Position numbers and translations under genes: made by a program | Shown: positions 1 through 64,000 of the stretch, one piece after another | How positions within the stretch are numbered: position 1 is the first letter of the stretch | Layout of the letters: each line of letters starts with the position of its first letter | DNA from: Rickettsiales bacterium | GTDB taxonomy: Bacteria; Pseudomonadota; Alphaproteobacteria; Rickettsiales; JABIRX01 | DNA length: 64,000 bases | Direction: 5' to 3' | Assembly (NCBI GenBank): GCA_965222515.1 | Contig: CBDCUE010000006.1 | Location: 1,543-65,542, forward strand | Notes under the pieces: model-generated | What the model was told of the DNA's origin: nothing | Seen by the model: the letters and a program-made list of their open reading frames with translations, nothing else | Database searches by the model: none

Positions 1-1
1 A

Positions 2-679
2 AAAAGACTGCAAAATCTATATAATGGTTTAATAAAGGATAAGGAATATCCTGTTGATGAAGCTATTTCTTTAATAAAAAAGAATGCAGTAGTAAAGTTT
101 GATGAAACTGTAGAGATTATCTATAATTTGAATGTTGATCCTAAATATCAAGATCAAATTGTAAGAGAAATGGTGCAAATGCCAGAAGGTGTGGGTAAAA
201 CAATAAAAGTTGCTGTTATTGCAAAAACAGAAAAACACGAAGAGGCAACTAAAGCAGGAGCTGACATTGTTGGTGGTGAAGAATTAGTTCAAGAAATTAA
301 ATCTGGAAAAATAGAGTTTGATGTTTTAATCGCTACTCCAGATATGATGGCTAAGGTAGGATCTTTAGGAAAAATATTGGGGCCAAAGGGATTAATGCCT
401 AATCCAAAATTAGGAACAGTAACGGTAGATGTGGCCAAAGCAGTTGACAATGTAAAAAAAGGTCAAGTGGAAATTAAAGCTGACAAATATGGAATTGTTC
501 ATACTGGTATAGCAAAAGCTAGTTTTACAGAAGCAAAACTAAAAAACAATATTGTTGCTTTGCATAATGCAATAAAACAAGCAAAACCATCAGGAGTAAA
601 AGGAACATATATTAAAAAAATGTCCATCGGTTCTACTATGGCTCCGTCTTTGCAAATATCACTATCATCTTTGGTATAG
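2..679 (+). CDS. rplA: 50S ribosomal protein L1 (5' end outside window)
   Basis: Frame is open from base 2 (KRLQNLYN...FDETVE...NVDPK) and contains the L1 motif [16 protein letters not shown]; first gene of the rplA-J-L-rpoBC cluster. Confidence 0.97.
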
Positions 680-683
680 AGAA

Positions 684-1190
684 ATGAATAAAACAGATAA
701 ACAAAATTTTGTTGTAAATTTAAAAGGAGAGTTAGAAAATGCTAATATAATTATTTTAGCTCATTATTCTGGCCTTACTGTAACTCAAGTTAATTTACTT
801 AGAAGCAGTGCAAAAAAACAAGAAGTTAATGTTAAAGTTGCCAAAAACTCTTTAATTAAACTTGCTTTAGAAAATACGGATTTTTCTTCATTGCAAGATA
901 ATCTATCAGGTCCAACTATTATGATTTTTGCAGATAATATAGTTTCTGCCGCAAAAGTTTTAGTAGATTTCGCAAAAAAGAATGAGCAGTTAGCGATAAG
1001 AACTGCCTCATTTAACAAATCTTTGATGAGTACAGAGGAAATAATTAATCTTTCCAAAATGCCATCATTAGATGAAATTAGAGCCAAGTTAATTGGCCTA
1101 ATGTCTACTCCAGCACAAAAATTAGCATATGTTCTTCAGGCACCTGCTTCTTCTTTTGTTAGAGTAATTCAAGCTTATTCCAAAAAATAA
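684..1190 (+). CDS. rplJ: 50S ribosomal protein L10
   Basis: L10 motifs (YSGLTV..., KVAKNSL, LSGPT, LSKMPSLDEIRAKLIG) and synteny. Confidence 0.96.
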   Translation: MNKTDKQNFVVNLKGELENANIIILAHYSGLTVTQVNLLRSSAKKQEVNVKVAKNSLIKLALENTDFSSLQDNLSGPTIMIFADNIVSAAKVLVDFAKKNEQLAIRTASFNKSLMSTEEIINLSKMPSLDEIRAKLIGLMSTPAQKLAYVLQAPASSFVRVIQAYSKK

Positions 1191-1214
1191 TAATTAATTA
1201 AGGTATTACAAATT

Positions 1215-1589
1215 ATGGCTGATTTAAATAAAATTGTTGACGAGTTGTCAGTTTTAACTGTTATAGAAGCTGCAGAGCTTTCTAAATTGTTAGAAGAAAA
1301 ATGGGGAGTAACAGCTGCTGCTCCAGTTGCTGTGGTTGCTGCTGGCGATGCTGGTGCTACTGCTCTTGCTACAGAAAAAACTGATTTTTCTGTTTTCTTG
1401 GTATCTTTTGGTGCACAAAAAATTAGTGTTATCAAAGAGGTTAGAGGAATTACAGGCTTAGGTTTGAAAGAATCTAAAGATTTAGTTGAAAGTGCTCCTA
1501 AAGAAATTAAGGGAGGAGTTGCTAAAGAAGAAGCTGAAAAAATGAAAACAGCTTTAGAAGCAGCTGGTGCTACTGTAGAGTTGAAATAG
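1215..1589 (+). CDS. rplL: 50S ribosomal protein L7/L12
   Basis: [59 protein letters not shown]. Confidence 0.98.
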
Positions 1590-1612
1590 TTTTTTTTAAA
1601 AAAGCTATTTCT

Positions 1613-1657
1613 ATACTAAAACAAAATAAATTATACAAATCAATTTTGTTTTAGTAT
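1613..1657 (+). terminator. 15-bp perfect inverted repeat between rplL and rpoB (putative terminator or attenuator)
   Basis: ATACTAAAACAAAAT (1613-1627) and ATTTTGTTTTAGTAT (1643-1657). Confidence 0.5.
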
Positions 1658-1721
1658 GTGCTGGGTATTTTTTTATAAAATATCCAGATATTCCTATTAC
1701 TTAAATTTACAAGTTTCATAA

Positions 1722-4700
1722 ATGAGCGAAGTCGTTAAAAATACAGAGTTTCTTAATTTTCGTAAAAATTATAGCAAAATTAAAGATGTGGCTGAATTGC
1801 CTAATTTAATAGAAGTGCAAAAAAAATCTTATAAAAGTTTTTTTGACCCGCAAAACATTTCAAATGAAAATGGTTTGGGAAAAGTATTCACATCAGTATT
1901 TCCTGTAAATGATTTTACAGACTTATCTACTATAGAATTTGTAAGTTATAGGTTAGAAAAACCAAAATATTCTCAATTAGAATCTATTAAAAGAGGGGTT
2001 ACTTATGCTGCTACAATTAAAGTAACTTTTAGATTAATAGTTTGGCTAATTGACGACGAAACTGGTTCTAAAGAGGTTAAATCAATCAAAGAGCAAGAAG
2101 TGTTTTTTGGTGAAATACCTTTAATGACAGAAAAAGGAACTTTTATTACCAATGGAACAGAAAGAGTTGTAGTTTCTCAATTACACAGATCTCCAGGTGC
2201 TTTTTTTGAGCATGATAAAGGTAAAGCAACCCACCAAACAAAACTACTTTATTCAGCAAGAATTATTCCTTATAGAGGATCTTGGCTTGATTTTGAATTT
2301 GACACAAAGGATTTATTACATTTTAGAATAGATAGAAGAAGAAAAGTAATAGGAACTGTTTTTTTAAAAGCTTTAGGATTAACAGATCAAGATATTTTTG
2401 ACAGATTTTACACGGTAAAAGATGCAACAATAACAGAAGAAGGAGCAATAATAGATTTTGATATAAAAATCTTAAAAGGTTCTATAACTCCATTTGATAT
2501 TATTTCTGCCAATGATAAAAAAATAAAAATCAAGAAAGACACAAAAGTAACTTCACTTGTTTTAAAGAAATTAGCAAATGATGATTTATCTAAAATAATC
2601 ATAAAAACAGAAGATTTATTAGGTTTTGTAGTAGCTGATAATTATCAAGATGTTTTTAAAGCAGGAGAAAAAATTACAGAAGAAAATATAAATAAAATAT
2701 CATCTCTTCCACAGATAAAAATATTCTCGCCTTATTTGTTTGCTGAAAAAAGCTATATATATAACACTTTTGCAACTGACAAAACAACCTGTGAAGAAGA
2801 AGCTTTAATAGAAATTTACAAAATATTAAGACCAGGTGATCCACCTTCAGTAGAGGCAGCAAGAGAAGTCTTTACTTCATTATTTTTTAATTTTGACAGA
2901 TATGATTTATCTCCTGTTGGAAGAATGAAATTGAACGAAAGATTAGATATGGAACTGCCAGAAGAAGTAACTCTTTTAACTAAAGAAGATGTTATTAGGG
3001 TAGTAGAAGTTTTGATAGAGATGAAACAAAAAAATGCTGCTAGTGATGATATTGATCATTTAGGTAATAGAAGAGTTAGGTCTGTTGGAGAATTGGTAGA
3101 AAACCAATTTAGAATTGGTTTAGTGAGAGTTCAAAGAGCAATTCAAGAAAGAATGAATTCTGTTGAGATTGATGCTGTATTGCCTCAAGATTTAATTAAT
3201 GTAAAATTATTGGTTGCTATATTAAGAGAATTTTTTGGGACTTCTCAATTATCTCAATTTATGAGCCAAACAAATCCTCTTGCAGAAATAACTCACAAAA
3301 GAAGATTGTCAGCCTTAGGGCCTGGAGGATTAGCAAGAGATAGAGCTGGTTTTGAAGTTAGAGATGTGCACACTTCTCATTATGGTAGAATTTGCCCTAT
3401 TGAAACTCCAGAAGGACAAAATATAGGTTTAATCAGTTCAATTGCATCTTATGCTAAAATTAATGAATATGGTTTTATTGAAAGTCCTTATAGAAAAGTA
3501 GAAAATGGTATAGTAAGTGATGAAATTCATTATTTATCTGCAACTAAAGAATCAGGCTTCGTTATTGCTCAAGCAAATGAAAAAATGGATGAAAATGGTA
3601 AATTAATAGCTGACTTACATAATTGTAGATTTAATGGAGATTATATGATGTTTTCATCAAATGAAATTAATTATATTGATGTATCGCCAAAACAATTAGT
3701 ATCAGTTGCAGCTGCTTTAATACCATTTTTAGAAAATGATGATGCCAACAGAGCATTGATGGGTTCAAATATGCAGAAGCAAGCTGTGCCATTATTATAT
3801 AATTCAGCTCCAATTATTGGAACTGGTATGGAAAAAATAATAGCAAAAGATTCATCTGCTTGTGTTGTAGCAAATTCTAACGGAATAGTAGAGAAAGTTG
3901 ATTCTTTAAGAATTATGGTTAGAGTTACAGATGAAGATAGCAGTAACTTAATAGATATTTATGAATTAGAAAAATATCAAAGATCAAACCAAGACACCTG
4001 TATTAATCAAAAACCTATTGTAAAATTAGGTCAAGAAATCAAAAAAGGTGACATTTTGGCAGATGGTCAAAGCACTAAAAATGGTGAATTAGCATTAGGA
4101 AAAAATGTTTTAGTTGGTTTTATGTCTTGGAATGGATATAATTTTGAGGATTCCATTATTATTTCAGAGAAATTAGTGAGAGATGATGTATTTACTTCTG
4201 TGCATATTGAAAAATTTGAAATTACAACAAGAGATACAAGATTAGGAGCAGAGGAAATAACTAGAGATATTCCCAATGTTTCTGAAGAATCTTTAAGACA
4301 TACAGATGAAGTAGGTATTGTAAATGTTGGATCTGAAGTAAGTGGTGGAGATGTTTTAGTTGGAAAGGTAACTCCTAAAAGTGAAACTCCTGCTACTCCA
4401 GAAGAAAAACTTCTTAGAGCTATTTTTGGAGAAAAAGCTTATGAAATTAAAGACTCTTCTTTATATGTTCCTCCTGGGGTTAAGGGAACAGTAGTAGATG
4501 TTAGAGTTTTTACTAGAAGAGGTGTAGAAAAAGATGAAAGAGCTATTACTATTGAAAGACAAAAAATTGCAAAATTAACTAAGGATAAAGAAGAAAAAAT
4601 AGTTATTCTTGAAAAGCATTTAAGAGAAAAAATAGAGCATCTTTTTTTAGGCAATAAACTTGTTAAAGCATTAGGAAAATTAAAATCAAATCATCAATTG

Positions 4701-5783
4701 AAAAAAGATGATTTATCTGAAATTAAATTTGCTAATTTAAGAAAAATTTCTATAGAAGATAATTCTGTTAACAGCAAAATAGAAGCTTTAATAAAATCAT
4801 TTGATACAGTAGTTGGTAATTTTGCAAATCAGTTAAGTGATGATCTTGCAAAACTGCAAAGTGGTGATGATTTACCTCAAGGTGTTTTAAAATACATCAA
4901 AGTATTTGTGGCTGTGAAAAAAACATTGAAACCTGGAGATAAAATGGCAGGAAGACATGGAAATAAAGGTGTAGTATCTAAAATAGTTGCTATTGAAGAT
5001 ATGCCTTATCTTGAAGATGGAACTTCTCTTGACATTTTATTAAATCCTTTAGGTGTGCCTTCTCGAATGAATGTAGGGCAAATTTTAGAGACTCATTTAG
5101 GTCTTGCTTCTTACAAGGTAGGTAGAGACTTAGCTAAAAAAATTGAGCAAACTCAAAATGAAGCAGAATTAGAGCAGTTAAAAGCAAAAGTTATTAAGAT
5201 TTATAATGATCAAGAAATAGCAGATACTATTAAAGATTTTAATGATAAAGAATTTAAGTCTTTTGCAAAGCATAGTTTAAAAAAAGGTATTGCTATTGCT
5301 ACTCCTGTATTTGATGGTGCCAAAGAAAATGATATTGTTGAAATGTATCAAAATGCTAATTTGGAAACAGATGGTAAGATGTGGGTATATGATGGAAAAA
5401 CAGGTGAAAGGTTTGATAGAAGAGTAACAGTTGGTTATATTTATATGTTAAAACTTCATCATTTAGTTGATGATAAAATTCATGCTAGATCAGTTGGACC
5501 TTATAGTTTAGTAACTCAGCAGCCACTTGGGGGTAAATCTCATTTTGGAGGTCAAAGATTTGGAGAAATGGAATGTTGGGCATTGCAAGCATATGGTGCT
5601 TCTTTTACTTTGCAGGAGATGCTTACTGTAAAATCTGATGATGTTACGGGTAGGTTAAAATTATTTGAAGCAGTAGTAAAAGGAGAAAGTGATTTTGAAT
5701 ATTCAGTTCCAGAATCATTTAATGTAATGATTAAAGAATTAAAATCTCTTTGTCTAAATGTTAATTTAGAATTAGAAAATTAG
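1722..5783 (+). CDS. rpoB: RNA polymerase beta subunit
   Basis: 1353 aa with NGTERVVVSQLHRSPG, GDKMAGRHGNKGVVS and GGQRFGEME. Confidence 0.99.
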   Translation: MSEVVKNTEFLNFRKNYSKIKDVAELPNLIEVQKKSYKSFFDPQNISNENGLGKVFTSVFPVNDFTDLSTIEFVSYRLEKPKYSQLESIKRGVTYAATIKVTFRLIVWLIDDETGSKEVKSIKEQEVFFGEIPLMTEKGTFITNGTERVVVSQLHRSPGAFFEHDKGKATHQTKLLYSARIIPYRGSWLDFEFDTKDLLHFRIDRRRKVIGTVFLKALGLTDQDIFDRFYTVKDATITEEGAIIDFDIKILKGSITPFDIISANDKKIKIKKDTKVTSLVLKKLANDDLSKIIIKTEDLLGFVVADNYQDVFKAGEKITEENINKISSLPQIKIFSPYLFAEKSYIYNTFATDKTTCEEEALIEIYKILRPGDPPSVEAAREVFTSLFFNFDRYDLSPVGRMKLNERLDMELPEEVTLLTKEDVIRVVEVLIEMKQKNAASDDIDHLGNRRVRSVGELVENQFRIGLVRVQRAIQERMNSVEIDAVLPQDLINVKLLVAILREFFGTSQLSQFMSQTNPLAEITHKRRLSALGPGGLARDRAGFEVRDVHTSHYGRICPIETPEGQNIGLISSIASYAKINEYGFIESPYRKVENGIVSDEIHYLSATKESGFVIAQANEKMDENGKLIADLHNCRFNGDYMMFSSNEINYIDVSPKQLVSVAAALIPFLENDDANRALMGSNMQKQAVPLLYNSAPIIGTGMEKIIAKDSSACVVANSNGIVEKVDSLRIMVRVTDEDSSNLIDIYELEKYQRSNQDTCINQKPIVKLGQEIKKGDILADGQSTKNGELALGKNVLVGFMSWNGYNFEDSIIISEKLVRDDVFTSVHIEKFEITTRDTRLGAEEITRDIPNVSEESLRHTDEVGIVNVGSEVSGGDVLVGKVTPKSETPATPEEKLLRAIFGEKAYEIKDSSLYVPPGVKGTVVDVRVFTRRGVEKDERAITIERQKIAKLTKDKEEKIVILEKHLREKIEHLFLGNKLVKALGKLKSNHQLKKDDLSEIKFANLRKISIEDNSVNSKIEALIKSFDTVVGNFANQLSDDLAKLQSGDDLPQGVLKYIKVFVAVKKTLKPGDKMAGRHGNKGVVSKIVAIEDMPYLEDGTSLDILLNPLGVPSRMNVGQILETHLGLASYKVGRDLAKKIEQTQNEAELEQLKAKVIKIYNDQEIADTIKDFNDKEFKSFAKHSLKKGIAIATPVFDGAKENDIVEMYQNANLETDGKMWVYDGKTGERFDRRVTVGYIYMLKLHHLVDDKIHARSVGPYSLVTQQPLGGKSHFGGQRFGEMECWALQAYGASFTLQEMLTVKSDDVTGRLKLFEAVVKGESDFEYSVPESFNVMIKELKSLCLNVNLELEN

Positions 5784-5843
5784 AAAGATTAAAGCATTAT
5801 CTAGTTTTTTAATGTAAATTATCAAATGTTTGATAATATACAT

Positions 5844-5971
5844 TGCAGGTTTGCAATCTATATTCGTATAAATGTTTAATAGATTGCAAAACTGCATATA
5901 ACAATTTTAACTTAAGAAAAACCGTGTAAATGTTTTGTAGATTGCAAAACTGCACATAACAACCTTAACTT
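5844..5971 (+). repeat. Intergenic repeat: two direct copies of ~49 bp (58-bp period) plus one inverted core
   Basis: CGTRTAAATGTTT..TAGATTGCAAAACTGCA..TAACAA..TTAACTT at 5865-5913 and 5923-5971; inverted core TGCAGGTTTGCAATCTA at 5844-5860. Confidence 0.75.
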
Positions 5972-5996
5972 AAAAAATAACTTAACTTTAAAAATT

Positions 5997-8900
5997 ATGA
6001 ATAATAAGGAACCTAAGCAAGTGTCTTTTAACTTTGATGAGACTAAGCAAGATTTTAATACAGTTAAAATCTCCATTGCAAGTTCGGAGCAAATTAGAAC
6101 TTGGTCTTATGGTGAGGTAAAAAAGCCTGAAACTATTAATTATAGAACTTTTAAGCCAGAAAGAGAGGGGTTGTTTTGTGCTAGAATTTTTGGTCCAGTA
6201 AAAGATTATGAATGTCTTTGTGGAAAATATAAAAGAATTAAATATAAGGGAATAATTTGTGAGAAATGTGGTGTTGAAGTAGCTACTTCAAAAGTAAGAA
6301 GAGAGAGAATGGGGCATATTGAGTTAGCATCTCCTGTAGTGCATATTTGGTTTTTAAAATCACTACCTTCAAGAATAGGAACATTGCTTGAAATTACCTT
6401 AAAAAACATAGAAAAAGTATTATATTTTGAAAGCTATATTGTGACTGAACCAGGTATTACTTCTCTTAAATATGGTCAAGTATTAACAGAGGAAATGTAT
6501 GATGAGGCTGTTATTGAATTTGGTGAAAGTGGTTTTTCTGTAGGGATTGGAGCTGAGGCTATAAAAACTCTACTTGCTAATATTGATCTTGGTAAAGAGC
6601 AAAAAATCTTGAGAAAGATGTTGCAGGACGAGAAATCTGAAACTAAGAAAAAGAAAATTGTAAAAAAATTAAAATTAGTTGAAGATTTTCATGCATCTGA
6701 AAATAAATTAGAATGGATGGTCGTTGATGTAATACCAGTTATTCCACCTGATATTAGACCATTAGTAATGTTAGATGGTGGTAGATTTGCTGCATCTGAC
6801 TTAAATGAATTATATAGAAGAGTTATTAACAGAAATAACAGATTAAAAAGATTAATAGAACTTAAATCTCCAGAAATCATCATTAGAAATGAAAAAAGAA
6901 TGCTACAAGAGTCCGTAGATGCTTTATTTGATAATTCTAGAAGAGTAAGACCTCTTAAAAACTCTTCAAAAAGAGCTTTTAAGTCTTTAACTGATATGTT
7001 GAAGGGAAAACAAGGTAGATTTAGACAGAATTTATTAGGAAAAAGAGTAGATTATTCTGGAAGATCAGTGATTGTGGTAGGTCCTACTTTAAAACTGCAT
7101 CAATGTGGTTTACCTAAGAAAATGGCTTTAGAATTATTTAAGCCTTTTATTTATAGAAAATTAGAGCTTTATGGTATTACTAGTTCACTGAAAGCTGCTA
7201 AAAAATATGTAGAAATGGGACATACGGAAGTGTGGGATATTCTAGCGGAAGTGATAAAAGAACATCCTGTATTATTAAATAGAGCTCCTACTTTGCATAG
7301 GTTAGGAATTCAAGCTTTTGAGCCAATGTTAGTAGAAGGAAAAGCTATAACCCTTCATCCATTAGTATGTTCAGCATTTAATGCTGATTTTGATGGAGAT
7401 CAAATGGCAGTTCATGTTCCTATTTCATTAGAAGCTCAGATTGAGTCAAGAGTTCTTATTATGTCAACTAATAATATTTTGAATCCATCTAATGGAAAAC
7501 CTATTATTGTGCCATCTCAAGATATGGTTTTAGGTTTATATTATATGTCTTTAGAATTAGAAGGAAAAGAAGAAAAAAGACAATTATTTGGAACAGCATC
7601 TGAAGTAGAATATGCTTTATATAGCAAAGCTGTTGATTTGCATACAAAAATTAAATTTAGATATGAAGGAGTAACTTATGATACTACTGTTGGAAGAACT
7701 TTGATTTCTCAAATTTTACCAAAAGGTCATAATCTTGATTTTGAAGTTGTTAATAAATTAATGACAAAAAAAGCAATTAGTAATGTAATTGATTTAGTAT
7801 ATCGTTTATCAGGTCAAAAAAACACTGTTATTTTTTGTGATAAATTAATGGCAATAGGTTATAAATATGCTACAAAATCTGGTATTTCATTTGGAAAAGA
7901 TGATATGTTAATACCAGAAAGCAAAGATAAGCATATTAATAACACTTTAAATGAAGTAAAAGAATTTAATAAACAATATGTTGATGGTTTAATTACTTCT
8001 GGAGAAAAATACAATAAAGTAATTGATGCCTGGTCATTATGTACTGATAAAGTTGCTGAAGATATGATTAAACAAATTTCATCAATTCAAAAAATAAAAA
8101 AAGAGCAGGAGCATAGTAGTGAGCAAATAAACTCTATTTATATGATGGCTCATTCTGGAGCCAGAGGTTCAGCTACTCAAATCAAGCAGTTGGCAGGAAT
8201 GAGAGGGTTGATGGCAAAACCGAGTGGAGAAATTATTGAAACTCCTATTATTTCAAACTTTAGAGAAGGGTTGAGTGTATCTGAATATTTTAATTCTGCC
8301 CATGGTGCTAGAAAAGGACTTGCAGATACCGCACTAAAAACTGCAAATTCTGGATATTTAACTAGAAGATTAGTAGATGTGGCTCAAAATTGTGTTACTA
8401 CAGAAGAAGATTGTAAAACTGAGGATTTTATTCAAGTAAAAACAGAAATGGAAGGTGTTAATGTAGTTACATCACTTTCTGAAAAAATTTTAGGAAGAGT
8501 GTTGGGAGAAGATTTGATTAATCCAAAAACTAAGGAAGTAATAATTAAAAAAGGAACTTTAATAGATGAAGAAAAGGCTAGTATCATAGAGAATTACGGT
8601 TTTAATATTGCAAAAGTAAAATCAGTTCTTACTTGTAAAGCAAAATATGGAGTATGCACTAGATGTTACGGTAGAAATTTAGCTACAGGAGATTTAGTGA
8701 ATGTAGGAGAGGCAGTAGGAGTAATAGCTGCTCAATCTATTGGAGAACCTGGAACTCAGCTTACTATGAGAACTTTCCACATTGGAGGGGCTGCAACTAG
8801 AGGTGCTGAGCAATCAAGTATTGATGCTCCAACTGATGCAGTAGTTAAATTAGAAAATGCTAATTTAGTAGTTGATTCAAAAGGCAGAAAAGTAATTTTA

Positions 8901-10208
8901 AATAGAGGAGCAGAACTTGCTTTGATAGATAAGAATGGAATTCAGGTTACTAAACATAAATTACCTTATGGTAGTAGATTAAAATTTGACGATGGTAGTC
9001 AAGTGAGAAAAGATGATAGAGTGGCTGAATGGGATCCTTACAATATTCCAATTATCTCAGAAGTTTCTGGTATAGTTAAATATAAAGATTTAGTAGAATC
9101 TGTTTCTTATAAAGAAGAAACTGAACTTACTACAACTCTTTCTACCAAAGTAATTATTGATTGGAAAGCATCTGAAGCAGGAAAAGACTTAATACCTAGA
9201 GTGGCTATCTATGATAAAGAGGGAAATATTAAAAAGCTAAAAACACAAGTTGATGCTAGATATTTCTTATTTATAAATGCAGTATTGAATGTTGAAAATG
9301 ATCAAGAAATTTTTGCTGGAGATGTTTTGGCTAGAATACCAAAAGCATCATCTAAGATTTCTGACATCACAGGAGGATTACCTAGAGTGGCAGAACTTTT
9401 TGAGGCAAGAAAGCCTAAGGATTTTGCTATTATCTCAGAAATTTCGGGAACTGTACTTTTTGGAAAAGATTATAAAGCAAAAAGAAGAATTATAATTAAA
9501 AATGACGAAGAAAGAGAGATTGAGTATTTAGTTCCTAAAGGAAAACATATTGCGGTAAATGAAGGTGATTATGTTAATAAAGGTGATTTGTTAATGGATG
9601 GAAATCCAGTGCCTCATGATATTTTAGGAGCAATGGGTATTGAAGCTTTGGCCGTTTATATGGTTGATGAAGTGCAGAAAGTATATAAATTACAAGGTGT
9701 AAAAATTGATGATAAGCATATAGAAGTTATCTTGTTGCAAATGTTAAGGAAAGTAGAGGTGGTTAGTGCTGGTAATACTACTTTAATAGTAGGAGAAGTT
9801 ATTTCTAAAACAGAATTGGATGAAATAAACAAAAAAGCTAAAGAAGAAAAATATAAACCTGCCACAGCTAAAACTATCTTGCAAGGTATTACAAAAGCTT
9901 CATTATACACAGATTCTTTTATTTCTGCTGCATCATTTCAAGAAACAACTAAGGTATTAACAGAAGCAGCGGTTAGTTGCAAAAAAGATGGTTTAAGAGG
10001 ATTAAAAGAAAATGTAATAGTTGGAAACTTAATCCCTGCAGGAACTGGTTATTACACAGCACAGCTAAAACAAGAAGCTCATAAAAGAGATGAAGAATTG
10101 CTTGCTAAAGAAATAGCCAATCAAGATGAAGCAGAAGCTTTGGAATCATCTAATGCGGTTAAAAAAGAAGAAAAGAATGTTAGGGAAGAGCAGAAAACCG
10201 TTCAATAA
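5997..10208 (+). CDS. rpoC: RNA polymerase beta' subunit
   Basis: Catalytic [12 protein letters not shown], Zn-binding CLCGKYK...[20 protein letters not shown]. Confidence 0.99.
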
Positions 10209-10275
10209 TCTTTATTATAGTTGATTCTTTTTAATTATCTTAATATATTTATTTTTAATAATTAATTGTTAATTA

Positions 10276-10433
10276 TACTATTTTAGCTTTATAATTGACC
10301 TATAGCCAAAAAGATGTTTAGTAGAAATTGTTTTTTTTAATTATTTGTTAGCCATAGCTAACAGATTATTAAAAAAAGCAATTTATGCTGAGCAGATTGA
10401 AGGCTATAGGTCAATTATAAAACTAAAATAGTA
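10276..10433. mobile_element. 158-bp MITE, copy 1
   Basis: 32-bp terminal inverted repeats TACTATTTTAGCTTTATAATTGACCTATAGCC / GGCTATAGGTCAATTATAAAACTAAAATAGTA flanked by TTA on both sides; near-identical inverted copy at 47240-47397. Confidence 0.88.
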
Positions 10434-10448
10434 TTAAATAAACATATT

Positions 10449-11570
10449 ATGACACAAGAAAAAAGAATAATTTTCTCTAACGATGATTATATAGAAAAAG
10501 ATTATAGAATCTATAAAGGAGATAATTTAGAAATATTGCCCAAAATTCCTAAAAAGACAGCCAATCTTATTTTTGCAGATCCACCATATAACTTACAATT
10601 AAAACAAGAATTATATAGACCTAACCATACAAAAGTAGATGGAGTAAATGATAATTGGGATCAATTCTCTTCTTTTAAGGAATATGACGATTATACAGAA
10701 AAATGGCTTTCACATTGTAAAAACATTTTAACAGATGATGGAACTATATGGGTTATAGGTTCGTATCATAATATTTTTAGAGTAGGAAAAATAATGATGG
10801 ATCTAGGATATTGGATATTAAATGATGTTATATGGCATAAATCAAACCCAATGCCAAATTTCAGAGGGGTAAGATTTACCAATGCAACAGAAACTATTAT
10901 TTGGGCAAAAAAAACAGAATATCAAAAAAAATATACCTTTAATCATCAAGTAATGAAAAAATTTAACAATGGAAAACAGATGACTTCTGTATGGAACATA
11001 CCTTTATGTACAGGAAATGAAAGGATTAAGGGTAAAGATGGAAAAAAAGCACATTCTACACAAAAACCTGAGCTATTATTAAGAAACATAATTTTGTCTA
11101 GTACTAAAGAAAATGATTTGGTGTTAGATCCTTTTTTAGGTAGTGAGACAACAATGGCTATTGCAAAAAAATTAAATAGAAAAGCTATTGGTATAGAAAA
11201 AGAAAAAAAATATGTTGAGATTGCTAAAAATAGATTGAGTTCTATTGATGCAAAAAACTATGTAAATATGAGAATAACTGAACCTAAAAAAGAGGTTCTT
11301 CAAAGGGTTAGTATGAAAGAATTAGTTGACAAAAACTTTTTACAAAAAGATCAAAAACTATTTAGCAAGTGTAAGTCTTATGTAGCCTCTTTATTAGAGG
11401 ATGGCAGTCTTAGACATAACAATGACAATGGTTCAATACATCAAATTTCTGCTAAATTAAAAAATGCAGAAAGTTTTAATGGTTGGTTATATTGGTACAT
11501 AGAAAAAAACGATAATTTTGTAATGATAGATGAGATAAGAAAATTATATAGAAATAAATATGCAATATAA
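10449..11570 (+). CDS. Beta-class adenine DNA methyltransferase, CcrM/M.HinfI/M.HpyAIV-like (predicted GANTC); SAM-binding motif I altered (FLGSET)
   Basis: FADPPYNLQL, IWVIGSYHNIFRVG, WHKSNPMPNFRG.RF.NA.ET, HSTQKPE; CcrM-like C-terminal domain (FNGWLYW). Confidence 0.88.
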   Translation: MTQEKRIIFSNDDYIEKDYRIYKGDNLEILPKIPKKTANLIFADPPYNLQLKQELYRPNHTKVDGVNDNWDQFSSFKEYDDYTEKWLSHCKNILTDDGTIWVIGSYHNIFRVGKIMMDLGYWILNDVIWHKSNPMPNFRGVRFTNATETIIWAKKTEYQKKYTFNHQVMKKFNNGKQMTSVWNIPLCTGNERIKGKDGKKAHSTQKPELLLRNIILSSTKENDLVLDPFLGSETTMAIAKKLNRKAIGIEKEKKYVEIAKNRLSSIDAKNYVNMRITEPKKEVLQRVSMKELVDKNFLQKDQKLFSKCKSYVASLLEDGSLRHNNDNGSIHQISAKLKNAESFNGWLYWYIEKNDNFVMIDEIRKLYRNKYAI

Positions 11571-11862
11571 GAAATTTTGTTCCATACTTAATTCTAATAT
11601 ATTTGAAAAATCAAAATCTAAGTTACTAACAGCAATATCTGAACGTCCAGAAAGATATATTGGACTATTTAGAGCGACAAAACCAAAAACAAAAATTATT
11701 CAAAATTTACTACAATCCCAAGAAATAAAATTTGGAGATAGTTTTGAAGAAATTATTAGAGAATATATATTAGAGATGGGATATAAAAATCAAGGTAGAA
11801 AAATATCTAAAACTTGTTATGATTTATGTGAAGATGTTATAAAAAGATTATCAAATAAATAA
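11560..11862 (+). pseudogene. Truncated HpyAIV-like type II restriction endonuclease
   Basis: N-terminus SK.KLL..I.ERPERYIGLFRATKPKTKIIQNLLQSQEIKFGDSFE resembles the R.HpyAIV family (from recall). Only 100 aa, with no PD-(D/E)xK core; overlaps the MTase stop. Confidence 0.72.
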
Positions 11863-11869
11863 AAATACT

Positions 11870-13129
11870 ATGAAAATTGTAATATTAGGTTCTGGTGCAA
11901 GGGAGCATTCCATTTGTGTGGCTATCTCTAAATCAAGATTATTAACAAAATTATATATCATTGCTGGAAATGCTGGAATAGCAAATGTGGCAGAAATAGT
12001 TGATATTTTACTAAGTGATTTTGTTGCTATCAAGAATTTTTGTTTAGCAAAAGAAATAGATTTAGTTTTTGTAGGACCAGAGCAACCATTAGTGGATGGT
12101 ATTGTAGAATTTTTAGAAAAATTTAATATTGCAGTTATTGGTGCAGATAGTTATTGTGCACAATTAGAATCTTCCAAGAGTTTTACTAAAAAAATTTGTG
12201 ATATTAAAAATATTCCTACGGCAAAATATCAGGGTTTTACTAATGAAGAAGATGCTATTATTTATTTAGCAGAAGAAAATAAATATCCACAAGTGATAAA
12301 AGCTGATGGGTTAGCAGCAGGGAAGGGTGTTATTATTGCTGCTGATTTTGCAGATGCTAAGCAGGCTGTGAAAGAGATCTTTGCTGGAAAATTTGGTTCT
12401 ATGTCTAAAATCATAATAGAAGAATTTTTAATAGGAATAGAAGCTAGTGTGTTTGCTATTGCTGATGGTAATAGCTTTAAATTATTGTCAAATGCAGGAG
12501 ATCATAAAAGAATAGGAGATGGTGATGTTGGTTTAAATACAGGTGGAATGGGTAGTTATTCACCTAGTCCTTTTGTAACCAAAGAAATAGAAAATCAAGT
12601 GATAGAAGAGATTTTAAAACCAACTTTTTCTTATTTAAAAGAGCAAGGTCATAACTATAAAGGAATCATTTTTGCAGGTCTTATGATAAGTAAAGAGCAA
12701 AAAGCTTATTTAATAGAATATAATATTAGGTTTGGAGATCCTGAAACTCAAAGCATTCTGTCTAGATTAGAAACAGATTTTTTAGAAATTTGCAAAGCTG
12801 TAAAAGAGCAAAAGTTAGCAGATTTGGAAGTGAAGTTCTCTAATAAAAAAGCTGTTACTTTGGTTATTTCTAGCAATGGTTATCCAGAAAATTACAAAAA
12901 GGGTGGTGTGATTAATTTAGATAATATTGATAAGGAAAAAGTAACAATTTTTCATGCTGGAACAAAAGTACAAAATAATCAATTAATTGCAAATGGTGGT
13001 AGAGTTTTAAACCTAACTGCCATAGAAGATAGTTTTGCTAAAGCAAGAGATGCTGTTTATGAGCAAGCAGAAAAAATAAAGTGGCAAGATAAATATTATA
13101 GAACAGACATTGCCCAGAAAGTTGTGTGA
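11870..13129 (+). CDS. purD: Phosphoribosylamine-glycine ligase
   Basis: GSGAREH, VGPEQPLVDG, KADGLAAGKGV, DHKRIGDGDVGLNTGGMG, RFGDPETQ. Confidence 0.97.
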   Translation: MKIVILGSGAREHSICVAISKSRLLTKLYIIAGNAGIANVAEIVDILLSDFVAIKNFCLAKEIDLVFVGPEQPLVDGIVEFLEKFNIAVIGADSYCAQLESSKSFTKKICDIKNIPTAKYQGFTNEEDAIIYLAEENKYPQVIKADGLAAGKGVIIAADFADAKQAVKEIFAGKFGSMSKIIIEEFLIGIEASVFAIADGNSFKLLSNAGDHKRIGDGDVGLNTGGMGSYSPSPFVTKEIENQVIEEILKPTFSYLKEQGHNYKGIIFAGLMISKEQKAYLIEYNIRFGDPETQSILSRLETDFLEICKAVKEQKLADLEVKFSNKKAVTLVISSNGYPENYKKGGVINLDNIDKEKVTIFHAGTKVQNNQLIANGGRVLNLTAIEDSFAKARDAVYEQAEKIKWQDKYYRTDIAQKVV

Positions 13130-13169
13130 TTTATGAAAGAAATAATTTTGTTTTAGTATAATCCTTTTT

Positions 13170-14042
13170 ATGAATAGAACAGAGCTTTTGCATAGTATAA
13201 AAAAAAGATTTTTGCAAAATGATATAAGTAGCTTTGATGCTAGTATTTTATTTTTTGATGTTTTAAATATTTCTAAGGAAGAATTTTATAGTGATCCTAA
13301 AAAAGAAGTTAGTAAGAAAATTCAGAAAAAATTATTAAAATTATCAGAAGAAAGAATTGTTGAAAAAAAACCAGTTAGTAAAATAATTGGTAAAAAGGAG
13401 TTTTTCTCTTTAGATTTTTTTGTAGATGAAAATGTTTTAGATCCAAGGGCAGATAGTGAGACTTTAGTAGAATTAGCATTAGAATATATAAAAAAAACTA
13501 ACAATAAAAACTTAAATATTTTAGAAATAGGCACAGGATCTGCTTGTTTGATTATTTCTCTTATCAAAAATATAAAAAAAACAATATTTGGCATAAAAAA
13601 ATGCCAAGGAACAGCAATAGATATTTCCTCTCAAGCTTTAAAAATAGCAAAAAAAAATATCAAATTTCATAATTTAGAAAATAATATAGAGCTAGTAAAA
13701 AGCAATCTTTTTAATGAGTTAAAACCAGTCAAAAGTTATGATTTGCTAATTTCCAACCCTCCTTACATTCCATTTAAAGAAATAGCAGGATTGCAGCAAG
13801 AAGTTTTTTTACACGATCCTCATTTAGCTTTAGATGGAGGAAGAGATGGTTTAAATTTTTATAGTGAAATAGCAAAATCTTCTAAAGATTTTTTGAAAGC
13901 AAGAGCCTTAATTATTTTAGAAATAGGGCAAGGGCAAGAAGATCAAATAAAAACTATATTTTTGCAACAAAGTTACAGTTTTTTAGCAGAACAAAAAGAT
14001 TTGGCAGGAATTATTAGATGTTTGGTATTTCAAAATAATTGA
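13170..14042 (+). CDS. prmC: Release factor glutamine methyltransferase
   Basis: VLDPRADSETLVE, EIGTGSAC, SNPPY, ALDGGRDGL. Confidence 0.93.
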   Translation: MNRTELLHSIKKRFLQNDISSFDASILFFDVLNISKEEFYSDPKKEVSKKIQKKLLKLSEERIVEKKPVSKIIGKKEFFSLDFFVDENVLDPRADSETLVELALEYIKKTNNKNLNILEIGTGSACLIISLIKNIKKTIFGIKKCQGTAIDISSQALKIAKKNIKFHNLENNIELVKSNLFNELKPVKSYDLLISNPPYIPFKEIAGLQQEVFLHDPHLALDGGRDGLNFYSEIAKSSKDFLKARALIILEIGQGQEDQIKTIFLQQSYSFLAEQKDLAGIIRCLVFQNN

Positions 14043-14074
14043 CAAAATACGATTTGTGAAAAAAGTTGTTATTT

Positions 14075-14962
14075 CTAATCTGCTAAGCTTATCATAGATT
14101 TATAGCCAGTTCCTGCATAATTATTTATTTGTTCTTCTGATAACTTGCTTGTTACATAGTTTTTTAGAAATTGTGATAAATATTGGGCAGTTTCAATAGT
14201 AGTTTTTTGTTCTATCTTTAATTGCTTAAAAAAAATATCAAACTCTAAAAAATTGTTAAAGGCGAAAATATCTTGCCAAATTTTTTGATTAGAATAGCAT
14301 AATCTGATAAAATTTTGATAATTAGGAAAATCTTTTTTTAATGTTTCACATGAAACATCTAGCTTTTTTTGATTATTATCAAAATTTTTTTCAAAAAAGA
14401 AAAAAGCAAGTTTTTGTGGTAAGTGAGAAATTAATCCATAAATTTTATCATGTGCTTTACTATCTAAATATTCTATATGCATAGAAATGCTTTTGAAAAA
14501 CTTTGCTATTATTTGAGTTTTATCATTTTTTTTGCTTGTTATTATTAGCTTTTTATTTTGATATAGATTTTTCTTTATTGCTCCAATGCCAGAAATATGA
14601 GAACCTGCAATAGGGTGAGAAGCCACAAAAGAATTTGTATAATCTCCTAAAAATTCTTCTGCAATAGTCATAATAGTATTTTTTACAGAACCTAAATCGC
14701 AAATAATTACATCTTTTTTTAAATTCATATCTGATATTTTAATAAAAATATCTTGATAAGTTTTTAAGGGAGTAGCAATAAAAATTAGATCTGCTATTTT
14801 TAGATCATTATAATCAGTGGTGCTTTTTTGCTGAAGTGTTTTTTCAAGCTGTTTTTTGTCTTTTAAAATGATTACAATTTTATGATTTTTTTTGTTTAAA
14901 ACATAGGCTAGTGAACCACCCATTAAACCTCCTCCAATTATTGCTATATTTAGTTTTTTCAT
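14075..14962 (-). CDS. tyrA: Prephenate/arogenate dehydrogenase family protein (start taken at MKKLNIAIIG)
   Basis: GGGLMGGSLA Rossmann motif, DLGSVK, HPIAGS, HDKIYGLISHLP. Confidence 0.78.
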   Translation of the reverse strand: MKKLNIAIIGGGLMGGSLAYVLNKKNHKIVIILKDKKQLEKTLQQKSTTDYNDLKIADLIFIATPLKTYQDIFIKISDMNLKKDVIICDLGSVKNTIMTIAEEFLGDYTNSFVASHPIAGSHISGIGAIKKNLYQNKKLIITSKKNDKTQIIAKFFKSISMHIEYLDSKAHDKIYGLISHLPQKLAFFFFEKNFDNNQKKLDVSCETLKKDFPNYQNFIRLCYSNQKIWQDIFAFNNFLEFDIFFKQLKIEQKTTIETAQYLSQFLKNYVTSKLSEEQINNYAGTGYKSMISLAD

Positions 14963-14969
14963 ATAAATT

Positions 14970-15875
14970 TTATTTTTTAAGCAGTCTCTCATCTGTAACA
15001 AAAAATTCTTTTTTGCTACTATTTAAAAAAATTTTTGCACCGATGGGCAAAGGAGCATTTTGGGCCTTATGTCCTGCTGGAAAATTTGCCAAAACTGGAA
15101 TATCTTTGGGTAAAAAATCCTTAATTAAATTAAAAATCTTGTTGCATTCAAGTTCTTTTTCTCCTATAATAAAATTTCCCAAAACTAACCCTTTGATGTT
15201 TTTTAAACAATTTGCATAGTAAAGCTGTGAAAAACATCTTTCTATTCTTTGATAAGATTCTTGCTCATCTTCAAAAAAAACAATTTTGCTAGAAAAATCT
15301 ACTTGCCAAGCTGTGCCGATTAAGGAACTAATAATAGCCAAATTTCCGCCCAGTAAAATCCCTTCTGCTTGTCCTTTTTGCAAAGAAGTTAGTTGCTTTT
15401 GCTTTTCTCCTGCCAATTCTTCACCCCAAGCTGATTTTTTATCAGAAAAAACTTTGGAGAAAAACAACTTTTTTTCATAGGAATCTGCTTCTTTTAAGGT
15501 TGTAGCAAGGTGAGAATGAATAGCAATACTGCCTTTTGTTGCTAGATAATTCAAAAAAACAGAAATATCGCTAAAACCAATAAATTTTATATTTTGTAAT
15601 TTCTTTTGCTGGTTTAATTCATCAAAAAAAGGTAATAAATTCATAGCACCACTGCCACCTCTTATGGCAAAAAAAATATCGCAATCTAATAATTCTGAGA
15701 TTTGTTGCTTTCTTTGTTCAATAGTTCCTGCAAAAAAATTATCTTTTGCAGTGATAAGTTTAGAATATTTAGGATTTATGTTATTTTTGGCAAGATATTG
15801 CAAAACATCTTGTAAATCTTTTGTCGTGATATTGCCTGATGGAGCAAATAAAGCTATTTGATGTTTTTTTGTCAT
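14970..15875 (-). CDS. ldcA: LD-carboxypeptidase (peptidase S66)
   Basis: APSG, RGGSG, GFSDIS, GGNL, FFEDEQE, FPAGH. Confidence 0.88.
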   Translation of the reverse strand: MTKKHQIALFAPSGNITTKDLQDVLQYLAKNNINPKYSKLITAKDNFFAGTIEQRKQQISELLDCDIFFAIRGGSGAMNLLPFFDELNQQKKLQNIKFIGFSDISVFLNYLATKGSIAIHSHLATTLKEADSYEKKLFFSKVFSDKKSAWGEELAGEKQKQLTSLQKGQAEGILLGGNLAIISSLIGTAWQVDFSSKIVFFEDEQESYQRIERCFSQLYYANCLKNIKGLVLGNFIIGEKELECNKIFNLIKDFLPKDIPVLANFPAGHKAQNAPLPIGAKIFLNSSKKEFFVTDERLLKK

Positions 15876-15910
15876 TTTTTTTATATTTTTTATATTATAA
15901 TCTATATATA

Positions 15911-15958
15911 CTAAGGTAAAATAGGAAGAATAGATCCTACAAACCAGTTTTACCTTAG
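15911..15958 (+). promoter_or_regulatory. Stem-loop in the hemA 5' region
   Basis: CTAAGGTAAAA / TTTTACCTTAG 11-bp inverted repeat enclosing an inner TAGGA/TCCTA stem, ending 30 nt before the hemA ATG. Confidence 0.4.
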
Positions 15959-15987
15959 CATAATAACTGCTTCTTTACAAATAAAAA

Positions 15988-17187
15988 ATGCATAATATAG
16001 ATTATTCCAGTTTTTTTACTAATGCCATTGATGTTTTAAAAAAAGATGGCAGGTACAGAGAGTTCAAAGAGTTAGCCAGAAAGGTTGGGGCATTCCCTAT
16101 TGCTAAAAATATGCTCAATGGTCAAGATGTTACAATTTGGTGTAGCAATGATTATTTGGCAATGGGACAAAGAAAAGAAGTTATTGATAAAATGCATCAA
16201 GCACTTGATGATTTAGGAGCTGGTTCAGGAGGCACAAGAAATATTTCAGGAAACCATCCAATAGTTGTGGAATTAGAAAAAGAAGTTGCTGCATTGCATC
16301 AAAAAGAAGCCGCTTTGGTGTTTGGTTGTGGTTATTTAGCCAATGAAACAACCTTATCTACCTTAGTAACAAAACTTCCTAATGCAGTGTTTTTTTCTGA
16401 TGAAAAAAATCACTCTTCAATGATTAATGGTATTAAAAATTCAAGAGCAGAAAAACATATTTTTAGACATAATGACACAAATCATTTAGCAGAATTATTG
16501 CAAAAAACAGATATTAACAGACCAAAAATAATTGCTTTTGAATCTGTTTATTCTATGGATGGAGATGTTGGAGCAATAAAAGAAATATCTGATTTAGCCA
16601 AAAAATACCAAGCTTTAACTTATTTAGATGAAGTTCATGCAGTTGGTTTATATGGTAAAAATGGTGCAGGAATGGCAGAAAGAGAAGGGTTGCTTAATGA
16701 AATAGACATTATTCAAGGAACTTTTGCCAAGGCTTACGGAGTTATGGGTGGTTATATTGCCGCTAATAGTGAAATTGTAGATGTAATTAGAAGCTATGCA
16801 GCAGGTTTTATTTTTACCACAGCATTGCCACCAGTTCTAGCTTCTGGTTCCCTTGCTAGTTTAAGATTCTTGAAAAACAATAATGAATTAAGAAAACAAC
16901 ACCAAGAAGTAGTTTTGTCTTTAAAAGAAAAATTAAGAAAATCAAAGAATATAAAAATATTGGAAAACAATACTCACATTATTCCTGTAATGATTAATGA
17001 TACTAGAAAATGTAAAAAACTATCAGATATTTTACTAAATGATTATCAAATTTATCTGCAACCGATTAATTATCCTACAGTAAAAATAGGAACTGAAAGA
17101 TTAAGAATAACAGCAACTCCGTTACATAATGAAGAAATGCAAGATAAATTAGTGAGTGCTTTAGAAGAAGTTTTGTTAAAGATCTAA
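15988..17187 (+). CDS. hemA: 5-aminolevulinate synthase
   Basis: [59 protein letters not shown]. Confidence 0.96.
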
Positions 17188-18918
17188 ATCTTGTCTTAAC
17201 TCTGCTAATGTGTTGGTTCTTGCTTTTATTTCGCTTAAATAAATAATCTTTGCTTGGTCTGACAAAAAGTTTAATTCTTTTTTTTGCTTTTCTAAGATTC
17301 TAGCTTCATAATAATAATGCCAGATTTTTAATAAATCTTCTTCTTTTACTTGCAAAATTCTTTCTAATTGAATTTTTTTGTCAAAAATTTGAAATAAAAA
17401 TGAACTGATATTATTTTTTAACCATAACAAAATTTTATCTATATCCAATTCTTGATTATTGATCAAATAAGATTGTGTCTTTTCTAAATTTTCATCATTC
17501 CACTCAATAAGAGAAATCTCCTCTTCTATTTTCTCATGAGAACTTAATAATTTATTATTTAAGATAATAAAAGTCATAAGGGTAAGATCACTGGATATAT
17601 ATTCATTTTGATAATTAGTTTTGCATTTTTCTAAAAGATTATGATTATTTTGATATGATTTTTTATAATTTCTAAAAAAATCATAAAATTTACTAGAGAA
17701 ATATTGGTAATATTCTTTTGCAATCTGTTTGTTTTGAATATTATTAGCCAAAGCTCTTAAATCGACTAGGATTTTTGCTTTTTTTTCTGGAGAAATATCT
17801 GTTTTTACTAAAAATTGCTCTAAAATAATATCTGCTAAAGATTTTTTTTTATTTAATACATTAATTAAGCTTCTCTTGCCTTGCTTTAGCACATCATCAG
17901 GATCTTTTCCTTCTGGCAATATAACAAAATCCAAAGATTTTCCTATTTCTAATTCTTTTAAGGCAAATTCTGCTATTCTATGCATTGCTTTTCTTCCTGC
18001 AAGATCTCCATCTAAGCAAATAGTGGGGATGTCTACATATTTCCATAAAAAACTCAAATGCTCAACAGAAAAAGAAGTGCCAAGAGGAGCAACTGCATTT
18101 TCAATACCAGCCCTATATAAAGCTATTACATCCATATATCCTTCACAAACCATCACTTGCTTTTGCTTCATTATAGAGCTTTTTGCTCTATTAAAATTAT
18201 AAACTAAATTTCTTTTTTTAAAGAATTTATATTCAGGCGAGTTGATATATTTAGGATTGCCTTCTTTGAGTATTCTACCACCAAAAGCAACTATTTTTCC
18301 AGAATGATTATGGATAGGAAACATTAATCTTTCTGAAAATAAAAAATAAGAACCATAGCTTCCATCTCTAAACAAGCCTAACTCTAATAATTTATTTTTT
18401 GCAAAATTATTTTCTTGCACAAAATTATCCACCAAACCTTTAGTTGGTGCATAGCCAATGGAAAATTTATCTATAACATCTTTGGCTAAATCTCTTTTTT
18501 TTATATATTCTTGTGCAATATTAGATTTTTGATATTCTTGGATAAAAAAATCATTAAATTTAGTGATAATCTCAAAATCTTTATCTTCTTCTACTAATTC
18601 TGTTTTTGACCTAAAACTATTTTGTGGAACGGCAACTCCTGCATAATCAGCAATATATTTGATGCTATCTATAAAATTATAACCATCATTTTTTTGTAAA
18701 AAGGAAAAAACATCACCACTTTCAGAGCAACCAAAACAATAAAATGATTGAGTGTTGTCGTTAATTACAAAAGATGGAGTTTTTTCATTATGAAAAGGGC
18801 ATAATGCTTTGTATCTAGCTTGCCCTGATGGTTTTAAAGAAACTGATTTGCCAATAATCTCGCTAATTAAAATTCGATTTTTTAAATCTGCAATAAAATT
18901 ACTATCTATGCTACTCAT
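17176..18918 (-). CDS. dnaG: DNA primase
   Basis: Zn ribbon [11 protein letters not shown]...[35 protein letters not shown]. Confidence 0.97.
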
Positions 18919-18958
18919 TTCTATCTAAATAATTTAGTTGTATTATACTATTTTAGTA

Positions 18959-19560
18959 TTATTTATGAATTTTTTCTAATTCCTCTATTTTTTTTTCTAA
19001 AATTTTTAAAAATTTTGTAAAACCATTATTACTAATTATTCCTGCAAATTCTTCTCTTTTTGCTCCTGCAAAACTGATTCCCTCTGCTATTAAATCTACT
19101 AATTTATATTTAAAATCTTTTCTTATTATTAATAATTCCAATTCTATATTAACATTATTTATAGTTGTTATAGTAATGATTGAGACATATTTGTTATTAG
19201 CAATTTCTTTGGTTGAGAGTACTTTATATTTTTCACCACTATATCCATTGAATTTAGGTGCATAACTTACCAAAACATATTTTCTTAGTAATTTAAAAAA
19301 ATCTTCTTTTTGTTGCTCATTTATTCTTCTCCAAGTTCTGCCTAAAATAAATTTTGAAATAGTAGAAATATCTATGTTTTGATCAAGATAATCGGCTAAT
19401 TTATTAGCAACGACCTGATTTGATTTTTTTCTTTTACAATTTTAAAAATATCATCAACAAAATTTTGAGTAAAGTTTTGAGCATCATTACTGTTATTTGC
19501 AAAAGATATTTGAGCAAAGGAGATAATAAGTAAAATAGGTAATATTAAGATTTTTTTCAT
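18959..19560 (-). pseudogene. mlaC: MlaC/ttg2D phospholipid-binding protein with an apparent 1-nt deletion in an A7 run near 19424-19430
   Basis: ATG at 19560 gives a signal peptide and stops after 54 codons. Adding one A opens KKSNQVVANKLADYLDQNIDISTISKFILGRTW..., which joins the 18959-19273 ORF (DLIAEGISF...KREEF). Lies directly behind mlaA. Confidence 0.8.
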
Positions 19561-20279
19561 CTATCTCTATTTTGTATATAAGCTGATCTAATAAAACTAT
19601 AAGGGTCTAGAGATCCTCTTTCAATTTGCTCCCATGGATCTAAAAGCCTTTCCCTAACATCTAAAAGATAGGTGCCACTATATATTTGGTATTTTGATTT
19701 TTCAACCAATTTCACAGGATATATCAGGGAAGTAATAGTAAGCCCTGCTAAGTCTCGTGGATTGCTGGGGCCTAAAAATGGTAACATTAAATAAGGGCCT
19801 TTAGGTATTTTATATTTTGCAAACACCCTGCCCAAATCTTCTTTTTTTGCATAAGTTATGCCAAAATTATTTTCTGTAGGCTTGAATAAACCAGCTATGC
19901 CAATAGTAGAATTTATAGCAAAGCTACTAAAAGCCTTACCTGCATTAACAAACTCTCCTCTTAAAATAGAACTTACTATCACCACAGGTTGCAAAATGTT
20001 TTGTAAAAAATTTTTAATAGATATTCTAACGGGTTTGGGAGTTGCTTTTCTATATGAAGTAGCAATGGGTTTAGCAGTAACTTTATCTATTAATTTATTA
20101 AATTTATAAATTTTTCGATTTAATTTTTCAAAAGGATCATAAATTTGTGAAACAACCTTATCATCTTTTTCATCTGAAAACATACCATATTTACTGCTTT
20201 TTGCTAAAGATTGATTATTAATGCAGAAAGAAATTAATAATATACAAAAAATATTTATGTATTTTGGGATTATGTTCAT
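19557..20279 (-). CDS. mlaA: MlaA/VacJ family lipoprotein-like protein
   Basis: DPFEKLNRKIYKFN, FAINSTIGIAGLF, EDLG, GPYLMLPFLGPSNPRD, DPYSFIRSAY. Confidence 0.93.
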   Translation of the reverse strand: MNIIPKYINIFCILLISFCINNQSLAKSSKYGMFSDEKDDKVVSQIYDPFEKLNRKIYKFNKLIDKVTAKPIATSYRKATPKPVRISIKNFLQNILQPVVIVSSILRGEFVNAGKAFSSFAINSTIGIAGLFKPTENNFGITYAKKEDLGRVFAKYKIPKGPYLMLPFLGPSNPRDLAGLTITSLIYPVKLVEKSKYQIYSGTYLLDVRERLLDPWEQIERGSLDPYSFIRSAYIQNRDR

Positions 20280-20479
20280 ATCAATTTATTGAATTTTGTT
20301 TTGCTATAATAACCCATTATTAATAACAAATCAAGAAAAAGCAATAAATAATGATATACTAAAACAAAATTAATTTGCAGGGTTTCTTTTTCCTATTTTA
20401 AATTGCTGTTTAATAATTGACTTATGATCAATATAGATATATTTTATATTATATGAAATAGACTGTAGAACTGCATTTT

Positions 20480-21517
20480 ATGCTGCTTAACTTAAAAAAA
20501 ATGAAAGAAAAATTCTTAAAAAAAATTGCTAAGGTAGAAAATGTTAGTGAGTTGGAAGAAGTGAGATTGGAGTTTTTGGGAAAAAAAGGGACGATTTCGC
20601 AAGAAATGAAATTATTAGGAAAGCTAGCTATTGAAGAAAAAAAATCTAAAGGGCAAGAAATTAATCAAATCAAAAACTTTATTGTAGAAAACATTGCCAA
20701 GAAACAAGATATTTTTGCTAAACAAGAATTGGATAAAAAAATAGAGCAGGAGGGTATGGATTTAACTTTGCCTGCTAGAAAGAATAATATAGGTTCTATT
20801 CATCCAATTACTAAGGTAATAAATGATATTGTTAAGATTTTTGAAAATATGGGTTTTTTGGCGGTGGAAGGGCCAGAAATAGAAGATGATTTTCATAATT
20901 TCACTGCTTTAAACATTCCAGAAAATCATCCTGCAAGACAAATGCATGATACTTTTTATCTAAAAAATATGGAATATTTGCTTAGAACTCACACTTCATC
21001 GGTGCAAATTAGAACTATGCAAAAGGGTAAGCCTCCTTTTGCTATTGTGGCTCCTGGCAAAACTTATCGTTCAGATTCAGATGCTACTCACACCCCAATA
21101 TTTCATCAGATAGAGGTTTTATATATAGCAAAAAAAGCATCTATGGCTAATCTAAAATTTGTGATTAAGAATTTTTTGGATAGTTTTTTTAAAGAAGAGA
21201 TTTCTTTAAGATTTAGAAGTAGTTTTTTCCCTTTTACCGAGCCTTCTGCAGAAGTTGATATTGAATGTATGATGCTAGAAGATAAAATTGATTTGCAAAA
21301 AAGAGGTGATTTTTTAGAGATAATGGGTTGCGGGATGGTGCATCCTAATGTGTTAAAAGCAGTTAATATTGATCCTACTGAATGGTCAGGTTTTGCTCTT
21401 GGTTTGGGGGTTGAAAGGGTTGCGATGTTGAAATATGGAATGAGAGATTTAAGGAAATTTTTTAATTCTAGTAAAAACTGGATCAATAGTTACAATTTTA
21501 AAACTTATGATATCTAG
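20480..21517 (+). CDS. pheS: Phenylalanine-tRNA ligase alpha subunit
   Basis: HPARQMHDTFY, LRTHTSSVQIR, FPFTEPSAEVD, GFALGLGVERVAMLKYG. Confidence 0.98.
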   Translation: MLLNLKKMKEKFLKKIAKVENVSELEEVRLEFLGKKGTISQEMKLLGKLAIEEKKSKGQEINQIKNFIVENIAKKQDIFAKQELDKKIEQEGMDLTLPARKNNIGSIHPITKVINDIVKIFENMGFLAVEGPEIEDDFHNFTALNIPENHPARQMHDTFYLKNMEYLLRTHTSSVQIRTMQKGKPPFAIVAPGKTYRSDSDATHTPIFHQIEVLYIAKKASMANLKFVIKNFLDSFFKEEISLRFRSSFFPFTEPSAEVDIECMMLEDKIDLQKRGDFLEIMGCGMVHPNVLKAVNIDPTEWSGFALGLGVERVAMLKYGMRDLRKFFNSSKNWINSYNFKTYDI

Positions 21518-22103
21518 ATTTTTTGCTATAATATTATTTATATTACTATTTCCTTTAATCTTTTTTATTTCTGTATTGATCACTATAAAAGATGGTTTTC
21601 CTGTATTTTTTCTACAAAAAAGGTTAGGTTATCAAGGAAAAAATTTTGTTTGTTATAAATTCCGAACAATGAGAGAGGGAGCTGCTCAAGAGAAAATAAG
21701 ATGGAAAAAAAATAATCCAGAAAAATGGGCAGAATATGAGAAAAATAATTTTAAATTAAAAAACGATCATAGAGTTACTACAACAGGAAAATTTTTAAGA
21801 AAAACAAGCTTGGATGAATTGCCTCAAATATTTAATATCATTGGAGGAACAATGAATTTTGTAGGACCTAGACCATTACTACTGAGAGAAAAAAAATTAT
21901 ATGGTAAAGATAATTTTAAATATTACAAAAAAGTAAAGCCTGGTGTTACAGGCTTGTGGCAGGTGGAAGGCAGAAGTGAAACTAGTTTTGCAGATAGAAT
22001 TGCATTAGATATAAAATTCATAAAAAATAACTCTGCCAAGCAAAAATTTTTTATTTTGTTAAAAACAATTAAGGTTGTTTTGTTAGGCAAAGGTGCTTTT
22101 TAG
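21507..22103 (+). CDS. Bacterial sugar (polyprenyl-phosphate glycosylphospho-) transferase, WbaP/WcaJ catalytic domain
   Basis: YKFRTM, D.RVT..GKFLRKTSLDELPQ, GPRP, KPGVTGLWQV.GRS. Confidence 0.92.
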   Translation: MISRFFAIILFILLFPLIFFISVLITIKDGFPVFFLQKRLGYQGKNFVCYKFRTMREGAAQEKIRWKKNNPEKWAEYEKNNFKLKNDHRVTTTGKFLRKTSLDELPQIFNIIGGTMNFVGPRPLLLREKKLYGKDNFKYYKKVKPGVTGLWQVEGRSETSFADRIALDIKFIKNNSAKQKFFILLKTIKVVLLGKGAF

Positions 22104-22136
22104 CTTTGATTCTCAGCTAAAGTAGTATTAAAAAAA

Positions 22137-24548
22137 TTAGATTTTATCAAATCTTGCTAAATGAAAATAATTGTCATATCTAGAAATTAACTCTTCATTG
22201 GGGAATGAGATTATGGGAGTTTTAGGTTTTTGGTATTCTTTTATTATTTCTACTAATTTTTTTTCTGCTAATTCGCTTAATTCTTGTGCATTTTTTATTT
22301 TTTTTATTTTTATAGCAGAATGTTCTTTTCCTTCTAAATGCCAAAATTCAAGATCTTCTAGCAGAAAACCTAGTTTTCTTTGTAAAATTAATGAAGAAAC
22401 TAGCATTTGTAGGTTTTTTCCTGATGAAACATCTGTTTGAGAAGGCGGAGTTCCTGTTTTATAATCAATAATCCTAACTTTTTTATCTGCTAATATCTCC
22501 ACTAAATCCATTATTGAAGTTAGCTTGGTGTTTGGTAAAATTTCTAAATCTTGATGATATTCAGCAAGAAAATCCAAAACATCTGTTTTTTTGTTAATTA
22601 TTTTTTTGAATTTTGTAAAAATATGAAAAAACCTTTCCTGCCAAACAAATTTTAAGAAAATATTGTCTATTTTTTCCAATTCTTGCAATAATATTTTTTC
22701 TATATCAGAATCTTGGTTTTTTATATATAATTCTAACATTTTATGAGCCAAATTACCAAAATTTGGAGCAGAAAAAATATTTTTTGCTTTTAATCTCAAA
22801 ACATATTCTGCATATAAACTATAAGGATTATTAAAAATTCTTTCTATTTTAGTGGCCGAGAAATTATGAGTTTTTTCTGCTTTACTGGCAAAAACTATTA
22901 TGTTTTTTTTAGCAAAAACAATATTGTGATAATTTTTTAAATCATCGTAAATAAATGTTTTTGCTAACTCATTTTTTATTTGAAAAAAAGGCAAAAATTC
23001 ATTGCTTTTTTTATTGCCAGACAAATATTCAGATTTTGTAAAAATTATACTTTTACTAGCTAATTGTCTATTAAAAAAACTTTCATTTTCTTGATCTAAA
23101 AAAGAAGAACATTCTGGATATTTTTTTTTTATCAGCTCATTAGTAAAAATTTTATGATGATTTAATTGCCAAGATTCCTCTGTAATATCTGCCATAATAA
23201 CAGCATTAAAATTTTTTAATCTTAAATCTTTAGGGTGAATTATAAGCAAATCATCATCTTCATAAAAAAGACTATCTTTGTCTTTTTGCAAAAAAGAAAT
23301 GATTTTTTTTAATTGAAAAAAATTATTTTTGCTTTTTAACTGTAATTGCTTGAGAAATAATTGTTCTTCGTGAGTTAAATTTGATAATTTTGTGCTAATT
23401 AGAAAAATATCTGCTTTTTCTGTTAAAAGTTCTATTATTTCTTTAGTTTTGCAAGAAAAATTTGCTAATTTATGTGATATTTGAGAGTTTTTTTGCTGAA
23501 TATCAATGTTTTTATTATCGTAATATTCTATAATAAATGATAAAAAATCTATAATATCATAATTTTTTTGTTGGTTTATTTTTTTAGTTTTGAATAAAAT
23601 AAGCTTTTTTAAAGTCATATTGCTAGTTGCAACAATAATTTTACTGTTATTTTCTTTGATAAAATTGTTAATCAATTCAGCTTCTGCATTTTGATTTTTG
23701 CTAATAATAAAATTTTTTATAATGGTTTTTTCTGTTTTTTGAGGCAAAAACCAGTAATTATCTTTTATTTTTGGATCAATTTGCTCTTTTTTTGTTAAAT
23801 CTTCATGCTCAATGATGATTCCTTTAGGGTTTTTTAGTAAATTTTGAGCAAAATCTTTGATATTTTGTTCAAAAAGATTAAATCCTGCTAAAATTATCTG
23901 TTTATAATCATTAATTTGACCAATTAACTCTGTTTTTACCTTTAATTTATTGTTGTTTTCTTGTGAAAATGAAGTTTTTTGCTGTTTTTGACATTTTTCT
24001 TGCCATAAAGGCATAAAAAAAGCTAAAAAATCTATTTCTAGTTCTAAAACCAAAGGAAAATTTGTTTTTGCTAAATCTTGAGAGAATTTTTGATAATTTA
24101 TGCTGTTTTCTTCTAGTTTTTGCCATAATTTTATGAAATTATGACAAAAATCATTAGCTATTAGCATTTTTTTGGCTAAAAAATAATCATTTGGTTCTTT
24201 TTGCCATAAAAGAAATGTCTCTAAGACAAAAAAACTGGTTTCGTGGTGAGAAAAACTTTTGGGGATTTCTAAATATTTTTTATAATTATTAAAAACACTT
24301 AAATTATCATTACCAATCAAAGAAATAATTTGAGGTAATTTCATTTTGGGATAATTAGCTAAGGACAGATATAAAAATTTACAAGATAGATCATTGGGAA
24401 AGATGATTAAAATATCAGCCAAATCATTGCCATATCTTGCAACCAAACCTTTGGCCAAATCATCTATGAAAGAACTTTTAATATGTATTTTGTAAATTGA
24501 CATAAAATGATTATTATATATTTTGTTAAAATAACAGCTTCCTGTCAA
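22137..24548 (-). CDS. AddB-like PD-(D/E)xK nuclease family protein
   Basis: SATKIE...NPYSLYAEYVLRL, IIDYKTG, alpha-type C-terminus YFHLAR; divergent N-terminus. Confidence 0.72.
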   Translation of the reverse strand: MTGSCYFNKIYNNHFMSIYKIHIKSSFIDDLAKGLVARYGNDLADILIIFPNDLSCKFLYLSLANYPKMKLPQIISLIGNDNLSVFNNYKKYLEIPKSFSHHETSFFVLETFLLWQKEPNDYFLAKKMLIANDFCHNFIKLWQKLEENSINYQKFSQDLAKTNFPLVLELEIDFLAFFMPLWQEKCQKQQKTSFSQENNNKLKVKTELIGQINDYKQIILAGFNLFEQNIKDFAQNLLKNPKGIIIEHEDLTKKEQIDPKIKDNYWFLPQKTEKTIIKNFIISKNQNAEAELINNFIKENNSKIIVATSNMTLKKLILFKTKKINQQKNYDIIDFLSFIIEYYDNKNIDIQQKNSQISHKLANFSCKTKEIIELLTEKADIFLISTKLSNLTHEEQLFLKQLQLKSKNNFFQLKKIISFLQKDKDSLFYEDDDLLIIHPKDLRLKNFNAVIMADITEESWQLNHHKIFTNELIKKKYPECSSFLDQENESFFNRQLASKSIIFTKSEYLSGNKKSNEFLPFFQIKNELAKTFIYDDLKNYHNIVFAKKNIIVFASKAEKTHNFSATKIERIFNNPYSLYAEYVLRLKAKNIFSAPNFGNLAHKMLELYIKNQDSDIEKILLQELEKIDNIFLKFVWQERFFHIFTKFKKIINKKTDVLDFLAEYHQDLEILPNTKLTSIMDLVEILADKKVRIIDYKTGTPPSQTDVSSGKNLQMLVSSLILQRKLGFLLEDLEFWHLEGKEHSAIKIKKIKNAQELSELAEKKLVEIIKEYQKPKTPIISFPNEELISRYDNYFHLARFDKI

Positions 24549-24574
24549 GAAAATTGTATTTTCTTTACATTGTT

Positions 24575-25255
24575 CTAAAAATCTAAATTTTTGTAATGTT
24601 CAGCAGGTTCAAAGGCTAGTAATTTATCATCTAATATTTGGGTAAAACTAGGTCTTGATTTTATTAATGAATAATATTCTTTAGTGATAGGGTAGTTTTC
24701 CCAATCTATGGCTCCTAAATAATCAATGATAGATAAATGGCTTGAAGCAGTAATATCTGCTAAAGAAAATTTTCCACCTGCTAACCATTTTCTTTTGCTT
24801 AATAATTGTTCCATATAAGCTAGATGATTGCTTAAATTCATAGCTCCCGCCCTTAAATAGCTTGGCTCTGGAGAACCTGAATTAGAATAATATTTTATTA
24901 CTTGTTCATATAAAAAATATTTACTTACCTCATTAAAAAATTTTAGATCAAACCAATCAATTAATCTGTTAATCTCAACCTTATCTGCAATATTATTGCC
25001 GAAATATTTTATGCCTCCATATACTTCTTCTAAATATTGGCAAATATTGTTGCTTCCAACAATTGTCAAATCACTATCATAACTAAGCAAAACAGGCACT
25101 TCACCAGTTGGATTCATTCTAATAAAATCTTCTCTTTTTTCCCAAAAATTTTCGTGAGCAGTATCTACCTCAATAGATTTTTCAGCTAAAAAAATTTTTA
25201 CCTTTCTTGAAAAAGGGCATAAGGAAAAATGATATAGTTTATAATTTATTTTCAT
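24575..25255 (-). CDS. Glutathione S-transferase family protein, FzlA-like
   Basis: LCPFSRKV, NPTGEVPVL, WFDLKFFNEV, KSRPSF, HYKNLDF. Confidence 0.85.
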   Translation of the reverse strand: MKINYKLYHFSLCPFSRKVKIFLAEKSIEVDTAHENFWEKREDFIRMNPTGEVPVLLSYDSDLTIVGSNNICQYLEEVYGGIKYFGNNIADKVEINRLIDWFDLKFFNEVSKYFLYEQVIKYYSNSGSPEPSYLRAGAMNLSNHLAYMEQLLSKRKWLAGGKFSLADITASSHLSIIDYLGAIDWENYPITKEYYSLIKSRPSFTQILDDKLLAFEPAEHYKNLDF

Positions 25256-25272
25256 TTTTTTTTAAGGTTTTG

Positions 25273-26064
25273 TTAAATAATGTCAGATATTTGATAAAAA
25301 CCTGCTTTTTTTTCTGTTAATTTTTTTATTAGATAAATTGCTCCAGTAGCAAAAACACTACGGTTTATTGCCTTGTGAGAAATTTCTATTCTTTCATCAT
25401 CACTAGCAAAAATTACTTTGTGATCTCCTATAACGGAACCTCCTCTTAAAGTTGCAAAACCTATTTCATCTTGGCTTCTTTCTTCTTCCAAGCCTTCTCT
25501 TGAAAGCCTAGCAACTTTTTTAAAATCAATATTTTTGCTACTCGCAATTGTTTTTCCTAAGGTGATGGCTGTTCCTGATGGTGCATCTTTTTTATATTTG
25601 TGATGCATCTCTACTATTTCTGTGTCAAAATCACTGTTCAACAATTTGCCTGCTTGAAAAATTAGCTTGTTTAAAACATTAATTCCAATGCTCATATTTG
25701 AAGCCCATAAAAAAGCAGAGTTTTTAGCAAAAGATTTATATTGAGTAAAATCTTCTTGAGAAAAACCCGTCGATCCTGTAACTAAAATTTTTTTATAAAA
25801 AGAGGCAAGTTCTGCAACTTGCAGAGAAAGTTTGGGGCCAGAAAAATCAATGATTCCATCTGATTTTTTTATAATCTCTGTTAAATCAGATGAGGCAAAA
25901 ACACCAATATCACCAATTCCAGCAAGCTCTCCCAAATCTTCTTGAGATAAAACTTCTCCCATAGCCCCATAACCAGAAACTAATTCTAAATTAATGTCAC
26001 TATGAGCTTTTTTTATTAATTCTGCACCCATTCTACCAGTGCAACCAATAATTGATATTTTCAT
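25273..26064 (-). CDS. dapB: 4-hydroxy-tetrahydrodipicolinate reductase (start taken at MKISIIG)
   Basis: GCTGRMG, DFS, GSTG, NMSIG, EMHHKYKKDAPSGTA, RGG.VIGDH. Confidence 0.96.
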   Translation of the reverse strand: MKISIIGCTGRMGAELIKKAHSDINLELVSGYGAMGEVLSQEDLGELAGIGDIGVFASSDLTEIIKKSDGIIDFSGPKLSLQVAELASFYKKILVTGSTGFSQEDFTQYKSFAKNSAFLWASNMSIGINVLNKLIFQAGKLLNSDFDTEIVEMHHKYKKDAPSGTAITLGKTIASSKNIDFKKVARLSREGLEEERSQDEIGFATLRGGSVIGDHKVIFASDDERIEISHKAINRSVFATGAIYLIKKLTEKKAGFYQISDII

Positions 26065-26176
26065 TATGTTTACTCTAAAAATGATGTTTGAGCTATCGTA
26101 TAGTAAAACAGTTAAAAGTAAATATTTCTTATATACTAAAAAAATTCCACAAATCAATTATAGTATAATTCCAATT

Positions 26177-27373
26177 TTAAAGTCTTGCTTGAATGCTGTT
26201 TATAAATTCTTCTGTGTTTAAATAATCTTTTTTATTTGCAATTAGTGCTAAATCTTTGGTCATTGCTCCAGAAAGAATGGTGTCGATGGTTGCTTTTTCT
26301 AATTTTTGAGTAAATTCTGCCAATTCTTGATTCTGGTCTAATTTGGCTCTGTGAGATAGTCCTCTGCTCCAAGCAAAAATTGAAGCTACTGGATTAGTTG
26401 AGGTTTTCTTGCCTTTTTGATACTCTCGGTAATGTCTAGTTACTGTGCCGTGAGCTGCTTCTGACTCTACTGTTTTGCCATCTGGTGAAATCAAAATAGA
26501 AGTCATTAATCCTAGTGAGCCAAATCCTTGAGCTAAAGAATCAGATTGCACATCACCATCATAATTTTTGCAAGCCCAAACAAAACCACCTTCTGTTTTC
26601 ATAGCAAATGCTACCATATCATCAATTAATCTATGCTCATACCAAATTCCTAATTCTTTAAATTTTTGCTTAAATTCTTTTTCATAAATTTCTACAAAAA
26701 TATCTACAAATTTACCATCATAAATTTTTAAAATAGTATCTTTGGTTGATAAATAAACAGGCATTTTTTTACTAACCCCCATATTCAAACAACTTCTAGC
26801 AAAATCTTTGATTGATTTGTTATGATTATACATAGCCATAGCTATTCCATCAGATTCTACAAATTGATAAACCAGATGCTCTTCTATTTTGCCGTTTTTA
26901 TCTTCTATTTTTAAAAATACTTTAGAGCCTTGCTCAACATTTACTCCCGTTGCCTTATATTGATCTCCAAAGGCATGTCTGCCAATACAAATTGGTTTTT
27001 TCCAAGTGCTAACTATTCTTGGAATATTATCTATCATAATTGGCTCTCTAAACACCGTGCCTCCCAAAATATTTCTAATTGTTCCATTAGGAGATTTCCA
27101 TAATTTTTTTAAAGAAAATTCTTTTACTCGATCAGGAGTAGGGGTGATAGTTGCACATTTAATACCCACATTATATTTTGCCGTTGCCTTGGCAGCATCA
27201 ATTGTTATTTGATCACTGGTCTCGTCTCTTTTAGTAACTGATAAATCAAAATATTTTATGGGCAGATCTAAATAAGGAGCGATTAATTTATCTTTTATCA
27301 TTTTCCACATAATTCTAGCCATCTCATCTCCATCCATTTCTACTACAGGGTTTTGTACTGATATTTTTTTCAT
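26177..27373 (-). CDS. icd: NADP-dependent isocitrate dehydrogenase
   Basis: [57 protein letters not shown]. Confidence 0.97.
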
Positions 27374-27377
27374 TATT

Positions 27378-28256
27378 TTAATTTAAATAGTTATTTTTAT
27401 CTATATTGTTTTGTGCTAAAAAAGCATAAAAGCTGTTTAGCATTAAGCAAGCTATGGTCATTGGTCCCACTCCTCCTGGAACTGGGGTAACGGCAGAAGC
27501 TTTTTTCAATACATCGTTGAAATTTACATCGCCAACCAAATAACCATTTTTTTTTCTGTTAATACCAACATCAATTATTAGAGCCCCTTCTTTTATATAA
27601 GAAGCATCAATCATCTCAGCTTTGCCAACAGCAACCACTACAATATCAGCTGTTTGCGATATTTCTTTAACATTTTCACTCTTGCTGTGCAAAATAGTTG
27701 TGGTGCAATTAGCTTGTAACAACAATTCTGCCATAGGATTTCCTACAATATCAGATCTACCAAAAATAACCGCTCTTTTTCCTGATAAATTTTGCCCCAA
27801 AATAGATTTTATTAAAATTAAACAACCTTGCGGAGTGCATGGAACAAAGCAATCTTGCTTAGTGTATAATTTACCAACATTTTCTATATGAAAACCATCA
27901 ACATCCTTTGCTACTGAAATAGCATTAATTATTTTTGCTTTATTAATATGTTTTGGTAGTGGCAATTGAACCAAGATCCCATTAACATTATTGTCGTTAT
28001 TTAATTCAGCTATTTTTTTCAATAAATCTTGCTCTGGGATATTCTCATCTAATTCAATAATTATTGAATTAATACCTAAAGATTCTGCTTTTTTGTTTTT
28101 GTTGCTCACATAAACCTTACTTGCAGGATCTCCCCCCACTAAAACCACCGCAAGTGTTGGAGCTTTATCATAATATTTCTTTATTTTTTTGATAGATTCA
28201 GCAATTTTAGCACAAGTTTGGTTAGCAACTTCTTTACCATCAATAATTTTTACCAT
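27378..28256 (-). CDS. folD: Methylenetetrahydrofolate dehydrogenase/cyclohydrolase
   Basis: [42 protein letters not shown]. Confidence 0.97.
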
Positions 28257-28264
28257 TTTTCTGA

Positions 28265-28368
28265 GGGTTAAGTTAGTAGTTAGCAGGTTTGCAATCTGAA
28301 AAACATTTACACGAACCGAACTTAAGCTTTTTTTGGGGTTAAGCTAGTTGTAGATGTTTTGCAATCTG
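28265..28368 (-). repeat. Two tandem copies of the rpoC-leader-like repeat upstream of folD
   Basis: Minus strand CGTGTAAATGTTTTTCAGATTGCAAACCTGC...TTAACC closely matches 5923-5970; second copy CAGATTGCAAAAC...TTAACCCC at 28336-28368. Confidence 0.7.
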
Positions 28369-28527
28369 CAAGTGAGAAGCAGTTACTCCGAGCTTTAAAA
28401 ACATTATTATAAAAAAATATCAAAAATTCAACTTAATTATTGTTTTTTTTAAATTTTAATTTATATATTATAGGGATATGATTAGATATTGAAATAGTAC
28501 TAAAACAAATTAACTTAAAATAAAAAA

Positions 28528-29553
28528 ATGGATAAAAATAAAGCATTAGAAACAGCCTTGTTGCAAATAGAGAGATCTTATGGTAAGGGTTCTGTTATGA
28601 CTCTAGGAGAAGCAGGAGATATGGATATTGAAGCTATTTCAACGGGTTCTATTTCTATTGACTGGGCCTTGGGAATTGGTGGTTTTCCAAAAGGTAGAAT
28701 AATTGAAATTTATGGTCCTGAATCTTCAGGAAAAACAACTCTTGCTTTAAGCACTATTGCTCAAGCTCAAAAACAAGGCGGAACTTGTGCTTTTGTCGAT
28801 GCAGAACATGCTTTAGATCCTGTATATGCAAAAAAATTAGGAATTAATATAGATGATTTGATTATCTCTCAACCTGATACTGGGGAACAATCTTTAGAAA
28901 TAACAGATACTTTAGTTAGATCTGGTGCGGTTGATGTTGTGGTAATAGATTCCGTGGCTGCTCTTGTTCCTAAAGCAGAATTAGACGGAGATATGGGTGA
29001 TAGCCATATGGGATTGCAAGCAAGATTAATGAGCCAAGCTCTTAGAAAATTAACAGGATCAGTGGCAAAAACTAATTGTATGGTAATTTTTATTAACCAA
29101 ATTAGAATGAAAATCGGGGTAATGTTTGGTTCTCCAGAAACTACTACTGGAGGAAATGCTCTAAAATTCTATTCATCTGTTAGGGTGGACATTAGAAGAT
29201 CAACTCCTATCAAAGATAAAGATGAGGTTATTGGTAATGTTACTAAAGTAAAAATAGTAAAAAACAAAGTAGCACCTCCTTTTAGAATTGTAGAAGTTGA
29301 TGTTTTATATGGAAAAGGTGTTTCTAAATTTGGTGAATTAGTTGATTTAGGAGTAAGAGAAGAAATTGTAGAAAAATCAGGTTCTTGGTATTCTTATAAT
29401 AATGAAAGAATTGGTCAAGGAAAAGAAAATGTAAAAAACTTTTTTGCTGAAAATCTTGAAATGGCAGAGGAAATAGAAGCAAAAATTAGAGAAAAAATTG
29501 GTCTAATTGCTCTTGTAAAAAAAGAGAAAAAGAAAGAAAAAAAGGTTTCTTAA
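28528..29553 (+). CDS. recA: Recombinase A
   Basis: [42 protein letters not shown]. Confidence 0.99.
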
Positions 29554-29562
29554 TATCTTCAA

Positions 29563-30645
29563 ATGAATAAATTTTTTTGTATAATTCTATTTGTCTTGTG
29601 CATTTTGAATGCAGAGGCAAAAGAAAAGAAATTATTAAAAGGACAAGTAGATTTAAAAACGGTTTTTGAAACACCAGTTGCAGGAGATAAAAAACCTCAT
29701 AATTTATATTTAGAAGTTGGTTTAGATTCGTCATTTGCTCTGAAAAAATTCTTAACCATCAATGTTGATTGGCTATTATATCAACCGCAAGAAATTAAAA
29801 AAAATAGCTATTTTAATAATCAGGGTATTATTCTAAAAAATCTATATTTAAAATTTCATAATGATGATGCAGAATTTTACTTAGGAAAAGTCTCTCCTAT
29901 TTTTGCTTATGCTTGGCATAATGATAATGATAATGGAAATTTTTATGATGAATTCTCAAATGATTATGCTATTGCTCAAAAATTAGGAGCAGGCTTGAAA
30001 ATAAAATTAAATCTAGAAGATCTAGGAAACCACAATATAGATTTAAGCAGTTTTTATAATGATGATACAGGTCTTAGCAAATCTATTATAACTAGAAGAG
30101 ACATTAGAAATGATAGGGTGGGAAACTCGGCTAACAAGCCTTTTTCATCTTATGCCATAAATTATAGTGCTAAAGATTTTTTTAATCTGCCCAGCTTATT
30201 TTATAACATATCTTATCGTAATATAAAATCTAACCTAGATAATATTAAGGATGAATCTGGTTTTGCTGTTGGAGTGGGAAGCAATTTAGAAATTTCTGAA
30301 GATTTTTCTATAAAAACATATTTAGAATATATAAATATTGAAAATTTTAATAGTGTGAATGATAGATATAATTTAGAATTTGATTTGATAGATAGATTGC
30401 CATCTGATTATCAATATTTACTGTTTTTATTATCGCTAAAATATAAATTTTGGCATATTGGCTATAATAACCAACAAAGAAATATAGATAATAGCATTGA
30501 AACAAAAGAAACAAGCGAAGAATTCAGCTTAAAATATCGTTTTAAAAATGGAATTTATATTTTGGGCTCAAGACAAGAAATAACGGGAGAGACAAAAAAA
30601 TCTACTATTGCAGGATTTGTGCTAGGTTTTAAATCAGAATTTTAA
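29563..30645 (+). CDS. Putative outer-membrane beta-barrel (porin-like)
   Basis: Signal peptide, alternating aromatic beta-strand pattern, C-terminal Phe (GFVLGFKSEF). Confidence 0.6.
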   Translation: MNKFFCIILFVLCILNAEAKEKKLLKGQVDLKTVFETPVAGDKKPHNLYLEVGLDSSFALKKFLTINVDWLLYQPQEIKKNSYFNNQGIILKNLYLKFHNDDAEFYLGKVSPIFAYAWHNDNDNGNFYDEFSNDYAIAQKLGAGLKIKLNLEDLGNHNIDLSSFYNDDTGLSKSIITRRDIRNDRVGNSANKPFSSYAINYSAKDFFNLPSLFYNISYRNIKSNLDNIKDESGFAVGVGSNLEISEDFSIKTYLEYINIENFNSVNDRYNLEFDLIDRLPSDYQYLLFLLSLKYKFWHIGYNNQQRNIDNSIETKETSEEFSLKYRFKNGIYILGSRQEITGETKKSTIAGFVLGFKSEF

Positions 30646-30697
30646 AGCTGTAGTCCAGATGTGTGTCTGTTTGAAAGCTGTGTAGCAATTATACTAT

Positions 30698-31561
30698 TTA
30701 TAATTTTATTATGGTTATTTCTACTCTACGGTTAATTCTTTCTTTATTTCTTTCGCTATGAAAAGAAGGTTTAGTTTCTCCGTGAGCATCAATTAAGCTA
30801 AAAACATTATTAGAAATACCTTTGTTAATTAAATATTTTTTAACAGCATCTACTCTATTTAAAGATAAGTATTTATTATGTTCTTTATTGCCACTTAAAT
30901 CACTATGACCTTCCATATAAATTTTATAATTACTTTTGAAAGTTAAGTAATATATTAGATTATTTAAAACTTCTTTGGCTTGATAATCTATCACTGATTC
31001 GTCATAATCAAAATTAACAACATATAAAGCTTTGTTAAGAACTCTATCTCTTTTTATTTTGTTTTTTCTTGATAGCTCAGTTAATTCATAAAGATCTTGA
31101 TAAGATTGCCAAAATTCTATTCTATATCTTGCTATATCTTCCTTTTGCCATTCTTCCTCAAGTTGCTCTAACCAATAATCATATAATATTTGCAATCTTG
31201 CGGTTTTAATAGGATAATCAATGATAGTTTTGTTGTTAATAACTAAAGATAAAGATTTTTGTCTAGCTATTTTTAACTCTTCAAAAGCCAAGCCATCTCT
31301 AATTTCATAATTTACAGGATTAGAAAATTTAATATGCTGTTTTTTTACTGCAAGAAGCCCTTTTTGAGCAAAATAATCAGCATCCATCCAATCAAAATCT
31401 CTTTTTTCTTTTTGGGCAAGATCATTGTATCCTTTGGCAAGAGCAGTGTAAAAATCATTTACCTTTATGTTCTCTACCTCTTTTTTTAACCTTACATCTC
31501 TAGCACAAGAGATGTTTAGCAATAACATTGTAACTAAAATTAATATCTTCATATTTTTCAC
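30698..31561 (-). CDS. OmpA-family lipoprotein
   Basis: Lipobox NISC; alpha-type N-domain DWMDADYFAQKG; OmpA motifs FDYD, EGHSD, N..LS..R, NRRVEI. Confidence 0.88.
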   Translation of the reverse strand: MKNMKILILVTMLLLNISCARDVRLKKEVENIKVNDFYTALAKGYNDLAQKEKRDFDWMDADYFAQKGLLAVKKQHIKFSNPVNYEIRDGLAFEELKIARQKSLSLVINNKTIIDYPIKTARLQILYDYWLEQLEEEWQKEDIARYRIEFWQSYQDLYELTELSRKNKIKRDRVLNKALYVVNFDYDESVIDYQAKEVLNNLIYYLTFKSNYKIYMEGHSDLSGNKEHNKYLSLNRVDAVKKYLINKGISNNVFSLIDAHGETKPSFHSERNKERINRRVEITIIKL

Positions 31562-31703
31562 TATTCTTATTTAAAGAAAGCAATTATAGCATTTTTAGAA
31601 GTGTTTGTCAACTATTGCTTGGTTGTCTTCTAGGTTTCTTGATAACTTGATAAAGATATTTGTTTTTTATAATAAGTCTCCCTTTAATTGTGGTGAGTTT
31701 TAG

Positions 31704-32285
31704 CTAGAATTTATGTTCTTCTCCTTTCATTATTCTTTGGATGTTGTCTTTATGCTTGTAAATAATTAGTATAGCAGAAAGTACAAAGCCTATATGAGCT
31801 AAGTGAAAAGTAATTATGTAAAAAAAGATTATTTCTAACATCAAGGTAATTGAAGCAAGAGAGACCATTCTAGTAATGTAAAAAATAATGTACCAAGCAA
31901 CAGCAAGAAATGTTGCAGTTAGTGGTTCTAAAAACAATAATGAGCCAAAAAGAGTTGCTACCCCTTTGCCTCCTTTAAATTTTAAGGTGTAAGGATAAAT
32001 GTGGCCTATAATTGAGAAAAGAACAATTAAGGAATCTAGTAATGGATCATTTGTTTTAAAAAAACACCTGATGAGAATTAAAGAAATAATTGCTTTTGAT
32101 GCATCTAATGCAAAAGTAAGATAACCTAATTTTTTACCAAGAGTTCTAACTATGTTTGTTGCTCCTATGTTTCCAGAACCTTTTTTTCTGATGTCTGTTT
32201 TAGCAAATATTTTGGCAAGAATAAATCCAAATGGTATTGCTCCGATTAAATAAGCAATAAAAAGAGATAAAATGTTTTCTAACAT
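31704..32285 (-). CDS. plsY: Glycerol-3-phosphate acyltransferase
   Basis: DIRKKGSGNIGATN, GHIYP, FKGGKGVAT, HKDNIQRI..GEE. Confidence 0.96.
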   Translation of the reverse strand: MLENILSLFIAYLIGAIPFGFILAKIFAKTDIRKKGSGNIGATNIVRTLGKKLGYLTFALDASKAIISLILIRCFFKTNDPLLDSLIVLFSIIGHIYPYTLKFKGGKGVATLFGSLLFLEPLTATFLAVAWYIIFYITRMVSLASITLMLEIIFFYIITFHLAHIGFVLSAILIIYKHKDNIQRIMKGEEHKF

Positions 32286-32288
32286 TAG

Positions 32289-32834
32289 TTATTTTTTTCT
32301 AAAATTTTCTAAATCTACTATATTTCCTTTTTTAGAAGATTTTTTTGATTTAGTTTTTTTAGTGTCTTTTTCAGCCCCCTCTTTTTTTATTTTTTTTACT
32401 TTGCTAGGTTTTTTTTCTAGCAATAATTCTTTTTCTACTTCTCTTCTAAATAATTCTTCTATCTCATCATCGTTAGGAGATGATAATATGTTGAATTTTA
32501 AACCAAATTTAACCCCCGGATCAGTAAATGAGGTAAGAGCTTCAAAAGGTATGGTGATTCTTTCTTTTACTCCGTCAAAATGCAAAACTATGCTAAAATT
32601 TTCTTCATTAATCTCTAAATCTTCATATTGATGTTGCACTACAATAGTCATTTCCTCAGGGTATTTTTCTTTTAAGACTAAGGAAATCTCAACCCCCTCT
32701 GCACAAGTTAGAAAAGAAATCAAAAAATGATGTTCACCCATCAAACCATCTTTTTTAATGATTTGGAGAGTTTTCTTCACAACATCTCTCATAGCTTTGT
32801 CAATTAATTTGTTATATTCTATATAATCTTCCAT
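32289..32834 (-). CDS. sspB: Alphaproteobacterial ClpXP adaptor SspB
   Basis: HHFLISF, YPEEMTIVVQHQY, IPF.ALTSFTDP.VKFGLKF, C-terminal IVDLENFRKK. Confidence 0.9.
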   Translation of the reverse strand: MEDYIEYNKLIDKAMRDVVKKTLQIIKKDGLMGEHHFLISFLTCAEGVEISLVLKEKYPEEMTIVVQHQYEDLEINEENFSIVLHFDGVKERITIPFEALTSFTDPGVKFGLKFNILSSPNDDEIEELFRREVEKELLLEKKPSKVKKIKKEGAEKDTKKTKSKKSSKKGNIVDLENFRKK

Positions 32835-32891
32835 ATTTATGTTTTGTGTGTTAATTTATAAACATTCCCATAATAAATCGCTAATTGCTTT

Positions 32892-33812
32892 TTACAATAA
32901 AAATTTATTTATTACTTTAGTTAATGAATTTACAATTTTGTCTTGATAATATCTCTTTTTTAATGCCCTGCTATCTAGCCTATTGGATAAAAAACCTATT
33001 TCTAATAATAAAGACACCATATTAGGGTTTTTTAGCACTACAAAACCTGCTGAATGAATAGGTTTCTTTCTTAAAATTATTTTTTTGTCTTTTTTGAATT
33101 GCTTGATCAATAATCTTGCAAATTTTTTAGATTCTTCCTCTGCATCAGATAAAGATAAATCTATTATCACATCGCTAATTTCTTTATCTAAATTAGTCAA
33201 ATTAATACCAGATATGAGGTCAGCTTTATTTTCTTTTTTAGCAAGCAATGAAGCCTCATCACTGGAGGCCACTTTTGAAAGAGTGTATAAGGACAGACCT
33301 CTTGCTTTTTTATTTAAAGCAGAATCAGCATGAATTGAGATAAATAAATCAGCTTTTTTCTGTCTTGCTATCTTATTTCTTTCTCTTAATGGTAAAAAAA
33401 AATCTTTATTCCTAGTCAAAAAAACTTTATATCTGCCCGTTTTATCCAATTTGTGTTTTAACTTTTTGGCAACAAGCAAAGTTATTGCTTTTTCTTGTAT
33501 TTTTTTATAACCTATGGCACCAGGATCTTTTCCTCCATGACCTGGATCTATAATAATAATTTTTTTCTTTTTTTTCTTATCAGCGAAATTAAGCAAAAAA
33601 TTATCTAACCTTGCTCCTTGCAATTTGTCGCTTTTGATAATTTTTTTTGTTTCTTGTGGCTTTTCTTTTATTTGAATTGTTTTGATGTTATCTTGAACTA
33701 AGATATCAGAGATAAAATTATCCAATTCCTCAGCAACAACATTTATGGGTAAGATAGAAAATAAGAAAAAAAATAATAAAGATATTAATTGCATAGATAA
33801 TTTATATTGCAT
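32892..33812 (-). CDS. N-acetylmuramoyl-L-alanine amidase (Amidase_3)
   Basis: IDPGHGGKDPGA, LTR..D.F.PLRER, ISIHADS, LEIGFLSN. Confidence 0.93.
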   Translation of the reverse strand: MQYKLSMQLISLLFFFLFSILPINVVAEELDNFISDILVQDNIKTIQIKEKPQETKKIIKSDKLQGARLDNFLLNFADKKKKKKIIIIDPGHGGKDPGAIGYKKIQEKAITLLVAKKLKHKLDKTGRYKVFLTRNKDFFLPLRERNKIARQKKADLFISIHADSALNKKARGLSLYTLSKVASSDEASLLAKKENKADLISGINLTNLDKEISDVIIDLSLSDAEEESKKFARLLIKQFKKDKKIILRKKPIHSAGFVVLKNPNMVSLLLEIGFLSNRLDSRALKKRYYQDKIVNSLTKVINKFLL

Positions 33813-33867
33813 AATATTGCATAAGATGGGACCCTTGAATTTATTATCATAAAATATAGTAAGAAAT

Positions 33868-34464
33868 ATGTCAAAAATTATATCTTTTTTTTTTATAATC
33901 TTTTTATCTATAAATAATAGTTTCGCACTAGAAGTTTCTTTAGAAAATAAAGTAAAAATTGAGAATTATCTAAATAGTATTAATAATATTTCTGCTGACT
34001 TTATTCAAATAAATAGTGATGGCACAATTAGCTCAGGAAAATTTTTCTTGCAAAAGCCAGGAAGATTTAGATGGGAATATAATGACCAACCACTATTAAT
34101 CATCGCAAACAGAAAATCTCTAATTTATTATGATACTGAATTAGAGCAAGCAAACTATATCCCTATTAAAAATAGTATAGCAGCTTTAATTACTAGAAAA
34201 ACAATTAAATTAGACAAAGATATAAGAATATTACAATATAAAAAAACTAAAAACAGTACAAAAATCACTCTTGAAAAAAGAAAACAAAAAGATATAGGGC
34301 AGTTTAGCTTTATTTTTAAGCATAACCCGTTTGAATTAGATTCAATAGAAATAACAGATAATAATAATCAATTTATTAAAATTGTTTTTAGAAACAAAAA
34401 AATAAATAGCAAGAAAAAATTACCAAGAAAACTTTTTAGAATTATAGATCCAAGGCTAAAATAA
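33868..34464 (+). CDS. lolA: Outer-membrane lipoprotein carrier
   Basis: Signal peptide, ADFIQ, SGKFFLQKPGRFRWEY. Confidence 0.9.
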   Translation: MSKIISFFFIIFLSINNSFALEVSLENKVKIENYLNSINNISADFIQINSDGTISSGKFFLQKPGRFRWEYNDQPLLIIANRKSLIYYDTELEQANYIPIKNSIAALITRKTIKLDKDIRILQYKKTKNSTKITLEKRKQKDIGQFSFIFKHNPFELDSIEITDNNNQFIKIVFRNKKINSKKKLPRKLFRIIDPRLK

Positions 34465-34567
34465 TTTTTTATATTAAAATCAGTTAGGTAATCTCAATTT
34501 CTTTTTTGCAAGCAAAAAAATAAAAATAAATAATAGACAAATAACTTTTATCTATTTACCCTGAGGA

Positions 34568-34614
34568 CCACAACATATGGTGGTTGCTTTCTTAATAGCT
34601 ACCATATATTGTGT
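34568..34614 (+). promoter_or_regulatory. Tandem NrdR boxes
   Basis: CCACAACATATGGTGG (34568-34583) and CTACCATATATTGTGT (34599-34614), 31 bp apart, upstream of nrdA; fit the acaCwAtATaTwGtg consensus. Confidence 0.75.
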
Positions 34615-34645
34615 TTTATAGAAAATTAACAATATACAAGAACTT

Positions 34646-36450
34646 ATGGAAAGCTTAGAATTACCTATTTCAAACTTACAAACAAACAAAGCAAAAAACG
34701 ATAATTTAACTACATTTGGTAAAGCTACTTTGCAAGATAGATATTTGGTTAAAGGAGAAGATTTTCAAGATTTATTTATGAGAGTTGCAAAATATTATAG
34801 CGATAATGAGCAGCATGCAGAAAGAATTTATAATTATATATCTAATTTATGGTTTATGCCTGCTACTCCAGTTTTGAGTAATGGAGGTTTGGATAGAGGT
34901 TTGCCTATTTCTTGTTTTTTAAATGAAGTAAATGATTCTTTGGATGGTATTGTGGAATTGTGGAATGAAAATGTTTCTTTAGCTTCAAAAGGTGGCGGAA
35001 TTGGTAGTTATTGGGGTAATGTTAGATCTATTGGAGAAGTTGTGAAAAAAAATGGAAAAACTTCTGGAATAATACCTTTTATTAAAGTTATGGATTCACA
35101 AACTTTGGCAATTTCTCAAGGGAGCTTGAGAAGAGGTAGTGCTGCTGTTTATATTTCAATAAACCATCCTGAAATTGAAGAATTTATAGAATTAAGAAAG
35201 CCAACAGGAGGAGATTATAATAGAAGAAGTTTAAATTTACATCACGGAGTGGTAATTACTGATGAATTTATGAATGCAGTAGAAAAGGATGATGATTGGC
35301 ATTTGAGAAGTCCAAAAACTAATGAAATTTTATCAACAATGAAGGCAAGAGATCTTTGGGTAAGGTTGCTGGTTGCTAGAGTTGAAACTGGTGAGCCTTA
35401 TTTGTTGTTTATCGATAATGTTAATAAGGCTATTCCTGAGCATCATAAAAAATTAGGTTTAGAGGTAAAAACTTCTAATTTATGTTCTGAAATAACTTTG
35501 CCTACTGGAATTGATCATTTGGGTAAAGAAAGAACGGCTGTTTGTTGCTTGTCATCATTAAATTTGGAACATTATGAAAAATGGAAAGATGATACTAGTT
35601 TTATAGAAGATATAATGAGATTCTTGGATAATGTTTTGGATGATTTTATCAAAAAAGCACCTGATTCAATGGCAAAGGCTAAATATTCAGCAACTAGAGA
35701 AAGAAGTATTGGTTTGGGGGCTATGGGATTACATTCTTTTCTGCAAAACAAAAGGATTCCTTTGGAATCTGCTATGGCAAAAGTATGGAATAAAAAGATC
35801 TTTGAGCATATTTCTAAAACAGCAGAAGAAGTAAATATTAAGTTGGCAGAAGAAAAAGGTTCTTGCCCTGATGCTGCAGAAGTAAAAATGAAAAAAAGAT
35901 TTTCTAACATCACAGCAATTGCTCCAACTGCTAGTATTTCTATTATTTGTGGCAATACATCACCCGGAATTGAACCTTATGCTGCTAATATTTTTACTCA
36001 AAAAACTCTTACAGGATCTTTTTCGGTTAAGAACAAAAATTTAGAAAAACTATTGAATGAAAAAAATAAAAATAATGACAAAATATGGTCATCAATTTCT
36101 AGCAATGAAGGATCTATTCAGCATTTAGATTTTTTGAATGATAATGAAAAAGAAGTTTTAAAACGGCTCAAGAAATTGATCAAAGATGGATTATAGACTT
36201 AGCAGTGGACAGAACTCCATATATCACTCAGGCACAAAGTTTGAATATATTTTTGCCTAGTGATGTTCATAAAAAAGATTTGCATTCATTGCATTTTAAT
36301 GCTTGGAAAAAAGGAGTTAAATCTTTATATTATTGCAGATCAACTTCTATTCAAAGAGCAGAAAAAGTATCATCTTTGGAGCAGAGCAGAATTTTAACAA
36401 ATAATGCTAATAATGACAATAATTATGATGAATGCCTAGCTTGTCAGTAA
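34646..36450 (+). CDS. nrdA: Class Ia ribonucleotide reductase alpha subunit with an apparent 1-nt deletion near 36156-36163 (likely sequencing error)
   Basis: PISCFL, SNLCSEI, IAPTASIS. One extra T converts EVLKRLKKLIK* into EVFKTAQEIDQRWIIDLAVDR, joining the 36205-36450 ORF (QAQSLN, KSLYYCRS, CLACQ). Confidence 0.92.
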
Positions 36451-36474
36451 AATTAAAATAAAAAAGTAAATATT

Positions 36475-37482
36475 ATGATAAAAAAAACAACCTTATTAAA
36501 TGCACAGCCAATTTACAAACCATTCACCTATCCTTGGGCTTATGATGCTTGGCAAACACAGCAAAAAATTCATTGGTTACCAGATGAAGTTCCTCTTGCT
36601 GATGATGTTAGAAACTGGAAATATGATTTAACAGAGTCAGAAAGACATTTACTTACTCAAATTTTTAGATTTTTTACTCAAGCAGATATAGAAGTAAATA
36701 ATTGTTATATGAAGAATTATTCAAGAATTTTTCAACCGACAGAAATACAAATGATGTTAGCGGCATTTTCTAATATGGAGACCATCCATATCGCTGCATA
36801 TTCACATTTGCTAGATACAATCGGAATGCCTGAAACAGAATATAGTGCATTTTTGCAATATGCACAAATGAAGGATAAATATGATTATATGAATAAATTT
36901 GGAGTGGATACTAAGGAAGATATAGCTCTTACTTTGGCAGTTTTTGGAGGTTTTACTGAAGGATTACAATTATTTGCATCTTTTGCTATTTTATTAAATT
37001 TTCCAAGATTCGGAAAAATGAAAGGTATGGGACAAATTGTAACTTGGTCAGTGAGGGATGAGACTTTGCATTGTCAATCAATTATCAAATTATTCAAAAC
37101 ATTTATTAGTGAAAATCCAGAAATATGGAATTCTTCATTAAAAGAAAAAATTTATAATGCTTGTGCAACAATTGTTCATTTAGAAGATGCTTTTATTGAT
37201 CTTTCTTTTGAATTAGGAGATATAGAGGGCTTGACCTCAAGGCAAGTAAAGCAATATATCAGATATATTGCAGATAGAAGGTTATTGCAATTAGGCTTGA
37301 AAGAAATTTATATGACAGAAGAAAATCCATTGCCATGGTTAGATGAAATGTTAAATGGAGTAGAGCATGCAAATTTCTTTGAGAACAGAGTAACAGAATA
37401 TGCCAAAGCTGCCACTGAAGGAGATTGGGATGATGCATTTTCTATGTTTGATAAAAAAGATCCAGCAAAAAAAGTTGCTTAA
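36475..37482 (+). CDS. nrdB: Ribonucleotide reductase beta subunit
   Basis: FFTQADIEV, ETIHIAAYS, EGLQLFASF, RDETLH, NFFENR.TEY. Confidence 0.97.
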   Translation: MIKKTTLLNAQPIYKPFTYPWAYDAWQTQQKIHWLPDEVPLADDVRNWKYDLTESERHLLTQIFRFFTQADIEVNNCYMKNYSRIFQPTEIQMMLAAFSNMETIHIAAYSHLLDTIGMPETEYSAFLQYAQMKDKYDYMNKFGVDTKEDIALTLAVFGGFTEGLQLFASFAILLNFPRFGKMKGMGQIVTWSVRDETLHCQSIIKLFKTFISENPEIWNSSLKEKIYNACATIVHLEDAFIDLSFELGDIEGLTSRQVKQYIRYIADRRLLQLGLKEIYMTEENPLPWLDEMLNGVEHANFFENRVTEYAKAATEGDWDDAFSMFDKKDPAKKVA

Positions 37483-37517
37483 TTTATATTCCTAGAATCT
37501 AAAGTGATAAATATATT

Positions 37518-38300
37518 ATGAATAATTGGACAGAACTTAGTATAGAATATGCAAACCAAAGCTCCTATTTAGATGATTTATTTCAGATTTACCCTACAAT
37601 TCCAGAGGGTATTAGAGATATAGATAAGAACATTTGGAAAAAAGTTGAAACAGAGTTTAGCAACAAAAATAATGATGCATTAATTAGAGAATTAGTAAAA
37701 TTAGATCTTTTTCCTATGAAAGATAGTTACATTGCATATCTAAGACGAGATAAAACAGCAATTACTAGAAACCCAAGAACAGTCAACAGAATTTGCGGAA
37801 GACTTTATGAAATGGGGTTGAACAAAATCTTTGAATATTGCAGTGAGCCAAAAGAAACTAATCGACAAATAGAACCTATGTTTAAAAATTGGTTAAAAAG
37901 AAAATCATTAGGAATAGAACCAGTTAAAATAGAAGATTTTATTGCCAATGATAATGATGCAATTTTATTAGCAAGTGATATGGTAATGATGAATTTTGCA
38001 AAAAAGCATTTAGGTTACAATCATAATAAAGGTTTTGACTTTGTTGCTCGTTTTAATAAAAAATATGTAATTGGAGAAGCAAAATTTCTAACTGATTTTG
38101 GAGGACATCAAAATGCACAATTTAACGATGCCATAAGTACTATTCAAGAAAAAGGGGTGAATGAAATTAAGATTGCAATATTAGATGGTGTGTTTTTTAT
38201 AAAAGGACAAAATAAAATGCACAAGGCATTAAAAGAAACTTACAAGGGTTATAATATTATGAGTGCCCTTGTGCTTCGTGACTTTTTATACCAAATTTAA
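37518..38300 (+). CDS. Type II restriction endonuclease, Tsp45I-like (GTSAC family, from recall)
   Basis: LSIEYANQ.SYLDDLFQIYP, EPKETNRQ, DFVARFNKKYVIGEAKFLTDFGGHQ; adjacent MTase. Confidence 0.68.
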   Translation: MNNWTELSIEYANQSSYLDDLFQIYPTIPEGIRDIDKNIWKKVETEFSNKNNDALIRELVKLDLFPMKDSYIAYLRRDKTAITRNPRTVNRICGRLYEMGLNKIFEYCSEPKETNRQIEPMFKNWLKRKSLGIEPVKIEDFIANDNDAILLASDMVMMNFAKKHLGYNHNKGFDFVARFNKKYVIGEAKFLTDFGGHQNAQFNDAISTIQEKGVNEIKIAILDGVFFIKGQNKMHKALKETYKGYNIMSALVLRDFLYQI

Positions 38301-38301
38301 T

Positions 38302-39366
38302 ATGAACAATTTATTAATCAAATCTGATAATATAAAAGGGTTAAATTACTTATTAAATGAAAAAAATTTAAAAGGTAAAGTAGATTTAATTTATATTGAT
38401 CCACCATTTGCTACAGGAATAAATTTTACAATCACAGAAGAAAGATCTTCTACAGTTAGTAAAGAAAAAAATGGAAATATTGCTTATTCTGATAAACTTA
38501 TAGGTAATGATTTTTTAGAGTTTATTCAGCAACAACTTATTTTGTTAAAAGAATTAATGTCCGAACAAGGGTCTATTTATTTGCATATTGATTATAAAAT
38601 TGGACATTATGTTAAAATTGTAATGGATAAGGTTTTTGGTATTGAAAATTTCAGGAATGATATTACTAGAATCAAATGTAATCCAAAAAATTTTAATCGA
38701 ACTGGATATGGTAATATAAAAGATTTAATTCTTTTTTATTCAAAATCAAAAAAACCTATTTGGAATGAGCCAAGAGAGAAATATACAGAAGAAGACCTTG
38801 AAAAACTTTTTTCTAAAAAAAACAAGCAAGGCAGAAGATATGCAACTGTTCCAATTCATGCCCCAGGGGAGACTGTCAATGGAAAATCAAGTCAAAAATT
38901 TAAAGAAATTTTACCGCCTAAAGGAAGGCATTGGAGAACTGATGTTAATACTTTGACAAAATGGGATGAAGAAGGTTTAATAGAATGGTCTTCTACAGGA
39001 AATCCACGAAAAATAATTTTTGCAGATGAAAGAGAGGGGAAAAGAATGCAAGATATTTGGGAATACAAAGATCCTGCATATCCAATATATCCAACTGAAA
39101 AAAACTCTAATTTACTAGATTTAATTATTAGCACCTCTTCTAACGAAGATAGTATTGTTTTAGATTGTTTTTGTGGATCTGGGACAGCTTTAAAATCCGC
39201 TCAAACAAAGAATAGAAAATGGATTGGTATAGATCAATCAGAATATGCAATTAAGGCTACAAAAGAAAAGCTTACAATGTTTGAATGGAATCTTTTTAGT
39301 AAAAAGGTGATTTATGACTTTATAGAATTACAAGATAACAATATAAACATCGCTATTGCATCGTAA
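38302..39366 (+). CDS. Cognate beta-class N6/N4 DNA methyltransferase
   Basis: LIYIDPPF, YPTEK, LDCFCGSGT; ATG at 38302 follows the REase stop. Confidence 0.9.
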   Translation: MNNLLIKSDNIKGLNYLLNEKNLKGKVDLIYIDPPFATGINFTITEERSSTVSKEKNGNIAYSDKLIGNDFLEFIQQQLILLKELMSEQGSIYLHIDYKIGHYVKIVMDKVFGIENFRNDITRIKCNPKNFNRTGYGNIKDLILFYSKSKKPIWNEPREKYTEEDLEKLFSKKNKQGRRYATVPIHAPGETVNGKSSQKFKEILPPKGRHWRTDVNTLTKWDEEGLIEWSSTGNPRKIIFADEREGKRMQDIWEYKDPAYPIYPTEKNSNLLDLIISTSSNEDSIVLDCFCGSGTALKSAQTKNRKWIGIDQSEYAIKATKEKLTMFEWNLFSKKVIYDFIELQDNNINIAIAS

Positions 39367-39481
39367 ATTTTTGTACGAATTATTGTAATGCTAGAAAAGA
39401 TGTGTTATTATAAGATTTTATCTTTAACTAAAAATAGTATTAGATTGCCATTTACTCATAACAACCTTAACCCCCAAAAAA

Positions 39482-40516
39482 ATGAAAGCATTGGTTAAAA
39501 CTAAAAGAGCGCTTGGATTAGAATTGCAGGATGTGGAGATGCCTATTTGTGCTCCTTGTGATGTTTTAATCAAGGTGCATAAAACTGCAATTTGTGGCAC
39601 TGATCTACATATTTATTTATGGGATGAGTGGGCTCAAAACACGATTAAAACACCAAGAATTATTGGTCATGAATTTTGTGGAGAGATTGTTGAAATGGGA
39701 ATGAATAATCAAGGATATTATAAAATAGGAGATATTGTAACAGCAGAGGGACATATTGTATCTGGTAATAGTAGAAATGTTAGAACTTCAAATCTTCATT
39801 TAGCTAAAGATACTTTGGGCTTAGGTATTCATAGAAATGGTGCATTTGCTGAATATGTTACAGTTCCTGAAACGAATATTTGGCAACCTAGACATAAAAA
39901 TTTTGATAAAAATGTGATTGCTTCGTTTGATCCATTGGGTAATGCGGTGCATACTGCTTTATCTTGGAATTTAGCGGGAGAAGATGTTTTGATAACGGGA
40001 GCAGGGCCAGTAGGTTTGATGGCAATAGCAGTTTGTAAATTTGTAGGAGCTAGAAATGTGGTTATTACTGATATAAATCCATATAGATTAGATATAGCCA
40101 AAAAAATGGGAGCTAGCACGGTTAATTTAAAAACAGATTCTCTTAAGCATGTAAGAAAAGAGCTTAATATTGAAGAAGGTTTTGATATTGGCTTAGAAAT
40201 GTCAGGTGTTCCATCGGCATTAAATAATATTATAGAACATTTGATACCAGGAGGAAAGATTTCTCTTTTAGGATTATTGCCAAGCCATGGAGCAGATATA
40301 GATTTTAATAAAATAATTTTTAAAGGTTTATTGTTAAAAGGTATTTATGGCAGGGAAATGTTTGATACTTGGTATAAAATGGATGCTTTAATTGAAAAAG
40401 GATTAGATATTTATCCAGTTCTTACTGGAAATTACCATTATAGCGATTTTCAAACAGCTTTTGATACCTTGATTTCTGGAAATGCAGGAAAGTTAATTTT
40501 AGATTGGACAGATTAG
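39482..40516 (+). CDS. tdh: L-threonine 3-dehydrogenase
   Basis: ICGTDLHIY.WDEWAQ, GHEF.G, DPLGNAVHTA, GREMFDTWYKM. Confidence 0.94.
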   Translation: MKALVKTKRALGLELQDVEMPICAPCDVLIKVHKTAICGTDLHIYLWDEWAQNTIKTPRIIGHEFCGEIVEMGMNNQGYYKIGDIVTAEGHIVSGNSRNVRTSNLHLAKDTLGLGIHRNGAFAEYVTVPETNIWQPRHKNFDKNVIASFDPLGNAVHTALSWNLAGEDVLITGAGPVGLMAIAVCKFVGARNVVITDINPYRLDIAKKMGASTVNLKTDSLKHVRKELNIEEGFDIGLEMSGVPSALNNIIEHLIPGGKISLLGLLPSHGADIDFNKIIFKGLLLKGIYGREMFDTWYKMDALIEKGLDIYPVLTGNYHYSDFQTAFDTLISGNAGKLILDWTD

Positions 40517-40549
40517 TATATAGTATCAGTTAAAAATCAGTGATTTTCT

Positions 40550-41353
40550 CTACATATAATAAATCACATTTCGTGATAATTTTTTGTGAATGACGGTAGT
40601 TAGAATTGAGACAATGATTAATAAAGAAAAAAGAGCTATGTGGTCAAAATTATTGGGCATTTCTCCGTTGAAAATTATTTTTGTAAAAGGAGTCATTAAA
40701 ATAGAAAAAGGACTATATTTTAATATTGCTCCAAGTAATCCAGTAATAGATCCTTGTGGATAGATAACGGGGGTTAAGAACATCAAGGCAGGCATAGCAG
40801 CATCTATCAAGGTTTTTATGTCTCTTATATAAGGAAAAAGATAGGCGAGGCAGGTTGCCATACCTGCTATAATTAGAAAAAATATGGCAAAATATAAGGG
40901 AAAAAATATCATAGTAAGATGAAATTTTGCTTCAAAGAAAAAACCGATCACTACAAAAATTATTATTAGAGAAATAAAATAAATTCTAACTTGCTTGAAT
41001 ATTTCTACAATTATAAAGGTAGTTTTTGGAATTGGGCAAAGCTTTAAAATATTAGCATTTCCTACTATGGCACTAGGGGCCATAGTGATAATCCCAGCTA
41101 TTAAAATCCATAAAGTAATGTTGGTGGTTAGAAAAAAAGGATAATTGCTGACAGCAGGAAATCTTGAAATTCTAGAAAATACAACTGCATATACGGCAAT
41201 TAAGATGAATGGTTTGATGACCATCCAAATATTTCCTAAATAAGACACTCCATATTCTACTTTATAATGTCTATTTAAAATGGTAAATATTGATTGCCAG
41301 TAATATTTATTAAAAGCAGAGTTTTTTAGAATGTCTATTGAATATTTAATCAT
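40550..41353 (-). CDS. wzm: ABC-2 polysaccharide export permease (Wzm-like)
   Basis: Y..SYLG.IW..IKP, multiple TM segments, RD...L, FLTPVIYP. Confidence 0.85.
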   Translation of the reverse strand: MIKYSIDILKNSAFNKYYWQSIFTILNRHYKVEYGVSYLGNIWMVIKPFILIAVYAVVFSRISRFPAVSNYPFFLTTNITLWILIAGIITMAPSAIVGNANILKLCPIPKTTFIIVEIFKQVRIYFISLIIIFVVIGFFFEAKFHLTMIFFPLYFAIFFLIIAGMATCLAYLFPYIRDIKTLIDAAMPALMFLTPVIYPQGSITGLLGAILKYSPFSILMTPFTKIIFNGEMPNNFDHIALFSLLIIVSILTTVIHKKLSRNVIYYM

Positions 41354-42087
41354 AATTTTAAAATTTTATTTTCATATAATTTTATCATTTTTTTTGTTTC
41401 TCCAAAATCAATGATTTCTCCTTTTTCCATTAAATAGCATTTATCGCATAAGGATTCCATTTCTTTGGTGCTATGAGATACTGAAATGCCAATATCTACA
41501 TCTTGCCATTTTTTAATCATAAACTTTGTAGATTTTTTAATAAATCCTTGATCTCCTGTAGCAAATACTTCATCTAATAATAAAATATCTGTTTCTTGAA
41601 AAACTCCACAAGAAAAAGCAAATCTAGCAGACATACCGCTAGAATAATTCACTAATGGTTTGTCGATATATTCTCCTAATTCACTAAACTCAATGATTTT
41701 TGCTTCTAATTCTTTTGAATATTGATCAAGATTATTTCTAAAAATAAAAGATAATTTTATGTTGTCTCTACCAGTTAAAGTGCTAATAAATTCGGCTCCC
41801 AAGCCAACTAAAGGGGTTATTTTTCCAGTAATATTGACCTGACCTTTGCAATGAGGATAGGTTCCAATTATGGTTTTTAATAAAGAGCTTTTTCCAGAGC
41901 CGTTTTTTCCTAAAATACCAATTCTATCTCCTAATTTTGCTTCAAAATTAATGTCCTTTAGGATTGGAATGGAGTTTGGTTGAATATTTTTATTATTTTT
42001 AAATAAAAGTTTTTCTCTAAGAGAGCCTGCTCTTGCTAAATAATCTATTCCCTGAACATAAACATTTTTTAAAACTATAGAAGACAT
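41350..42087 (-). CDS. wzt: ABC polysaccharide export ATPase (Wzt-like)
   Basis: GKNGSGKSS, LTGRDNI, YSSGMSARFAF, LLDEVFATGD..F. Confidence 0.88.
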   Translation of the reverse strand: MSSIVLKNVYVQGIDYLARAGSLREKLLFKNNKNIQPNSIPILKDINFEAKLGDRIGILGKNGSGKSSLLKTIIGTYPHCKGQVNITGKITPLVGLGAEFISTLTGRDNIKLSFIFRNNLDQYSKELEAKIIEFSELGEYIDKPLVNYSSGMSARFAFSCGVFQETDILLLDEVFATGDQGFIKKSTKFMIKKWQDVDIGISVSHSTKEMESLCDKCYLMEKGEIIDFGETKKMIKLYENKILKL

Positions 42088-42311
42088 TTTTGTTAATGAA
42101 TATTGTTATTATACTAATTTTCTTCTATTATTATAATAAAAAATAAATTTGCAACAATTAACAATTGCGATAAGAAATTTTAATTATCAATGCCTCTATA
42201 GGACTGTTTCATTGTAAGCAAGGTTTAGGGCAGTCTTAATTTAAGGACAAGGTTAAATCGCTCACCTCATGGACCAGAAATTCTAATATGGAAACTTAAT
42301 TTGTTATTTTA

Positions 42312-42587
42312 ACCCCAGTTATGCTTTTTTTTAATAAAAAGCCTTGCAAAAAGTTAGCATAGACATTTTAATATTTTTTTTAACCTAAATAAAAAAAGCT
42401 ATGCTAGTAAGTGATATTGAACTAATAAAACTATATTGTCAAATAGATGATTTTTGTAAATTATTTTTTAAGTACTTCAATCAAAAATTAATATCAGAAA
42501 AGAGTAGTAAATTAAGGAAAGAACGGAAGGACAGGCTTAAATCTAGTGAGAAATGTGTATATTAATATTGTATAATAATAGTAGTTA
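42312..42587 (+). mobile_element. IS982-like 5' remnant
   Basis: ACCC start. ORF from 42401 reads MLVSDIELIKLYCQIDDFCKLF...RLKSSE, then frameshifted MCILILY, resembling the IS982 N-terminus; cut by an IS5 end. Confidence 0.6.
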
Positions 42588-43090
42588 GTCGCACCTAAAT
42601 AATTACATTTTTAGTTAAATTAACAATTATTAAATAATAAAAAGTGTGTTTTTTCTTAAAAAAATACTTTTTATTACAAAAATTACCATTTGGATTTTGG
42701 TAAAAAGATAACTATCTATGCAGTTTAACAGCTTTCTTAAGTTTAAATCCCATAGCAGTTGCTATTGCATTCATATTATCGCCCACTTTCCCTTTAAGAT
42801 AACATCTTGCCCCCCTTGAGTCATCATTTTTAATATGACCTATCACTGGCTCTATCGCATTTCTTCGTTTTTGATATTTCTTTTGCAAAATAGATAATGT
42901 TTTCTTTCTTGTTCTTGCCAAAATAACATTTTTATCTTTTATTCCATGACCTTTATAGCCTTGATCAACATAAACCTCCCTAAAACTCTTGCCACTCAAC
43001 CTTTCTGCTTGTTCCAAATTAGATTTTAATGTATGTCCATCATACGGATTGTTATCAAATGATTTTGCTCCTAAAACAAAATTTGACCTA
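42588..43090 (-). mobile_element. IS5-family 3' fragment (inverted copy of the 61495-62986 element)
   Basis: Near-identical to 62484-62986; end GTCGCACCTAAA; ORF 42712-43017 has VYVDQGY...RRNAIEPVIGHIK; truncated by IS3. Confidence 0.88.
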
Positions 43091-44648
43091 GTATGATGAG
43101 CCCAAAAAGTTGGACAGGATTTGAGAAAAAATAAGGTAGAATATTTTTTGATTTATTGGTTAAAAAAAGATTAAAATAATTTTTAAAAACAAAATTAATA
43201 ATCACAAAAATGTTAAGTAAAAAAATAAGAAAAACCCATAGTAATAGTTTTAAATTTCAAGTGGTATTGAAATATTTAAAAGGTCAAGTTACGGTATCTG
43301 AATTAAGTCAAGAATTTAAGATTAGTAGCTCTTGTATTAATAAATGGGTGAAGCAATTTAAAGAAGGAGGTAAGGAGATATTTAGTTCAAATAATAACAT
43401 TGAATTGTCAAATAAAAGCTTAGAAATTTCAAAACTTCATGAGAAAATAGTAGAGGTAATAATGGAGAGGGATTTTTTAAAAAAAGTATTGGGGGAGTAG
43501 CTATGGAAACAAGAAAAAATTTTATAAATATAGCACACCCCCATTTTTCTATTAACAAACAATGTCAGATATTAGAGGTTGGAAAATCTAGCTATTACTA
43601 TCAACAAAAGCCCCGAATAATTTCATCAGATTTACTTAATGATATAAGAGAAATATGGAGTAAGCATCCATTTTTGGTTATAGAAAAATTTCAGTAATGT
43701 TATAAAGAATTGGTTATGATATAAGCAGCAAACAGGTTAGAGGTTTGATGAATTATATGAGTATTAAAGCCATATACAGCAAGCCAAATACAAGTAAAAG
43801 TGATAAAAATAGTTATAAACATCCATATCTTTTAAAGAATATGGATGTTTATAAATCAAATCAAGTATGGCAAATAGATATAACTTATATAAAAATACCT
43901 AGTAAAGGATTTGTGTATTTAGTTGCATTAATAGATGTTTACAGTAGATATGTGGTATCATGGGATTTATGTATTGGATTGCAGGTGGAGTTTAGTTTAG
44001 ATGTGCTGGAGGTTGCTTTATCTAAAGGTAGAGTGCCAGTTATTATTAATAGTGATCAAGGAGTTCAATATACTTCAAGTGACTGGATTGAAGCTCTTAA
44101 GAAAAATGGTATAAAAATTAGTATGGATGGCAAAGGTAGATGGGCAGATAATATTTATATTGAAAGATTTTGGAGGGCTATAAAATATGAAGAAATTTAT
44201 ATTAACCCTCCTGAAACATTGTCAATATTAAGAAGTAATATAGCAAAATATATGTTGTTTTATAATAATATAAGACCTCATCAATCTTTAAATTATCAAA
44301 CTCCGTCAGCTATTTATTACAGTTAATAATGGAGCTTCGCTCCATAGGTATTTATAAAATAAAAATAAGAAGTTGATATTATTGTAAGGAGGTTTTATAA
44401 TAAGTTTATGGAACAGGCAGAGGTGCCGATGACCATAAATGAAGATAAAAACTAGATGATTTATTTTTATTTTATCTAGTTTTTTAAATGATAAAATTAG
44501 CAATAATTTTATCATTATTTATGTAATTTTATCTCATTATTTGATTTAAAATTACAAAGGTTTTAATGGTTTTTTTTAGGAACAAATTAAAGGCAAATTC
44601 TATCTTAAATTTTTCTAAAACCTGTCCAGTCAAAAGGGCTCACCATAC
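43091..44648 (+). mobile_element. IS3-family element, degraded (orfA 43210-43500; orfB 43503-44326 with frameshift and stop)
   Basis: IRs GTATGATGAGCCCAAAAAGTTGGACAGG / CCTGTCCAGTCAAAAGGGCTCACCATAC; DDE motifs WQIDITYI, NSDQGVQY, DNIYIERFWR; T5 run at 43671-43675 one base short, then an in-frame TAA. Confidence 0.9.
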
Positions 44649-44756
44649 TTGGTATGTTCTTAAATCATCAATTGAATTTATTGCTATAAAATCATTCGCT
44701 AAACTGCTTTGATGAGTTATTATAAATGCTATAAAAATTAAAAATGCTTTTAACAT
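44649..44756 (-). pseudogene. 36-codon 5' stub of a paralogous secreted toxin-like gene, truncated by IS3
   Basis: MLKAFLIFIAFIITHQSSLANDFIAINSIDDLRTYQ aligns with MLKTFIIFITFLINTQLSFGNFIAINSIDTIGLYQ of 45556-46995, with a shared upstream TCTATCAAAATAAGAAAAGATAA motif. Confidence 0.82.
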
Positions 44757-44894
44757 TATTCTTTCTTTCTGTTTTTTTAAAATTTAACTTTTTTAGTATC
44801 TTTTATCTTTTCTTATTTTGATAGAGATTTTTTAATCTTTTTTAAAATCTTCTTTTTCAAATTCTTCTAAACAAAAATCTTCTTTTCATAGTCT

Positions 44895-45551
44895 TTAGCC
44901 CTTATAAATGTTCTTACTTGGATCTTTTAATCCATCTCCTGTATCACAATTATACCAATCTCCCTTAAGGGATTTGCAAGATTTCTTATATTCTTCTATC
45001 TCTTTCTTGCTCATATCCTCCATATCTTCTTCATCCTCCTCTCCATCATAATACCAATAGGCTGATGGAAACAAACAATCAAAATGTGCATCTAAAAAAA
45101 ATTCAAAATCTATATAATCCACTTCTTTTTGAAATTCCTTCTCATCTCCTTCTTTTGGGAGTATCTCTCCAAAAATTCTAATAGTCTCTTCTATTGATAT
45201 ATTCTTATCAAGCTTTATAATATCTGTTGCTGTAAGAGCTTTATAAGGAAAAACTAAATCTTCTGATCTAAAACAATCTCTTACTGGATCTCTTTCTTTA
45301 TATTCTTTTATACAAAATTTTCTTGCTATTTCCCTTCCAAACCTCAATAACCCCTTCCTCATATAATATTCTATTAATTCCAAAAATAATTGTTTTCTTA
45401 CTTGAAAGGCTAGATTGAGATCACATACTGAATTATTTACATGCATCCATAAATCCCAAGGGTTGGCATTATGCTCTTTCATAATATCTTCTAATTTATC
45501 TACCTCATATTCTTCTAAAAAATATTGTTTATATTGTCCTAAAAATATCAT
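44895..45551 (-). CDS. Putative immunity protein, DUF596-like
   Basis: 4 nt downstream of the toxin-like ORF; RKQLFLELIEYYMRKGLLRF...SIEETI..F...PKE...PSAYW pattern recalls DUF596; acidic. Confidence 0.6.
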   Translation of the reverse strand: MIFLGQYKQYFLEEYEVDKLEDIMKEHNANPWDLWMHVNNSVCDLNLAFQVRKQLFLELIEYYMRKGLLRFGREIARKFCIKEYKERDPVRDCFRSEDLVFPYKALTATDIIKLDKNISIEETIRIFGEILPKEGDEKEFQKEVDYIDFEFFLDAHFDCLFPSAYWYYDGEEDEEDMEDMSKKEIEEYKKSCKSLKGDWYNCDTGDGLKDPSKNIYKG

Positions 45552-45555
45552 AATT

Positions 45556-46995
45556 TTAATCTGTAAATTTTATTTCATATTTTATATATTTATTTGCTCT
45601 ATTAGGATTTGGCTTCATAATATCAATATTCAAATTACCTGGATTGCTTGTTGATACTCTTCTTATCTTTATTTTTGTTCCGTCAGAATGAGTATATACA
45701 TCTATAGGTTCTCCTTGTTTTGTATGCTCTTTTTTCTTCGTCGCTCCCTCAGTAAATTTCTTAATAACCTCTTGTTGCTTTTTTTTACTTACTCCCTCAT
45801 ACATCCTTGCTCCTTTCGGTCCTTTCTTCTCATGTTGTTTCCCCTTTATTATCTCTCCATCTCCTAAATCTAAATCTATTGCATTTCTCTTATTTCCTGC
45901 ATCACTATCTCTCATAAAGTCATTTACTATATCTAAACTATTTCTTCTTTTTTTCTTATTTGTTTCTTTATCATCAGGATCCTGATTATCATTGTTTCCT
46001 CCTCCTGTTGTTATTATTCTTGTTTCTTGCTTTTTATCTTCTTCTTTATTTTCTACTGCTTCTTCTTTTGGTGCTTCTTCTTGGTTTAATGTTTCTGTTA
46101 TTTTTTCTCCTGTTACTAATGCTTTTGCTACATCTATTGCTTTCTTAGCACCTTTTATTACTCCATTTCTACAAGTGCTGTTTTTTGCACAAGCTGCACC
46201 AGAAGCAACAATAACACCTCCATAATTTGCCTTATCATTTGCATTTCTTACACTCTTATTTCCATTTCTTAATACCTTATTATTACTAGCCGTATGCTCA
46301 TTATTCCAATCCGCACTTGTTCTTGTATTCGTATTAACATTGCCATTCGCAGCATTATTATAATCCCAAACCTTCTGTGCATAATCTCCTCTTCTCTTCG
46401 CTGTCTTCTCATTATCTTTATGTGTTTCATGGTTTGTTCCCTCATGATATAAAACATTTATCACCTCTCCACTATTTGCTAAATCTGTATTTGCTGTGTT
46501 TACATTTATTTTACTTTCTCCTGTGTCTTTATCATAATATGCTGATCCCTTTGACTGAGCTTTATCCTGCGATAATATCACCTCTCCATCATGACCATCA
46601 GCATTATTCGCATTTGCATCATCTACCGTTTTTTGTGCCGTTGCTTGAACTTCTTCTGGAGTATAGTTTGTCAAACCATTCATCTTATCCGTCGTCTCTT
46701 GATCTTTTTGTGTTGTTTCTATCCCATTCACTACACCCAAATTAATCTCCTTCTGATCTTTATAACTACTATCTTTTCCATTCAATCTTACATTATCATA
46801 TGCCGCCGTTAAAAATGCTTTTTTTGTAATGCCTTCTTGATTGGCTTTCTTTATGTTTATTCCAGTGGTTTCTTCTGTTACTGCCCTTTCTTGGTATAAC
46901 CCTATTGTATCAATTGAATTTATAGCAATAAAATTACCAAAACTTAATTGTGTATTTATTAAAAATGTTATGAAAATTATAAATGTTTTTAACAT
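45556..46995 (-). CDS. Putative secreted polymorphic toxin (signal peptide, HExxxH segment, acidic linker, basic nuclease-like C-terminal domain)
   Basis: Hydrophobic N-terminus, LYHEGTNH, CAKNSTC, EK-rich linker, C-terminal YTHSDGTKIKIRRVSTSNPGNLNIDI...YEIKF; small ORF immediately downstream. Confidence 0.62.
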   Translation of the reverse strand: MLKTFIIFITFLINTQLSFGNFIAINSIDTIGLYQERAVTEETTGINIKKANQEGITKKAFLTAAYDNVRLNGKDSSYKDQKEINLGVVNGIETTQKDQETTDKMNGLTNYTPEEVQATAQKTVDDANANNADGHDGEVILSQDKAQSKGSAYYDKDTGESKINVNTANTDLANSGEVINVLYHEGTNHETHKDNEKTAKRRGDYAQKVWDYNNAANGNVNTNTRTSADWNNEHTASNNKVLRNGNKSVRNANDKANYGGVIVASGAACAKNSTCRNGVIKGAKKAIDVAKALVTGEKITETLNQEEAPKEEAVENKEEDKKQETRIITTGGGNNDNQDPDDKETNKKKRRNSLDIVNDFMRDSDAGNKRNAIDLDLGDGEIIKGKQHEKKGPKGARMYEGVSKKKQQEVIKKFTEGATKKKEHTKQGEPIDVYTHSDGTKIKIRRVSTSNPGNLNIDIMKPNPNRANKYIKYEIKFTD

Positions 46996-47080
46996 TGTTT
47001 TTGCTTACTGTTTTTTTTGATATTGAACTTTTTTATTATCTGTTATCTTTTCTTATTTTGATAGATGTTTGTTGTTTTTA

Positions 47081-47439
47081 GGGAGCGTTAAATCTATTTG
47101 TTTTTAGTTTTCATATTCCTTCCAAACTTTGAAAGATTTTACTTGGTATTTGAGCCAATTATTTCTTTCAAAATCCTTAATGACTACAAAGACATGATCT
47201 AACAATCTGTCTTCATTTTCAAAGCTAATTTTATGTTTATACTATTTTAATTTTATAATTGACCTATAGCCTTCAATCTGCTCAGCATAAATTGCTTTTT
47301 TTAATAATCTGTTAGCTATGGCTAGCAAATCATTAAAAAAAACAATTTCTACTAAACATCTTTTTGGCTATAGGTCAATTATAAAATTAAAATAGTATTA
47401 GTAGCTTTTCTAATCTGACACTTAAGATTTTCTATTCCA
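47081..47439 (-). mobile_element. IS256-family 3' remnant interrupted by a MITE
   Basis: Removing the MITE and one TTA restores IENLKCQIRKATKHKISFENEDRLLDHVFVVIKDFERNNW...*; end GGGAGCGTTAAATC at 47081. Confidence 0.72.
47240..47397. mobile_element. 158-bp MITE, copy 2
   Basis: Perfect 32-bp TIR and TTA target duplication (47237-47239, 47398-47400); inverted relative to 10276-10433. Confidence 0.92.
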
Positions 47440-47627
47440 TAATATAAATGTTCTTGCTGTTTTTTGCACAAATTTCTTTAAAAATTCCTATTTCTAATAG
47501 ATTATTTTAAAATAATAAAATTATCAACTTCTATTATGTTTAAATTTATTTTAATAGATCTTTTATATAAAATTCCTTTTATTATTTTATCCTCAAATTA
47601 TCATTTTTTACCCATACTCACTTACTG

Positions 47628-48125
47628 CTATTTTGTCCAACCTATACAATCCAATATCTCTCCTGTATCTATGTCTATTAAATAATTAAAACCATTCTGT
47701 AATCCCGCACTAAATTCACATTTTGATAAATCTAAATTAGGCTCATCTATCTCTATTTCATGTTTATCTACCATTATTGCATATTCCTTAATAACTTTTC
47801 CATTTTCTTTTATTTCAATAGCCATTCCTACATATACACTATCTTCTTTATACCCCTTATGATTATATTCTGCTACTTGCCATAATAATTTTCCTGTCTG
47901 TTTGCTGTAGCAAAAGAGATTTTCTCTTACTCGTTCTTCAGGAGTGGCATCTCTTGGTGAAATATTTTCTATTTTTTCTCTTGCATAAAAAGCTAAATTT
48001 AACCAATTAACTAAAAAGATTATTCTATCGGGTAATTCTATATATGATAATATTCTACTTTTAAAATCTACCTTAAATTTACCAAACTTTGCTATACTTC
48101 TATTTTTATTTAATTTGATGCTCAT
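47628..48125 (-). CDS. Array putative immunity protein, copy 1
   Basis: 165 aa with LPDRII...NLFCYSKQTGKLLWQV...YLIDIDTGEIL..GWTK; protein identical to copy 5. Confidence 0.85.
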   Translation of the reverse strand: MSIKLNKNRSIAKFGKFKVDFKSRILSYIELPDRIIFLVNWLNLAFYAREKIENISPRDATPEERVRENLFCYSKQTGKLLWQVAEYNHKGYKEDSVYVGMAIEIKENGKVIKEYAIMVDKHEIEIDEPNLDLSKCEFSAGLQNGFNYLIDIDTGEILDCIGWTK

Positions 48126-48132
48126 ATAATTT

Positions 48133-48312
48133 TTATTGTAAAGGTTTTGTATTTAAATACCATTCAGGTTTTATTTCTTGCAATATCTCTGTCTGTAGTC
48201 CTTCTCCTTGTCCAAAACTATTACTCCCTGCTCTTCCTGTTCTTATCTCTCTATTTTTAGGCAATTTTACATCCGTTACCCATAATATAAATGTTCTTGC
48301 TGTTTTTTGCAC
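48133..48312 (-). pseudogene. Toxin-tail ORF (59 codons)
   Basis: GTG...WVTDVKLPKNREIRTGRAGSNSFGQGEGLQTEILQEIKPEWYLNTKPLQ*, ending 7 nt before the next ATG. Confidence 0.65.
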
Positions 48313-48470
48313 AGATTTCTTTAAAAATTCCTATTTCTAATAGATTATTTTAAAATAATAAAATTATCAACTTCTATTATGTTTAAATTTATTTTAATAG
48401 ATCTTTTATATAAAATTCCTTTTATTATTTTATCCTCAAATTATCATTTTTTACCCATACTCACTTACTG

Positions 48471-48968
48471 CTATTTTGTCCAACCTATACAATCCAATAT
48501 CTCTCCTGTATCTATGTCTATTAAATACTCAAAACCATTCTGTAATCCCGCACTAAATTCACATTTTGATAAATCTAAATTAGGCTTATCTATCTCTATT
48601 TCATGTTTATCTACCATTATTGCATATCTCTTCACAACTTTTCCATTTTCTTTTATTTCAATAGCCATTCCTACATATACACTATCTTCTTTATACCCCT
48701 TATGATTATATTCTGCTACTTGCCATAATAATTTTCCTGTCTGTTTGCTGTAGCAAAAGAGATTTTCTCTTACTCGTTCTTCAGGAGTGGCATCTCTTGG
48801 TGAAATATTTTCTATTTTTTCTCTTGCATAAAAAGCTAAATTTAACCAATTAACTAAAAAGATTATTCTATCGGGTAATTCTATATATGATAATATTCTA
48901 CTTTTAAAATCTACCTTAAATTTACCAAACTTTGCTATACTTCTATTTTTATTTAATTTGATGCTCAT
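48471..48968 (-). CDS. Array putative immunity protein, copy 2
   Basis: KSRILS / EDS / VKRY / FEY allele combination. Confidence 0.85.
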   Translation of the reverse strand: MSIKLNKNRSIAKFGKFKVDFKSRILSYIELPDRIIFLVNWLNLAFYAREKIENISPRDATPEERVRENLFCYSKQTGKLLWQVAEYNHKGYKEDSVYVGMAIEIKENGKVVKRYAIMVDKHEIEIDKPNLDLSKCEFSAGLQNGFEYLIDIDTGEILDCIGWTK

Positions 48969-48975
48969 ATAATTT

Positions 48976-49155
48976 TTATTGTAAAGGTTTTGTATTTAAA
49001 TACCATTTAGGTTCTATTTTTTGCAATATCTCTGTCTGTAGTCCTTCTCCTTGCCCAAAACTATTACTCCCTGCTCTTCCTGTTCTTATCTCTCTATTTT
49101 TAGGCAATTCTACATCCGTTACCCATAATATAAATGTTCTTGCTGTTTTTTGCAC
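48976..49155 (-). pseudogene. Toxin-tail ORF
   Basis: Variant DVE..NRE..LQKIEPKW. Confidence 0.6.
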
Positions 49156-49313
49156 AAATTTCTTTAAAAATTCCTATTTCTAATAGATTATTTTAAAATA
49201 ATAAAATTATCAACTTCTATTATGTTTAAATTTATTTTAATAGATCTTTTATATAAAATTCCTTTTATTATTTTATCCTCAAATTATCATTTTTTACCCA
49301 TACTCACTTACTG

Positions 49314-49811
49314 CTATTTTGTCCAACCTATACAATCCAATATCTCTCCTGTATCTATGTCTATTAAATACTCAAAACCATTATGTAATCCCGCACTAAA
49401 TTCACATTTTGATAAATCTAAATTAGGCTTATCTATCTCTATTTCATGTTTATCTACCATTATTGCATATTCCTTAATAACTTTTCCATTTTCTTTTATT
49501 TCAATACCCATTCCTACATATACACTTTTCACTTTATACCCCTTATGATTATATTCTGCTACTTGCCATAATAATTTTCCTGTCTGTTTGCTGTAGCAAA
49601 AGAGATTTTCTCTTACTCGTTCTTCAGGAGTGGCATCTCTTGGTGAAATATTTTCTATTTTTTCTCTTGCATAAAAAGCTAAATTTAACCAATTAACTAA
49701 AAAGATTATTCTATCGGGTAATTCTATATATGATAATATTCTACTTTTAAAATCTACCTTAAATTTACCAAACTTTGCTATACTTCTATTTTTATTTAAT
49801 TTGATGCTCAT
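49314..49811 (-). CDS. Array putative immunity protein, copy 3
   Basis: KSRILS / VKS / GIE / IKEY combination. Confidence 0.85.
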   Translation of the reverse strand: MSIKLNKNRSIAKFGKFKVDFKSRILSYIELPDRIIFLVNWLNLAFYAREKIENISPRDATPEERVRENLFCYSKQTGKLLWQVAEYNHKGYKVKSVYVGMGIEIKENGKVIKEYAIMVDKHEIEIDKPNLDLSKCEFSAGLHNGFEYLIDIDTGEILDCIGWTK

Positions 49812-49818
49812 ATAATTT

Positions 49819-49998
49819 TTATTGTAAAGGTTTTGTATTTAAATACCATTCAGATTTTATTTTTTGCAATATCTCTGTCTGTAGTCCTTCTCCTTGTCCA
49901 AAACTATTACTCCCTGCTCTTCCTGTTCTTATCTCTCTATTTTTAGGCAATTCTACATCCGTTACCCATAATATAAATGTTCTTGCTGTTTTTTGCAC
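49819..49998 (-). pseudogene. Toxin-tail ORF
   Basis: Variant DVE..NRE..LQKIKSEW. Confidence 0.6.
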
Positions 49999-50137
49999 AA
50001 ATTTCTTTAAAAATTCCTATTTCTAATAGATTATTTTAAAATAATAAAATTATCAACTTCTATTATGTTTAAATTTATTTTAATAGATCTTTTATATAAA
50101 ATTCCTTTTATTATTTTTTACCCATACTCACTTACTG

Positions 50138-50641
50138 CTATTTTGTCCAACCTATACAATCCAATATCTCTCCTGTATTTATGTCTATTAAATACTTAAA
50201 ACCATTCTGTAATCCCGCAATAAATTCACATTTTGATAAATCTAAATTAGGCTCATCTATCTCTATTTCATCTTTATCTACCATTATTGCATATCTCTTC
50301 ACAACTTTTCCATTTTCTTTTATATAAAATCTCATTCCTACATATACACTATCTTCTTTATACCCCTTATGATTATATTCTGCTACTTGCCATAATAATT
50401 TTCCTGTCTGTTTGCTGTAGCAAAAGAGATTTTCTCTTACTCGTTCTTCAGGAGTGGCTTCTCTTGGCAGAAGTTCCCTTCCTGCTATTTTTTCTCTTTC
50501 ATGAAAAGCTAAATTTAATGGATTAACTAAAAAAAATATTCTATCAGGTAATGCTATATATGATCTTATAGCAGTTTTAAAATCTACTTTAAATTTACCA
50601 AACTTTGCTATACTTCTATTTTTATTTAATTTGATGCTCAT
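50138..50641 (-). CDS. Array putative immunity protein, copy 4 (167 aa)
   Basis: KTAIRS / AGRELLPRE insertion allele / EDS / RFY. Confidence 0.85.
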   Translation of the reverse strand: MSIKLNKNRSIAKFGKFKVDFKTAIRSYIALPDRIFFLVNPLNLAFHEREKIAGRELLPREATPEERVRENLFCYSKQTGKLLWQVAEYNHKGYKEDSVYVGMRFYIKENGKVVKRYAIMVDKDEIEIDEPNLDLSKCEFIAGLQNGFKYLIDINTGEILDCIGWTK

Positions 50642-50648
50642 ATAATTT

Positions 50649-50828
50649 TTATTGTAAAGGTTTTGTATTTAAATACCATTCAGGTTTTATTTCGTCCAAT
50701 ATCTCTGTCTGTAGTCCTTCTCCTTGCCCAAAACTATTACTCCCTGCTCTTCCTGTTCTTATATCTCTATTTTTAGGCAATTTTACATCCGTTACCCATA
50801 ATATAAATGTTCTTGCTGTTTTTTGCAC
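50649..50828 (-). pseudogene. Toxin-tail ORF
   Basis: Variant DVK..NRD..LDEIKPEW. Confidence 0.6.
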
Positions 50829-50986
50829 AGATTTCTTTAAAAATTCCTATTTCTAATAGATTATTTTAAAATAATAAAATTATCAACTTCTATTATGTTT
50901 AAATTTATTTTAATAGATCTTTTATATAAAATTCCTTTTATTATTTTATCCTCAAATTATCATTTTTTACCCATACTCACTTACTG

Positions 50987-51484
50987 CTATTTTGTCCAAC
51001 CTATACAATCCAATATCTCTCCTGTATCTATGTCTATTAAATAATTAAAACCATTCTGTAATCCCGCACTAAATTCACATTTTGATAAATCTAAATTAGG
51101 CTCATCTATCTCTATTTCATGTTTATCTACCATTATTGCATATTCCTTAATAACTTTTCCATTTTCTTTTATTTCAATAGCCATTCCTACATATACACTA
51201 TCTTCTTTATACCCCTTATGATTATATTCTGCTACTTGCCATAATAATTTTCCTGTCTGTTTGCTGTAGCAAAAGAGATTTTCTCTTACTCGTTCTTCAG
51301 GAGTGGCATCTCTTGGTGAAATATTTTCTATTTTTTCTCTTGCATAAAAAGCTAAATTTAACCAATTAACTAAAAAGATTATTCTATCGGGTAATTCTAT
51401 ATATGATAATATTCTACTTTTAAAATCTACCTTAAATTTACCAAACTTTGCTATACTTCTATTTTTATTTAATTTGATGCTCAT
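50987..51484 (-). CDS. Array putative immunity protein, copy 5
   Basis: Protein identical to copy 1. Confidence 0.85.
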   Translation of the reverse strand: MSIKLNKNRSIAKFGKFKVDFKSRILSYIELPDRIIFLVNWLNLAFYAREKIENISPRDATPEERVRENLFCYSKQTGKLLWQVAEYNHKGYKEDSVYVGMAIEIKENGKVIKEYAIMVDKHEIEIDEPNLDLSKCEFSAGLQNGFNYLIDIDTGEILDCIGWTK

Positions 51485-51491
51485 ATAATTT

Positions 51492-51671
51492 TTATTGTAA
51501 AGGTTTTGTATTTAAATACCATTCAGGTTTTATTTCTTGCAATATCTCTGTCTGTAGTCCTTCTCCTTGTCCAAAACTATTACTCCCTGCTCTTCCTGTT
51601 CTTATCTCTCTATTTTTAGGCAATTTTACATCCGTTACCCATAATATAAATGTTCTTGCTGTTTTTTGCAC
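51492..51671 (-). pseudogene. Toxin-tail ORF
   Basis: Same peptide as 48133-48312. Confidence 0.6.
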
Positions 51672-51829
51672 AGATTTCTTTAAAAATTCCTATTTCTAAT
51701 AGATTATTTTAAAATAATAAAATTATCAACTTCTATTATGTTTAAATTTATTTTAATAGATCTTTTATATAAAATTCCTTTTATTATTTTATCCTCAAAT
51801 TATCATTTTTTACCCATACTCACTTACTG

Positions 51830-52327
51830 CTATTTTGTCCAACCTATACAATCCAATATCTCTCCTGTATCTATGTCTATTAAATACTCAAAACCATTCT
51901 GTAATCCCGCACTAAATTCACATTTTGATAAATCTAAATTAGGCTTATCTATCTCTATTTCATGTTTATCTACCATTATTGCATATCTCTTCACAACTTT
52001 TCCATTTTCTTTTATTTCAATAGCCATTCCTACATATACACTTTTCACTTTATACCCCTTATGATTATATTCTGCTACTTGCCATAATAATTTTCCTGTC
52101 TGTTTGCTGTAGCAAAAGAGATTTTCTCTTACTCGTTCTTCAGGAGTGGCATCTCTTGGTGAAATATTTTCTATTTTCTTTCTTGCATAATAAGCTAAAT
52201 TTAATGGACTAACTAAAAAGATTATTCTATCAGGTAATGCTATATATGATCTTATAGCAGTTTTAAAATCTACCTTAAATTTACCAAACTTTGCTATACT
52301 TCTATTTTTATTTAATTTGATGCTCAT
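51830..52327 (-). CDS. Array putative immunity protein, copy 6
   Basis: KTAIRS / SPL / VKS / VKRY. Confidence 0.85.
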   Translation of the reverse strand: MSIKLNKNRSIAKFGKFKVDFKTAIRSYIALPDRIIFLVSPLNLAYYARKKIENISPRDATPEERVRENLFCYSKQTGKLLWQVAEYNHKGYKVKSVYVGMAIEIKENGKVVKRYAIMVDKHEIEIDKPNLDLSKCEFSAGLQNGFEYLIDIDTGEILDCIGWTK

Positions 52328-52334
52328 ATAATTT

Positions 52335-52514
52335 TTATTGTAAAGGTTTTGTATTTAAATACCATTTAGATTCTATTTTTTGCAATATCTCTGTCTGTAG
52401 TCCTTCTCCTTGTCCAAAACTATTACTCCCTGCTCTTCCTGTTCTTATCTCTGTATTTTTAGGCAATTCTACATCCGTTACCCATAATATAAATGTTCTT
52501 GCTGTTTTTTGCAC
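52335..52514 (-). pseudogene. Toxin-tail ORF
   Basis: Variant DVE..NTE..LQKIESKW. Confidence 0.6.
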
Positions 52515-52672
52515 AGATTTCTTTAAAAATTCCTATTTCTAATAGATTATTTTAAAATAATAAAATTATCAACCTCTATTATGTTTAAATTTATTTTAAT
52601 AGATCTTTTATATAAAATTCCTTTTATTATTTTATCCTCAAATTATCATTTTTTACCCATACTCACTTACTG

Positions 52673-53170
52673 CTATTTTGTCCAACCTATACAATCCAAT
52701 ATCTCTCCTGTATTTATGTCTATTAAATACTCAAAACCATTCTGTAATCCCGCACTAAATTCACATTTTGATAAATCTAAATTAGGCTTATCTATCTCTA
52801 TTTCATGTTTATCTACCATTATTGCATATCTCTTCACAACTTTTCCATTTTCTTTTATTTCAATAGCCATTCCTACATATACACTTTTCACTTTATACCC
52901 CTTATGATTATATTCTGCTACTTGCCATAATAATTTTCCTGTCTGTTTGCTGTAGCAAAAGAGATTTTGTTCTACTTCTTCTTCAGGAGTGGCATCTCTT
53001 GGTGAAATATTTTCTATTTTTTCTCTTGCATAAAAAGCTAAATTAAACCAATTAACTAAAAAGATTATTCTATCAGGTAATTCTATATAAGATAATATTC
53101 TACTTTTAAAATCTACCTTAAATTTACCAAACTTTGCTATACTTCTATTTTTATTTAATTTGATGCTCAT
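52673..53170 (-). CDS. Array putative immunity protein, copy 7
   Basis: KSRILS / NWF / EEEVEQ / VKS. Confidence 0.85.
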   Translation of the reverse strand: MSIKLNKNRSIAKFGKFKVDFKSRILSYIELPDRIIFLVNWFNLAFYAREKIENISPRDATPEEEVEQNLFCYSKQTGKLLWQVAEYNHKGYKVKSVYVGMAIEIKENGKVVKRYAIMVDKHEIEIDKPNLDLSKCEFSAGLQNGFEYLIDINTGEILDCIGWTK

Positions 53171-53177
53171 ATAATTT

Positions 53178-53357
53178 TTATTGTAAAGGTTTTGTATTTA
53201 AATACCATTTAGGTTCTATTTCGTCCAATATCTCTGTCTGTAGTCCTTCTCCTTGTCCAAAACTATTACTCCCTGCTCTTCCTGTTCTTATCTCTCTATT
53301 TTTAGGCAATTCTACATCCGTTACCCATAATATAAATGTTCTTGCTGTTTTTTGCAC
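53178..53357 (-). pseudogene. Toxin-tail ORF
   Basis: Variant DVE..NRE..LDEIEPKW. Confidence 0.6.
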
Positions 53358-53515
53358 AGATTTCTTTAAAAATTCCTATTTCTAATAGATTATTTTAAAA
53401 TAATGAAATTATCAACTTCTATTATGTTTAAATTTATTTTAATAGATCTTTTATATAAAATTCCTTTTATTATTTTATCCTCAAATTATCATTTTTTACC
53501 CATACTCACTTACTG

Positions 53516-54013
53516 CTATTTTGTCCAACCTATACAATCCAATATCTCTCCTGTATTTATGTCTATTAAATACTTAAAACCATTCTGTAATCCCGCAATA
53601 AATTCACATTTTGATAAATCTAAATTAGGCTCATCTATCTCTATTTCATCTTTATCTACCATTATTGCATATCTCTTCACAACTTTTCCATTTTCTTTTA
53701 TATAAAATCTCATTCCTACATATACACTTTTCACTTTATACCCCTTATGATTATATTCTGCTACTTGCCATAATAATTTTCCTGTCTGTTTGCTGTAGCA
53801 AAAGAGATTTTGATCTACTTCTTCTTCAGGAGTGGCATCTCTTGGTGAAATATTTTCTATTTTCTTTCTTGCATAATAAGCTAAATTAAACCAATTAACT
53901 AAAAAGATTATTCTATCGGGTAATTCTATATATGATTTTATAGCAGTTTTAAAATCTACTTTAAATTTACCAAACTTTGCTATACTTCTATTTTTATTTA
54001 ATTTGATGTTCAT
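53516..54013 (-). CDS. Array putative immunity protein, copy 8
   Basis: KTAIKS / NWF / EEEVDQ / VKS / RFY. Confidence 0.85.
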   Translation of the reverse strand: MNIKLNKNRSIAKFGKFKVDFKTAIKSYIELPDRIIFLVNWFNLAYYARKKIENISPRDATPEEEVDQNLFCYSKQTGKLLWQVAEYNHKGYKVKSVYVGMRFYIKENGKVVKRYAIMVDKDEIEIDEPNLDLSKCEFIAGLQNGFKYLIDINTGEILDCIGWTK

Positions 54014-54020
54014 ATAATTT

Positions 54021-54200
54021 TTATTGTAAAGGTTTTGTATTTAAATACCATTTAGGTTTTATTTCGTCCAATATCTCTGTCTGTAGTCCTTCTCCTTGTC
54101 CAAAACTATTACTCCCTGCTCTTCCTGTTCTTATCTCTGTATTTTTAGGCAATTTTACATCCGTTACCCATAATATAAATGTTCTTGCTGTTTTTTGCAC
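54021..54200 (-). pseudogene. Toxin-tail ORF
   Basis: Variant DVK..NTE..LDEIKPKW. Confidence 0.6.
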
Positions 54201-54358
54201 AAATTTCTTTAAAAATTCCTATTTCTAATAGATTATTTTAAAATAATAAAATTATCAACTTCTATTATGTTTAAATTTATTTTAATAGATCTTTTATATA
54301 AAATTCCTTTTATTATTTTATCCTCAAATTATCATTTTTTACCCATACTCACTTACTG

Positions 54359-54856
54359 CTATTTTGTCCAACCTATACAATCCAATATCTCTCCTGTATT
54401 TATGTCTATTAAATACTTAAAACCATTCTGTAATCCCGCACTAAATTCACATTTTGATAAATCTAAATTAGGCTCATCTATCTCTATTTCATGTTTATCT
54501 ACCATTATTGCATATCTCTTCACAACTTTTCCATTTTCTTTTATTTCAATAGCCATTCCTACATATACACTATCTTCTTTATACCCCTTATGATTATATT
54601 CTGCTACTTGCCATAATAATTTTCCTGTCTGTTTGCTGTAGCAAAAGAGATTTTCTCTTACTCGTTCTTCAGGAGTGGCATCTCTTGGTGAAATATTTTC
54701 TATTTTCTTTCTTGCATAATAAGCTAAATTTAATGGACTAACTAAAAAGATTATTCTATCAGGTAATGCTATATATGATCTTATAGCAGTTTTAAAATCT
54801 ACCTTAAATTTACCAAACTTTGCTATACTTCTATTTTTATTTAATTTGATGCTCAT
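54359..54856 (-). CDS. Array putative immunity protein, copy 9
   Basis: KTAIRS / SPL / EDS / FKY; protein identical to copy 11. Confidence 0.85.
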   Translation of the reverse strand: MSIKLNKNRSIAKFGKFKVDFKTAIRSYIALPDRIIFLVSPLNLAYYARKKIENISPRDATPEERVRENLFCYSKQTGKLLWQVAEYNHKGYKEDSVYVGMAIEIKENGKVVKRYAIMVDKHEIEIDEPNLDLSKCEFSAGLQNGFKYLIDINTGEILDCIGWTK

Positions 54857-54863
54857 ATAATTT

Positions 54864-55043
54864 TTATTGTAAAGGTTTTGTATTTAAATACCATTTAGGT
54901 TCTATTTCTTGCAATATCTCTGTCTGTAGTCCTTCTCCTTGTTCAAAACTATTACTCCCTGCTCTTCCTGTTCTTATCTCTCTATTTTTAGGCAATTCTA
55001 CATCCGTTACCCATAATATAAATGTTCTTGCTGTTTTTTGCAC
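54864..55043 (-). pseudogene. Toxin-tail ORF
   Basis: Variant DVE..NRE..SFEQG..LQEIEPKW. Confidence 0.6.
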
Positions 55044-55686
55044 AGATTTCTTTAAAAATTCCTATTTCTAATAGATTATTTTAAAATAATAAAATTATCA
55101 ACTTCTATTATGTTTAAATTTATTTTAATAGATCTTTTATATAAAATTCCTTTTATTATTTTATCCTCAAATTATCATTTTTTACCCATACTCACTTACT
55201 GCTATTTTGTCCAACCTATACAATCCAATATCTCTCCTGTATCTATGTCTATTAAATAATTAAAACCATTCTGTAATCCCGCACTAAATTCACATTTTGA
55301 TAAATCTAAATTAGGCTTATCTATCTCTATTTCATGTTTATCTACCATTATTGCATATCTCTTCACAACTTTTTCATTTTCTTTTATTTCAATAGCCATT
55401 CCTACATATACACTTTTCACTTTATACCCCTTATGATTATATTCTGCTACTTGCCATAATAATTTTCCTGTCTGTTTGCTGTAGCAAAAGAGATTTTGAT
55501 CTACTTCTTCTTCAGGAGTGGCATCTCTTGGTGAAATATTTTCTATTTTTTCTCTTGCATAAAAAGCTAAATTAAACCAATTAACTAAAAAGATTATTCT
55601 ATCAGGTAATTCTATATAAGATAATATTCTACTTTTAAAATCTACCTTAAATTTACCAAACTTTGCTATACTTCTATTTTTATTTA

Positions 55687-57351
55687 GAGTCTGCTGAATT
55701 AGATAATATTTTCCAATAAAAAATTAATTCTTTCCAAAAGACATTTTTTTAAATTTTAAAAATATATTTTCAAATTATTTTTTAATCCATTTTTAGTTTT
55801 TTATTTAATTTTTAATGTAATATTTGTATTAAACCTCTCTTAATGCTTTAAATAAGTTAAAACTAACCATAGCTATACTAGTTTGAATGGCAGCTCCATT
55901 CATAGTTTTCAACACTATTTTATTTAATGTGTAATCTTTTTTTAAATTTCCTATTACCCCCTCAACTCTAGACCTTGATTTCCTCAATTTCCTTTTTTCT
56001 AATTTTTGCTTAGCTGTAGATTTTCCTTGATTCTTAAGACTATGTTTTATATCAAAACTCTTTAATAAAGCTTTATTATCAAACGAAGAATAACCATCAT
56101 CTATCAGAACCTTCTTCGGCAATCTCTCAAATCTATCTTGATGATTTGCTAAACTATTCTTTAATTCTAACTTCTCATTAAATGCCCTATGCTCTACTTT
56201 ATCACTAAACACATAACCATCTGTTAAAGCTATATGTGCCTTTGCTCCAAATTCTGTTTTTTTACCTCCTTCCTTGCCTCTTTTGATTGGTCTTACAAAT
56301 GGTTGGTCAAAACTTATTATTCTGCCTGGAATACTTGTAACCTTTTCTTTGTATTTTCTTTGTTGTTGCCTAAAAATCTCTTTTCCTACTACTAACTTTT
56401 TTTCTATTTCCTTTATTAACCCTTGTAAACCCACCTCCTCAATCAATCCTAACTGAAAATTACCAGACGATAATTTCTTCTTTGCTCCCTTTATTATTGC
56501 TACCAATTGATTAATATTTCTATTAGTAAAATTCAACATTTTCCTAGTTGCCTTATTTATTACTTTCTTGTTCTTCTGCTTCTTTTTTGCAAAATCTAAA
56601 TATACTTTCTTTGCTTTTCTTTTGTAAGTTCTTATCTTCTCTTCTATTTTGAACTTTTTTTTTAATATATCTATTTGCTTAATTGCATAACTTCTTACAG
56701 TATTAAGCAATTTTACATCATTTGGATATTCTATTTTACTCTCAAACACTGTACCATCAAGCAACAATTCTTTTCCTTTGACAAACCTTTTATCCTTTAG
56801 CACCTCTAATATTTCTGATTCAAATTTTAAAAAATACTCTGCTCCTAATTTATTTCTTCTTTTTGTTAATAAGCTAGGATCCATCACTTTTGTTATCTTG
56901 CTTACAAAAGTATCATAACCACAAAAATATTGAAAATATGGATTTTCATAAAAATATTCTAATATCTCAACATCACTCAAACCTAATCTTACTTTACCGA
57001 TAAGCAAACCTAGCACTAATTTAGCTGATTTTACCACTCCCAATCTTTTAGGATCAAAATATTTATCATGAAGTGCAATCAAATTATCCCAAGGAACTAG
57101 CTCTGATAATTTTATCCATCTGTTGTTTTCGTCTAACTTACCTCCAAAAGGCATCATATCTGCAAATAATGGTAATGTTCTCATAGCAATGTCTAAAAAA
57201 AATTATATTTTTTTCTAAAAAAGTGCAAAGGTTTTCTCGTCATTATCTTCAAACCTTTGCATTTTTACTCAAAAATCTAACATAAATATACCACTCAAAC
57301 CCTTATAATACAACCCTTTTCCTTGCTTTTTTTACCTAATTCAGCAGACTC
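55687..57351 (-). mobile_element. IS5-like element, 1665 bp, 6-bp target duplication
   Basis: 16-bp perfect IR GAGTCTGCTGAATTAG / CTAATTCAGCAGACTC; TATTTA duplicated at 55681-55686 and 57352-57357. Confidence 0.93.
55829..57184 (-). CDS. IS5-like DDE transposase
   Basis: NRWIKLSELVPWD, ENPYFQYFCG, LLDGTV....I.YPND, EFGAK, LIDDGY, RSRVEGVIG. Confidence 0.9.
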   Translation of the reverse strand: MRTLPLFADMMPFGGKLDENNRWIKLSELVPWDNLIALHDKYFDPKRLGVVKSAKLVLGLLIGKVRLGLSDVEILEYFYENPYFQYFCGYDTFVSKITKVMDPSLLTKRRNKLGAEYFLKFESEILEVLKDKRFVKGKELLLDGTVFESKIEYPNDVKLLNTVRSYAIKQIDILKKKFKIEEKIRTYKRKAKKVYLDFAKKKQKNKKVINKATRKMLNFTNRNINQLVAIIKGAKKKLSSGNFQLGLIEEVGLQGLIKEIEKKLVVGKEIFRQQQRKYKEKVTSIPGRIISFDQPFVRPIKRGKEGGKKTEFGAKAHIALTDGYVFSDKVEHRAFNEKLELKNSLANHQDRFERLPKKVLIDDGYSSFDNKALLKSFDIKHSLKNQGKSTAKQKLEKRKLRKSRSRVEGVIGNLKKDYTLNKIVLKTMNGAAIQTSIAMVSFNLFKALREV

Positions 57352-57377
57352 TATTTAATTTGATGCTCATATAATTT

Positions 57378-57557
57378 TTATTGTAAAGGTTTTGTATTTA
57401 AATACCATTTAGATTCTATTTTTTGCAATATCTCTGTCTGTAGTCCTTCTCCTTGTCCAAAACTATTACTCCCTGCTCTTCCTGTTCTTATATCTCTATT
57501 TTTAGGCAATTCTACATCCGTTACCCATAATATAAATGTTCTTGCTGTTTTTTGCAC
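57378..57557 (-). pseudogene. Toxin-tail ORF
   Basis: Variant DVE..NRD..LQKIESKW. Confidence 0.6.
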
Positions 57558-57715
57558 AAATTTCTTTAAAAATTCCTATTTCTAATAGATTATTTTAAAA
57601 TAATAAAATTATCAACTTCTATTATGTTTAAATTTATTTTAATAGATCTTTTATATAAAATTCCTTTTATTATTTTATCCTCAAATTATCATTTTTTACC
57701 CATACTCACTTACTG

Positions 57716-58213
57716 CTATTTTGTCCAACCTATACAATCCAATATCTCTCCTGTATTTATGTCTATTAAATACTTAAAACCATTCTGTAATCCCGCACTA
57801 AATTCACATTTTGATAAATCTAAATTAGGCTCATCTATCTCTATTTCATGTTTATCTACCATTATTGCATATCTCTTCACAACTTTTCCATTTTCTTTTA
57901 TTTCAATAGCCATTCCTACATATACACTATCTTCTTTATACCCCTTATGATTATATTCTGCTACTTGCCATAATAATTTTCCTGTCTGTTTGCTGTAGCA
58001 AAAGAGATTTTCTCTTACTCGTTCTTCAGGAGTGGCATCTCTTGGTGAAATATTTTCTATTTTCTTTCTTGCATAATAAGCTAAATTTAATGGACTAACT
58101 AAAAAGATTATTCTATCAGGTAATGCTATATATGATCTTATAGCAGTTTTAAAATCTACCTTAAATTTACCAAACTTTGCTATACTTCTATTTTTATTTA
58201 ATTTGATGCTCAT
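57716..58213 (-). CDS. Array putative immunity protein, copy 11
   Basis: Protein identical to copy 9. Confidence 0.85.
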   Translation of the reverse strand: MSIKLNKNRSIAKFGKFKVDFKTAIRSYIALPDRIIFLVSPLNLAYYARKKIENISPRDATPEERVRENLFCYSKQTGKLLWQVAEYNHKGYKEDSVYVGMAIEIKENGKVVKRYAIMVDKHEIEIDEPNLDLSKCEFSAGLQNGFKYLIDINTGEILDCIGWTK

Positions 58214-58220
58214 ATAATTT

Positions 58221-58400
58221 TTATTGTAAAGGTTTTGTATTTAAATACCATTTAGGTTCTATTTCTTGCAATATCTCTGTCTGTAGTCCTTCTCCTTGCC
58301 CAAAACTATTACTCCCTGCTCTTCCTGTTCTTATCTCTGTATTTTTAGGCAATTTTACATCCGTTACCCATAATATAAATGTTCTTGCTGTTTTTTGCAC
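58221..58400 (-). pseudogene. Toxin-tail ORF
   Basis: Variant DVK..NTE..LQEIEPKW. Confidence 0.6.
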
Positions 58401-58558
58401 AAATTTCTTTAAAAATTCCTATTTCTAATAGATTATTTTAAAATAATAAAATTATCAACTTCTATTATGTTTAAATTTATTTTAATAGATCTTTTATATA
58501 AAATTCCTTTTATTATTTTATCCTCAAATTATCATTTTTTACCCATACTCACTTACTG

Positions 58559-59047
58559 CTATTTTGTCCAACCTATACAATCCAATATCTCTCCTGTATT
58601 TATGTCTATTAAATACTTAAAACCATTCTGTAATCCCGCAATAAATTCACATTTTGATAAATCTAAATTAGGCTCATCTATCTCTATTTCATCTTTATCT
58701 ACCATTATTGCATATCTCTTCACAACTTTTCCATTTTCTTTTATATAAAATCTCATTCCTACATATACACTTTTCACTTTATACCCCTTATGATTATATT
58801 CTGCTACTTGCCATAATAATTTTCCTGTCTGTTTGCTGTAGCAAAAGAGATTTTGACTTATTTCGTATAAATTAGTTGCATGATACCAATTTAATAAAAT
58901 TATTATTCTATCTGGTAACTCTATTAAATATTTAATTTCATTAGGAGCTTTTATAACTAAATTATTATCTAATTCTATATTAGTATTTACAAAAGTCTCT
59001 TCCCCAGCAGATAAAATCTTCTTTGTTTTATGTAATTTATATCCCAT
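58559..59047 (-). CDS. Array putative immunity protein, copy 12, divergent N-terminal half
   Basis: MGYKLHKTKK...IELPDRIIILLNWYHATNLYEISQNLF, then the same C-terminal half as copy 8. Confidence 0.85.
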   Translation of the reverse strand: MGYKLHKTKKILSAGEETFVNTNIELDNNLVIKAPNEIKYLIELPDRIIILLNWYHATNLYEISQNLFCYSKQTGKLLWQVAEYNHKGYKVKSVYVGMRFYIKENGKVVKRYAIMVDKDEIEIDEPNLDLSKCEFIAGLQNGFKYLIDINTGEILDCIGWTK

Positions 59048-59049
59048 TT

Positions 59050-59238
59050 TTATTTTATTTTAATTGTATTTTTAAACCAATTCGAATTAATGTCTTCTCT
59101 AGGTACCAATATCTCTGTCTGTAGTCCTTCTCCTTGTCCAAAACTATTACTCCCTGCTCTTCCTGTTCTTATCTCTGTATTTTTAGGCAATTTTACATCC
59201 GTTACCCATAATATAAATGTTCTTGCTGTTTTTTGCAC
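59050..59238 (-). pseudogene. Toxin-tail ORF with divergent tip
   Basis: ...GLQTEILVPREDINSNWFKNTIKIK*. Confidence 0.65.
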
Positions 59239-59396
59239 AGATTTCTTTAAAAATTCCTATTTCTAATAGATTATTTTAAAATAATGAAATTATCAACTTC
59301 TATTATGTTTAAATTTATTTTAATAGATCTTTTATATAAAATTCCTTTTATTATTTTATCCTCAAATTATCATTTTTTACCCATACTCACTTACTG

Positions 59397-59894
59397 CTAT
59401 TTTGTCCAACCTATACAATCCAATATCTCTCCTGTATCTATGTCTATTAAATAATTAAAACCATTCTGTAATCCCGCACTAAATTCACATTTTGATAAAT
59501 CTAAATTAGGCTCATCTATCTCTATTTCATGTTTATCTACCATTATTTCATATTCCTTAATAACTTTTCCATTTTCTTTTATTTCAATACCCATTCCTAC
59601 ATATACACTTTTCACTTTATACCCCTTATGATTATATTCTGCTACTTGCCATAATAATTTTCCTGTCTGTTTGCTGTAGCAAAAGAGATTTTCTCTTACT
59701 CGTTCTTCAGGAGTGGCATCTCTTGGTGAAATATTTTCTATTTTCTTTCTTGCATAATAAGCTAAATTTAATGGACTAACTAAAAAGATTATTCTATCAG
59801 GTAATGCTATATATGATCTTATAGCAGTTTTAAAATCTACCTTAAATTTACCAAACTTTGCTATACTTCTATTTTTATTTAATTTGATGCTCAT
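59397..59894 (-). CDS. Array putative immunity protein, copy 13
   Basis: KTAIRS / SPL / VKS / GIE / IKEYE. Confidence 0.85.
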   Translation of the reverse strand: MSIKLNKNRSIAKFGKFKVDFKTAIRSYIALPDRIIFLVSPLNLAYYARKKIENISPRDATPEERVRENLFCYSKQTGKLLWQVAEYNHKGYKVKSVYVGMGIEIKENGKVIKEYEIMVDKHEIEIDEPNLDLSKCEFSAGLQNGFNYLIDIDTGEILDCIGWTK

Positions 59895-59901
59895 ATAATT
59901 T

Positions 59902-60081
59902 TTATTGTAAAGGTTTTGTATTTAAATACCATTCAGGTTTTTTTTTGTCCAATATCTCTGTCTGTAGCCCTTCTCCTTGTCCAAAATTATTACTCCCTGC
60001 TCTTCCTGTTCTTATCTCTGTATTTTTAGGCAATTTTACATCCGTTACCCATAATATAAATGTTCTTGCTGTTTTTTGCAC
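59902..60081 (-). pseudogene. Toxin-tail ORF
   Basis: Variant DVK..NTE..GSNNF..LDKKKPEW. Confidence 0.6.
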
Positions 60082-60239
60082 AAATTTCTTTAAAAATTCC
60101 TATTTCTAATAGATTATTTTAAAATAATAAAATTATCAACTTCTATTATGTTTAAATTTATTTTAATAGATCTTTTATATAAAATTCCTTTTATTATTTT
60201 ATCCTCAAATTATCATTTTTTACCCATACTCACTTACTG

Positions 60240-60743
60240 CTATTTTGTCCAACCTATACAATCCAATATCTCTCCTGTATCTATGTCTATTAAATAATTA
60301 AAACCATTCTGTAATCCCGCACTAAATTCACATTTTGATAAATCTAAATTAGGCTCATCTATCTCTATTTCATGTTTATCTACCATTATTGCATATTCCT
60401 TAATAACTTTTCCATTTTCTTTTATTTCAATACCCATTCCTACATATACACTTTTCACTTTATACCCCTTATGATTATATTCTGCTACTTGCCATAATAA
60501 TTTTCCTGTCTGTTTGCTGTAGCAAAAGAGATTTTCTCTTACTCGTTCTTCAGGAGTGGCTTCCTCTGGCATAAGTTCTCTTCCTGCTATTTTTTCTCTT
60601 TCATGAAAAGCTAAATTTAATGGATTAACTAAAAAGATTATTCTATCGGGTAATGCTATATATGATCTTATAGCAGTTTTAAAATCTACCTTAAATTTAC
60701 CAAACTTTGCTATACTTCTATTTTTATTTAATTTGATGCTCAT
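60240..60743 (-). CDS. Array putative immunity protein, copy 14 (167 aa)
   Basis: KTAIRS / AGRELMPEE / VKS / GIE. Confidence 0.85.
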   Translation of the reverse strand: MSIKLNKNRSIAKFGKFKVDFKTAIRSYIALPDRIIFLVNPLNLAFHEREKIAGRELMPEEATPEERVRENLFCYSKQTGKLLWQVAEYNHKGYKVKSVYVGMGIEIKENGKVIKEYAIMVDKHEIEIDEPNLDLSKCEFSAGLQNGFNYLIDIDTGEILDCIGWTK

Positions 60744-60750
60744 ATAATTT

Positions 60751-60930
60751 TTATTGTAAAGGTTTTGTATTTAAATACCATTCAGATTTTATTTTGTCCA
60801 ATATCTCTGTCTGTAGTCCTTCTCCTTGTCCAAAACTATTACTCCCTGCTCTTCCTGTTCTTATATCTCTATTTTTAGGCAATTTTACATCCGTTACCCA
60901 TAATATAAATGTTCTTGCTGTTTTTTGCAC
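60751..60930 (-). pseudogene. Toxin-tail ORF
   Basis: Variant DVK..NRD..LDKIKSEW. Confidence 0.6.
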
Positions 60931-61088
60931 AGATTTCTTTAAAAATTCCTATTTCTAATAGATTATTTTAAAATAATAAAATTATCAACTTCTATTATGT
61001 TTAAATTTATTTTAATAGATCTTTTATATAAAATTCCTTTTATTATTTTATCCTCAAATTATCATTTTTTACCCATACTCACTTACTG

Positions 61089-61494
61089 CTATTTTGTCCA
61101 ACCTATACAATCCAATATCTCTCCTGTATCTATGTCTATTAAATAATTAAAACCATTCTGTAATCCCGCACTAAATTCACATTTTGATAAATCTAAATTA
61201 GGCTCATCTATCTCTATTTCATGTTTATCTACCATTATTTCATATTCCTTAATAACTTTTCCATTTTCTTTTATTTCAATACCCATTCCTACATATACAC
61301 TATCTTCTTTATACCCCTTATGATTATATTCTGCTACTTGCCATAATAATTTTCCTGTCTGTTTGCTGTAGCAAAAGAGATTTTGACTTATTTCGTATAA
61401 ATTAGTTGCATGATACCAATTTAATAAAATTATTATTCTATCTGGTAACTCTATTAAATATTTAATTTCATTAGGAGCTTTTATAACTAAATTA
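61089..61494 (-). pseudogene. Array putative immunity gene copy 15 (copy-12-type N-half), 5'-truncated by IS5
   Basis: Homology to 58559-59047 stops at NLVIKAPNE, where the IS end GTCGTCCC begins; the ORF-track start at 61580 lies inside the IS. Confidence 0.85.
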
Positions 61495-62986
61495 GTCGTC
61501 CCTAAAAAACTATAAAAAGCCTTGCAGTATAAGGTTTTTTTTGTATAATTTGCATAGTAAAAACACAAGCTTATTACCAATAACTCTTAAAACCTTGCAA
61601 AAATGTTACACAAAACTCACCAAACAGGAAATGATATGGATATGTTCAGAAATGAATTAGTAAATATCATAAATATGAAACATAAATTAGTAATATTGTC
61701 AAAATTAGTAGATTGGAGAAGCATGGAAAAGAAGTTTTCTATAAAATATAGTAATTTGGGAAGAGGAGGACTACCTATAAGATTAATGTGTGGATTATTG
61801 ATGTTAAAAGAAATAGAAAAGCAATCAGATGAAAAGATATGTGAGCTTTGGGTAGAGAATCCATATTATCAATATTTTTGTGGAAGTAGATATTTTGAGC
61901 ATAAGTTACCAACAGTTCCAGAGAATTTGGTGTATTTTAGAAAAAGAATAGGAGAAGAAGGGATGGAATATTTGTTTTCAGAAACAATAGAAATAGCAAA
62001 AAATACAAAAGTTTTAAAATCAGCTGATTTTAAAAGAGTAACAGTAGATAGCACAGTTCAAGAAAAAGCAATAACTTATCCTACAGATACTAAGCTGTGC
62101 CATAAAGCAAGGGAGAGTTTGGTAAAGTTGGCAGAAGCAGAGGGTATAAAATTGAGGCAGAATTATAAAATAGTTGGTAAAAAGAGTCTTTTTATGTCAG
62201 CGAGATACAGTATGTCAAGAAAGGGTAGAAAAGCAAAAGCAGAACAGAAAAAAGTAAAGAATTATTTGGGTAGAGTAATAAGGGATATTGATAATAAGAA
62301 AGGAGATTTGAAAAACAATAGTAAATTATTTCAAGCATTGCTAAGAGCAAAGTTAATTTACAATCAGCAAAGAACGGATAAGAATAAGATTTATTCATGG
62401 CATGAAGATGTGAGTTGCATAAGTAAGGGAAAAGCTCACAAGAAATATGAGTTTGGTTGTAAAGTAGGTTTTGTAGTAAGTTCTAGGTCAAATTTTGTTT
62501 TAGGAGCAAAATCATTTGATAACAATCCGTATGATGGACATACATTAAAATCTAATTTGAAACAAGCAGAAAGGTTGAGTGGCAAGAGTTTTAGGAAGGT
62601 TTATGTTGATCAAGGCTATAAAGATCATGGAATAAAAGATAAAAATGTTATTGTGGCAAGAACAAGAAAGAAAACATTATCTATTTTGCAAAAGAAATAT
62701 CAAAAACGAAGAAATGCGATAGAGCCAGTGATAGGTCATATTAAAAATGATGGCTCAAGGGGGGCAAGATGTTATCTTAAAGGAAAAATGGGCGATAATA
62801 TGAATGGCAATAGCAACTGCTATGGGATTTAACTTAAGAAAGCTGTTAAACTGCATAGATAGTTATCTTTTTGCCAAAATCCAAATGGTAATTTTTGTAA
62901 TAAAAAGTATTTTTTTAAGAAAAAACACACTTTTTATTATTTAATAATTGTTAATTTAACTAAAAATGTAATTATTTAGGTGCTAC
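61495..62986 (+). mobile_element. IS5-family element with non-matching flanks
   Basis: Ends TA|GTCGTCCCTAAA and TTTAGGTGCTAC|TA (compare GTCGCACCTAAA at 42588). The left flank is array gene; the right flank is IS3 sequence equivalent to 44473. Confidence 0.88.
61603..62832 (+). CDS. IS5-family transposase, frameshifted near the C-terminus
   Basis: ENPYYQYFCG, VDSTVQEKAITYPTD, KYEFGCKV, GNPYDGHTL-like NNPYDGHTL, VDQGY; extra G near 62805 relative to the 42712-43017 copy. Confidence 0.9.
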   Translation: MLHKTHQTGNDMDMFRNELVNIINMKHKLVILSKLVDWRSMEKKFSIKYSNLGRGGLPIRLMCGLLMLKEIEKQSDEKICELWVENPYYQYFCGSRYFEHKLPTVPENLVYFRKRIGEEGMEYLFSETIEIAKNTKVLKSADFKRVTVDSTVQEKAITYPTDTKLCHKARESLVKLAEAEGIKLRQNYKIVGKKSLFMSARYSMSRKGRKAKAEQKKVKNYLGRVIRDIDNKKGDLKNNSKLFQALLRAKLIYNQQRTDKNKIYSWHEDVSCISKGKAHKKYEFGCKVGFVVSSRSNFVLGAKSFDNNPYDGHTLKSNLKQAERLSGKSFRKVYVDQGYKDHGIKDKNVIVARTRKKTLSILQKKYQKRRNAIEPVIGHIKNDGSRGARCYLKGKMGDNMNGNSNCYGI

Positions 62987-63595
62987 TATCTAGTTTTTTA
63001 AATGATAAAATTAGCAATAATTTTATCATTATTTATGTAATTTTATCTCATTATTTGATTTAAAATTACAAAGGTTTTAATGGTTTTTTTTAGGAATAAA
63101 TTAAAGGCAAATTCTATCTTAAATTTTTCTAAAACCTGTCCAGTCAAAAGGGCTCACCATACTTGGTATGTTCTTAAATCATCAATTGAATTTATTGCTA
63201 TAAAATCATTCGCTAAACTGCTTTGATGAGTTATTATAAATGCTATAAAAATTAAAAATGCTTTTAACATTATTCTTTCTTTCTGTTTTTTTAAAATTTA
63301 ACTTTTTTAGTATCTTTTATCTTTTCTTATTTTGATAGAGATTTTTTAATCTTTTTTAAAATCTTTCCAAAAATCTTCTTTTTCAAATTCTTCTAAACAA
63401 AAATCTTCTTTTCATAGTCTTTAGCCCTTATAAATATTCTTACTTGGATCTTTTAATCCATCTCCTGTATCACAATTATACCAATCTCCCTTAAGGGCTT
63501 TGCAAGATTTCTTATATTCTTCTATCTCTTTCTTGCTCATATCCTCCATATCTTCTTCATCCTCCTCTCCATCATAATACCAATAGGCTGATGGA
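62987..63595. repeat. Near-identical second copy of 44473-45069 (IS3 right end, toxin stub, intergenic, 3' end of the DUF596-like gene)
   Basis: Direct alignment with a few substitutions and 12 extra nt near 63365. Confidence 0.93.
63163..63270 (-). pseudogene. 36-codon 5' stub of toxin-like gene, copy 2
   Basis: Identical to 44649-44756, with the same IS3 junction. Confidence 0.82.
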
Positions 63596-64000
63596 GGGAG
63601 TCCATAAAAATAAAAATCTAAATGAGTATCAAAACTTACCTTTTGTTTTGTTCCGCAATATTTTTCATCTCCTTCTTTAGGAAAACTTTTATCAAAATAA
63701 GCAATCACATCTTCTGTTTTTGTTTTTTCATCAAATTTTACATAGTCTTTTGTATTTTCACGATAATCCTTTGGTAATTCATCCATTAAAGCTTCTCTGC
63801 TTGTGTATCCTTTTCCCTTAAACCTCAATAACCCCTTCCTCATATAATATTCTATTAATTCCAAAAATATCTGCTTCTTTTCGCTTAGAGGGAGGTTTAA
63901 AGTTTTTGCTGGATATATTGTATTATCCCATATATCTATTGGTTTTACAAATGGATACTCCATATCATCCTCAAGATTTTTTAAATCATATTGATCTAAA
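63421..64000 (-). CDS. Second DUF596-like putative immunity protein (5' end outside window)
   Basis: Frame is open to the window edge (LDQYDLKNLEDDMEY aligns with LEEYEVDKLEDIMKE of 44895-45551); shares FLELIEYYMRKGLLRF and a near-identical C-terminus. Confidence 0.65.
   Translation of the reverse strand, partial: LDQYDLKNLEDDMEYPFVKPIDIWDNTIYPAKTLNLPLSEKKQIFLELIEYYMRKGLLRFKGKGYTSREALMDELPKDYRENTKDYVKFDEKTKTEDVIAYFDKSFPKEGDEKYCGTKQKVSFDTHLDFYFYGLPPSAYWYYDGEEDEEDMEDMSKKEIEEYKKSCKALKGDWYNCDTGDGLKDPSKNIYKG

Follow-up and report, generated by a model that had tools for sequence, protein, structure and literature searches.

Results

Organization of the gene pair

Two adjoining genes lie on the minus strand of the window, by which we mean the whole stretch of DNA that was analyzed (64,000 nucleotides). 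The first is a 479-amino-acid (aa) ORF (46995..45556), located from the ORF list and by reading the sequence, and the second is an acidic 218-aa ORF without a signal peptide (44895..45551) that starts 4 nt past the stop codon of the first, the junction consisting of TAA, AATT, and ATG. We refer to them as the toxin and the immunity gene, after their probable roles. A preliminary description of this DNA had listed the ORF pair, its 4-nt spacing, and several motifs, all of which were found on this strand, with HEGTNH at residues 184 to 189 and CAKNSTC at residues 269 to 275 of the toxin.

The toxin can be divided into six parts, namely a signal peptide (residues 1 to 20), a lineage-specific stretch reaching to about residue 58, a pre-toxin module of ~190 residues (59 to 250), a Cys segment, an acidic linker, and a toxin domain of ~100 to 130 residues. 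The linker (residues 297 to 348) has a pI of 4.45 and a net charge of -7, and the C-terminal part (residues 349 to 479) has a pI of 9.8 and a net charge of +11. The immunity protein, with a pI of 4.68 and a net charge of -17, is thus complementary in charge to the toxin domain. Pfam and NCBIfam searches with all ORFs of the locus returned nothing significant, and three of its protein domains (the pre-toxin module, the rare toxin domain, and the immunity family) are as yet described in no database.

The pre-toxin module

An exhaustive phmmer search with the toxin against 1.84 billion representative sequences gave 38 matches. Residues ~59 to 250 are homologous (30 to 46% identity, with E values down to 3e-28) to a region of much longer proteins that follows their Fil_haemagg_2 repeats and precedes their variable tip. 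In three of these proteins the module occupies residues 1347 to 1509 of 1,725, 1121 to 1285 of 1,527, and 710 to 860 of 1,136. The N-terminal part of the toxin had been called an unrecognized domain. This holds for the first ~58 residues, signal peptide included, which alone are lineage-specific, but not for residues ~59 to 250, which are related to the pre-toxin region of CdiA/TpsA-like proteins.

The pre-toxin domain proper (residues ~100 to 250, with homology reaching back to ~59; 46246..46698, minus strand) was delimited by phmmer, domain architectures, AF2, and Foldseek. Its AF2 model (pLDDT 91.8, pTM 0.88) consists of a helix, a three-stranded sheet, a long central helix carrying the invariant H184-E185, and a helix with a conserved E. 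The Foldseek top ten for this model were mostly zincin-like peptidases, none of them significant (best E value 0.23, TM scores of 0.38 to 0.49), and the top list included selecase, CapP, PprI, MMP-11, SPRTN, jannalysin, aureolysin, and MATCAP. Pfam added weak, sub-threshold SprT-like and BSP matches, and a profile search of PDB sequences with the domain returned nothing relevant. Judging from the model, the core of the module (residues 100 to 250) probably has a zincin-like fold. Its predicted topology, its Foldseek list, and its weak Pfam matches all point toward minimal zincin-like peptidases such as the selecase/jannalysin minigluzincins, SprT/Wss1/SPRTN, CapP, and IrrE/PprI; it differs from them in carrying the motif HExx(N/D)xxxH..NE rather than HExxH, and no structural match was significant.

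Column counts over 21 sequences define the conserved motif as H184-E185-x2-N188-x3-H192-x2-N195-E196. H184 and E185 are invariant (21/21), H192 is kept in 19 of the 21, and position 196 is E or D in 19/21. At the fifth motif position, HExxN was found in 15 sequences, HExxD in two, and HExxH in one, so the canonical HExxH zinc-binding motif is not what the 21 sequences share; H192 and E196 are possible ligands. The HExxxH segment that had been singled out within HEGTNH proved accidental, as H189 occurs in this protein only (1/21), and the conserved motif is instead HExxN-x3-H-x2-NE.

A word-indexed homology search with the toxin returned a single protein, P0002, in which 60 of the first 61 residues are identical. 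P0002 shares the N terminus, is 76% identical over residues 164 to 245, and then continues into an unrelated C terminus. In the alignment, the first helix and the first strand of the pre-toxin domain are missing from P0002, so peptidase activity cannot be essential for all members of the family. Self-processing by the peptidase-like module is possible on the basis of the model, and we consider it rather doubtful that the zincin-like module does in fact cleave the toxin. In lying directly N-terminal to variable toxin domains, the module is comparable to the PVC-metallopeptidase, or "releasing peptidase," but no PVC secretion genes are present here.

Variable tails and orphan cassettes

To compare tails, we used 24 homologues whose tails were at least 80 aa long and classed these tails by BLASTP. 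Behind the conserved domain we found 21 unrelated classes, and a constant C terminus, which the preliminary description had named as evidence against its reading, was not seen. The tips of the homologues range from 176 to 298 aa. By Pfam, the tails contain ParB_N, phage lysozyme, a barnase-family ribonuclease, and LysM, together with a sub-cut-off Ntox10-like match (24.1 bits).

Parts of the locus also occur separately in metagenomic sequences. Orphan cassettes L003 and L004 begin at the pre-toxin domain without a start codon, and orphan fragments L001 and L002 hold the toxin domain and the immunity gene without the zincin-like module. A metagenome scan with a five-sequence alignment yielded only two short contigs, tblastn against plasmids gave no match, and scans of genome contigs, with signal-peptide patterns among the queries, revealed no matching locus. 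Among the features of polymorphic toxins in the sense of Zhang/Aravind 2012, hypervariable tips, a co-occurring downstream immunity gene, other delivery modules, and orphan cassettes were found.

The Cys segment, the linker, and the toxin domain

Homologues begin to diverge at residues 251 to 296 (46108..46245, minus strand), a basic, partly hydrophobic segment that contains the CAKNSTC Cys pair and was delimited by alignment and composition, with low AF2 confidence. It aligns, with deletions, to a Gly/Ala-rich segment ahead of the toxin tips in P0002 and P0006, and the equivalent P0006 segment matches the N-terminal part of Ntox10 below the cut-off (E value 3.8e-5, 24.1 bits versus 26.8). The acidic, low-complexity linker that follows (45952..46107, minus strand) is predicted to be disordered (pLDDT < 50).

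The basic C-terminal toxin domain (residues 349 to 479 and the stop codon; 45556..45951, minus strand) was defined from the AF2 model and its homologues. In a single-sequence AF2 model (pLDDT 70 to 92) it is alpha+beta, with a helix at residues 404 to 415 followed by five strands, and its signature reads DGT-x4-R-x2-ST(S/T)NPGN(I/L)NIDI...K-x-E-(I/L)-KF. Members of this family are rare. Its homologues are P0039, in which an Rhs core (RYYDPEIGRF) is joined to the same toxin domain, and the orphan fragments P0029 and P0042, and a profile search with the domain added only two 78-aa fragments. No Pfam family was matched at E values up to 10, no PDB sequence was matched by sequence or profile search, and Foldseek searches of PDB and BFVD with the single-sequence model of the whole protein returned no credible match for the toxin tip.

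The preliminary description had predicted an RNase-like warhead, which none of the Pfam, PDB-sequence, or Foldseek searches supports. The 50 best PDB matches listed by Foldseek for the single-sequence model included no BECR structure, and agreement with BECR RNase toxins is limited to the order of secondary-structure elements and a loosely similar motif. The DGT-x4-R...N element of the signature bears a loose resemblance to the "DGx+xhR, N" motif of Ntox7 (PMC3482391), with a spacing that is off by one residue, but Ntox7 itself gave no Pfam match to the toxin domain even at an E value of 10. Because the domain is strongly positively charged, small, and alpha+beta, and because its putative antidote is acidic and leaderless, a nucleic-acid target and, likeliest, an RNase-type activity would be our best guess. 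With no fold or family match, this assignment draws on the composition of the domain and on the usual activities of toxins of this kind, and we suggest an RNase-type activity only tentatively.

The immunity family

In metagenomic contig L001, the toxin domain is again succeeded by a relative of the 218-aa protein, at 41% identity, and the arrangement is repeated in L002, with a gap of 7 nt in both. The pairing of toxin and immunity gene, proposed earlier from the single locus, thus has independent counterparts in metagenomic contigs. The immunity protein is found together with the C-terminal toxin domain and not with the pre-toxin module. A word-indexed search with it found only P0005, a paralogue in the same contig that is 203 aa long and whose first 11 codons lie past the end of the window (63421..64000, minus strand). 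P0005 and the 218-aa gene form a mosaic, their N-terminal helix block and last 57 aa being near-identical and their centers divergent.

The immunity protein had also been described as DUF596-like. DUF596 (PF04591) was the best or second-best Pfam match in two of three family members, over profile positions 18 to 52 and 18 to 66 of 69, and P0005 had no match; the claim thus depends on two sub-threshold scores, 12.6 bits (E value 0.17) and 15.3 bits (E value 0.025), against a cut-off of 25. These cover an equivalent region and are the likeness to Imm-NMB0513/DUF596, whose partners are Ntox7 or Ntox20; DUF596 is recognized as an immunity family at toxin loci of Neisseria (PMC3482391). A profile of the immunity family matched no chain among PDB sequences, DUF596 structure 2O5H included.

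Both frames (479 codons for the toxin and 218 for the immunity gene) are intact amid an IS-riddled region and each part has independent homologues, so the gene pair is more than chance. We consider it very probable that the locus is a cassette of a polymorphic toxin and its cognate immunity gene.

These distributions also bear on which part of the protein would be toxic. It could be argued that the zincin-like module is itself a peptidase toxin and that the basic C-terminal domain is a targeting or nucleic-acid-binding appendage, since the predicted active-site helix carries an invariant H and E and zincin-like tips exist in some polymorphic toxins (Tox-MPTase1-5, HopH1; PMC3482391). The module, however, is the constant part and precedes 21 different tails, a position that befits a pre-toxin or processing domain, whereas the orphan fragments retain the C-terminal domain and the immunity gene and dispense with the module. 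The immunity protein likewise tracks the C-terminal domain. We regard a toxic module as extremely improbable.

Leader, signal peptide, and truncated copies

Upstream of the toxin start codon, a three-way DNA alignment delimits a conserved 5' leader of ~70 nt (TCTATCAAAATAAGAAAAGATAA...; 46996..47065, minus strand), and further copies of this leader lie ahead of two truncated paralogous toxin starts. The toxin itself begins with a predicted Sec-type signal peptide (residues 1 to 20, MLKTFIIFITFLINTQLSFG; 46936..46995, minus strand), for which the hydrophobicity profile predicts cleavage after G20. This N terminus, MLKTFIIFITFLINTQLSFG followed by NF, has one Lys, a hydrophobic core of ~15 residues (Kyte-Doolittle values of about 2.0 to 2.3), and the small -3/-1 pair S-F-G. 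The pair is kept despite sequence drift, as SLA before N in the two truncated copies in the window, SFA before N in P0032, and SFG in the toxin. Its maintenance in paralogues and orthologues while the sequence drifts speaks for a genuine Sec signal that is cleaved, and the earlier claim of a Sec-type signal gains from the n, h, and c regions and the -3/-1 rule, which appear conserved across copies. The lineage has at least five copies of the unit formed by leader and signal peptide. In homologue P0012, a signal peptide also precedes the same pre-toxin module, so the layout recurs.

The second leader copy, with a truncated paralogous toxin start (MLKAFLIFIAFIITHQSSLANDFIAINSIDDLRTYQVW), lies at 44640..44830 (minus strand), and its frame ends after codon 38. 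We read the sequence at this cut as an IS3-type terminal sequence (TGAGCCCTTTTGACTGGACAGG). The third leader copy, with the same truncated toxin start (63154..63345, minus strand), is inside a 609-bp segmental duplication (62987 to 63595 versus 44473 to 45069, 97.5% identity).

Since IS elements and truncated copies crowd the surroundings, the gene is possibly a recent relic. The locus might then be a decaying remnant, an orphan cdiA-CT/immunity cassette whose frame stayed open by chance after a hydrophobic N-terminal fusion and which has no secretion partner. Such decay would fit the two sister copies cut by IS after codon 38, the IS transposases that flank the locus on both sides, and the fact that the metagenomic sequences nearest to the pre-toxin domain belong to orphan cassettes lacking a start codon. 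It would also fit a window that contains neither TpsB nor a TPS domain nor FHA repeats and in which a promoter and terminator scan gave no enrichment over shuffles, with no promoter signal above chance. A remnant would not, however, be expected to keep both frames intact and a complete pre-toxin domain (pLDDT 92), nor a leader/signal unit in at least five copies with its cleavage motif preserved and a layout repeated in P0012. We consider decay distinctly unlikely and favor a Sec-dependent toxin/immunity cassette.

Discussion

Relationship to known toxin systems

The toxin had been described as matching none of the N termini of Rhs, CdiA, and MafB. This was borne out for the defining domains, all of which are absent, but not for residues ~59 to 250, which match CdiA-type proteins. 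The closest parallel in layout is MafB of Neisseria, which likewise has a cleavable signal, a constant N-terminal part, a swappable C-terminal toxin, an adjoining downstream immunity gene, and, close by, copies that are truncated or orphaned. In the classification of Zhang et al. 2012 (PMC3482391), both MafB-type proteins and the present layout belong to the "T2SS/Sec-dependent, lineage-specific N-domain" toxins. The toxin nevertheless lacks MafB-N/DUF1020 (no Pfam or NCBIfam match at E values up to 1), and upstream of it there is no mafA lipoprotein ORF but a 160-nt palindrome and an orphan array. Its constant part, moreover, is homologous to a T5SS-type pre-toxin region, and its host is an alphaproteobacterium rather than Neisseria. 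We therefore rejected membership in MafB; the Sec signal is present, but MafB-N and an upstream mafA are absent.

With CdiA/TpsA proteins, the toxin shares the homology of residues ~59 to 250, the tip lengths, orphan cassettes that start at the pre-toxin region, and downstream immunity genes. It differs from them in being about a tenth the size, in starting with an ordinary Sec signal, and in lacking a TPS domain, FHA repeats, PT-VENN, and DUF637 by Pfam, and the 64-kb window holds no CdiB/TpsB. PT-VENN and DUF637 are also absent from the FHA-type homologues, the long ones of which carry Fil_haemagg_2. The T5SS pre-toxin modules in Table 1 of PMC3482391 are DUF637, DUF637-N, and PT-VENN, and the present module is not among them. 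Compared with Rhs proteins, the toxin has neither YD repeats nor an Rhs-associated core, which were found only in homologue P0039. Membership of the 479-aa protein in CdiA or Rhs was rejected as well, the defining domains being absent in Pfam and NCBIfam.

A proposed origin and mechanism

Taken as a whole, we think it likely that we are dealing with a polymorphic toxin/immunity cassette that depends on Sec and that works and arose in the following manner. The toxin would be exported by Sec to the periplasm, with its signal cleaved after G20, and would then reach neighboring cells. The C-terminal domain would be freed from its carrier, possibly by the zincin-like module cutting the linker, and would act in the target cytoplasm on nucleic acid, most likely as an RNase. 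In sibling cells, the 218-aa protein would bind and neutralize the toxin domain. As to its origin, a cdiA-type orphan cassette of pre-toxin region, tip, and immunity gene may have been re-armed by fusion to a leader/signal-peptide segment, and cassettes may be exchanged by recombination through conserved flanks, formed on the upstream side by leader and signal peptide and on the downstream side by the immunity 3' end. An outer-membrane export partner (TpsB, a MafA-like lipoprotein, or T6SS) was searched for and none was found in the 64-kb window, where the sole ORF of ~580 aa is DnaG.

The locus would then illustrate the re-arming of toxin cassettes. From a giant contact-dependent toxin, the pre-toxin module, the tip, and the antidote were apparently moved behind a simple Sec signal, with a MafB-like weapon in an alphaproteobacterium as the outcome. 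Polymorphic toxins with a lineage-specific N terminus have been known since 2012, so the present case extends current understanding and does not overturn it. It also flags three uncatalogued families, a probably zincin-like pre-toxin module in FHA-type toxins, a very rare toxin domain, and the immunity family of the latter. A bolder version would make the HExx(N/D)xxxH..NE module an active, undescribed family of minimal zincin-type releasing peptidases, freeing the tips of CdiA-like type V toxins and of their short Sec-exported derivatives, and the basic C-terminal domain a toxin fold without a solved relative. We hold this version to be fairly unlikely. If the module were an active peptidase, type V systems would gain a novel class of enzymes that release the toxin, and if the proposal is true, it would supply a concrete enzyme for the long-unclear severing step of some contact-dependent toxins.

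The host and the target of the toxin

Rather than neighboring bacteria, the toxin could affect the eukaryotic host of an intracellular symbiont, as an effector, or could enforce retention of the locus as an addiction module. The genome is AT-rich and IS-rich, like those of many alphaproteobacterial endosymbionts, and polymorphic-toxin-like proteins with lineage-specific N-domains have been reported from endosymbionts (PMC3482391). For a Paracaedibacter-like symbiont, maintenance by polymorphic toxin systems that act in the manner of a toxin-antitoxin system has been proposed (PMC8163844). Orphan cassettes and an immunity gene that is tightly linked, leaderless, and co-varying are, however, the signature of conflict among related bacteria, and host-directed versions usually lack immunity genes (PMC3482391). 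The genome is also not strongly reduced, since the window encodes purD, dapB, prephenate dehydrogenase, and FolD. A role against a eukaryotic host or in addiction thus seems quite improbable, and we retain an interbacterial toxin/immunity cassette as the preferred reading.

No Rfam family matched in the window. The host is an AT-rich (28% GC), Gram-negative alphaproteobacterium, in keeping with the alphaproteobacterial and outer-membrane markers in the window (CcrM, FzlA, ALA synthase, AddB-alpha, Pal, and MlaA). Its RpoB is most similar to that of Caulobacter.

The toxin and immunity gene pair

The locus is a bona fide member of the Sec-dependent class of polymorphic toxin/immunity cassettes, its domain families are unannotated, and it seems to have been derived from a CdiA-type pre-toxin/tip/immunity cassette fused to a signal peptide. 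Its architecture, homologies, tip variability and tip-immunity linkage are directly observed. ORF listing and strand reading place the 479-aa toxin ORF at 46995..45556 and the 218-aa immunity ORF (protein P0003) at 45551..44895, both on the minus strand, with a 4-nt gap between toxin stop and immunity start (TAA-AATT-ATG). The toxin carries HEGTNH at residues 184-189, CAKNSTC at 269-275, an acidic linker at 297-348 (pI 4.45, net charge -7) and a basic C-terminal domain at 349-479 (pI 9.8, net charge +11); the 218-aa protein is acidic (pI 4.68, net charge -17) and has no signal peptide. The toxin N-terminus, MLKTFIIFITFLINTQLSFG/N, shows the n/h/c arrangement of a Sec signal, and a small -3/-1 pair is retained in four related copies despite sequence drift: the window toxin and its homologue P0002 have SFG, two truncated paralogues in the window have SLA, and the homologue P0032 has SFA. 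Because the ORFs, motifs, charges and signal layout were all found, the observations of the preliminary description are confirmed. The toxin is predicted to be exported. The logic of the cassette is like that of MafB, but the toxin itself lies outside the MafB family.

A pre-toxin module with variable tails

A word-indexed search returned one toxin relative, P0002 (392 aa), which is identical at 60/61 positions over residues 1-61, shares 76% identity over 164-245, has HETTNF in place of HEGTNH, and ends in an unrelated C-terminus. Exhaustive phmmer searching of 1.84 billion representatives found 38 proteins, most of which align to toxin residues ~59/95-260. Three long homologues carry this module near the C-terminus behind Fil_haemagg_2 repeats (1347-1509 of 1725 aa, 1121-1285 of 1527 aa and 710-860 of 1136 aa), and in many shorter homologues or fragments it is followed by a tail of 176-298 residues. 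When tails of at least 80 aa were classified by BLASTP, 24 tails fell into 21 classes; with the unrelated end of P0002, this bears out the variable C-termini to be looked for among proteins sharing the N-domain. Pfam domains among the tails include ParB_N, phage lysozyme, a barnase-family ribonuclease and LysM, and one Ntox10-like match falls below the cut-off (24.1 bits vs 26.8). A signal peptide also heads the homologue P0012, in front of an FHA tail and the module, and in two metagenomic contigs the module opens start-codon-less orphan cassettes 3' of small immunity-like genes.

The placement after Fil_haemagg_2 repeats, the diverse tails and the orphan cassettes together identify a pre-toxin module of CdiA/TpsA-type toxins. 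The N-terminal domain, described earlier as unrecognised, is thus lineage-specific only at residues 1-58, the module being shared. No Pfam family covers the module, PT-VENN and DUF637 are absent from it, and the table of T5SS pre-toxin domains in PMC3482391 does not list it.

P0002 shares the toxin's signal peptide, its module is N-terminally truncated, its Gly/Ala-rich segment resembles that of P0006 (the homologue with the sub-threshold Ntox10 match), and its basic tip, …KYQFKIKSNNGKDTVIHYIKDPKTEKFLDFKF, differs from the toxin's.

Predicted fold of the module

An AlphaFold2 model built with a 21-sequence alignment (model residue n = protein residue n+99) reached a pLDDT of 91.8 and a pTM of 0.88. 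In model numbering it comprises a helix at 14-31, strands at 39-43, 51-55 and 62-67, a helix at 76-92 bearing H85/E86 (protein H184/E185), and a helix at 97-117 followed by two short helices. Foldseek found no significant match in the PDB (best E 0.23); the top matches, though non-significant, were mostly zincin-like metallopeptidases (selecase, CapP, PprI/IrrE, MMP-11, SPRTN, jannalysin, AIP56, MATCAP and aureolysin), and alignment members gave weak Pfam matches to SprT-like (2/21, best E 0.009) and BSP peptidase.

The HExxxH segment of the preliminary description does not hold up as a motif. Its second histidine, H189, occurs in the window toxin alone among the 21 sequences (F in 10), so by column counts it is a coincidence. 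It overlaps a strongly conserved HExxN-x3-H-x2-NE signature, in which H184 and E185 are invariant (21/21 each), N188 is N in 15 (D 2, R 2, S 1, H 1), H192 is H in 19/21, N195 is N in 15/21 and E196 is E in 16 (D in 3). In the model the helix bearing this signature looks like a zincin active-site helix, and this predicted zincin-like fold holds the most interest of any part of the cassette. Toxin release may occur through self-cleavage. The first helix and strand are missing in P0002, and therefore any metal binding and cleavage by the module cannot be universally required.

The toxin tip and its immunity protein

In a single-sequence model, residues ~350-479 are the only confident part (pLDDT 70-92), with a helix at 353-366, a strand at 396-400, a helix at 404-415 and then five strands. 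The tip family is tiny, consisting of P0039, an Rhs-core protein that terminates in this domain, and the orphan tip fragments P0029 and P0042 (78 aa each). Invariant residues include Y433, D437-G438-T439, R444, S447-T448, N450-P451-G452-N453, N455, D457, K471, E473 and K475. The tip matched nothing in Pfam, PDB sequences, or PDB/BFVD folds; its motif is loosely like the Ntox7 motif given in PMC3482391, which may serve only as a lead. Our best guess at its target is nucleic acid, probably RNA: the domain is basic and has a small helix-plus-meander layout, its antidote is acidic and cytoplasmic, and nucleases are prevalent among polymorphic-toxin tips (PMC3482391). The tip would then act as a nuclease.

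The only database relative of the 218-aa protein is its in-contig paralogue P0005. The strongest evidence that tip and immunity protein are a cognate pair is their independent co-occurrence in the metagenomic contigs L001 and L002, where an orphan tip fragment is followed after 7 nt by an ORF whose product shares 41-48% identity with the 218-aa protein. The latter would presumably neutralise the toxin by binding. P0003 and P0005 are mosaic: they are near-identical in a QLFLELIEYYMRKGLLRF block and over the C-terminal 57 residues, and divergent in the middle. DUF596, which is Imm-NMB0513 (PMC3482391), gave sub-threshold Pfam matches in 2/3 immunity family members, and a search of PDB sequences with the family profile missed the DUF596 structure.

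In both contigs (at 59-459 of L001 and 238-638 of L002) a 62-aa immunity-like ORF (MNKEIVKIVRDILINEWDPIGISG...) lies 5' of the tip fragment, as does a 77-aa ORF overlapping the fragment in a different frame, which suggests a mixed orphan-cassette array from an aquatic organism with AT-rich DNA (30-31% GC). The sample prefix of L002 is close to that of L003, one of the contigs with the orphan module.

Repeated modules and the upstream array

The window holds three copies of a unit made of ~70 nt of leader and the signal-peptide codons: one precedes the 479-aa gene, a second (ATG at 44756) follows the 218-aa gene, and the third (ATG at 63270) comes behind the paralogous immunity gene. The latter two both encode MLKAFLIFIAFIITHQSSLANDFIAINSIDDLRTYQVW followed by a stop, and both are truncated at the identical point by a putative IS3-type end, which shows a single IS insertion, duplicated later, rather than two events. 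A 609-bp duplication (62987-63595 vs 44473-45069, 97.5% identity) spans the immunity-gene 3' end (last 170 bp), the leader, the truncated toxin start and the putative IS3-type end. Together, the repeated units and the duplication make the locus a series of leader-signal peptide-toxin-immunity modules, with conserved flanks and divergent centres. Adjoining the duplication is an inverted IS5-like fragment copy (62500-62992 vs 43074-42582, 97.6% identity).

Directly 5' of the toxin gene (47469-61580, minus strand), 15 units of ~843 bp are arranged in tandem, each unit comprising a 59-aa ORF and a 165-aa immunity-like ORF. No unit matches Pfam or NCBIfam. The 59-aa ORFs (MQKTARTFILWVTDV...GEGLQTEIL...) resemble the final ~60 residues of a different toxin. 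The units are mosaic, and the sites that differ are clustered. One toxin tail is a variant, …TEILVPREDINSNWFKNTIKIK (59050..59238), and its partner has a variant immunity N-terminus (58559..59047), a pairing that co-evolving partners would be expected to show. One unit is interrupted by an IS at 55829..57184, and the first is truncated at 61603 by an IS5-like element; the final toxin tail ends after ...TFILW, about 47430.

Between array and toxin leader, at 47239-47398, lies a 160-nt near-perfect palindrome with 78-nt arms (83% complementary; as RNA, -85.7 kcal/mol, z = -15.9). Its 21-nt core is exactly repeated between rpoC and ccrM, near 10296, so it looks like a dispersed MITE/REP-like element, and it may transcriptionally insulate the toxin gene.

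Genomic setting

The locus sits in an IS-rich stretch with three kinds of transposase ORF close by: a broken IS3-type transposase (43210..44326, plus), an IS5-like transposase (61603..62832, plus) with a fragment (42712..43017, minus), and a further transposase (55829..57184, minus). No TpsB-like, T6SS or MafA-like genes were found within the 64-kb window. Just past the IS remnants, at 40550-42087 on the minus strand, are ORFs judged by eye from their translations to be ABC-2 type permease-like (267 aa) and ATPase-like (245 aa), with no apparent connection to the toxin locus. The nearest relative of the window RpoB is that of Caulobacter crescentus (PDB 7YE1). Alphaproteobacterial hallmarks (CcrM, FzlA, 5-aminolevulinate synthase and alpha-type AddB), outer-membrane markers (a Pal/OmpA-type lipoprotein and MlaA) and a GC content of 28% indicate that the host is a Gram-negative, AT-rich alphaproteobacterium.

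Follow-up and report, generated by a model that had tools for sequence, protein, structure and literature searches.

A homotypic tandem array of putative orphan CDI cassettes as a candidate immunity-variant repertoire in an alphaproteobacterial genome

The window, a 64,000-nt stretch of a Rickettsiales contig (CBDCUE010000006.1, assembly GCA_965222515.1), carries 15 head-to-tail cassette units with a period of 843 bp on the minus strand of an AT-rich, alphaproteobacterial genome (Table 1). Each unit consists of a nearly invariant spacer of ~190 nt, a remnant of ~65 codons resembling a toxin C-terminus, and an immunity gene encoding 165 aa. Translation of the minus strand shows the motif CIGWTK followed by a stop codon 15 times, and this stop marks the low-coordinate boundary of every unit. 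Unit spacing is mostly 843 bp, with exceptions of 824, 838 and 849 bp and of 2514 bp at the unit bearing an insertion sequence (IS); TRF did not pick up the array because its longest period was 500. In every unit, the stop codon of the tail and the ATG of the immunity gene are separated by 7 nt, and successive immunity genes lie ~345 nt apart. The cassettes are mutually 87–100% identical and all 15 copies present in the assembly belong to one family. Thirteen immunity genes are intact (units 1–9 and 11–14) and encode 11 distinct proteins, those of units 1 and 5 and of units 9 and 11 being identical; units 1 and 5 are also identical in DNA sequence. The motif count, the period and a gene-by-gene comparison thus bore out a preliminary description of the locus as 15 tandem ~843-bp units, each with a ~165-aa gene, and of 13 intact genes giving 11 proteins. 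Every variable patch listed there was found in the array proteins, and all four combinations of KSRI or KTAI with EDS or VKS occurred in the units cited (47628, 49314, 54359 and 51830).

Departures from the common unit were few. A 19-nt spacer deletion shortens unit 3 to 824 bp, and the immunity gene of unit 4 has a 6-nt in-frame insertion and the AGRELLPRE patch. Unit 12 is a deep variant in which the N-terminal ~60 residues of the immunity protein differ, as does the C-terminal end of the tail (VPREDINSNWFKNTIKIK). The IS5-family element within unit 10 encodes a 451-aa transposase (55829–57184) with DUF772 and DDE_Tnp_1 domains, has terminal inverted repeats (GAGTCTGCTGAATTAG) and is flanked by a duplicated TAAATA at its insertion site. 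It breaks the immunity gene after ~codon 6; without the IS and the duplicated TAAATA, the frame reads through intact. A second IS5-family element abuts and truncates the array at its upstream end (~61495), ~5 kb from the contig end, leaving unit 15 5′-truncated at ...NLVIKAPNEIK (~61494). At the other end, homology of the partial 16th unit stops after ...ACATTTATATTATGG, adjoining a palindromic element.

Table 1 Features of the cassette array and adjoining IS elements (window coordinates).
Feature	Position	Strand	Content
Whole array	47437–61494	-	15 units; low-coordinate (3′) end formed by a partial 16th
Partial 16th unit	47437–47627	-	Spacer and first ~45 nt of toxin tail
Unit 1	47628–48470	-	Immunity 47628–48125 (165 aa), tail ORF 48133–48312, spacer
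Unit 2	48471–49313	-	Immunity 48471–48968, tail 48976–49155
Unit 3	49314–50137	-	Immunity 49314–49811, tail 49819–49998
Unit 4	50138–50986	-	Immunity 50138–50641 (167 aa), tail 50649–50828
Unit 5	50987–51829	-	Immunity 50987–51484, tail 51492–51671
Unit 6	51830–52672	-	Immunity 51830–52327, tail 52335–52514
Unit 7	52673–53515	-	Immunity 52673–53170, tail 53178–53357
Unit 8	53516–54358	-	Immunity 53516–54013, tail 54021–54200
Unit 9	54359–55201	-	Immunity 54359–54856, tail 54864–55043
Unit 10	55202–57715	-	IS-split immunity 55202–55686 and 57352–57370, tail 57378–57557
IS5-family element	55687–57351	-	1665 bp, within unit 10
Unit 11	57716–58558	-	Immunity 57716–58213 (protein as in unit 9), tail 58221–58400
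Unit 12 (deep variant)	58559–59396	-	Immunity 58559–59047 (162 aa), tail 59050–59238
Unit 13	59397–60239	-	Immunity 59397–59894, tail 59902–60081
Unit 14	60240–61088	-	Immunity 60240–60743 (167 aa), tail 60751–60930
Unit 15 (first in reading direction)	61089–61494	-	Deep-variant-type immunity gene, no tail
Second IS5-family element	61495–62832	+	409-aa transposase 61603–62832; mapped at the left end

The immunity protein belongs to a small family, represented by 15 clusters among 1.84 billion representatives and by 63 clusters in a profile search. Neither it nor the tail matched Pfam, NCBIfam, PADLOC or PDB. The gathering threshold of Pfam DUF7957 (PF25857) was not reached: hmmscan at E ≤ 10 was empty for the window proteins and their relatives, and the precomputed hits to that model are no more than faint. 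In each of the 11 distinct metagenomic loci for which upstream sequence was available, a homologue of the immunity gene comes immediately after one and the same toxin C-terminal domain, the stop and start codons often overlapping. One of these loci (L006) has the order cdiB (ShlB/POTRA), cdiA (2542 aa, with TPS and Fil_haemagg_2 domains) and homologue; in another (L008) the homologue follows a cdiA of 2336 aa, and in a third (L002) a DUF637 FhaB-like protein. The tails in the window can be aligned only to the final ~65 residues of these related CdiA-CT domains. As in CDI loci, a small immunity gene lies immediately downstream of a toxin-coding 3′ end. A stop codon immediately precedes the tail frame, which offers no ATG, only a GTG start, so that the units, like orphan cdiA-CT/cdiI modules, hold a toxin fragment without 5′ secretion and repeat regions or a start of its own, followed by an intact cdiI-type gene. 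Homology and gene order support the earlier proposal that the units are toxin-tail/immunity cassettes, here of a putative, previously uncharacterised CdiA-CT/CdiI family.

Orphan repeats of toxin tail plus immunity gene from the same family were also found in two unrelated marine loci, L010 and L006, and the toxin-derived part begins at an identical point in these and in the window. Both share the cassette design of conserved arms around a divergent middle; the two arms of L010 show 100% and 80–90% identity, and its main toxin and orphans differ in the same two regions of the tail. Within the window, neither an ORF for CdiB (ShlB/POTRA) nor a large CdiA with TPS domain and filamentous-haemagglutinin repeats was found. 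No intact cognate toxin was present in the window or the protein collection for these contigs, and among 5.8 billion clusters the window tail occurred in ORFs of 59–62 aa and in no full-length protein. Neither promoter nor terminator signals in the window exceeded chance, and a clear Shine-Dalgarno sequence was likewise not seen.

Variation among the units comes in patches and lies mainly in coding sequence. Nucleotide diversity was 0.049 in the immunity gene and 20-fold less (0.0025) in the spacer, with 64 of 498 and 2 of 121 sites variable, respectively (Fisher p = 6e-5). All coding indels are in frame, unlike the 19-nt spacer deletion of unit 3, and the chance that 64 random substitutions would yield no stop codon is ~0.01. 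Codons 69–93 are invariant, and 36 of the 39 variable codons of the immunity gene alter the amino acid. Variable positions are those less conserved in the wider family (Mann-Whitney p = 0.008). The immunity protein was modelled as all-beta (pLDDT 89, pTM 0.85), and within strands variable positions alternate (112/114/116; 24/26/30; 36/40/42), which in the model suggests that they form one exposed face. Two further contigs carry proteins in which the patch states of the array are newly combined; overall, there are at least 29 distinct proteins.

Recombination or gene conversion accounts for the mosaic. Four gametes were present at 1132 of 1953 informative site pairs across units (Rmin = 18), and a PHI-like permutation test gave p ≤ 0.0005, both strongly supporting the earlier suggestion. 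Deep-variant N-termini of the immunity protein continue into C-terminal halves found in identical form in other units, and they co-occur with the deep-variant tail end. No dedicated diversifying machinery was found: the window has no reverse transcriptase ORF of a diversity-generating retroelement, and the substitutions are of all types rather than adenine-specific. Ordinary homologous recombination in a tandem array suffices to explain the shuffle. The dN/dS ratio, also suggested as a test in the preliminary description, was 2.6 in the toxin tail, where 12 of 13 variable codons are non-synonymous and the variable patches lie after VTDV and before W(Y/F)xN; the immunity gene, at ~1.09, has no clear excess of replacement changes.

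We consider it probable, though well short of certain, that the cassettes are orphan CDI modules in a homotypic array, grown by duplication and shuffling, and that their intact genes form a candidate repertoire of immunity variants. Each unit would comprise the 3′ end (~65 codons) of a CdiA-CT, its cognate cytoplasmic CdiI-type gene and ~190 nt of downstream flank. A segment reaching from inside cdiA-CT to just past cdiI may have been duplicated in tandem and then amplified through unequal homologous recombination; the constant 843-bp period and the invariant spacer point to tandem amplification. Several divergent alleles presumably entered the array, after which crossover or gene conversion within long identical stretches (spacer, 5′ part of the tail, codons 69–93 and 3′ end of the gene) could have reshuffled ~16 variable patches into many combinations. 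Such a repertoire might guard against variant toxins of one CdiA-CT family from related competitors, the tails being non-toxic remnants that would double as 5′ homology arms. That the array acts in this way, as a set of immunity alleles matched to the variants of a single toxin, is inferred; weighing against it are a dN/dS of ~1.1 in the immunity gene, the lack of a cognate full-length toxin, of cdiBA genes and of promoter evidence in the window, and IS elements that interrupt and flank the array.

A possible but unlikely alternative is that the units serve mainly as donors, a reservoir of silent cassettes for switching like pilS or the tpsA, mafB and Rhs orphans. A single recombination step, anchored in the toxin segment EFLKKF...VTDV (equivalent to EIQQKF...VDVKP) on one side and in the 3′ end of the immunity gene on the other, both of them conserved, would give an expressed cdiA-CT a new specificity-determining tip and its cdiI a new variable part, and would thereby change the toxin/immunity type of the strain. 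Such a use accords with a tail that is kept as an open frame in every unit and has variable patches of its own under an elevated dN/dS, with the variation in the same two tail regions and the highly similar arms around a divergent middle in L010, and with the shared starting point of the toxin-derived part in all three loci. However, the window and the protein collection for the contigs hold no expressed cdiA with this C-terminal domain, the tails have only a GTG start, and 15 copies are unnecessary for switching. A broader proposal, which we hold to be rather improbable, is that the CdiA-CT family is bipartite, with a conserved N-terminal catalytic part and a C-terminal specificity tip of ~65 residues, and that same-family arrays (window, L010 and L006) are dedicated specificity-switching and diversifying devices. 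The tip and the variable part of its immunity gene would move as one in such exchanges, and recombination within the array would create new matched combinations for interbacterial recognition in a pilS-like manner.

The array could also be a neutral by-product, an amplification drifting and being homogenised under relaxed selection in an IS-rich, probably host-associated genome, with no current function and a mosaic produced by unequal crossover among a few old alleles. An IS inside one unit and another truncating the array, in an IS-rich region, fit relaxed selection, as do the dN/dS of ~1 in the immunity gene, the missing cognate toxin and a promoter signal not above chance. Against this, 13 of 15 ORFs are intact and a 14th is broken solely by a recent IS, stop codons and frameshifting coding indels are absent, the spacer is far less diverse than the gene, and variation is confined to patches at the family's less conserved positions; we therefore regard neutrality as improbable. 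Amplification for dosage, in which copies raise the level of immunity protein against one toxin and diversity is incidental, would agree with tandem, co-oriented, near-identical units without terminators between them, but is very hard to reconcile with 11 distinct proteins from 13 genes and with differences that are clustered, multi-nucleotide and amino-acid-changing while silent and non-coding sites are homogenised. An assembly artefact (a collapsed or expanded repeat or a multi-strain chimera), which might be suspected from an array that lies no more than ~5 kb from one end of its 66-kb contig, beside IS copies and with similar arrays on two other contigs, is scarcely credible, since the units differ by discrete in-frame patches rather than random errors, an IS with its target-site duplication sits within one unit, and unique sequence is joined at both array ends.

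The array represents an unusual one-family form of the known orphan toxin/immunity arrays. Specificity of CDI toxins and immunity proteins is usually studied between unrelated families. Here, 29 or more closely related immunity proteins combine ~16 discrete patches with an invariant scaffold that is modelled with confidence. Each protein is paired with a variant from a matching series of toxin tips, and together they would offer a natural combinatorial library for mapping specificity residues. The array also bears on how tandem immunity arrays evolve, whether by collecting genes, by shuffling them in place or by combining the two. Moreover, it defines a putative CdiA-CT/CdiI family without a Pfam or PDB relative, whose orphan cassettes begin at a fixed point of the toxin domain in distant lineages.

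The novelty claimed in the preliminary description was overstated, as the array needs no dedicated diversifying machinery, same-family repeats exist in L010 and L006, and homogeneous polyimmunity loci had been defined by Zhang et al. 2012 (PMC3482391), who proposed them as pre-emptive defence against variant toxins of non-kin. With these loci the array shares tandem, co-oriented paralogues of one immunity family, its 15 minus-strand copies exceeding the minimum of four same-family genes in one orientation. Polyimmunity loci, however, have short intergenic distances, are never interrupted by toxin genes or cassettes and often contain only distantly related paralogues (PMC3482391), whereas here a toxin remnant and a 190-nt spacer precede every gene and the genes are near-identical mosaics. 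The orphan cdiA-CT/cdiI modules that follow CDI loci (Poole et al. 2011, PMC3150448) are likewise serial 5′-truncated toxin fragments without secretion domains, each followed by an immunity gene and retaining a conserved segment usable as a recombination arm. In classical orphan arrays the toxin/immunity families are unrelated and the pre-toxin (VENN) region is the arm; in the present array the fragment starts inside the toxin domain, and the window has no upstream cdiBA. The orphan immunity arrays of the Vibrio cholerae T6SS (Kirchberger et al. 2017, PMC5361080) are also serial immunity genes left after effector displacement, and mosaic with frequent homologous recombination, but they are mostly heterotypic, horizontally acquired and T6SS-linked, unlike this array with its constant period, invariant spacer and toxin of T5SS/CDI type. 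Silent cassettes (Neisseria pilS; tpsA, mafB) are similarly promoterless 3′ cassettes with recombining conserved and variable mini-segments; here no expression locus was found in the window, and each cassette carries a complete, potentially functional immunity gene. Finally, the Rickettsia CRCT/CRCA modules (Verhoeve et al. 2022, PMC9111745) resemble the array as CDI/Rhs-like toxin-antidote modules with duplicated antidotes in AT-rich alphaproteobacteria. By the published description, the rCRCA-3 antidotes in those arrays are highly divergent and bear CdiI-like CDD domains; the present family matches nothing in Pfam, NCBIfam or PDB.

Minus-strand translation of the array revealed 15 occurrences of the motif CIGWTK* between 47628 and 61089, one per unit, and units are named here by the position of the stop codon or by number from the low-coordinate end. 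Read 5' to 3', a unit comprises a spacer of about 190 nt, a tail frame of about 65 residues that opens directly after a stop codon (EFLKKFVQKTARTFILWVTDV.LPKN..IRTGRAGSNSFGQGEGLQTEIL......WYLNTKPLQ*), a 7-nt gap, and a 165-aa gene. The stop-to-stop spacing was 843 bp for most units, the exceptions being 824 bp (19 nt deleted from the spacer), 849 bp (6 nt inserted in frame), 838 bp (one of the deep variants described below), and 2514 bp (IS insertion). Thirteen genes are intact and yield 11 distinct proteins; units 1 and 5 are identical across 843 bp. The tenth unit is interrupted after about codon 6 of its gene by an IS5-family element that has GAGTCTGCTGAATTAG as its terminal inverted repeats and is accompanied by a duplicated TAAATA; apart from this insertion, the gene is intact. 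A second IS5-family element truncates unit 61089, the first in the reading direction, near 61494, and at the other end one more spacer and ~45 nt of tail reach to about 47437, where a palindromic element follows. Re-examination bore out the coordinates, counts, and discrete sequence patches of the preliminary description, including its example of two patches occurring in all four combinations. The array escaped TRF, which was limited to periods of up to 500.

Coordinates of the array and of features in the surrounding window
Feature	Position	Strand	Details
CcrM-like adenine methyltransferase	10449-11570	+	directly after rpoC
Unannotated ORF	37518-38300		260 aa
Second N6-adenine methyltransferase-like gene	38263-39366	+	overlaps end of the 260-aa ORF
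IS5-family copy/fragment	42712-43017	-	101-aa ORF, resembles C-terminus of the 409-aa transposase
IS3-type element	43745-44326		rve integrase ORF
Direct repeats	44643-44833 and 46885-47073		three, co-linear, 76-87% identical, spacing ~2240 bp
Second putative toxin/immunity-like pair	44895-46995	-	flanks the array
218-aa protein	44895-45551	-	4 nt after the 479-aa gene
479-aa protein	45556-46995	-	N-terminal signal peptide
Palindrome	47239-47398		two 78-nt arms, 83% complementary, 4 nt apart
Array	47437-61494	-	15 units
Antisense ORF (example)	48379-48705	+	one of those in most units
IS5-family element	55687-57351		1665 bp, in the tenth unit
IS5-family copy/fragment	61495-62832		
Transposase	61603-62832		409 aa
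180-aa paralogue of the 218-aa protein	63421-63963	-	opposite side of the array

The window genome has a G + C content of 29% and carries alphaproteobacterial markers (5-aminolevulinate synthase, addB_alphas, and the CcrM-like methyltransferase), and the 66,453 bp contig ends about 2.5–5 kb past the array. The neighbourhood is IS-rich, with several IS5-family copies or fragments around the array. The large palindrome sits exactly where the last partial unit ends and may represent a MITE-like insertion responsible for cutting the array short. The proteins of the second putative pair and the 180-aa paralogue (55% identical to the 218-aa protein, with the last 68 residues identical) had no match in Pfam, NCBIfam, or PADLOC beyond a weak DUF596 hint. 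The direct repeats reflect a second occurrence, downstream of the 218-aa gene, of sequence from the start of the 479-aa gene and the region upstream of it, and this arrangement suggests tandem duplication of the second module as well, followed by interruption by the IS3-type element. Elsewhere, the plus-strand 260-aa ORF may be the restriction partner of the second methyltransferase-like gene. Most array units also contain a plus-strand ORF of 93–108 aa antisense to the immunity gene; these ORFs are probably by-products of strand-biased AT-rich coding sequence, and the GC skew is about -0.4 across the array. Rfam matched nothing within the window, promoter-like sites were no commoner than in shuffled sequence, and no terminator-like sites were found.

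Searches of Pfam, NCBIfam, PADLOC, and PDB sequences gave nothing usable for the 165-aa protein, the tail, or the related full toxin domains. The lone PADLOC match (oMTase, 20 bits, to a deep variant) was judged spurious. The 165-aa family is small and mainly metagenomic: HMMER, run exhaustively against 1.84 billion representative proteins, yielded 15 clusters only, and 63 came from a profile search of 5.8 billion clusters; precomputed DUF7957 matches were "faint" at most, and the plasmid collection contained no match to the immunity protein.

Comparison of sequence context decides the identity of the 165-aa protein. Its homologue lies directly 3' of the same ~150-residue C-terminal domain in 11 of 11 distinct loci with any upstream sequence (L002, L003, L004, L005, L006/L007, L008, L009, L010, L011, L012/L016, and L017). 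This domain shares the motifs ...VHVF...G.W.MP.SE...EIQQKF.LP..PTH.VDVKP...G..N.FG.GGG.QW.I...W..NP..L. L006 has a canonical cdiB-cdiA-cdiI arrangement: a ShlB/POTRA transporter precedes a 2542-aa protein bearing TPS and Fil_haemagg_2 domains, whose stop codon is overlapped by the homologue. Homologues also come after a 2336-aa TPS/Fil_haemagg_2 protein in L008 and a DUF637 FhaB-like protein in L002. Because the window tails align to the last ~65 residues of the shared domain, the tail is the 3' end of a CdiA-CT toxin whose family is undescribed. It is too short to be the toxin itself, and the 165-aa protein, with no signal peptide or hydrophobic segment, occupies the CdiI position. The proposed reading of the units as toxin-tail/immunity cassettes was therefore upheld. 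The toxin motif FGxGGGQQW may resemble TNT/DUF4237 NADases, a likeness that hmmscan and a PDB profile search did not support.

An AlphaFold2 model of the 165-aa protein built on 49 family sequences was of high confidence (pLDDT 89, pTM 0.85) and predominantly beta. In the PDB, Foldseek detected weak similarity only, to blades of beta-propellers (BamB, PQQ-type, and designed Ika4; TM ≤0.45), with no match at E ≤0.001, and sequence and profile searches of the PDB found nothing. The sole match in the species-representative genome collection was a PQQ/BamB-like beta-propeller repeat protein of 524 aa from a Planctomycetota MAG (L001, 3639-5213), which has the blade motif RQTGKLLWQ in common with the immunity protein. 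It was rejected as a family member: it is large and repetitive, the blade motif QTGKLLWQ is all that it shares, and its context does not fit. Together with the weak Foldseek matches, the motif hints that the immunity fold was derived from propeller blades.

Diversity was calculated from an alignment of the 15 units, using the 13 major-type units. Variable sites numbered 2 of 121 in the spacer (both singletons; π 0.0025), 15 of 198 in the tail (π 0.030), and 64 of 498 in the immunity gene (π 0.049; spacer vs gene, Fisher p = 6e-5), in which codons 69–93 were invariant, silent sites included. The differences were clustered, often with several nucleotides changed per codon and two to five states per cluster, such as GTGAAA/GAAGAT (VK/ED) and GCTATTGAA/AGATTTTAT (AIE/RFY). 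Among 63 biallelic informative sites, all four gametes occurred in 1132 of 1953 site pairs, the Hudson–Kaplan minimum was 18 recombination events, and a PHI-like statistic was 0.275 for neighbouring sites vs 0.579 ± 0.021 when permuted (p ≤0.0005). The suggested recombination or gene conversion among units was thus strongly supported. In the deep variants, units 12 (58559) and 15 (61089), the N-terminal ~60 residues are only distantly related to those of other units and resemble another branch of the wider family (homologues P0032, P0034, and P0039). They are fused to C-terminal halves identical to those of other units, indicating exchange between deeply diverged alleles, and in unit 58559 the divergent N-terminus is paired with a different tail end.

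Given the constant period and the invariant spacer, the array more likely grew by tandem amplification through unequal crossover than by serial independent acquisitions. Coding patches are 20-fold more diverse than the spacer, so the patch variation did not come from neutral mutation following amplification; it is either older allelic variation, imported or retained, or variation kept by selection. A DGR mechanism was rejected on two grounds: reverse transcriptase is absent, and the substitutions show no adenine specificity. With neither a reverse transcriptase nor a dedicated recombinase present, the array is not a new kind of diversifying machine, and the earlier proposal of a candidate immunity-diversifying system was not sustained in that sense. 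We consider the array to be probably a homotypic orphan cdiA-CT'/cdiI array. Tandem amplification would have generated it, ordinary homologous recombination would have shuffled its units, and the intact genes, we infer, provide a set of immunity variants directed at the variants of a single toxin family.

Two further contigs (119,590 and 174,094 bp) carry the same patch states and a few extra ones in different combinations, bringing the distinct proteins recovered to 29 in total. Cassettes of this design are also found beyond the window genome. L010, a marine contig (42% GC), encodes a full toxin domain and immunity gene followed by two more tail-plus-immunity repeats with a period of 751 bp, and L006 has a tail fragment after cdiI that is cut by an IS. 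In both, the toxin-derived part starts at MS.AEIQQKF, which corresponds to EFLKKF of the window tails, and the ATG of the orphan fragment overlaps the TGA of the preceding immunity gene (ATGA; L010 3042-4121, L006 10489-10617). This breakpoint, common to lineages with ~30% protein identity, could reflect shared cassette ancestry or a functional boundary. Between the L010 main and orphan copies, the EIQQKF...VDVKP segment is 100% identical and the immunity-gene 3' end 80–90%, whereas the region between is 20–60% identical, indicating that conserved arms enclose a variable core covering both toxin tip and immunity gene. The L010 main toxin and its orphans differ in the same two tail regions that are variable among the window units. 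The conserved breakpoint and arms favour the main alternative, in which the units serve chiefly as donors that exchange the toxin tip jointly with its immunity at a locus that is expressed. However, no expressed cdiA was detectable: the window contains neither cdiB nor cdiA, and for the array-bearing contigs no full-length protein with a window-type tail was found, only ORFs of 59–62 aa. We regard a donor role as unlikely.

That the array is a neutral relic is more doubtful still. The immunity gene had a pairwise Nei–Gojobori dN/dS of 1.09, with the amino acid altered at 36 of its 39 variable codons, and the tail had a ratio of 2.6; a value close to 1 does not prove positive selection. Pure neutrality nevertheless fits poorly because 13 ORFs are open and a fourteenth is disrupted only by an IS, the chance of zero stop codons in 64 random substitutions is about 0.01, and every indel in coding sequence preserves the frame, in contrast to the 19-nt deletion in the spacer. 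In addition, variable positions sit off those conserved in the wider family (mean conservation 0.36 vs 0.48, p = 0.008) and alternate inside predicted strands (112/114/116, 24/26/30, and 36/40/42), as expected from secondary-structure periodicity if one exposed face carries them. Amplification for dosage is very improbable, and an assembly artefact slightly more so.

Orphan cdiA-CT/cdiI arrays (PMC3150448) and homogeneous polyimmunity loci (PMC3482391) are already established, Vibrio T6SS clusters contain mosaic orphan immunity arrays (PMC5361080), and Rickettsia CRCT/CRCA loci contain arrayed antidotes (PMC9111745). Unlike classical orphan arrays, the window array consists of near-identical copies of a single family, its fragments start inside the toxin domain, and it lies without adjacent cdiBA. 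It also falls outside the definition of a polyimmunity locus because a toxin remnant precedes every gene. The toxin/immunity family is previously uncharacterised and the kind of array already known; the main interest of the array lies in its natural combinatorial library and conserved intra-toxin breakpoint.

Follow-up and report, generated by a model that had tools for sequence, protein, structure and literature searches.

Orphan cdiA-CT/cdiI and rhs-CT/rhsI modules have been described in bacteria (Poole et al. 2011, PMC3150448; Koskiniemi et al. 2014, PMC3967940), and tandem immunity paralogues of the esaG and tipC families evolve as recombination takes place between their conserved blocks (Garrett et al. 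2022, PMC9484751). TNT-like NAD(P)+ glycohydrolase toxins include TNT, Tse6, Tne2 and Serratia Rhs1-CT (Hagan et al. 2023, PMC10539506). Rickettsia genomes carry CRCT/CRCA toxin-antidote modules and arrayed antidotes (Verhoeve et al. 2022, PMC9111745). The locus analysed here, in a 64,000-nt stretch of a Rickettsiales contig (the window), is an orphan toxin-remnant and immunity array and belongs to a known class, the bacterial 'immunity library'. Its 59-codon frames are probably relics of the last third of a TNT-like toxin gene, carried in a duplicated array of 15 toxin-remnant/immunity units.

The ORF listing for 48133-60930 contains 14 intact GTG-start tail ORFs on the minus strand. Each GTG begins at the higher coordinate given here:
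60751..60930, minus strand: tail ORF U1, 59 aa (ORF listing; family HMM, E about 1e-10)
59902..60081, minus strand: tail ORF U2, 59 aa, singletons S32N and I47K (ORF listing, family HMM)
59050..59238, minus strand: tail ORF U3, 62 aa, divergent tip VPREDINSNWFKNTIKIK (ORF listing, family HMM)
58221..58400, minus strand: tail ORF U4 (ORF listing, family HMM)
57378..57557, minus strand: tail ORF U5 (ORF listing, family HMM)
54864..55043, minus strand: tail ORF U6, G34E (ORF listing)
54021..54200, minus strand: tail ORF U7 (ORF listing, family HMM)
53178..53357, minus strand: tail ORF U8 (ORF listing, family HMM)
52335..52514, minus strand: tail ORF U9 (ORF listing, family HMM)
51492..51671, minus strand: tail ORF U10, same peptide as U14 (ORF listing)
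50649..50828, minus strand: tail ORF U11 (ORF listing, family HMM)
49819..49998, minus strand: tail ORF U12, 19-nt deletion in its spacer (ORF listing)
48976..49155, minus strand: tail ORF U13 (ORF listing, family HMM)
48133..48312, minus strand: tail ORF U14 (ORF listing, family HMM)
47435..47469, minus strand: 15th tail copy, a terminal stub GTG..TFILW just beyond 48133-60930

The initial annotation had counted 14 stop-free copies, 13 differing peptides and a 7-nt spacing to the downstream ATG, and its counts stand, with the terminal stub added. None of the 14 ORFs has a stop or frameshift; 13 are 59 aa long, and 13 distinct peptides are encoded, U10 being identical to U14. The stop lies 7 nt from the immunity ATG in 13 units and 2 nt from it in U3, the 62-aa variant, whose final 18 residues differ from those of other tails; this divergence continues into the N-terminal half of the U3 immunity gene. 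The open frame extends merely six codons 5' of the GTG.

A family HMM of 158 positions, built without the tails, matched all 14 of them (E 1e-10 to 1e-12), with HMM positions 105-153 aligned to positions 18-65 of the 65-aa tail frame. Conversely, a tail profile found the C-terminal ends of P0034 (695 aa), P0035 (614 aa, M48 and PT-TG), P0043 (667 aa, Rhs-like) and P0046 (522 aa, PT-TG). The motif thus ends long polymorphic toxins of 276-695 aa with about 40% identity to the tails, among them PT-TG proteins, Rhs-type proteins and proteins named filamentous hemagglutinin by JGI, as expected if the frames are toxin tails, which had been proposed from the DNA alone. Only tail residues 12-59 are toxin-derived, corresponding to the last roughly 48 aa of a polymorphic-toxin C-terminal domain of roughly 125 aa. 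The family HMM found no N-terminal toxin-domain sequence anywhere in the window.

The AF2 model of a full-length family member, P0050 (pLDDT 94.3), gave as top PDB matches in Foldseek Tne2 (6b12), Rhs1-CT (6xtd), Tse6 (4zv4) and Aspergillus/Neurospora NADases, with probabilities of 0.96-1.0 and TM up to 0.66; these structures belong to the TNT-like NADase family (PMC10539506). The earlier suggestion of a TNT-like toxin is thus upheld by the predicted fold. One family member, P0124, carries the UniRef name DUF4237 protein; sequence searches gave no match to Pfam TNT (PF14021) or to PDB. An invariant Gln in GxGGGxQ and an Arg in FVRVHG resemble the active-site pattern of TNT, and on the model the family probably has NADase activity. 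The 48-residue remnant comprises the last four β-strands of the domain, including the invariant GxGxQ glutamine, and cannot be an active toxin because the half with the FVRVHG arginine is missing.

The first 11 residues, including the GTG (MQKTARTFILW), are former downstream flank, so the 59-codon toxin frame originally annotated stands for residues 12-59 and not for its first 11 codons, which are junction DNA. The tandem-duplication junction reads ILW|VTDV. At its end the array reads ...TFILW|AATAG, and array homology stops exactly at W11|V12, the boundary at which, by homology, the duplicated segment terminates on its 3' side. A protein record from another genome, P0190, reads MKRSEIEGLSPKQIKDKFALPEVPRYI|TDVELPKN, and its residues preceding TDV are genuine toxin core. 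Spacer and junction together are nearly invariant (3 of 191 sites segregate).

The 843-nt array unit consists of a 158-nt spacer, the 180-nt tail ORF, 7 nt and a 498-nt immunity gene. The array, its immunity genes and its flanking elements are:
47435..61494, minus strand: whole tandem array, 15 immunity genes, 14 tails, 1 terminal stub
61089..61494, minus strand: immunity gene U0, type-B N-terminus, 5' end cut off by the IS-containing segment
60240..60743, minus strand: immunity gene U1, 167 aa, DUF7957-like
59397..59894, minus strand: immunity gene U2, 165 aa
58559..59047, minus strand: immunity gene U3, 162 aa, type B
57716..58213, minus strand: immunity gene U4 (ORF listing)
55202..57370, minus strand: immunity gene U5, interrupted by an IS5-family element that follows codon 6
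55686-57352: IS5-family element in U5, 1667 bp, 18-nt inverted ends, AAAT target duplication
54359..54856, minus strand: immunity gene U6 (ORF listing)
53516..54013, minus strand: immunity gene U7 (ORF listing)
52673..53170, minus strand: immunity gene U8 (ORF listing)
51830..52327, minus strand: immunity gene U9 (ORF listing)
50987..51484, minus strand: immunity gene U10 (ORF listing)
50138..50641, minus strand: immunity gene U11, 167 aa (ORF listing)
49314..49811, minus strand: immunity gene U12 (ORF listing)
48471..48968, minus strand: immunity gene U13 (ORF listing)
47628..48125, minus strand: immunity gene U14 (ORF listing)
61495..63153, plus strand: IS-containing segment, 409-aa DDE transposase at 61603-62832
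63154..63270, minus strand: head stub, 38 codons, from a secreted toxin gene (signal peptide and FIAINSID)

The 163-aa TTG ORF listed for U0 has a spurious start, the 5' end of the gene having been replaced by the IS-containing segment. By profile comparison (hhalign probability 96.4%, E 1e-9) the 165-aa downstream genes are relatives of DUF7957 genes; P0023, the cluster representative of the U3 gene, has a precomputed PF25857 (DUF7957) match, and a DUF7957 gene lies directly 3' of the toxin homologue in all four other loci examined. The structure model of the immunity protein is poor (pLDDT 59.6). The 165-aa proteins presumably act as immunity proteins. The IS-containing segment occupies the place of the toxin gene body, its C-terminal domain and the start of U0. 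Directly adjoining it, the head stub is 61% identical to the N-terminus of a 479-aa toxin-like gene (45556-46995) and is likely the head of the lost cognate toxin.

Covariation between tails and adjacent immunity genes had been proposed as a check, and such an association was found: seven site pairs reach r2>=0.5 with the adjacent gene (1.2 expected, p=0.004). The mean best r2 is 0.44 between a tail and the immunity gene of its own unit, compared with 0.26 for the upstream unit, 0.32 for the unit that follows and 0.25 when permuted (p=0.001); the permutation tests take no account of common ancestry among entire units. In 13 of 14 units the charge at tail K/E16 is the opposite of that at immunity EID[E/K]PN, and the associations do not decay with distance. 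The association of variable tail sites with specific sites of the adjacent gene is suggestive; it is easier to explain if the pairing is, or recently was, under selection, and fits a relic origin only if the units were captured as cognate pairs.

Segregating sites are denser in the toxin part (0.090; Fisher p=0.002 vs spacer) and at immunity synonymous sites (0.11; p=0.001) than in the spacer (0.016), so that tail variation is about sixfold denser than spacer variation, and it is finely shuffled. The array is mosaic (Rm 18; four gametes in 40 of 45 tail site pairs), and tail sites 3-6 nt apart show very low linkage (r2 0.24; immunity gene 0.88), a pattern that simple two-parent gene conversion would not usually leave. 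Residues that commonly vary are K/E16, R/T21, E/D22, Q/D45, E/K46, K/E48, P/S49 and E/K50. The earlier reading of the changes as mostly non-synonymous describes the counts (12 of 14 segregating sites) but not an excess over neutral expectation, since 79% of sites are non-synonymous (12:2, p=0.42). Likewise, retention of the frame by selection finds no support: 14 mutations would leave the frame free of stops with a probability of about 0.4. Neither the open frame nor non-synonymous change goes beyond chance, and selection for either is not supported. In U6, G34E falls on a glycine that hardly varies in the family, which points to decay.

In the relic reading, the ancestor would have been a secreted polymorphic toxin with a C-terminal domain of TNT-like NAD(P)+ glycohydrolase fold, followed 7 nt on by a DUF7957-type immunity gene. 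Tandem duplication of a segment from 48 codons before the toxin stop to about 190 nt beyond the immunity stop would have fused what had been downstream flank, in frame, with toxin codon V(TDV...), this flank supplying spacer, GTG and MQKTARTFILW; every unit would therefore carry an identical chimeric ORF of 11 junction and 48 toxin codons. Unequal crossing-over would have expanded the array to 15 immunity genes. Patch exchange through invariant blocks, between units or with older cognate toxin-immunity alleles, is the probable source of the variation; it would have left most of this variation in segments of the immunity gene and in the toxin loop that follows the catalytic strand, with tail sites still matched to their own unit. 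The toxin gene would then have been lost at the locus, leaving the head stub and the IS-containing segment where the gene body was, and we infer that IS insertion caused the deletion.

The tails could instead be silent cassettes kept as donors for a full-length toxin gene, recombination in the invariant VTDV...TEIL block swapping the toxin loop and bringing the matching immunity gene directly behind. About 100 nt of toxin-derived block 5' of the hypervariable loop are indeed nearly invariant, tail alleles match their own unit's immunity gene, across three array-bearing genomes 29 distinct tails vary at the same set of sites, and fusion of orphan modules to a main gene has precedent (PMC3150448, PMC3967940). 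A recipient is nevertheless lacking. The expectation of a full-length toxin was borne out for homologous long toxins ending in the motif but not for an intact cognate: among 5.8 billion clusters the array tail is carried by proteins of 59-74 aa only, and no intact recipient gene occurs in the window or among the recorded proteins of the three array-bearing contigs. The likely recipient is now a 38-codon stub beside an IS, deletion-type switching would lose the intervening immunity genes, and singleton changes occur, one at the conserved glycine. We regard the donor role as unlikely.

Translational coupling, in which ribosomes terminating on the tail re-initiate at the immunity ATG 7 nt on, had been suggested from the apparent lack of a Shine-Dalgarno sequence. 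The identical gap in 13 units and the overlapping or abutting toxin-immunity pairs native to the family (L001, L006) would suit it. However, among 36 long window ORFs, including the largest housekeeping-size genes and ORFs beside them, only one has an SD-like motif; start codons here normally lack one, as in 35 of 36 window genes, and the sequence around the immunity ATG (AAAAATTAT ATG) is of the kind usual in this genome. The GTG context is no better than that of the ATG, the GTG sits in junction DNA as invariant as non-coding spacer, and open frames are expected by chance. Coupling is thus unsupported and improbable.

Slightly less probable still is a reading in which the tail is a small protein of its own, driven to diversify by selection, such as a decoy or regulator binding its immunity protein. 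All copies are intact, their variation is mostly charge-changing and tail sites covary with the immunity gene; yet the tail pN/pS of 2.4 (from 12:2 sites) is matched by 2.7 for an off-frame reading, the 11 N-terminal residues come from non-coding flank, and with four strands, against seven in the sheet of the domain's solved relative (PMC10539506), the tail is unlikely to fold alone. Targeted hypermutation, for example by a diversity-generating retroelement, would account for five almost unlinked sites within 16 nt that vary combinatorially, but it is extremely unlikely given substitutions (A/G, G/C, G/T, C/T, A/C) that are not adenine-specific, the identity of all large non-array ORFs within the array, and of the one next to its upstream end, as DDE transposases, and the recurrence of the same few alleles in other genomes.

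As relics beside immunity genes, the units would give a multi-specificity immunity repertoire against competitors' related NADase toxins; secondarily, the tails may be homology handles keeping toxin tip and immunity together in recombination. The predicted fold of the family's full domain fits TNT, Tse6, Tne2 and Rhs1-CT best, but the immunity family is DUF7957, not IFT, Tsi6, Tni2 or RhsI1, and the window has a fragment only. The Rickettsia CRCT/CRCA modules are by description similar in their small or truncated C-terminal toxin pieces, duplicated antidotes near hemagglutinin-like or Rhs-like genes and AT-rich alphaproteobacterial setting, whereas the paper describing them makes no mention of TNT or NAD (PMC9111745). 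As in orphan cdiA-CT/rhs-CT modules, 3' fragments of toxin genes that lack secretion domains, each with an immunity gene behind it, lie downstream of a toxin locus with IS elements close by, and the proposed roles are again an immunity repertoire and a recombination reservoir. Classical orphans, however, usually retain a complete toxin domain, beginning at the VENN or PxxxxDPxGL motif, and differ in family from module to module; each array unit preserves just the final 48 of about 125 residues, the junction is identical throughout, and all units are of a single toxin-immunity family, of which no full-length gene is left. With the esaG/tipC strings the array shares many non-identical tandem paralogues of one immunity family, variable segments between invariant blocks, mosaic structure and copy-number change by homologous recombination. 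It differs in toxin family (TNT-like fold), immunity family (DUF7957) and host (alphaproteobacterial markers), and where those strings are described as immunity genes alone, the paralogues here each carry a covarying toxin remnant.

The array is a tandem series on the minus strand, its 843-nt unit made up of a 158-nt spacer, a 180-nt ORF opening with GTG (the tail ORF), 7 nt, and a 498-nt gene (the immunity gene) that encodes a protein of 165-167 residues. The 14 intact small ORFs reported by the initial annotation were confirmed (13 of 59 residues and one of 62 residues with a different end), as was their diversity, with 13 distinct peptides and no stop or frameshift in any of the 14. A 15th copy of the tail, at 47435-47469, ends after ...TFILW. 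There are 15 immunity genes, the first of which is cut by a second, IS-containing segment. Among the 14 aligned spacers the sole indel is a 19-nt deletion in unit 12 (~50099-50117, the AAATGATAATTTGAGGAT region). Plus-strand ORFs of 100-108 residues within the array (MFKFILIDLLYK...) were rejected as genes, being antisense artefacts of the repeated immunity genes. An Rfam search of the window gave no match, and a scan for promoters and terminators gave nothing above shuffled controls, with no terminators at all.

Among 5.8 billion protein clusters, a word-indexed search returned, as near-identical sequences, only proteins of 59-62 residues from three contigs and no near-identical full-length toxin; one metagenome scan with the tail as query returned nothing. 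Searching exhaustively with an HMM profile of the tail established that long proteins do end in the tail motif, with C-terminal ends at ~40% identity.

Examples of long proteins ending in a tail-like motif (tail-profile HMM search)
P0035, 614 aa, Peptidase_M48 and PT-TG domains
P0046, 522 aa, PT-TG domain
P0043 and P0045, Rhs-like ends
P0034, 695 aa

The domain common to this toxin family spans ~125 residues and has the pattern PPY..G..V.EF....FVRVHG....W.MK...IEGLTP.QIKDKFALP..P..I.DV..P.GT..R.G......WG.GGG.QYEL.......F.N.R.L. A second family search gave 123 members, many of them named filamentous hemagglutinin by JGI, and one family member is a DUF4237 protein by its UniRef name. No match at E≤10, to TNT (PF14021) or any other family, was obtained in a Pfam scan of 12 members, nor was any obtained at E≤10 in a PDB sequence search with the family profile. 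The AF2 model of P0050, a full-domain relative of the tail (pLDDT 94.3), has as its best PDB matches in Foldseek 6b12, 6xtd, 4zv4, 6ygf and 8pms (probability 0.96-1.0, TM 0.43-0.66), representing Tne2, Serratia Rhs1-CT, Tse6 and fungal NADases. These structures have been classed together as TNT-like NADases (PMC10539506), and the original guess of a TNT-like toxin therefore holds at the level of fold. Judging from the model, the family shares the palm-domain fold of TNT, Tse6, Tne2 and Rhs1-CT, of which the window tail covers the last four strands only.

A family HMM built without the tails matches all 14 of them (E 1e-10 to 1e-12), the match being confined to HMM positions 105-153 of 158 and to tail residues 12-59, and with the same HMM the remainder of the toxin domain is encoded nowhere else in the window. 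The tail retains the invariant Gln (GEGLQ) and is without the N-terminal two thirds of the domain, including the conserved R of FVRVHG; the window tails do not encode a complete catalytic domain with both the Arg and the Gln. Pfam and NCBIfam scans of the tails and immunity genes gave no match.

The rest of the small ORF has another source. Toxin sequence is absent from residues 1-11 (MQKTARTFILW), from the GTG and from the spacer, and the open frame starts just six codons 5' of the GTG. The final partial copy of the array breaks off exactly after W11, and P0190, a 74-residue protein from another genome and a longer remnant of the toxin, reads MKRSEIEGLSPKQIKDKFALPEVPRYI-TDVELPKN..., which is authentic toxin core as far as the position of the tail junction. 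The spacer and junction part carries 3 segregating sites in 191 nt. The simplest reading is that a single tandem duplication lies behind the common junction. Such a duplication would have joined the former downstream flank in frame to the last 48 toxin codons, and amplification of the duplicated unit would have come after the junction was formed. A caution for annotation is that a small ORF may be repeated, intact and variable and yet be a chimera formed at a duplication junction, not a gene.

On the minus strand the order is the 180-aa gene, a 38-codon head stub, the IS segment, the array, a 160-nt palindrome, a 479-aa gene with its 218-aa partner, and IS3 remnants.

Features upstream of and within the array
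63421-63963, minus strand, 180-aa gene upstream of the array, sharing 55% identity with the 218-aa gene at 44895-45551
63154-63270, minus strand, 38-codon head stub of a secreted toxin, sharing 61% identity with the start of the 479-aa gene
55686-57352, IS5-family element of 1667 bp interrupting one immunity gene, with an AAAT duplication

Upstream of the array only the 38-codon head stub and the adjacent IS-containing segment were seen, with no intact toxin gene; the body of the cognate toxin gene was probably deleted at this locus. A transposase search of plasmids with the IS element inside the array assigned it to the IS5 family and gave nothing further, and a plasmid search using one array unit gave no match. 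Scans of genome contigs with the 479-aa toxin and with the immunity gene returned nothing.

The 479-aa and 218-aa genes form a second toxin-like module (44895-46995, minus strand), in which the larger product is a secreted protein with no Pfam domain and the 218-aa gene follows 4 nt further on. The palindrome (47239-47398), ~35 nt beyond the terminal stub of the array and upstream of the 479-aa gene, has two arms of 78 nt that are 83% complementary and separated by 4 nt, and may represent either a palindromic mobile element or a large hairpin. In sequence, a transposase fragment of 101 residues (42712-43017) is very like the C-terminal end of the 409-residue transposase at 61603-62832, and an IS3-like element is broken up into three ORFs at 43210-44326. 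NCBIfam matches in the window (CcrM, 5-aminolevulinate synthase, addB_alphas and eukaryote-type NADP-IDH) are alphaproteobacterial markers. A Bacteroidota host, considered because Shine-Dalgarno motifs are scarce in the window, was ruled out on the basis of these markers. The host may be an endosymbiont, to judge from the GC content of ~28% and the several IS elements.

The array proteins can be linked to DUF7957. P0023, the cluster representative of the type-B immunity variant, has a precomputed match to this family (PF25857), and hhalign of the window proteins against the DUF7957 genes beside toxin homologues gave 96.4% probability (E 1.1e-9, 106 columns), showing homology at the profile level. 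Our local Pfam scan gave no PF25857 match, even for the gene at L001 (one of the toxin-homologue loci) that is annotated with PF25857. Relative to the DUF7957 genes of the other loci, the window proteins have two lineage-specific insertions. A gene for a DUF7957 protein of ~116 residues lies directly 3' of the toxin homologues in four independent contexts (L001, L002/L003, L004/L005 and L006). We infer that the 165-167-aa proteins of the window are immunity proteins. The AF2 model of the immunity protein has a pLDDT of 59.6, too low for a fold search, and a literature search found no mention of DUF7957 in any paper. Neither the toxin clade nor its DUF7957 partner seems to have been described so far; the first is an unnamed clade of polymorphic toxins with a TNT fold, the second an uncharacterised family that is its likely immunity partner.

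At L002-L005 (gut metagenome and MAG contigs) toxin-family members of ~216 residues with short N-terminal regions have the 116-aa DUF7957 genes as partners, and the pairs occupy a conserved site on the chromosome, not Rhs or CDI loci. L006 (Legionella lytica CP071527.1, 5155-6638) is a small island of orphan toxin fragments, with a 94-aa Pfam-TNT fragment and a 76-aa gene and, after them, a 95-aa fragment belonging to the present family and a DUF7957 gene; TNT proper and the present family therefore occur side by side.

Selection to keep the tail ORF is not demonstrable. Most changes had been described as non-synonymous, and 12 of the 14 segregating sites in the tail are indeed so, but so are 79% of sites by composition (p=0.42). 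The tail pN/pS is 2.4 in frame vs 2.7 when read in one other frame, 14 tail mutations would yield no stop with a probability of ~0.4, and the singleton G34E falls on a nearly invariant glycine. Retention for translational coupling had been suggested because the immunity ATG is without a Shine-Dalgarno (SD) motif. An SD-like motif precedes only 1 of 36 long ORFs (window 1-46995 and 63421-63963), so that its absence is the genomic norm, gives no ground for coupling, and leaves the immunity gene lacking no initiation signal that other genes have.

The location and arrangement of the variation are non-random. The density of segregating sites is 0.090 in the toxin-derived part vs 0.016 across spacer plus junction (p=0.002), and synonymous sites of the immunity gene are sevenfold more variable than the spacer (p=0.001); therefore either the coding variation is older than the spacer or the spacer has been homogenised or constrained. 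Tail sites 3-6 nt apart are nearly unlinked (r2 0.24, compared with 0.88 for the immunity gene), identical alleles reappear across the 29 distinct tails of three genomes, and invariant blocks and mosaic segments alternate along the units, with an Rm of 18 over the whole unit. The type-B units (58559-59238 and 61089-61494) have in common one continuous divergent patch that begins at tail codon 45 and ends near immunity codon 70, limited by the invariant GLQTEIL block and the NLFCYSKQTGKLLWQ block. This patch has the look of one segment, imported or converted, that took the toxin tip along with half of the immunity gene.

Covariation of tail and immunity alleles, which the initial annotation had proposed as a check, gave a suggestive result: each common tail site has its own best partner in the immunity gene of the same unit. 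Tail K/E16 and immunity EID[E/K]PN, 544 nt apart, have opposite charges in 13 of 14 units (r2 0.73); tail R/T21 pairs with the AFYAREK/AYYARKK block (r2 0.71), and tail K/E48 and E/K50 pair with VIKEY/VVKRY (r2 0.54 and 0.73), against a background r2 of 0.05-0.18 with no decay with distance. Over 13 units only, and with permutations that ignore the shared descent of whole units, the mean best r2 is 0.44 within the same unit, compared with 0.26 and 0.32 for the upstream and the next unit respectively and 0.25 in permuted data (p=0.001), and 7 pairs reach r2≥0.5 vs 1.2 expected (p=0.004), a result that holds after duplicate units are dropped. The strongest immunity partners fall within the two lineage-specific insertions.

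These associations suggest that each unit is, or goes back to, a cognate toxin-immunity pair, and offer concrete residue pairs for the toxin-immunity interface and for the diversification of specificity; the moderate interest of the array lies mainly here. A bolder reading, in our judgement unlikely, is that the array serves as a functioning store of toxin-loop/immunity pairs that have co-evolved, in which selection holds each tail in step with its own immunity gene (for example, through the charge swap between tail K/E16 and immunity E/K130) and recombination with a full-length toxin gene, in the lineage or after transfer, can switch specificity and immunity jointly. Were it true, the array would be a natural read-out of toxin-immunity contact residues.

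Among known systems, the array belongs with the orphan arrays of toxin remnants and immunity genes: a piece from the 3' end of a toxin gene, lacking any secretion or delivery domain, is repeated with an immunity gene directly behind it each time. In this it is like the CDI and Rhs orphans (PMC3150448). Unlike classical orphan toxin-CT modules, which usually retain the entire domain that follows the pre-toxin motif, the window tails comprise only HMM positions 105-153 of 158. As a recombining string of immunity paralogues the array is like esaG and tipC (PMC9484751), with non-identical tandem paralogues, conserved blocks and signs of inter-paralogue recombination. With 15 paralogues and its toxin gone, it is an extreme immunity-only island, and its distinguishing features are that no toxin is left, that the remnant is a partial domain with one uniform junction, and that a single family makes up all units.

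Follow-up and report, generated by a model that had tools for sequence, protein, structure and literature searches.

A mosaic tandem array of predicted DUF7957-type immunity genes with relic NADase-like toxin tails, probably diversified by gene conversion

Introduction

In CDI and Maf orphan modules, a toxin 3' piece and an immunity gene are repeated downstream of a toxin locus, and homologous arms permit exchange. The co-oriented orphan immunity genes of rAID arrays belong to diverse families, are accompanied by a tyrosine recombinase and conserved intergenic motifs, diverge from their cognate genes and protect against incoming effectors. Homogeneous polyimmunity loci are an established concept (Zhang et al. 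2012; PMC3482391) and were proposed to pre-empt toxins from non-kin. Orphan immunity genes also occur downstream of Rhs NADases (PMC10539506).

The DNA analysed here (the window) is a stretch of 64,000 nucleotides from a Rickettsiales bacterium (assembly GCA_965222515.1, contig CBDCUE010000006.1, positions 1,543 to 65,542). With 15 tandem genes of the predicted DUF7957 type, its array is a homogeneous polyimmunity locus as defined in PMC3482391. Like the loci described there, it consists of tandem paralogues of one immunity family, adjoins mobile elements and lacks a matching toxin set. Unlike them, its copies are recent mosaic duplicates of a single 843-bp unit, each of which keeps a toxin 3' stub, and DUF7957 is absent from the immunity families listed in that paper.

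The toxin side resembles the TNT/Tse6/Tne2/Rhs1-CT NADases (6XTD, 6B12, 4ZV0; PMC10539506) in its predicted fold. As in those systems, the family is found as a C-terminal domain on Rhs-like, PT-TG or TPS proteins, with the immunity gene directly after it. It differs in that its immunity family shows no sequence relationship to any of the PDB chains searched and that the window keeps just the last 48 toxin residues. The repeated toxin 3' piece, the immunity gene and the homologous arms allowing exchange recall the CDI, Rhs and MafB orphan modules (Rhs: PMC10539506), and the array also resembles the orphan immunity genes found downstream of Rhs NADases. Classical orphans, however, carry a complete toxin domain with upstream homology to a resident full-length gene, whereas the window holds one third of the domain and one artificial junction. 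The array does not show the features of a classical orphan cassette, since it has neither a complete toxin domain nor a resident toxin. The likeness to rAID lies in the co-oriented array of orphan immunity genes. Unlike rAID, the window has one immunity family and an alphaproteobacterial host, and only IS5-family and IS3-like mobile elements were identified in it. No rAID-type recombinase was seen among the larger array neighbours scanned with Pfam, which comprised two DDE-type transposases and proteins without matches.

Structure of the tandem array

The array and the insertion elements within and beside it are listed below. The units were numbered from the high-coordinate end (U01) to U15. 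For the unit alignment, the 15 units were cut out after the 1665-bp insertion sequence (IS) had been removed from U06.

47436 to 61494, minus strand: 15 tandem units, each about 843 bp long, and a partial copy at the end (from anchor spacing, unit alignment and HMM matches)
47437 to 47627, minus strand: terminal partial repeat after U15, consisting of spacer and VQKTARTFILW; homology ends at the ILW/VTDV boundary
55687 to 57351, minus strand: IS of 1665 bp with a 451-aa DUF772/DDE transposase, in codon 6-7 of the U06 immunity gene (17-bp inverted repeats, TAAATA target duplication)
61495 to 62986 (ends approximate), plus strand: IS5-family element with its transposase at 61603-62832 (Pfam DUF772 and DDE_Tnp_1; tblastn matches to IS5 transposases; junction at 61494/61495)

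The anchors of the array are spaced 843 bp apart. Each unit contains a 158-nt spacer, a 59-aa chimeric ORF and an immunity gene of the DUF7957 type (165-aa ORF), and the copies are 86-100% identical to one another. The immunity ORF is intact in 13 of the 15 units and interrupted or truncated by an IS in the other two. The spacer of U13 (49314-50137) lacks 19 nt that are found in all other units. On the plus strand, ORFs of 100-108 aa (57624-57950 and equivalents) run antisense to the immunity genes in most units; by eye, these were judged to be chance frames in AT-rich repeats. A promoter and terminator scan gave no signal above that of shuffled sequence, and no Rfam or tRNA match was obtained.

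The repeat runs 191 nt past U15 and ends at the ILW/VTDV boundary, exactly where the toxin homology (VTDV...) would start. This indicates a repeat unit in which the final 48 codons of the toxin are followed by the immunity gene and by 191 nt of downstream flank; the 59-aa ORF then arises as a chimera across the tandem-duplication junction. The first 11 codons of the ORF are former downstream flank, indicating that the stubs are products of tandem duplication. For the same reason, the 59-aa ORF was rejected as a small gene in its own right. The stubs are relics of one tandem duplication and not independent toxin cassettes.

The upstream end of the array was removed by the IS5-family element, which truncates U01. 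A full-length toxin gene may therefore once have headed the array.

In a word-indexed search of 5.8 billion proteins, the stub and immunity families were found on three contigs, among them the window's own contig of 66,453 bp, as 9 stub clusters and 14 immunity clusters. The proteins retrieved by this search were exclusively stubs of 59-62 aa and proteins of 162-167 aa.

Relic status and predicted identity of the toxin stubs

In exhaustive HMMER searches with a stub profile, ORF residues 12-59 aligned at the very C-terminal end of longer proteins, and PT-TG domains or Rhs-type motifs are present in some of these. The profile of that C-terminal domain retrieved 148 relatives; several are named filamentous haemagglutinin in their source records, and one is named DUF4237 (= TNT). 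The matches of the toxin family to Pfam TNT and Ntox10 were sub-threshold only, and a PDB sequence search with the toxin profile found no relative. Pfam and NCBIfam scans of the stub and both immunity types gave no usable match (the Pfam set scanned was without PF25857).

An AF2 model of one family member, P0089, rather than of a window stub, had a pLDDT of 91. Its best Foldseek matches were Rhs1-CT of Serratia (6XTD_A) and Tne2 (6B12_A), with a TM score of 0.62, a probability of 1.0 and E = 4-5e-3, followed by fungal NADases and Tse6. The matches to 6XTD and 6B12 indicate that the toxin family is a TNT/Tne2/Rhs1-like domain. From this model, the stub family is assigned to the TNT/Tne2/Rhs1-CT-like NADase domains with an ART-like palm fold and is predicted to act as an NAD(P)+ glycohydrolase.

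The window stubs comprise the last strands of this domain, including the G-x-G-x-Q-x-E motif, and what is called the tip below is the short helix and final strand after the motif. The family toxin HMM matched all 14 stubs (E = 1e-9 to 1e-13). No complete toxin domain was found in the window: the HMM matched only at its positions 126-174 (~49 of 174), in the 14 stubs and nowhere else. Likewise, a full-length toxin with the stub tail was absent from 5.8 billion proteins (word-indexed), from 1.84 billion representatives and from the called proteins of the three genomes carrying the array family. What had been described as a toxin from the sequence alone is only a relic, made by the duplication junction, in which 48 codons are left of an NADase domain of roughly 120 aa.

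Predicted immunity genes of the DUF7957 type

In about 70 genomes, the gene next after the toxin-family domain encodes a DUF7957 (PF25857) protein of 112-122 aa. The profile of these downstream proteins aligned with the immunity family of the window over almost the full length (hhalign 97.2-97.4%, E = 1e-11 to 3e-11). The DUF7957-like profile was built from 70 ORFs of 100-135 aa, and the HMM of the downstream genes matched 15/15 of the array immunity ORFs; a precomputed PF25857 match exists for P0023, a relative of the array proteins. At 77 of 80 GTDB loci, the start of an ORF of at least 80 aa lies in the range from 38 nt before the toxin stop to 117 nt after it, mostly within about 20 nt, and DUF7957 is annotated directly 3' of the toxin domain at loci L001 and L002. 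The immunity genes of the window start 7 or 2 nt after the toxin stub. Judged by these profile matches, the window proteins are of the DUF7957 type with two lineage-specific insertions, and an immunity role is predicted for them.

L001 (ENA scaffold_2967_c1, 6001-12312) is a conventional version of the window's system. It encodes a TPS-domain (CdiA-like) protein that ends in the same NADase family, and the next gene is a DUF7957 gene of 141 aa. Further downstream, L001 has a Pfam-TNT protein as well as an orphan pair, encoded on the other strand and made up of a 103-aa toxin domain and a 121-aa DUF7957 gene.

No experimental paper on DUF7957 was found in the literature. The window immunity protein had no relative in a GTDB scan, and its family had none in a PDB sequence search. 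The DUF7957 profile matched only PQQ-like propeller repeats in the PDB, and the family shows PQQ-like propeller-blade motifs. The AF2 model of the immunity protein was poor (pLDDT 53).

The divergent block of U04 and U01

One unit, U04, differs abruptly from the others across the junction of the stub and the immunity gene. Its parts, and the immunity gene of U01, are as follows.

58559 to 59396, minus strand: U04, the unit under study, 838 bp (unit alignment)
59050 to 59238, minus strand: 62-aa ORF of U04; codons 1-11 (MQKTARTFILW) are former downstream flank and codons 12-62 are the NADase-like toxin tail with the variant tip (ORF list, profile alignment)
59107 to 59205, minus strand: left recombination arm, 99 nt, encoding VTDVKLPKN.EIRTGRAGSNSFGQGEGLQTEIL, the conserved last toxin-domain strands with G-x-G-x-Q-x-E; near-identical in all units and aligning to the GGGxQxE region of the family
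58861 to 59106, minus strand: divergent block, 246 nt, running from the 18 aa of the variant tip and their stop codon across the gap of 2 nt into about the first 63 codons of the variant immunity gene (breakpoint mapping)
58559 to 59047, minus strand: U04 immunity gene, 162 aa, with the variant N-half and a C-half nearly identical to that of U08 (DUF7957 HMM, E = 5e-9)
58559 to 58860, minus strand: right arm, with the conserved core of the immunity gene (NLFCYSKQTGKLLWQVAEYNHKGYK...) and a C-half that has polymorphic patches of its own (unit alignment)
61089 to 61494, minus strand: U01 immunity gene, its 5' end cut by the IS; U04-type N-half on a C-half closest to those of U11 and U15 (alignment)

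The sequence-only reading had described a junction-spanning exchange in U04, and its anatomy was borne out by the ORF list and the alignment of the 15 units. The toxin ORF equals that of the other units through GLQTEIL and then continues with VPREDINSNWFKNTIKIK, compared with, for example, QEIEPKWYLNTKPLQ in a standard unit. In U04, the stub and the ATG of the immunity gene are 2 nt apart (59048-59049), compared with 7 nt in standard units (e.g. 58214-58220). The immunity protein starts with MGYKLHKTKK...YHATNLYEIS and rejoins the family at QNLFCYSK, as had been read; the Q of QNLF is common only to standard units of the EVDQ/EVEQ type (U06, U08 and U09), and the remaining units have ENLF. The length of the block, put at ~230 bp in that reading, is 246 nt by alignment, the outermost bases absent from every standard unit being 59106 and 58861.

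Inside the block, U04 differs from the standard units at 168-185 positions per about 300 columns, with 55% identity at aligned bases plus indels. Outside the block, the differences amount to 2-5/290 columns on the left and 2-20/300 on the right. The discontinuity at the block edges is far beyond chance. So sharp a drop in identity, from about 99% to 55%, favours the import of a diverged allele by recombination over divergence in place.

The same N-half was reported to be joined to a different C-half in U01, and this holds: U01 is identical to U04 from 61494 (58964 in U04) to the end of the N-half and then differs at 18 sites. All 18 sites lie within known polymorphic patches of the C-half.

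Apart from an insertion of 3 aa, the variant tip conforms to the family pattern ..I...W[FY].NT..I. The variant N-half keeps YLIELPDRII and is without the loop/helix of roughly 18 aa that the standard units have; in this it is like the canonical DUF7957 proteins with a short loop, and the standard type is like the members with a long loop. An origin of the variant block from unrelated sequence was considered and rejected, as it aligns to the family in both genes. On these alignments, the block of U04 and U01 is a homologous, diverged version of the standard sequence in both genes.

The variant N-half was found on at least four C-half haplotypes in three genomes: P0025 (= U04), P0023, P0024 and P0026. 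P0026, from another genome, corresponds to U01 in intact form. Upstream of the variant tip, the alleles NREIR, NTEIR and VMDV are found. Variant tips and intact variant immunity genes are equal in number on every one of the three contigs. The four C-halves, the varied upstream alleles and the matching counts together indicate that the flanks act as recombination arms. The claim of a block that spans the gene junction and acts as a single unit between recombining arms is supported for the variant type, which occurs on at least four C-half and several upstream backgrounds. The simplest reason for the block of U04 to stay whole is that it is too diverged internally from the standard units for crossovers.

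Mosaicism of the standard units

Polymorphism and recombination were counted in the 13 standard units. The 158-nt spacer has 3 polymorphic sites. The 183-nt stub has 14 (12 nonsynonymous and 2 synonymous), and the 498-nt immunity gene has 64 (nonsynonymous to synonymous, 54:12). The four-gamete test failed for 1132/1953 informative site pairs, a PHI-like permutation test gave p < 0.0005, and the minimum number of recombination events (Rm) was at least 18.

Between tip and N-half, 142 of 192 site pairs were incompatible by the four-gamete test, and the tip QKIESKW occurs on two N-half types. Tip and N-half alleles are almost freely reassorted in the standard units, indicating that they are not generally inherited as one module. 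The conserved ~100-nt junction segment of these units is itself a crossover zone. The earlier proposal that tip and N-half travel together therefore does not extend to the array in general. Nor is the C-half shared, as had been supposed; it carries many polymorphic patches of its own, mostly amino-acid-changing.

The variation in tip codons 45-50 is entirely nonsynonymous and often charge-swapping. Such variation in relic tips is unlike that of a long-dead pseudogene and points either to repeated import from live toxin genes or to some function of the stub.

Tip and immunity N-half as a possible contact surface

Covariation was examined in 70 cognate toxin/immunity pairs extracted from the 80 GTDB loci. 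In this crude test, which is not corrected for phylogeny, tip similarity correlated with the immunity N-half at a Spearman rho of 0.39 and with the C-half at 0.44 (70 pairs), and the partial correlations controlling for the toxin core were 0.08 and 0.12, respectively. The rho between toxin tail length and immunity head length was 0.02.

The structure of Rhs1-CT with RhsI1 places the active-site groove along beta5 and beta6, and the cavity-lining elements listed for Rhs1-CT (6XTD) exclude alpha5 and the C-terminal beta7 (PMC10539506). We take alpha5 and beta7 to be the counterparts of the tip. Three unrelated families of NADase immunity proteins all insert a basic loop that plugs the active site (PMC10539506).

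It is unlikely that tip and immunity N-half form a contact surface and are kept together, between the recombination arms, as a co-adapted, exchangeable specificity cassette. Several features would fit such a cassette. The junction-spanning block is intact on four C-half and several upstream backgrounds in three genomes according to the per-contig counts, the variant N-half loses a loop of roughly 18 aa while the tip gains 3 aa, and the amino-acid-changing, often charge-reversing differences in tip codons 45-50 are of the kind often seen in interface residues of live toxins. The resemblance of this variation to interface variation inherited from live toxins is what keeps the cassette among the candidate readings. 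Against it stand the free reassortment of tip and N-half alleles in the 13 standard units (142/192 incompatible), a C-half polymorphism equal to that of the N-half and the lack of family-wide coupling of tip and N-half among the 70 cognate pairs. In addition, the putative tip equivalent in Rhs1-CT (alpha5/beta7) lies outside the listed lining of the active site, which is where the known NADase immunity proteins plug their targets, and the array holds no functional toxin through which selection could act on the pairing. The role of tip and N-half as interacting surfaces is unproven and weakly disfavoured. If it were true, cognate pairs could be predicted from the locus by a simple rule; the evidence so far is not in its favour.

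Origin and possible role of the array

The observed anatomy, homologies, duplication junction, mosaicism and breakpoints are probably best explained by a homogeneous polyimmunity array that was diversified by gene conversion, with the U04 block as an imported diverged allele. One ancestral segment, made up of the last 48 toxin codons, a DUF7957-type immunity gene and 191 nt of downstream flank, would have been tandemly amplified to at least 15 copies. The 59-aa ORFs would then be chimeric relics without most of the toxin domain and not deployable toxins. Gene conversion and unequal crossing-over would have reshuffled the copies into a combinatorial set of immunity alleles, which most likely protects against variant NADase toxins from competitors. 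The block of U04 and U01 is the most diverged allele class, with a toxin tail and immunity head that are roughly 45% diverged. Its most likely source is another toxin-immunity locus of this family, from which recombination would have brought it in, with one crossover in the region coding for the conserved catalytic motif (GLQTEIL) and the other in the conserved immunity core (NLFCYSKQTGKLLWQ). The near-absence of internal homology would keep the block intact, and the toxin tip may be a passenger.

Two other readings were considered. The units could be a cassette store for toxin switching, of the CDI, Rhs or Maf orphan type, which donates tip and immunity segments to a full-length toxin gene upstream or elsewhere. 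Such exchange of orphan toxin domains and immunity genes is documented for Rhs NADases (PMC10539506), the 99 nt of conserved toxin coding sequence in each unit could act as a homology arm, and the IS truncation upstream means that an ancestral full-length gene may have been lost. A store of this kind is nevertheless improbable, as a full-length toxin with the tail is absent from the window, from the called proteins of the three genomes and from the 1.84 billion representatives; furthermore, the stubs hold just the last third of the domain, and the single duplication junction common to all of them argues for amplification and not for independent cassettes. A purely non-adaptive origin seems very unlikely as well. 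On this view, a repeat in an IS-rich, AT-rich genome would be in decay, its copies kept alike by concerted evolution or amplified for gene dosage only, and the block would be a neutral conversion tract. Two units are already disrupted by IS insertions, the promoter and terminator signal is not above chance and the family is confined to three contigs, all of which would suit such decay. Neutral decay is hard to reconcile with the finding that, for all their 64 polymorphic sites and several in-frame indels, 13/13 immunity ORFs without an IS have stayed intact. It also does not match the patchy, mostly amino-acid-changing variation beside an almost invariant spacer or the retention of the array in three genomes.

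The diversified polyimmunity array might be taken one step further, to a combinatorial immunity library that also records past encounters. Gene conversion would then capture tail and head blocks from live foreign loci, the tail and the N-terminal blade of the immunity protein would be co-adapted contacts, and shuffling with the C-half patches would outpace point mutation in the generation of new specificities. We regard this extended reading as doubtful.

The instructive features of the locus are the amplification of a single unit, the toxin-tail fossils and the combinatorial shuffling. The array is an unusually clean natural example of how immunity repertoires against polymorphic toxins may diversify, by 15-fold amplification and then patch-by-patch shuffling, and its toxin stubs are fossils of the tails of the cognate toxins. 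The analysis also links the uncharacterised DUF7957 to a predicted TNT/Tne2-like NADase domain that is weakly recognised by Pfam. With one N-half on four C-halves and one tip on different N-halves, the array provides natural chimeras for mapping DUF7957 specificity.

Genomic surroundings of the array

The window encodes RpoB/RpoC, DnaG, RecA, a CcrM-type methyltransferase, 5-aminolevulinate synthase and an alpha-type AddB, which point to an alphaproteobacterial host with a GC content of 27-30%. Among 15 billion proteins clustered at 90% identity, the RpoB stands alone, and from the regions 1722-10208 and 10449-17187 the AT-rich host looks poorly sampled.

Just downstream of the array (44895-46995, minus strand) are the genes for a secreted-looking protein of 479 aa, whose N-terminus resembles a signal peptide, and, after it, a protein of 218 aa. 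Upstream of the array, the 218-aa protein has a paralogue of 180 aa (63421-63963, minus strand); the two are 55% identical overall and nearly identical over the last ~70 residues. The 479-, 218- and 180-aa proteins had no match in Pfam, NCBIfam or the PDB. As judged from the sequence, the 479-aa and 218-aa proteins may form a second toxin/immunity-like pair with a mosaic immunity gene.

A direct repeat of 0.6 kb (44473-45069 and 62987-63595, 97.5% identical) brackets the array and the IS, and it could mediate deletion or transfer of the array. A partial copy of a related transposase, a fragment at 42712-43017, lies about 4 kb below the array, and IS3-like ORFs were recognised by eye at 43210-44326.
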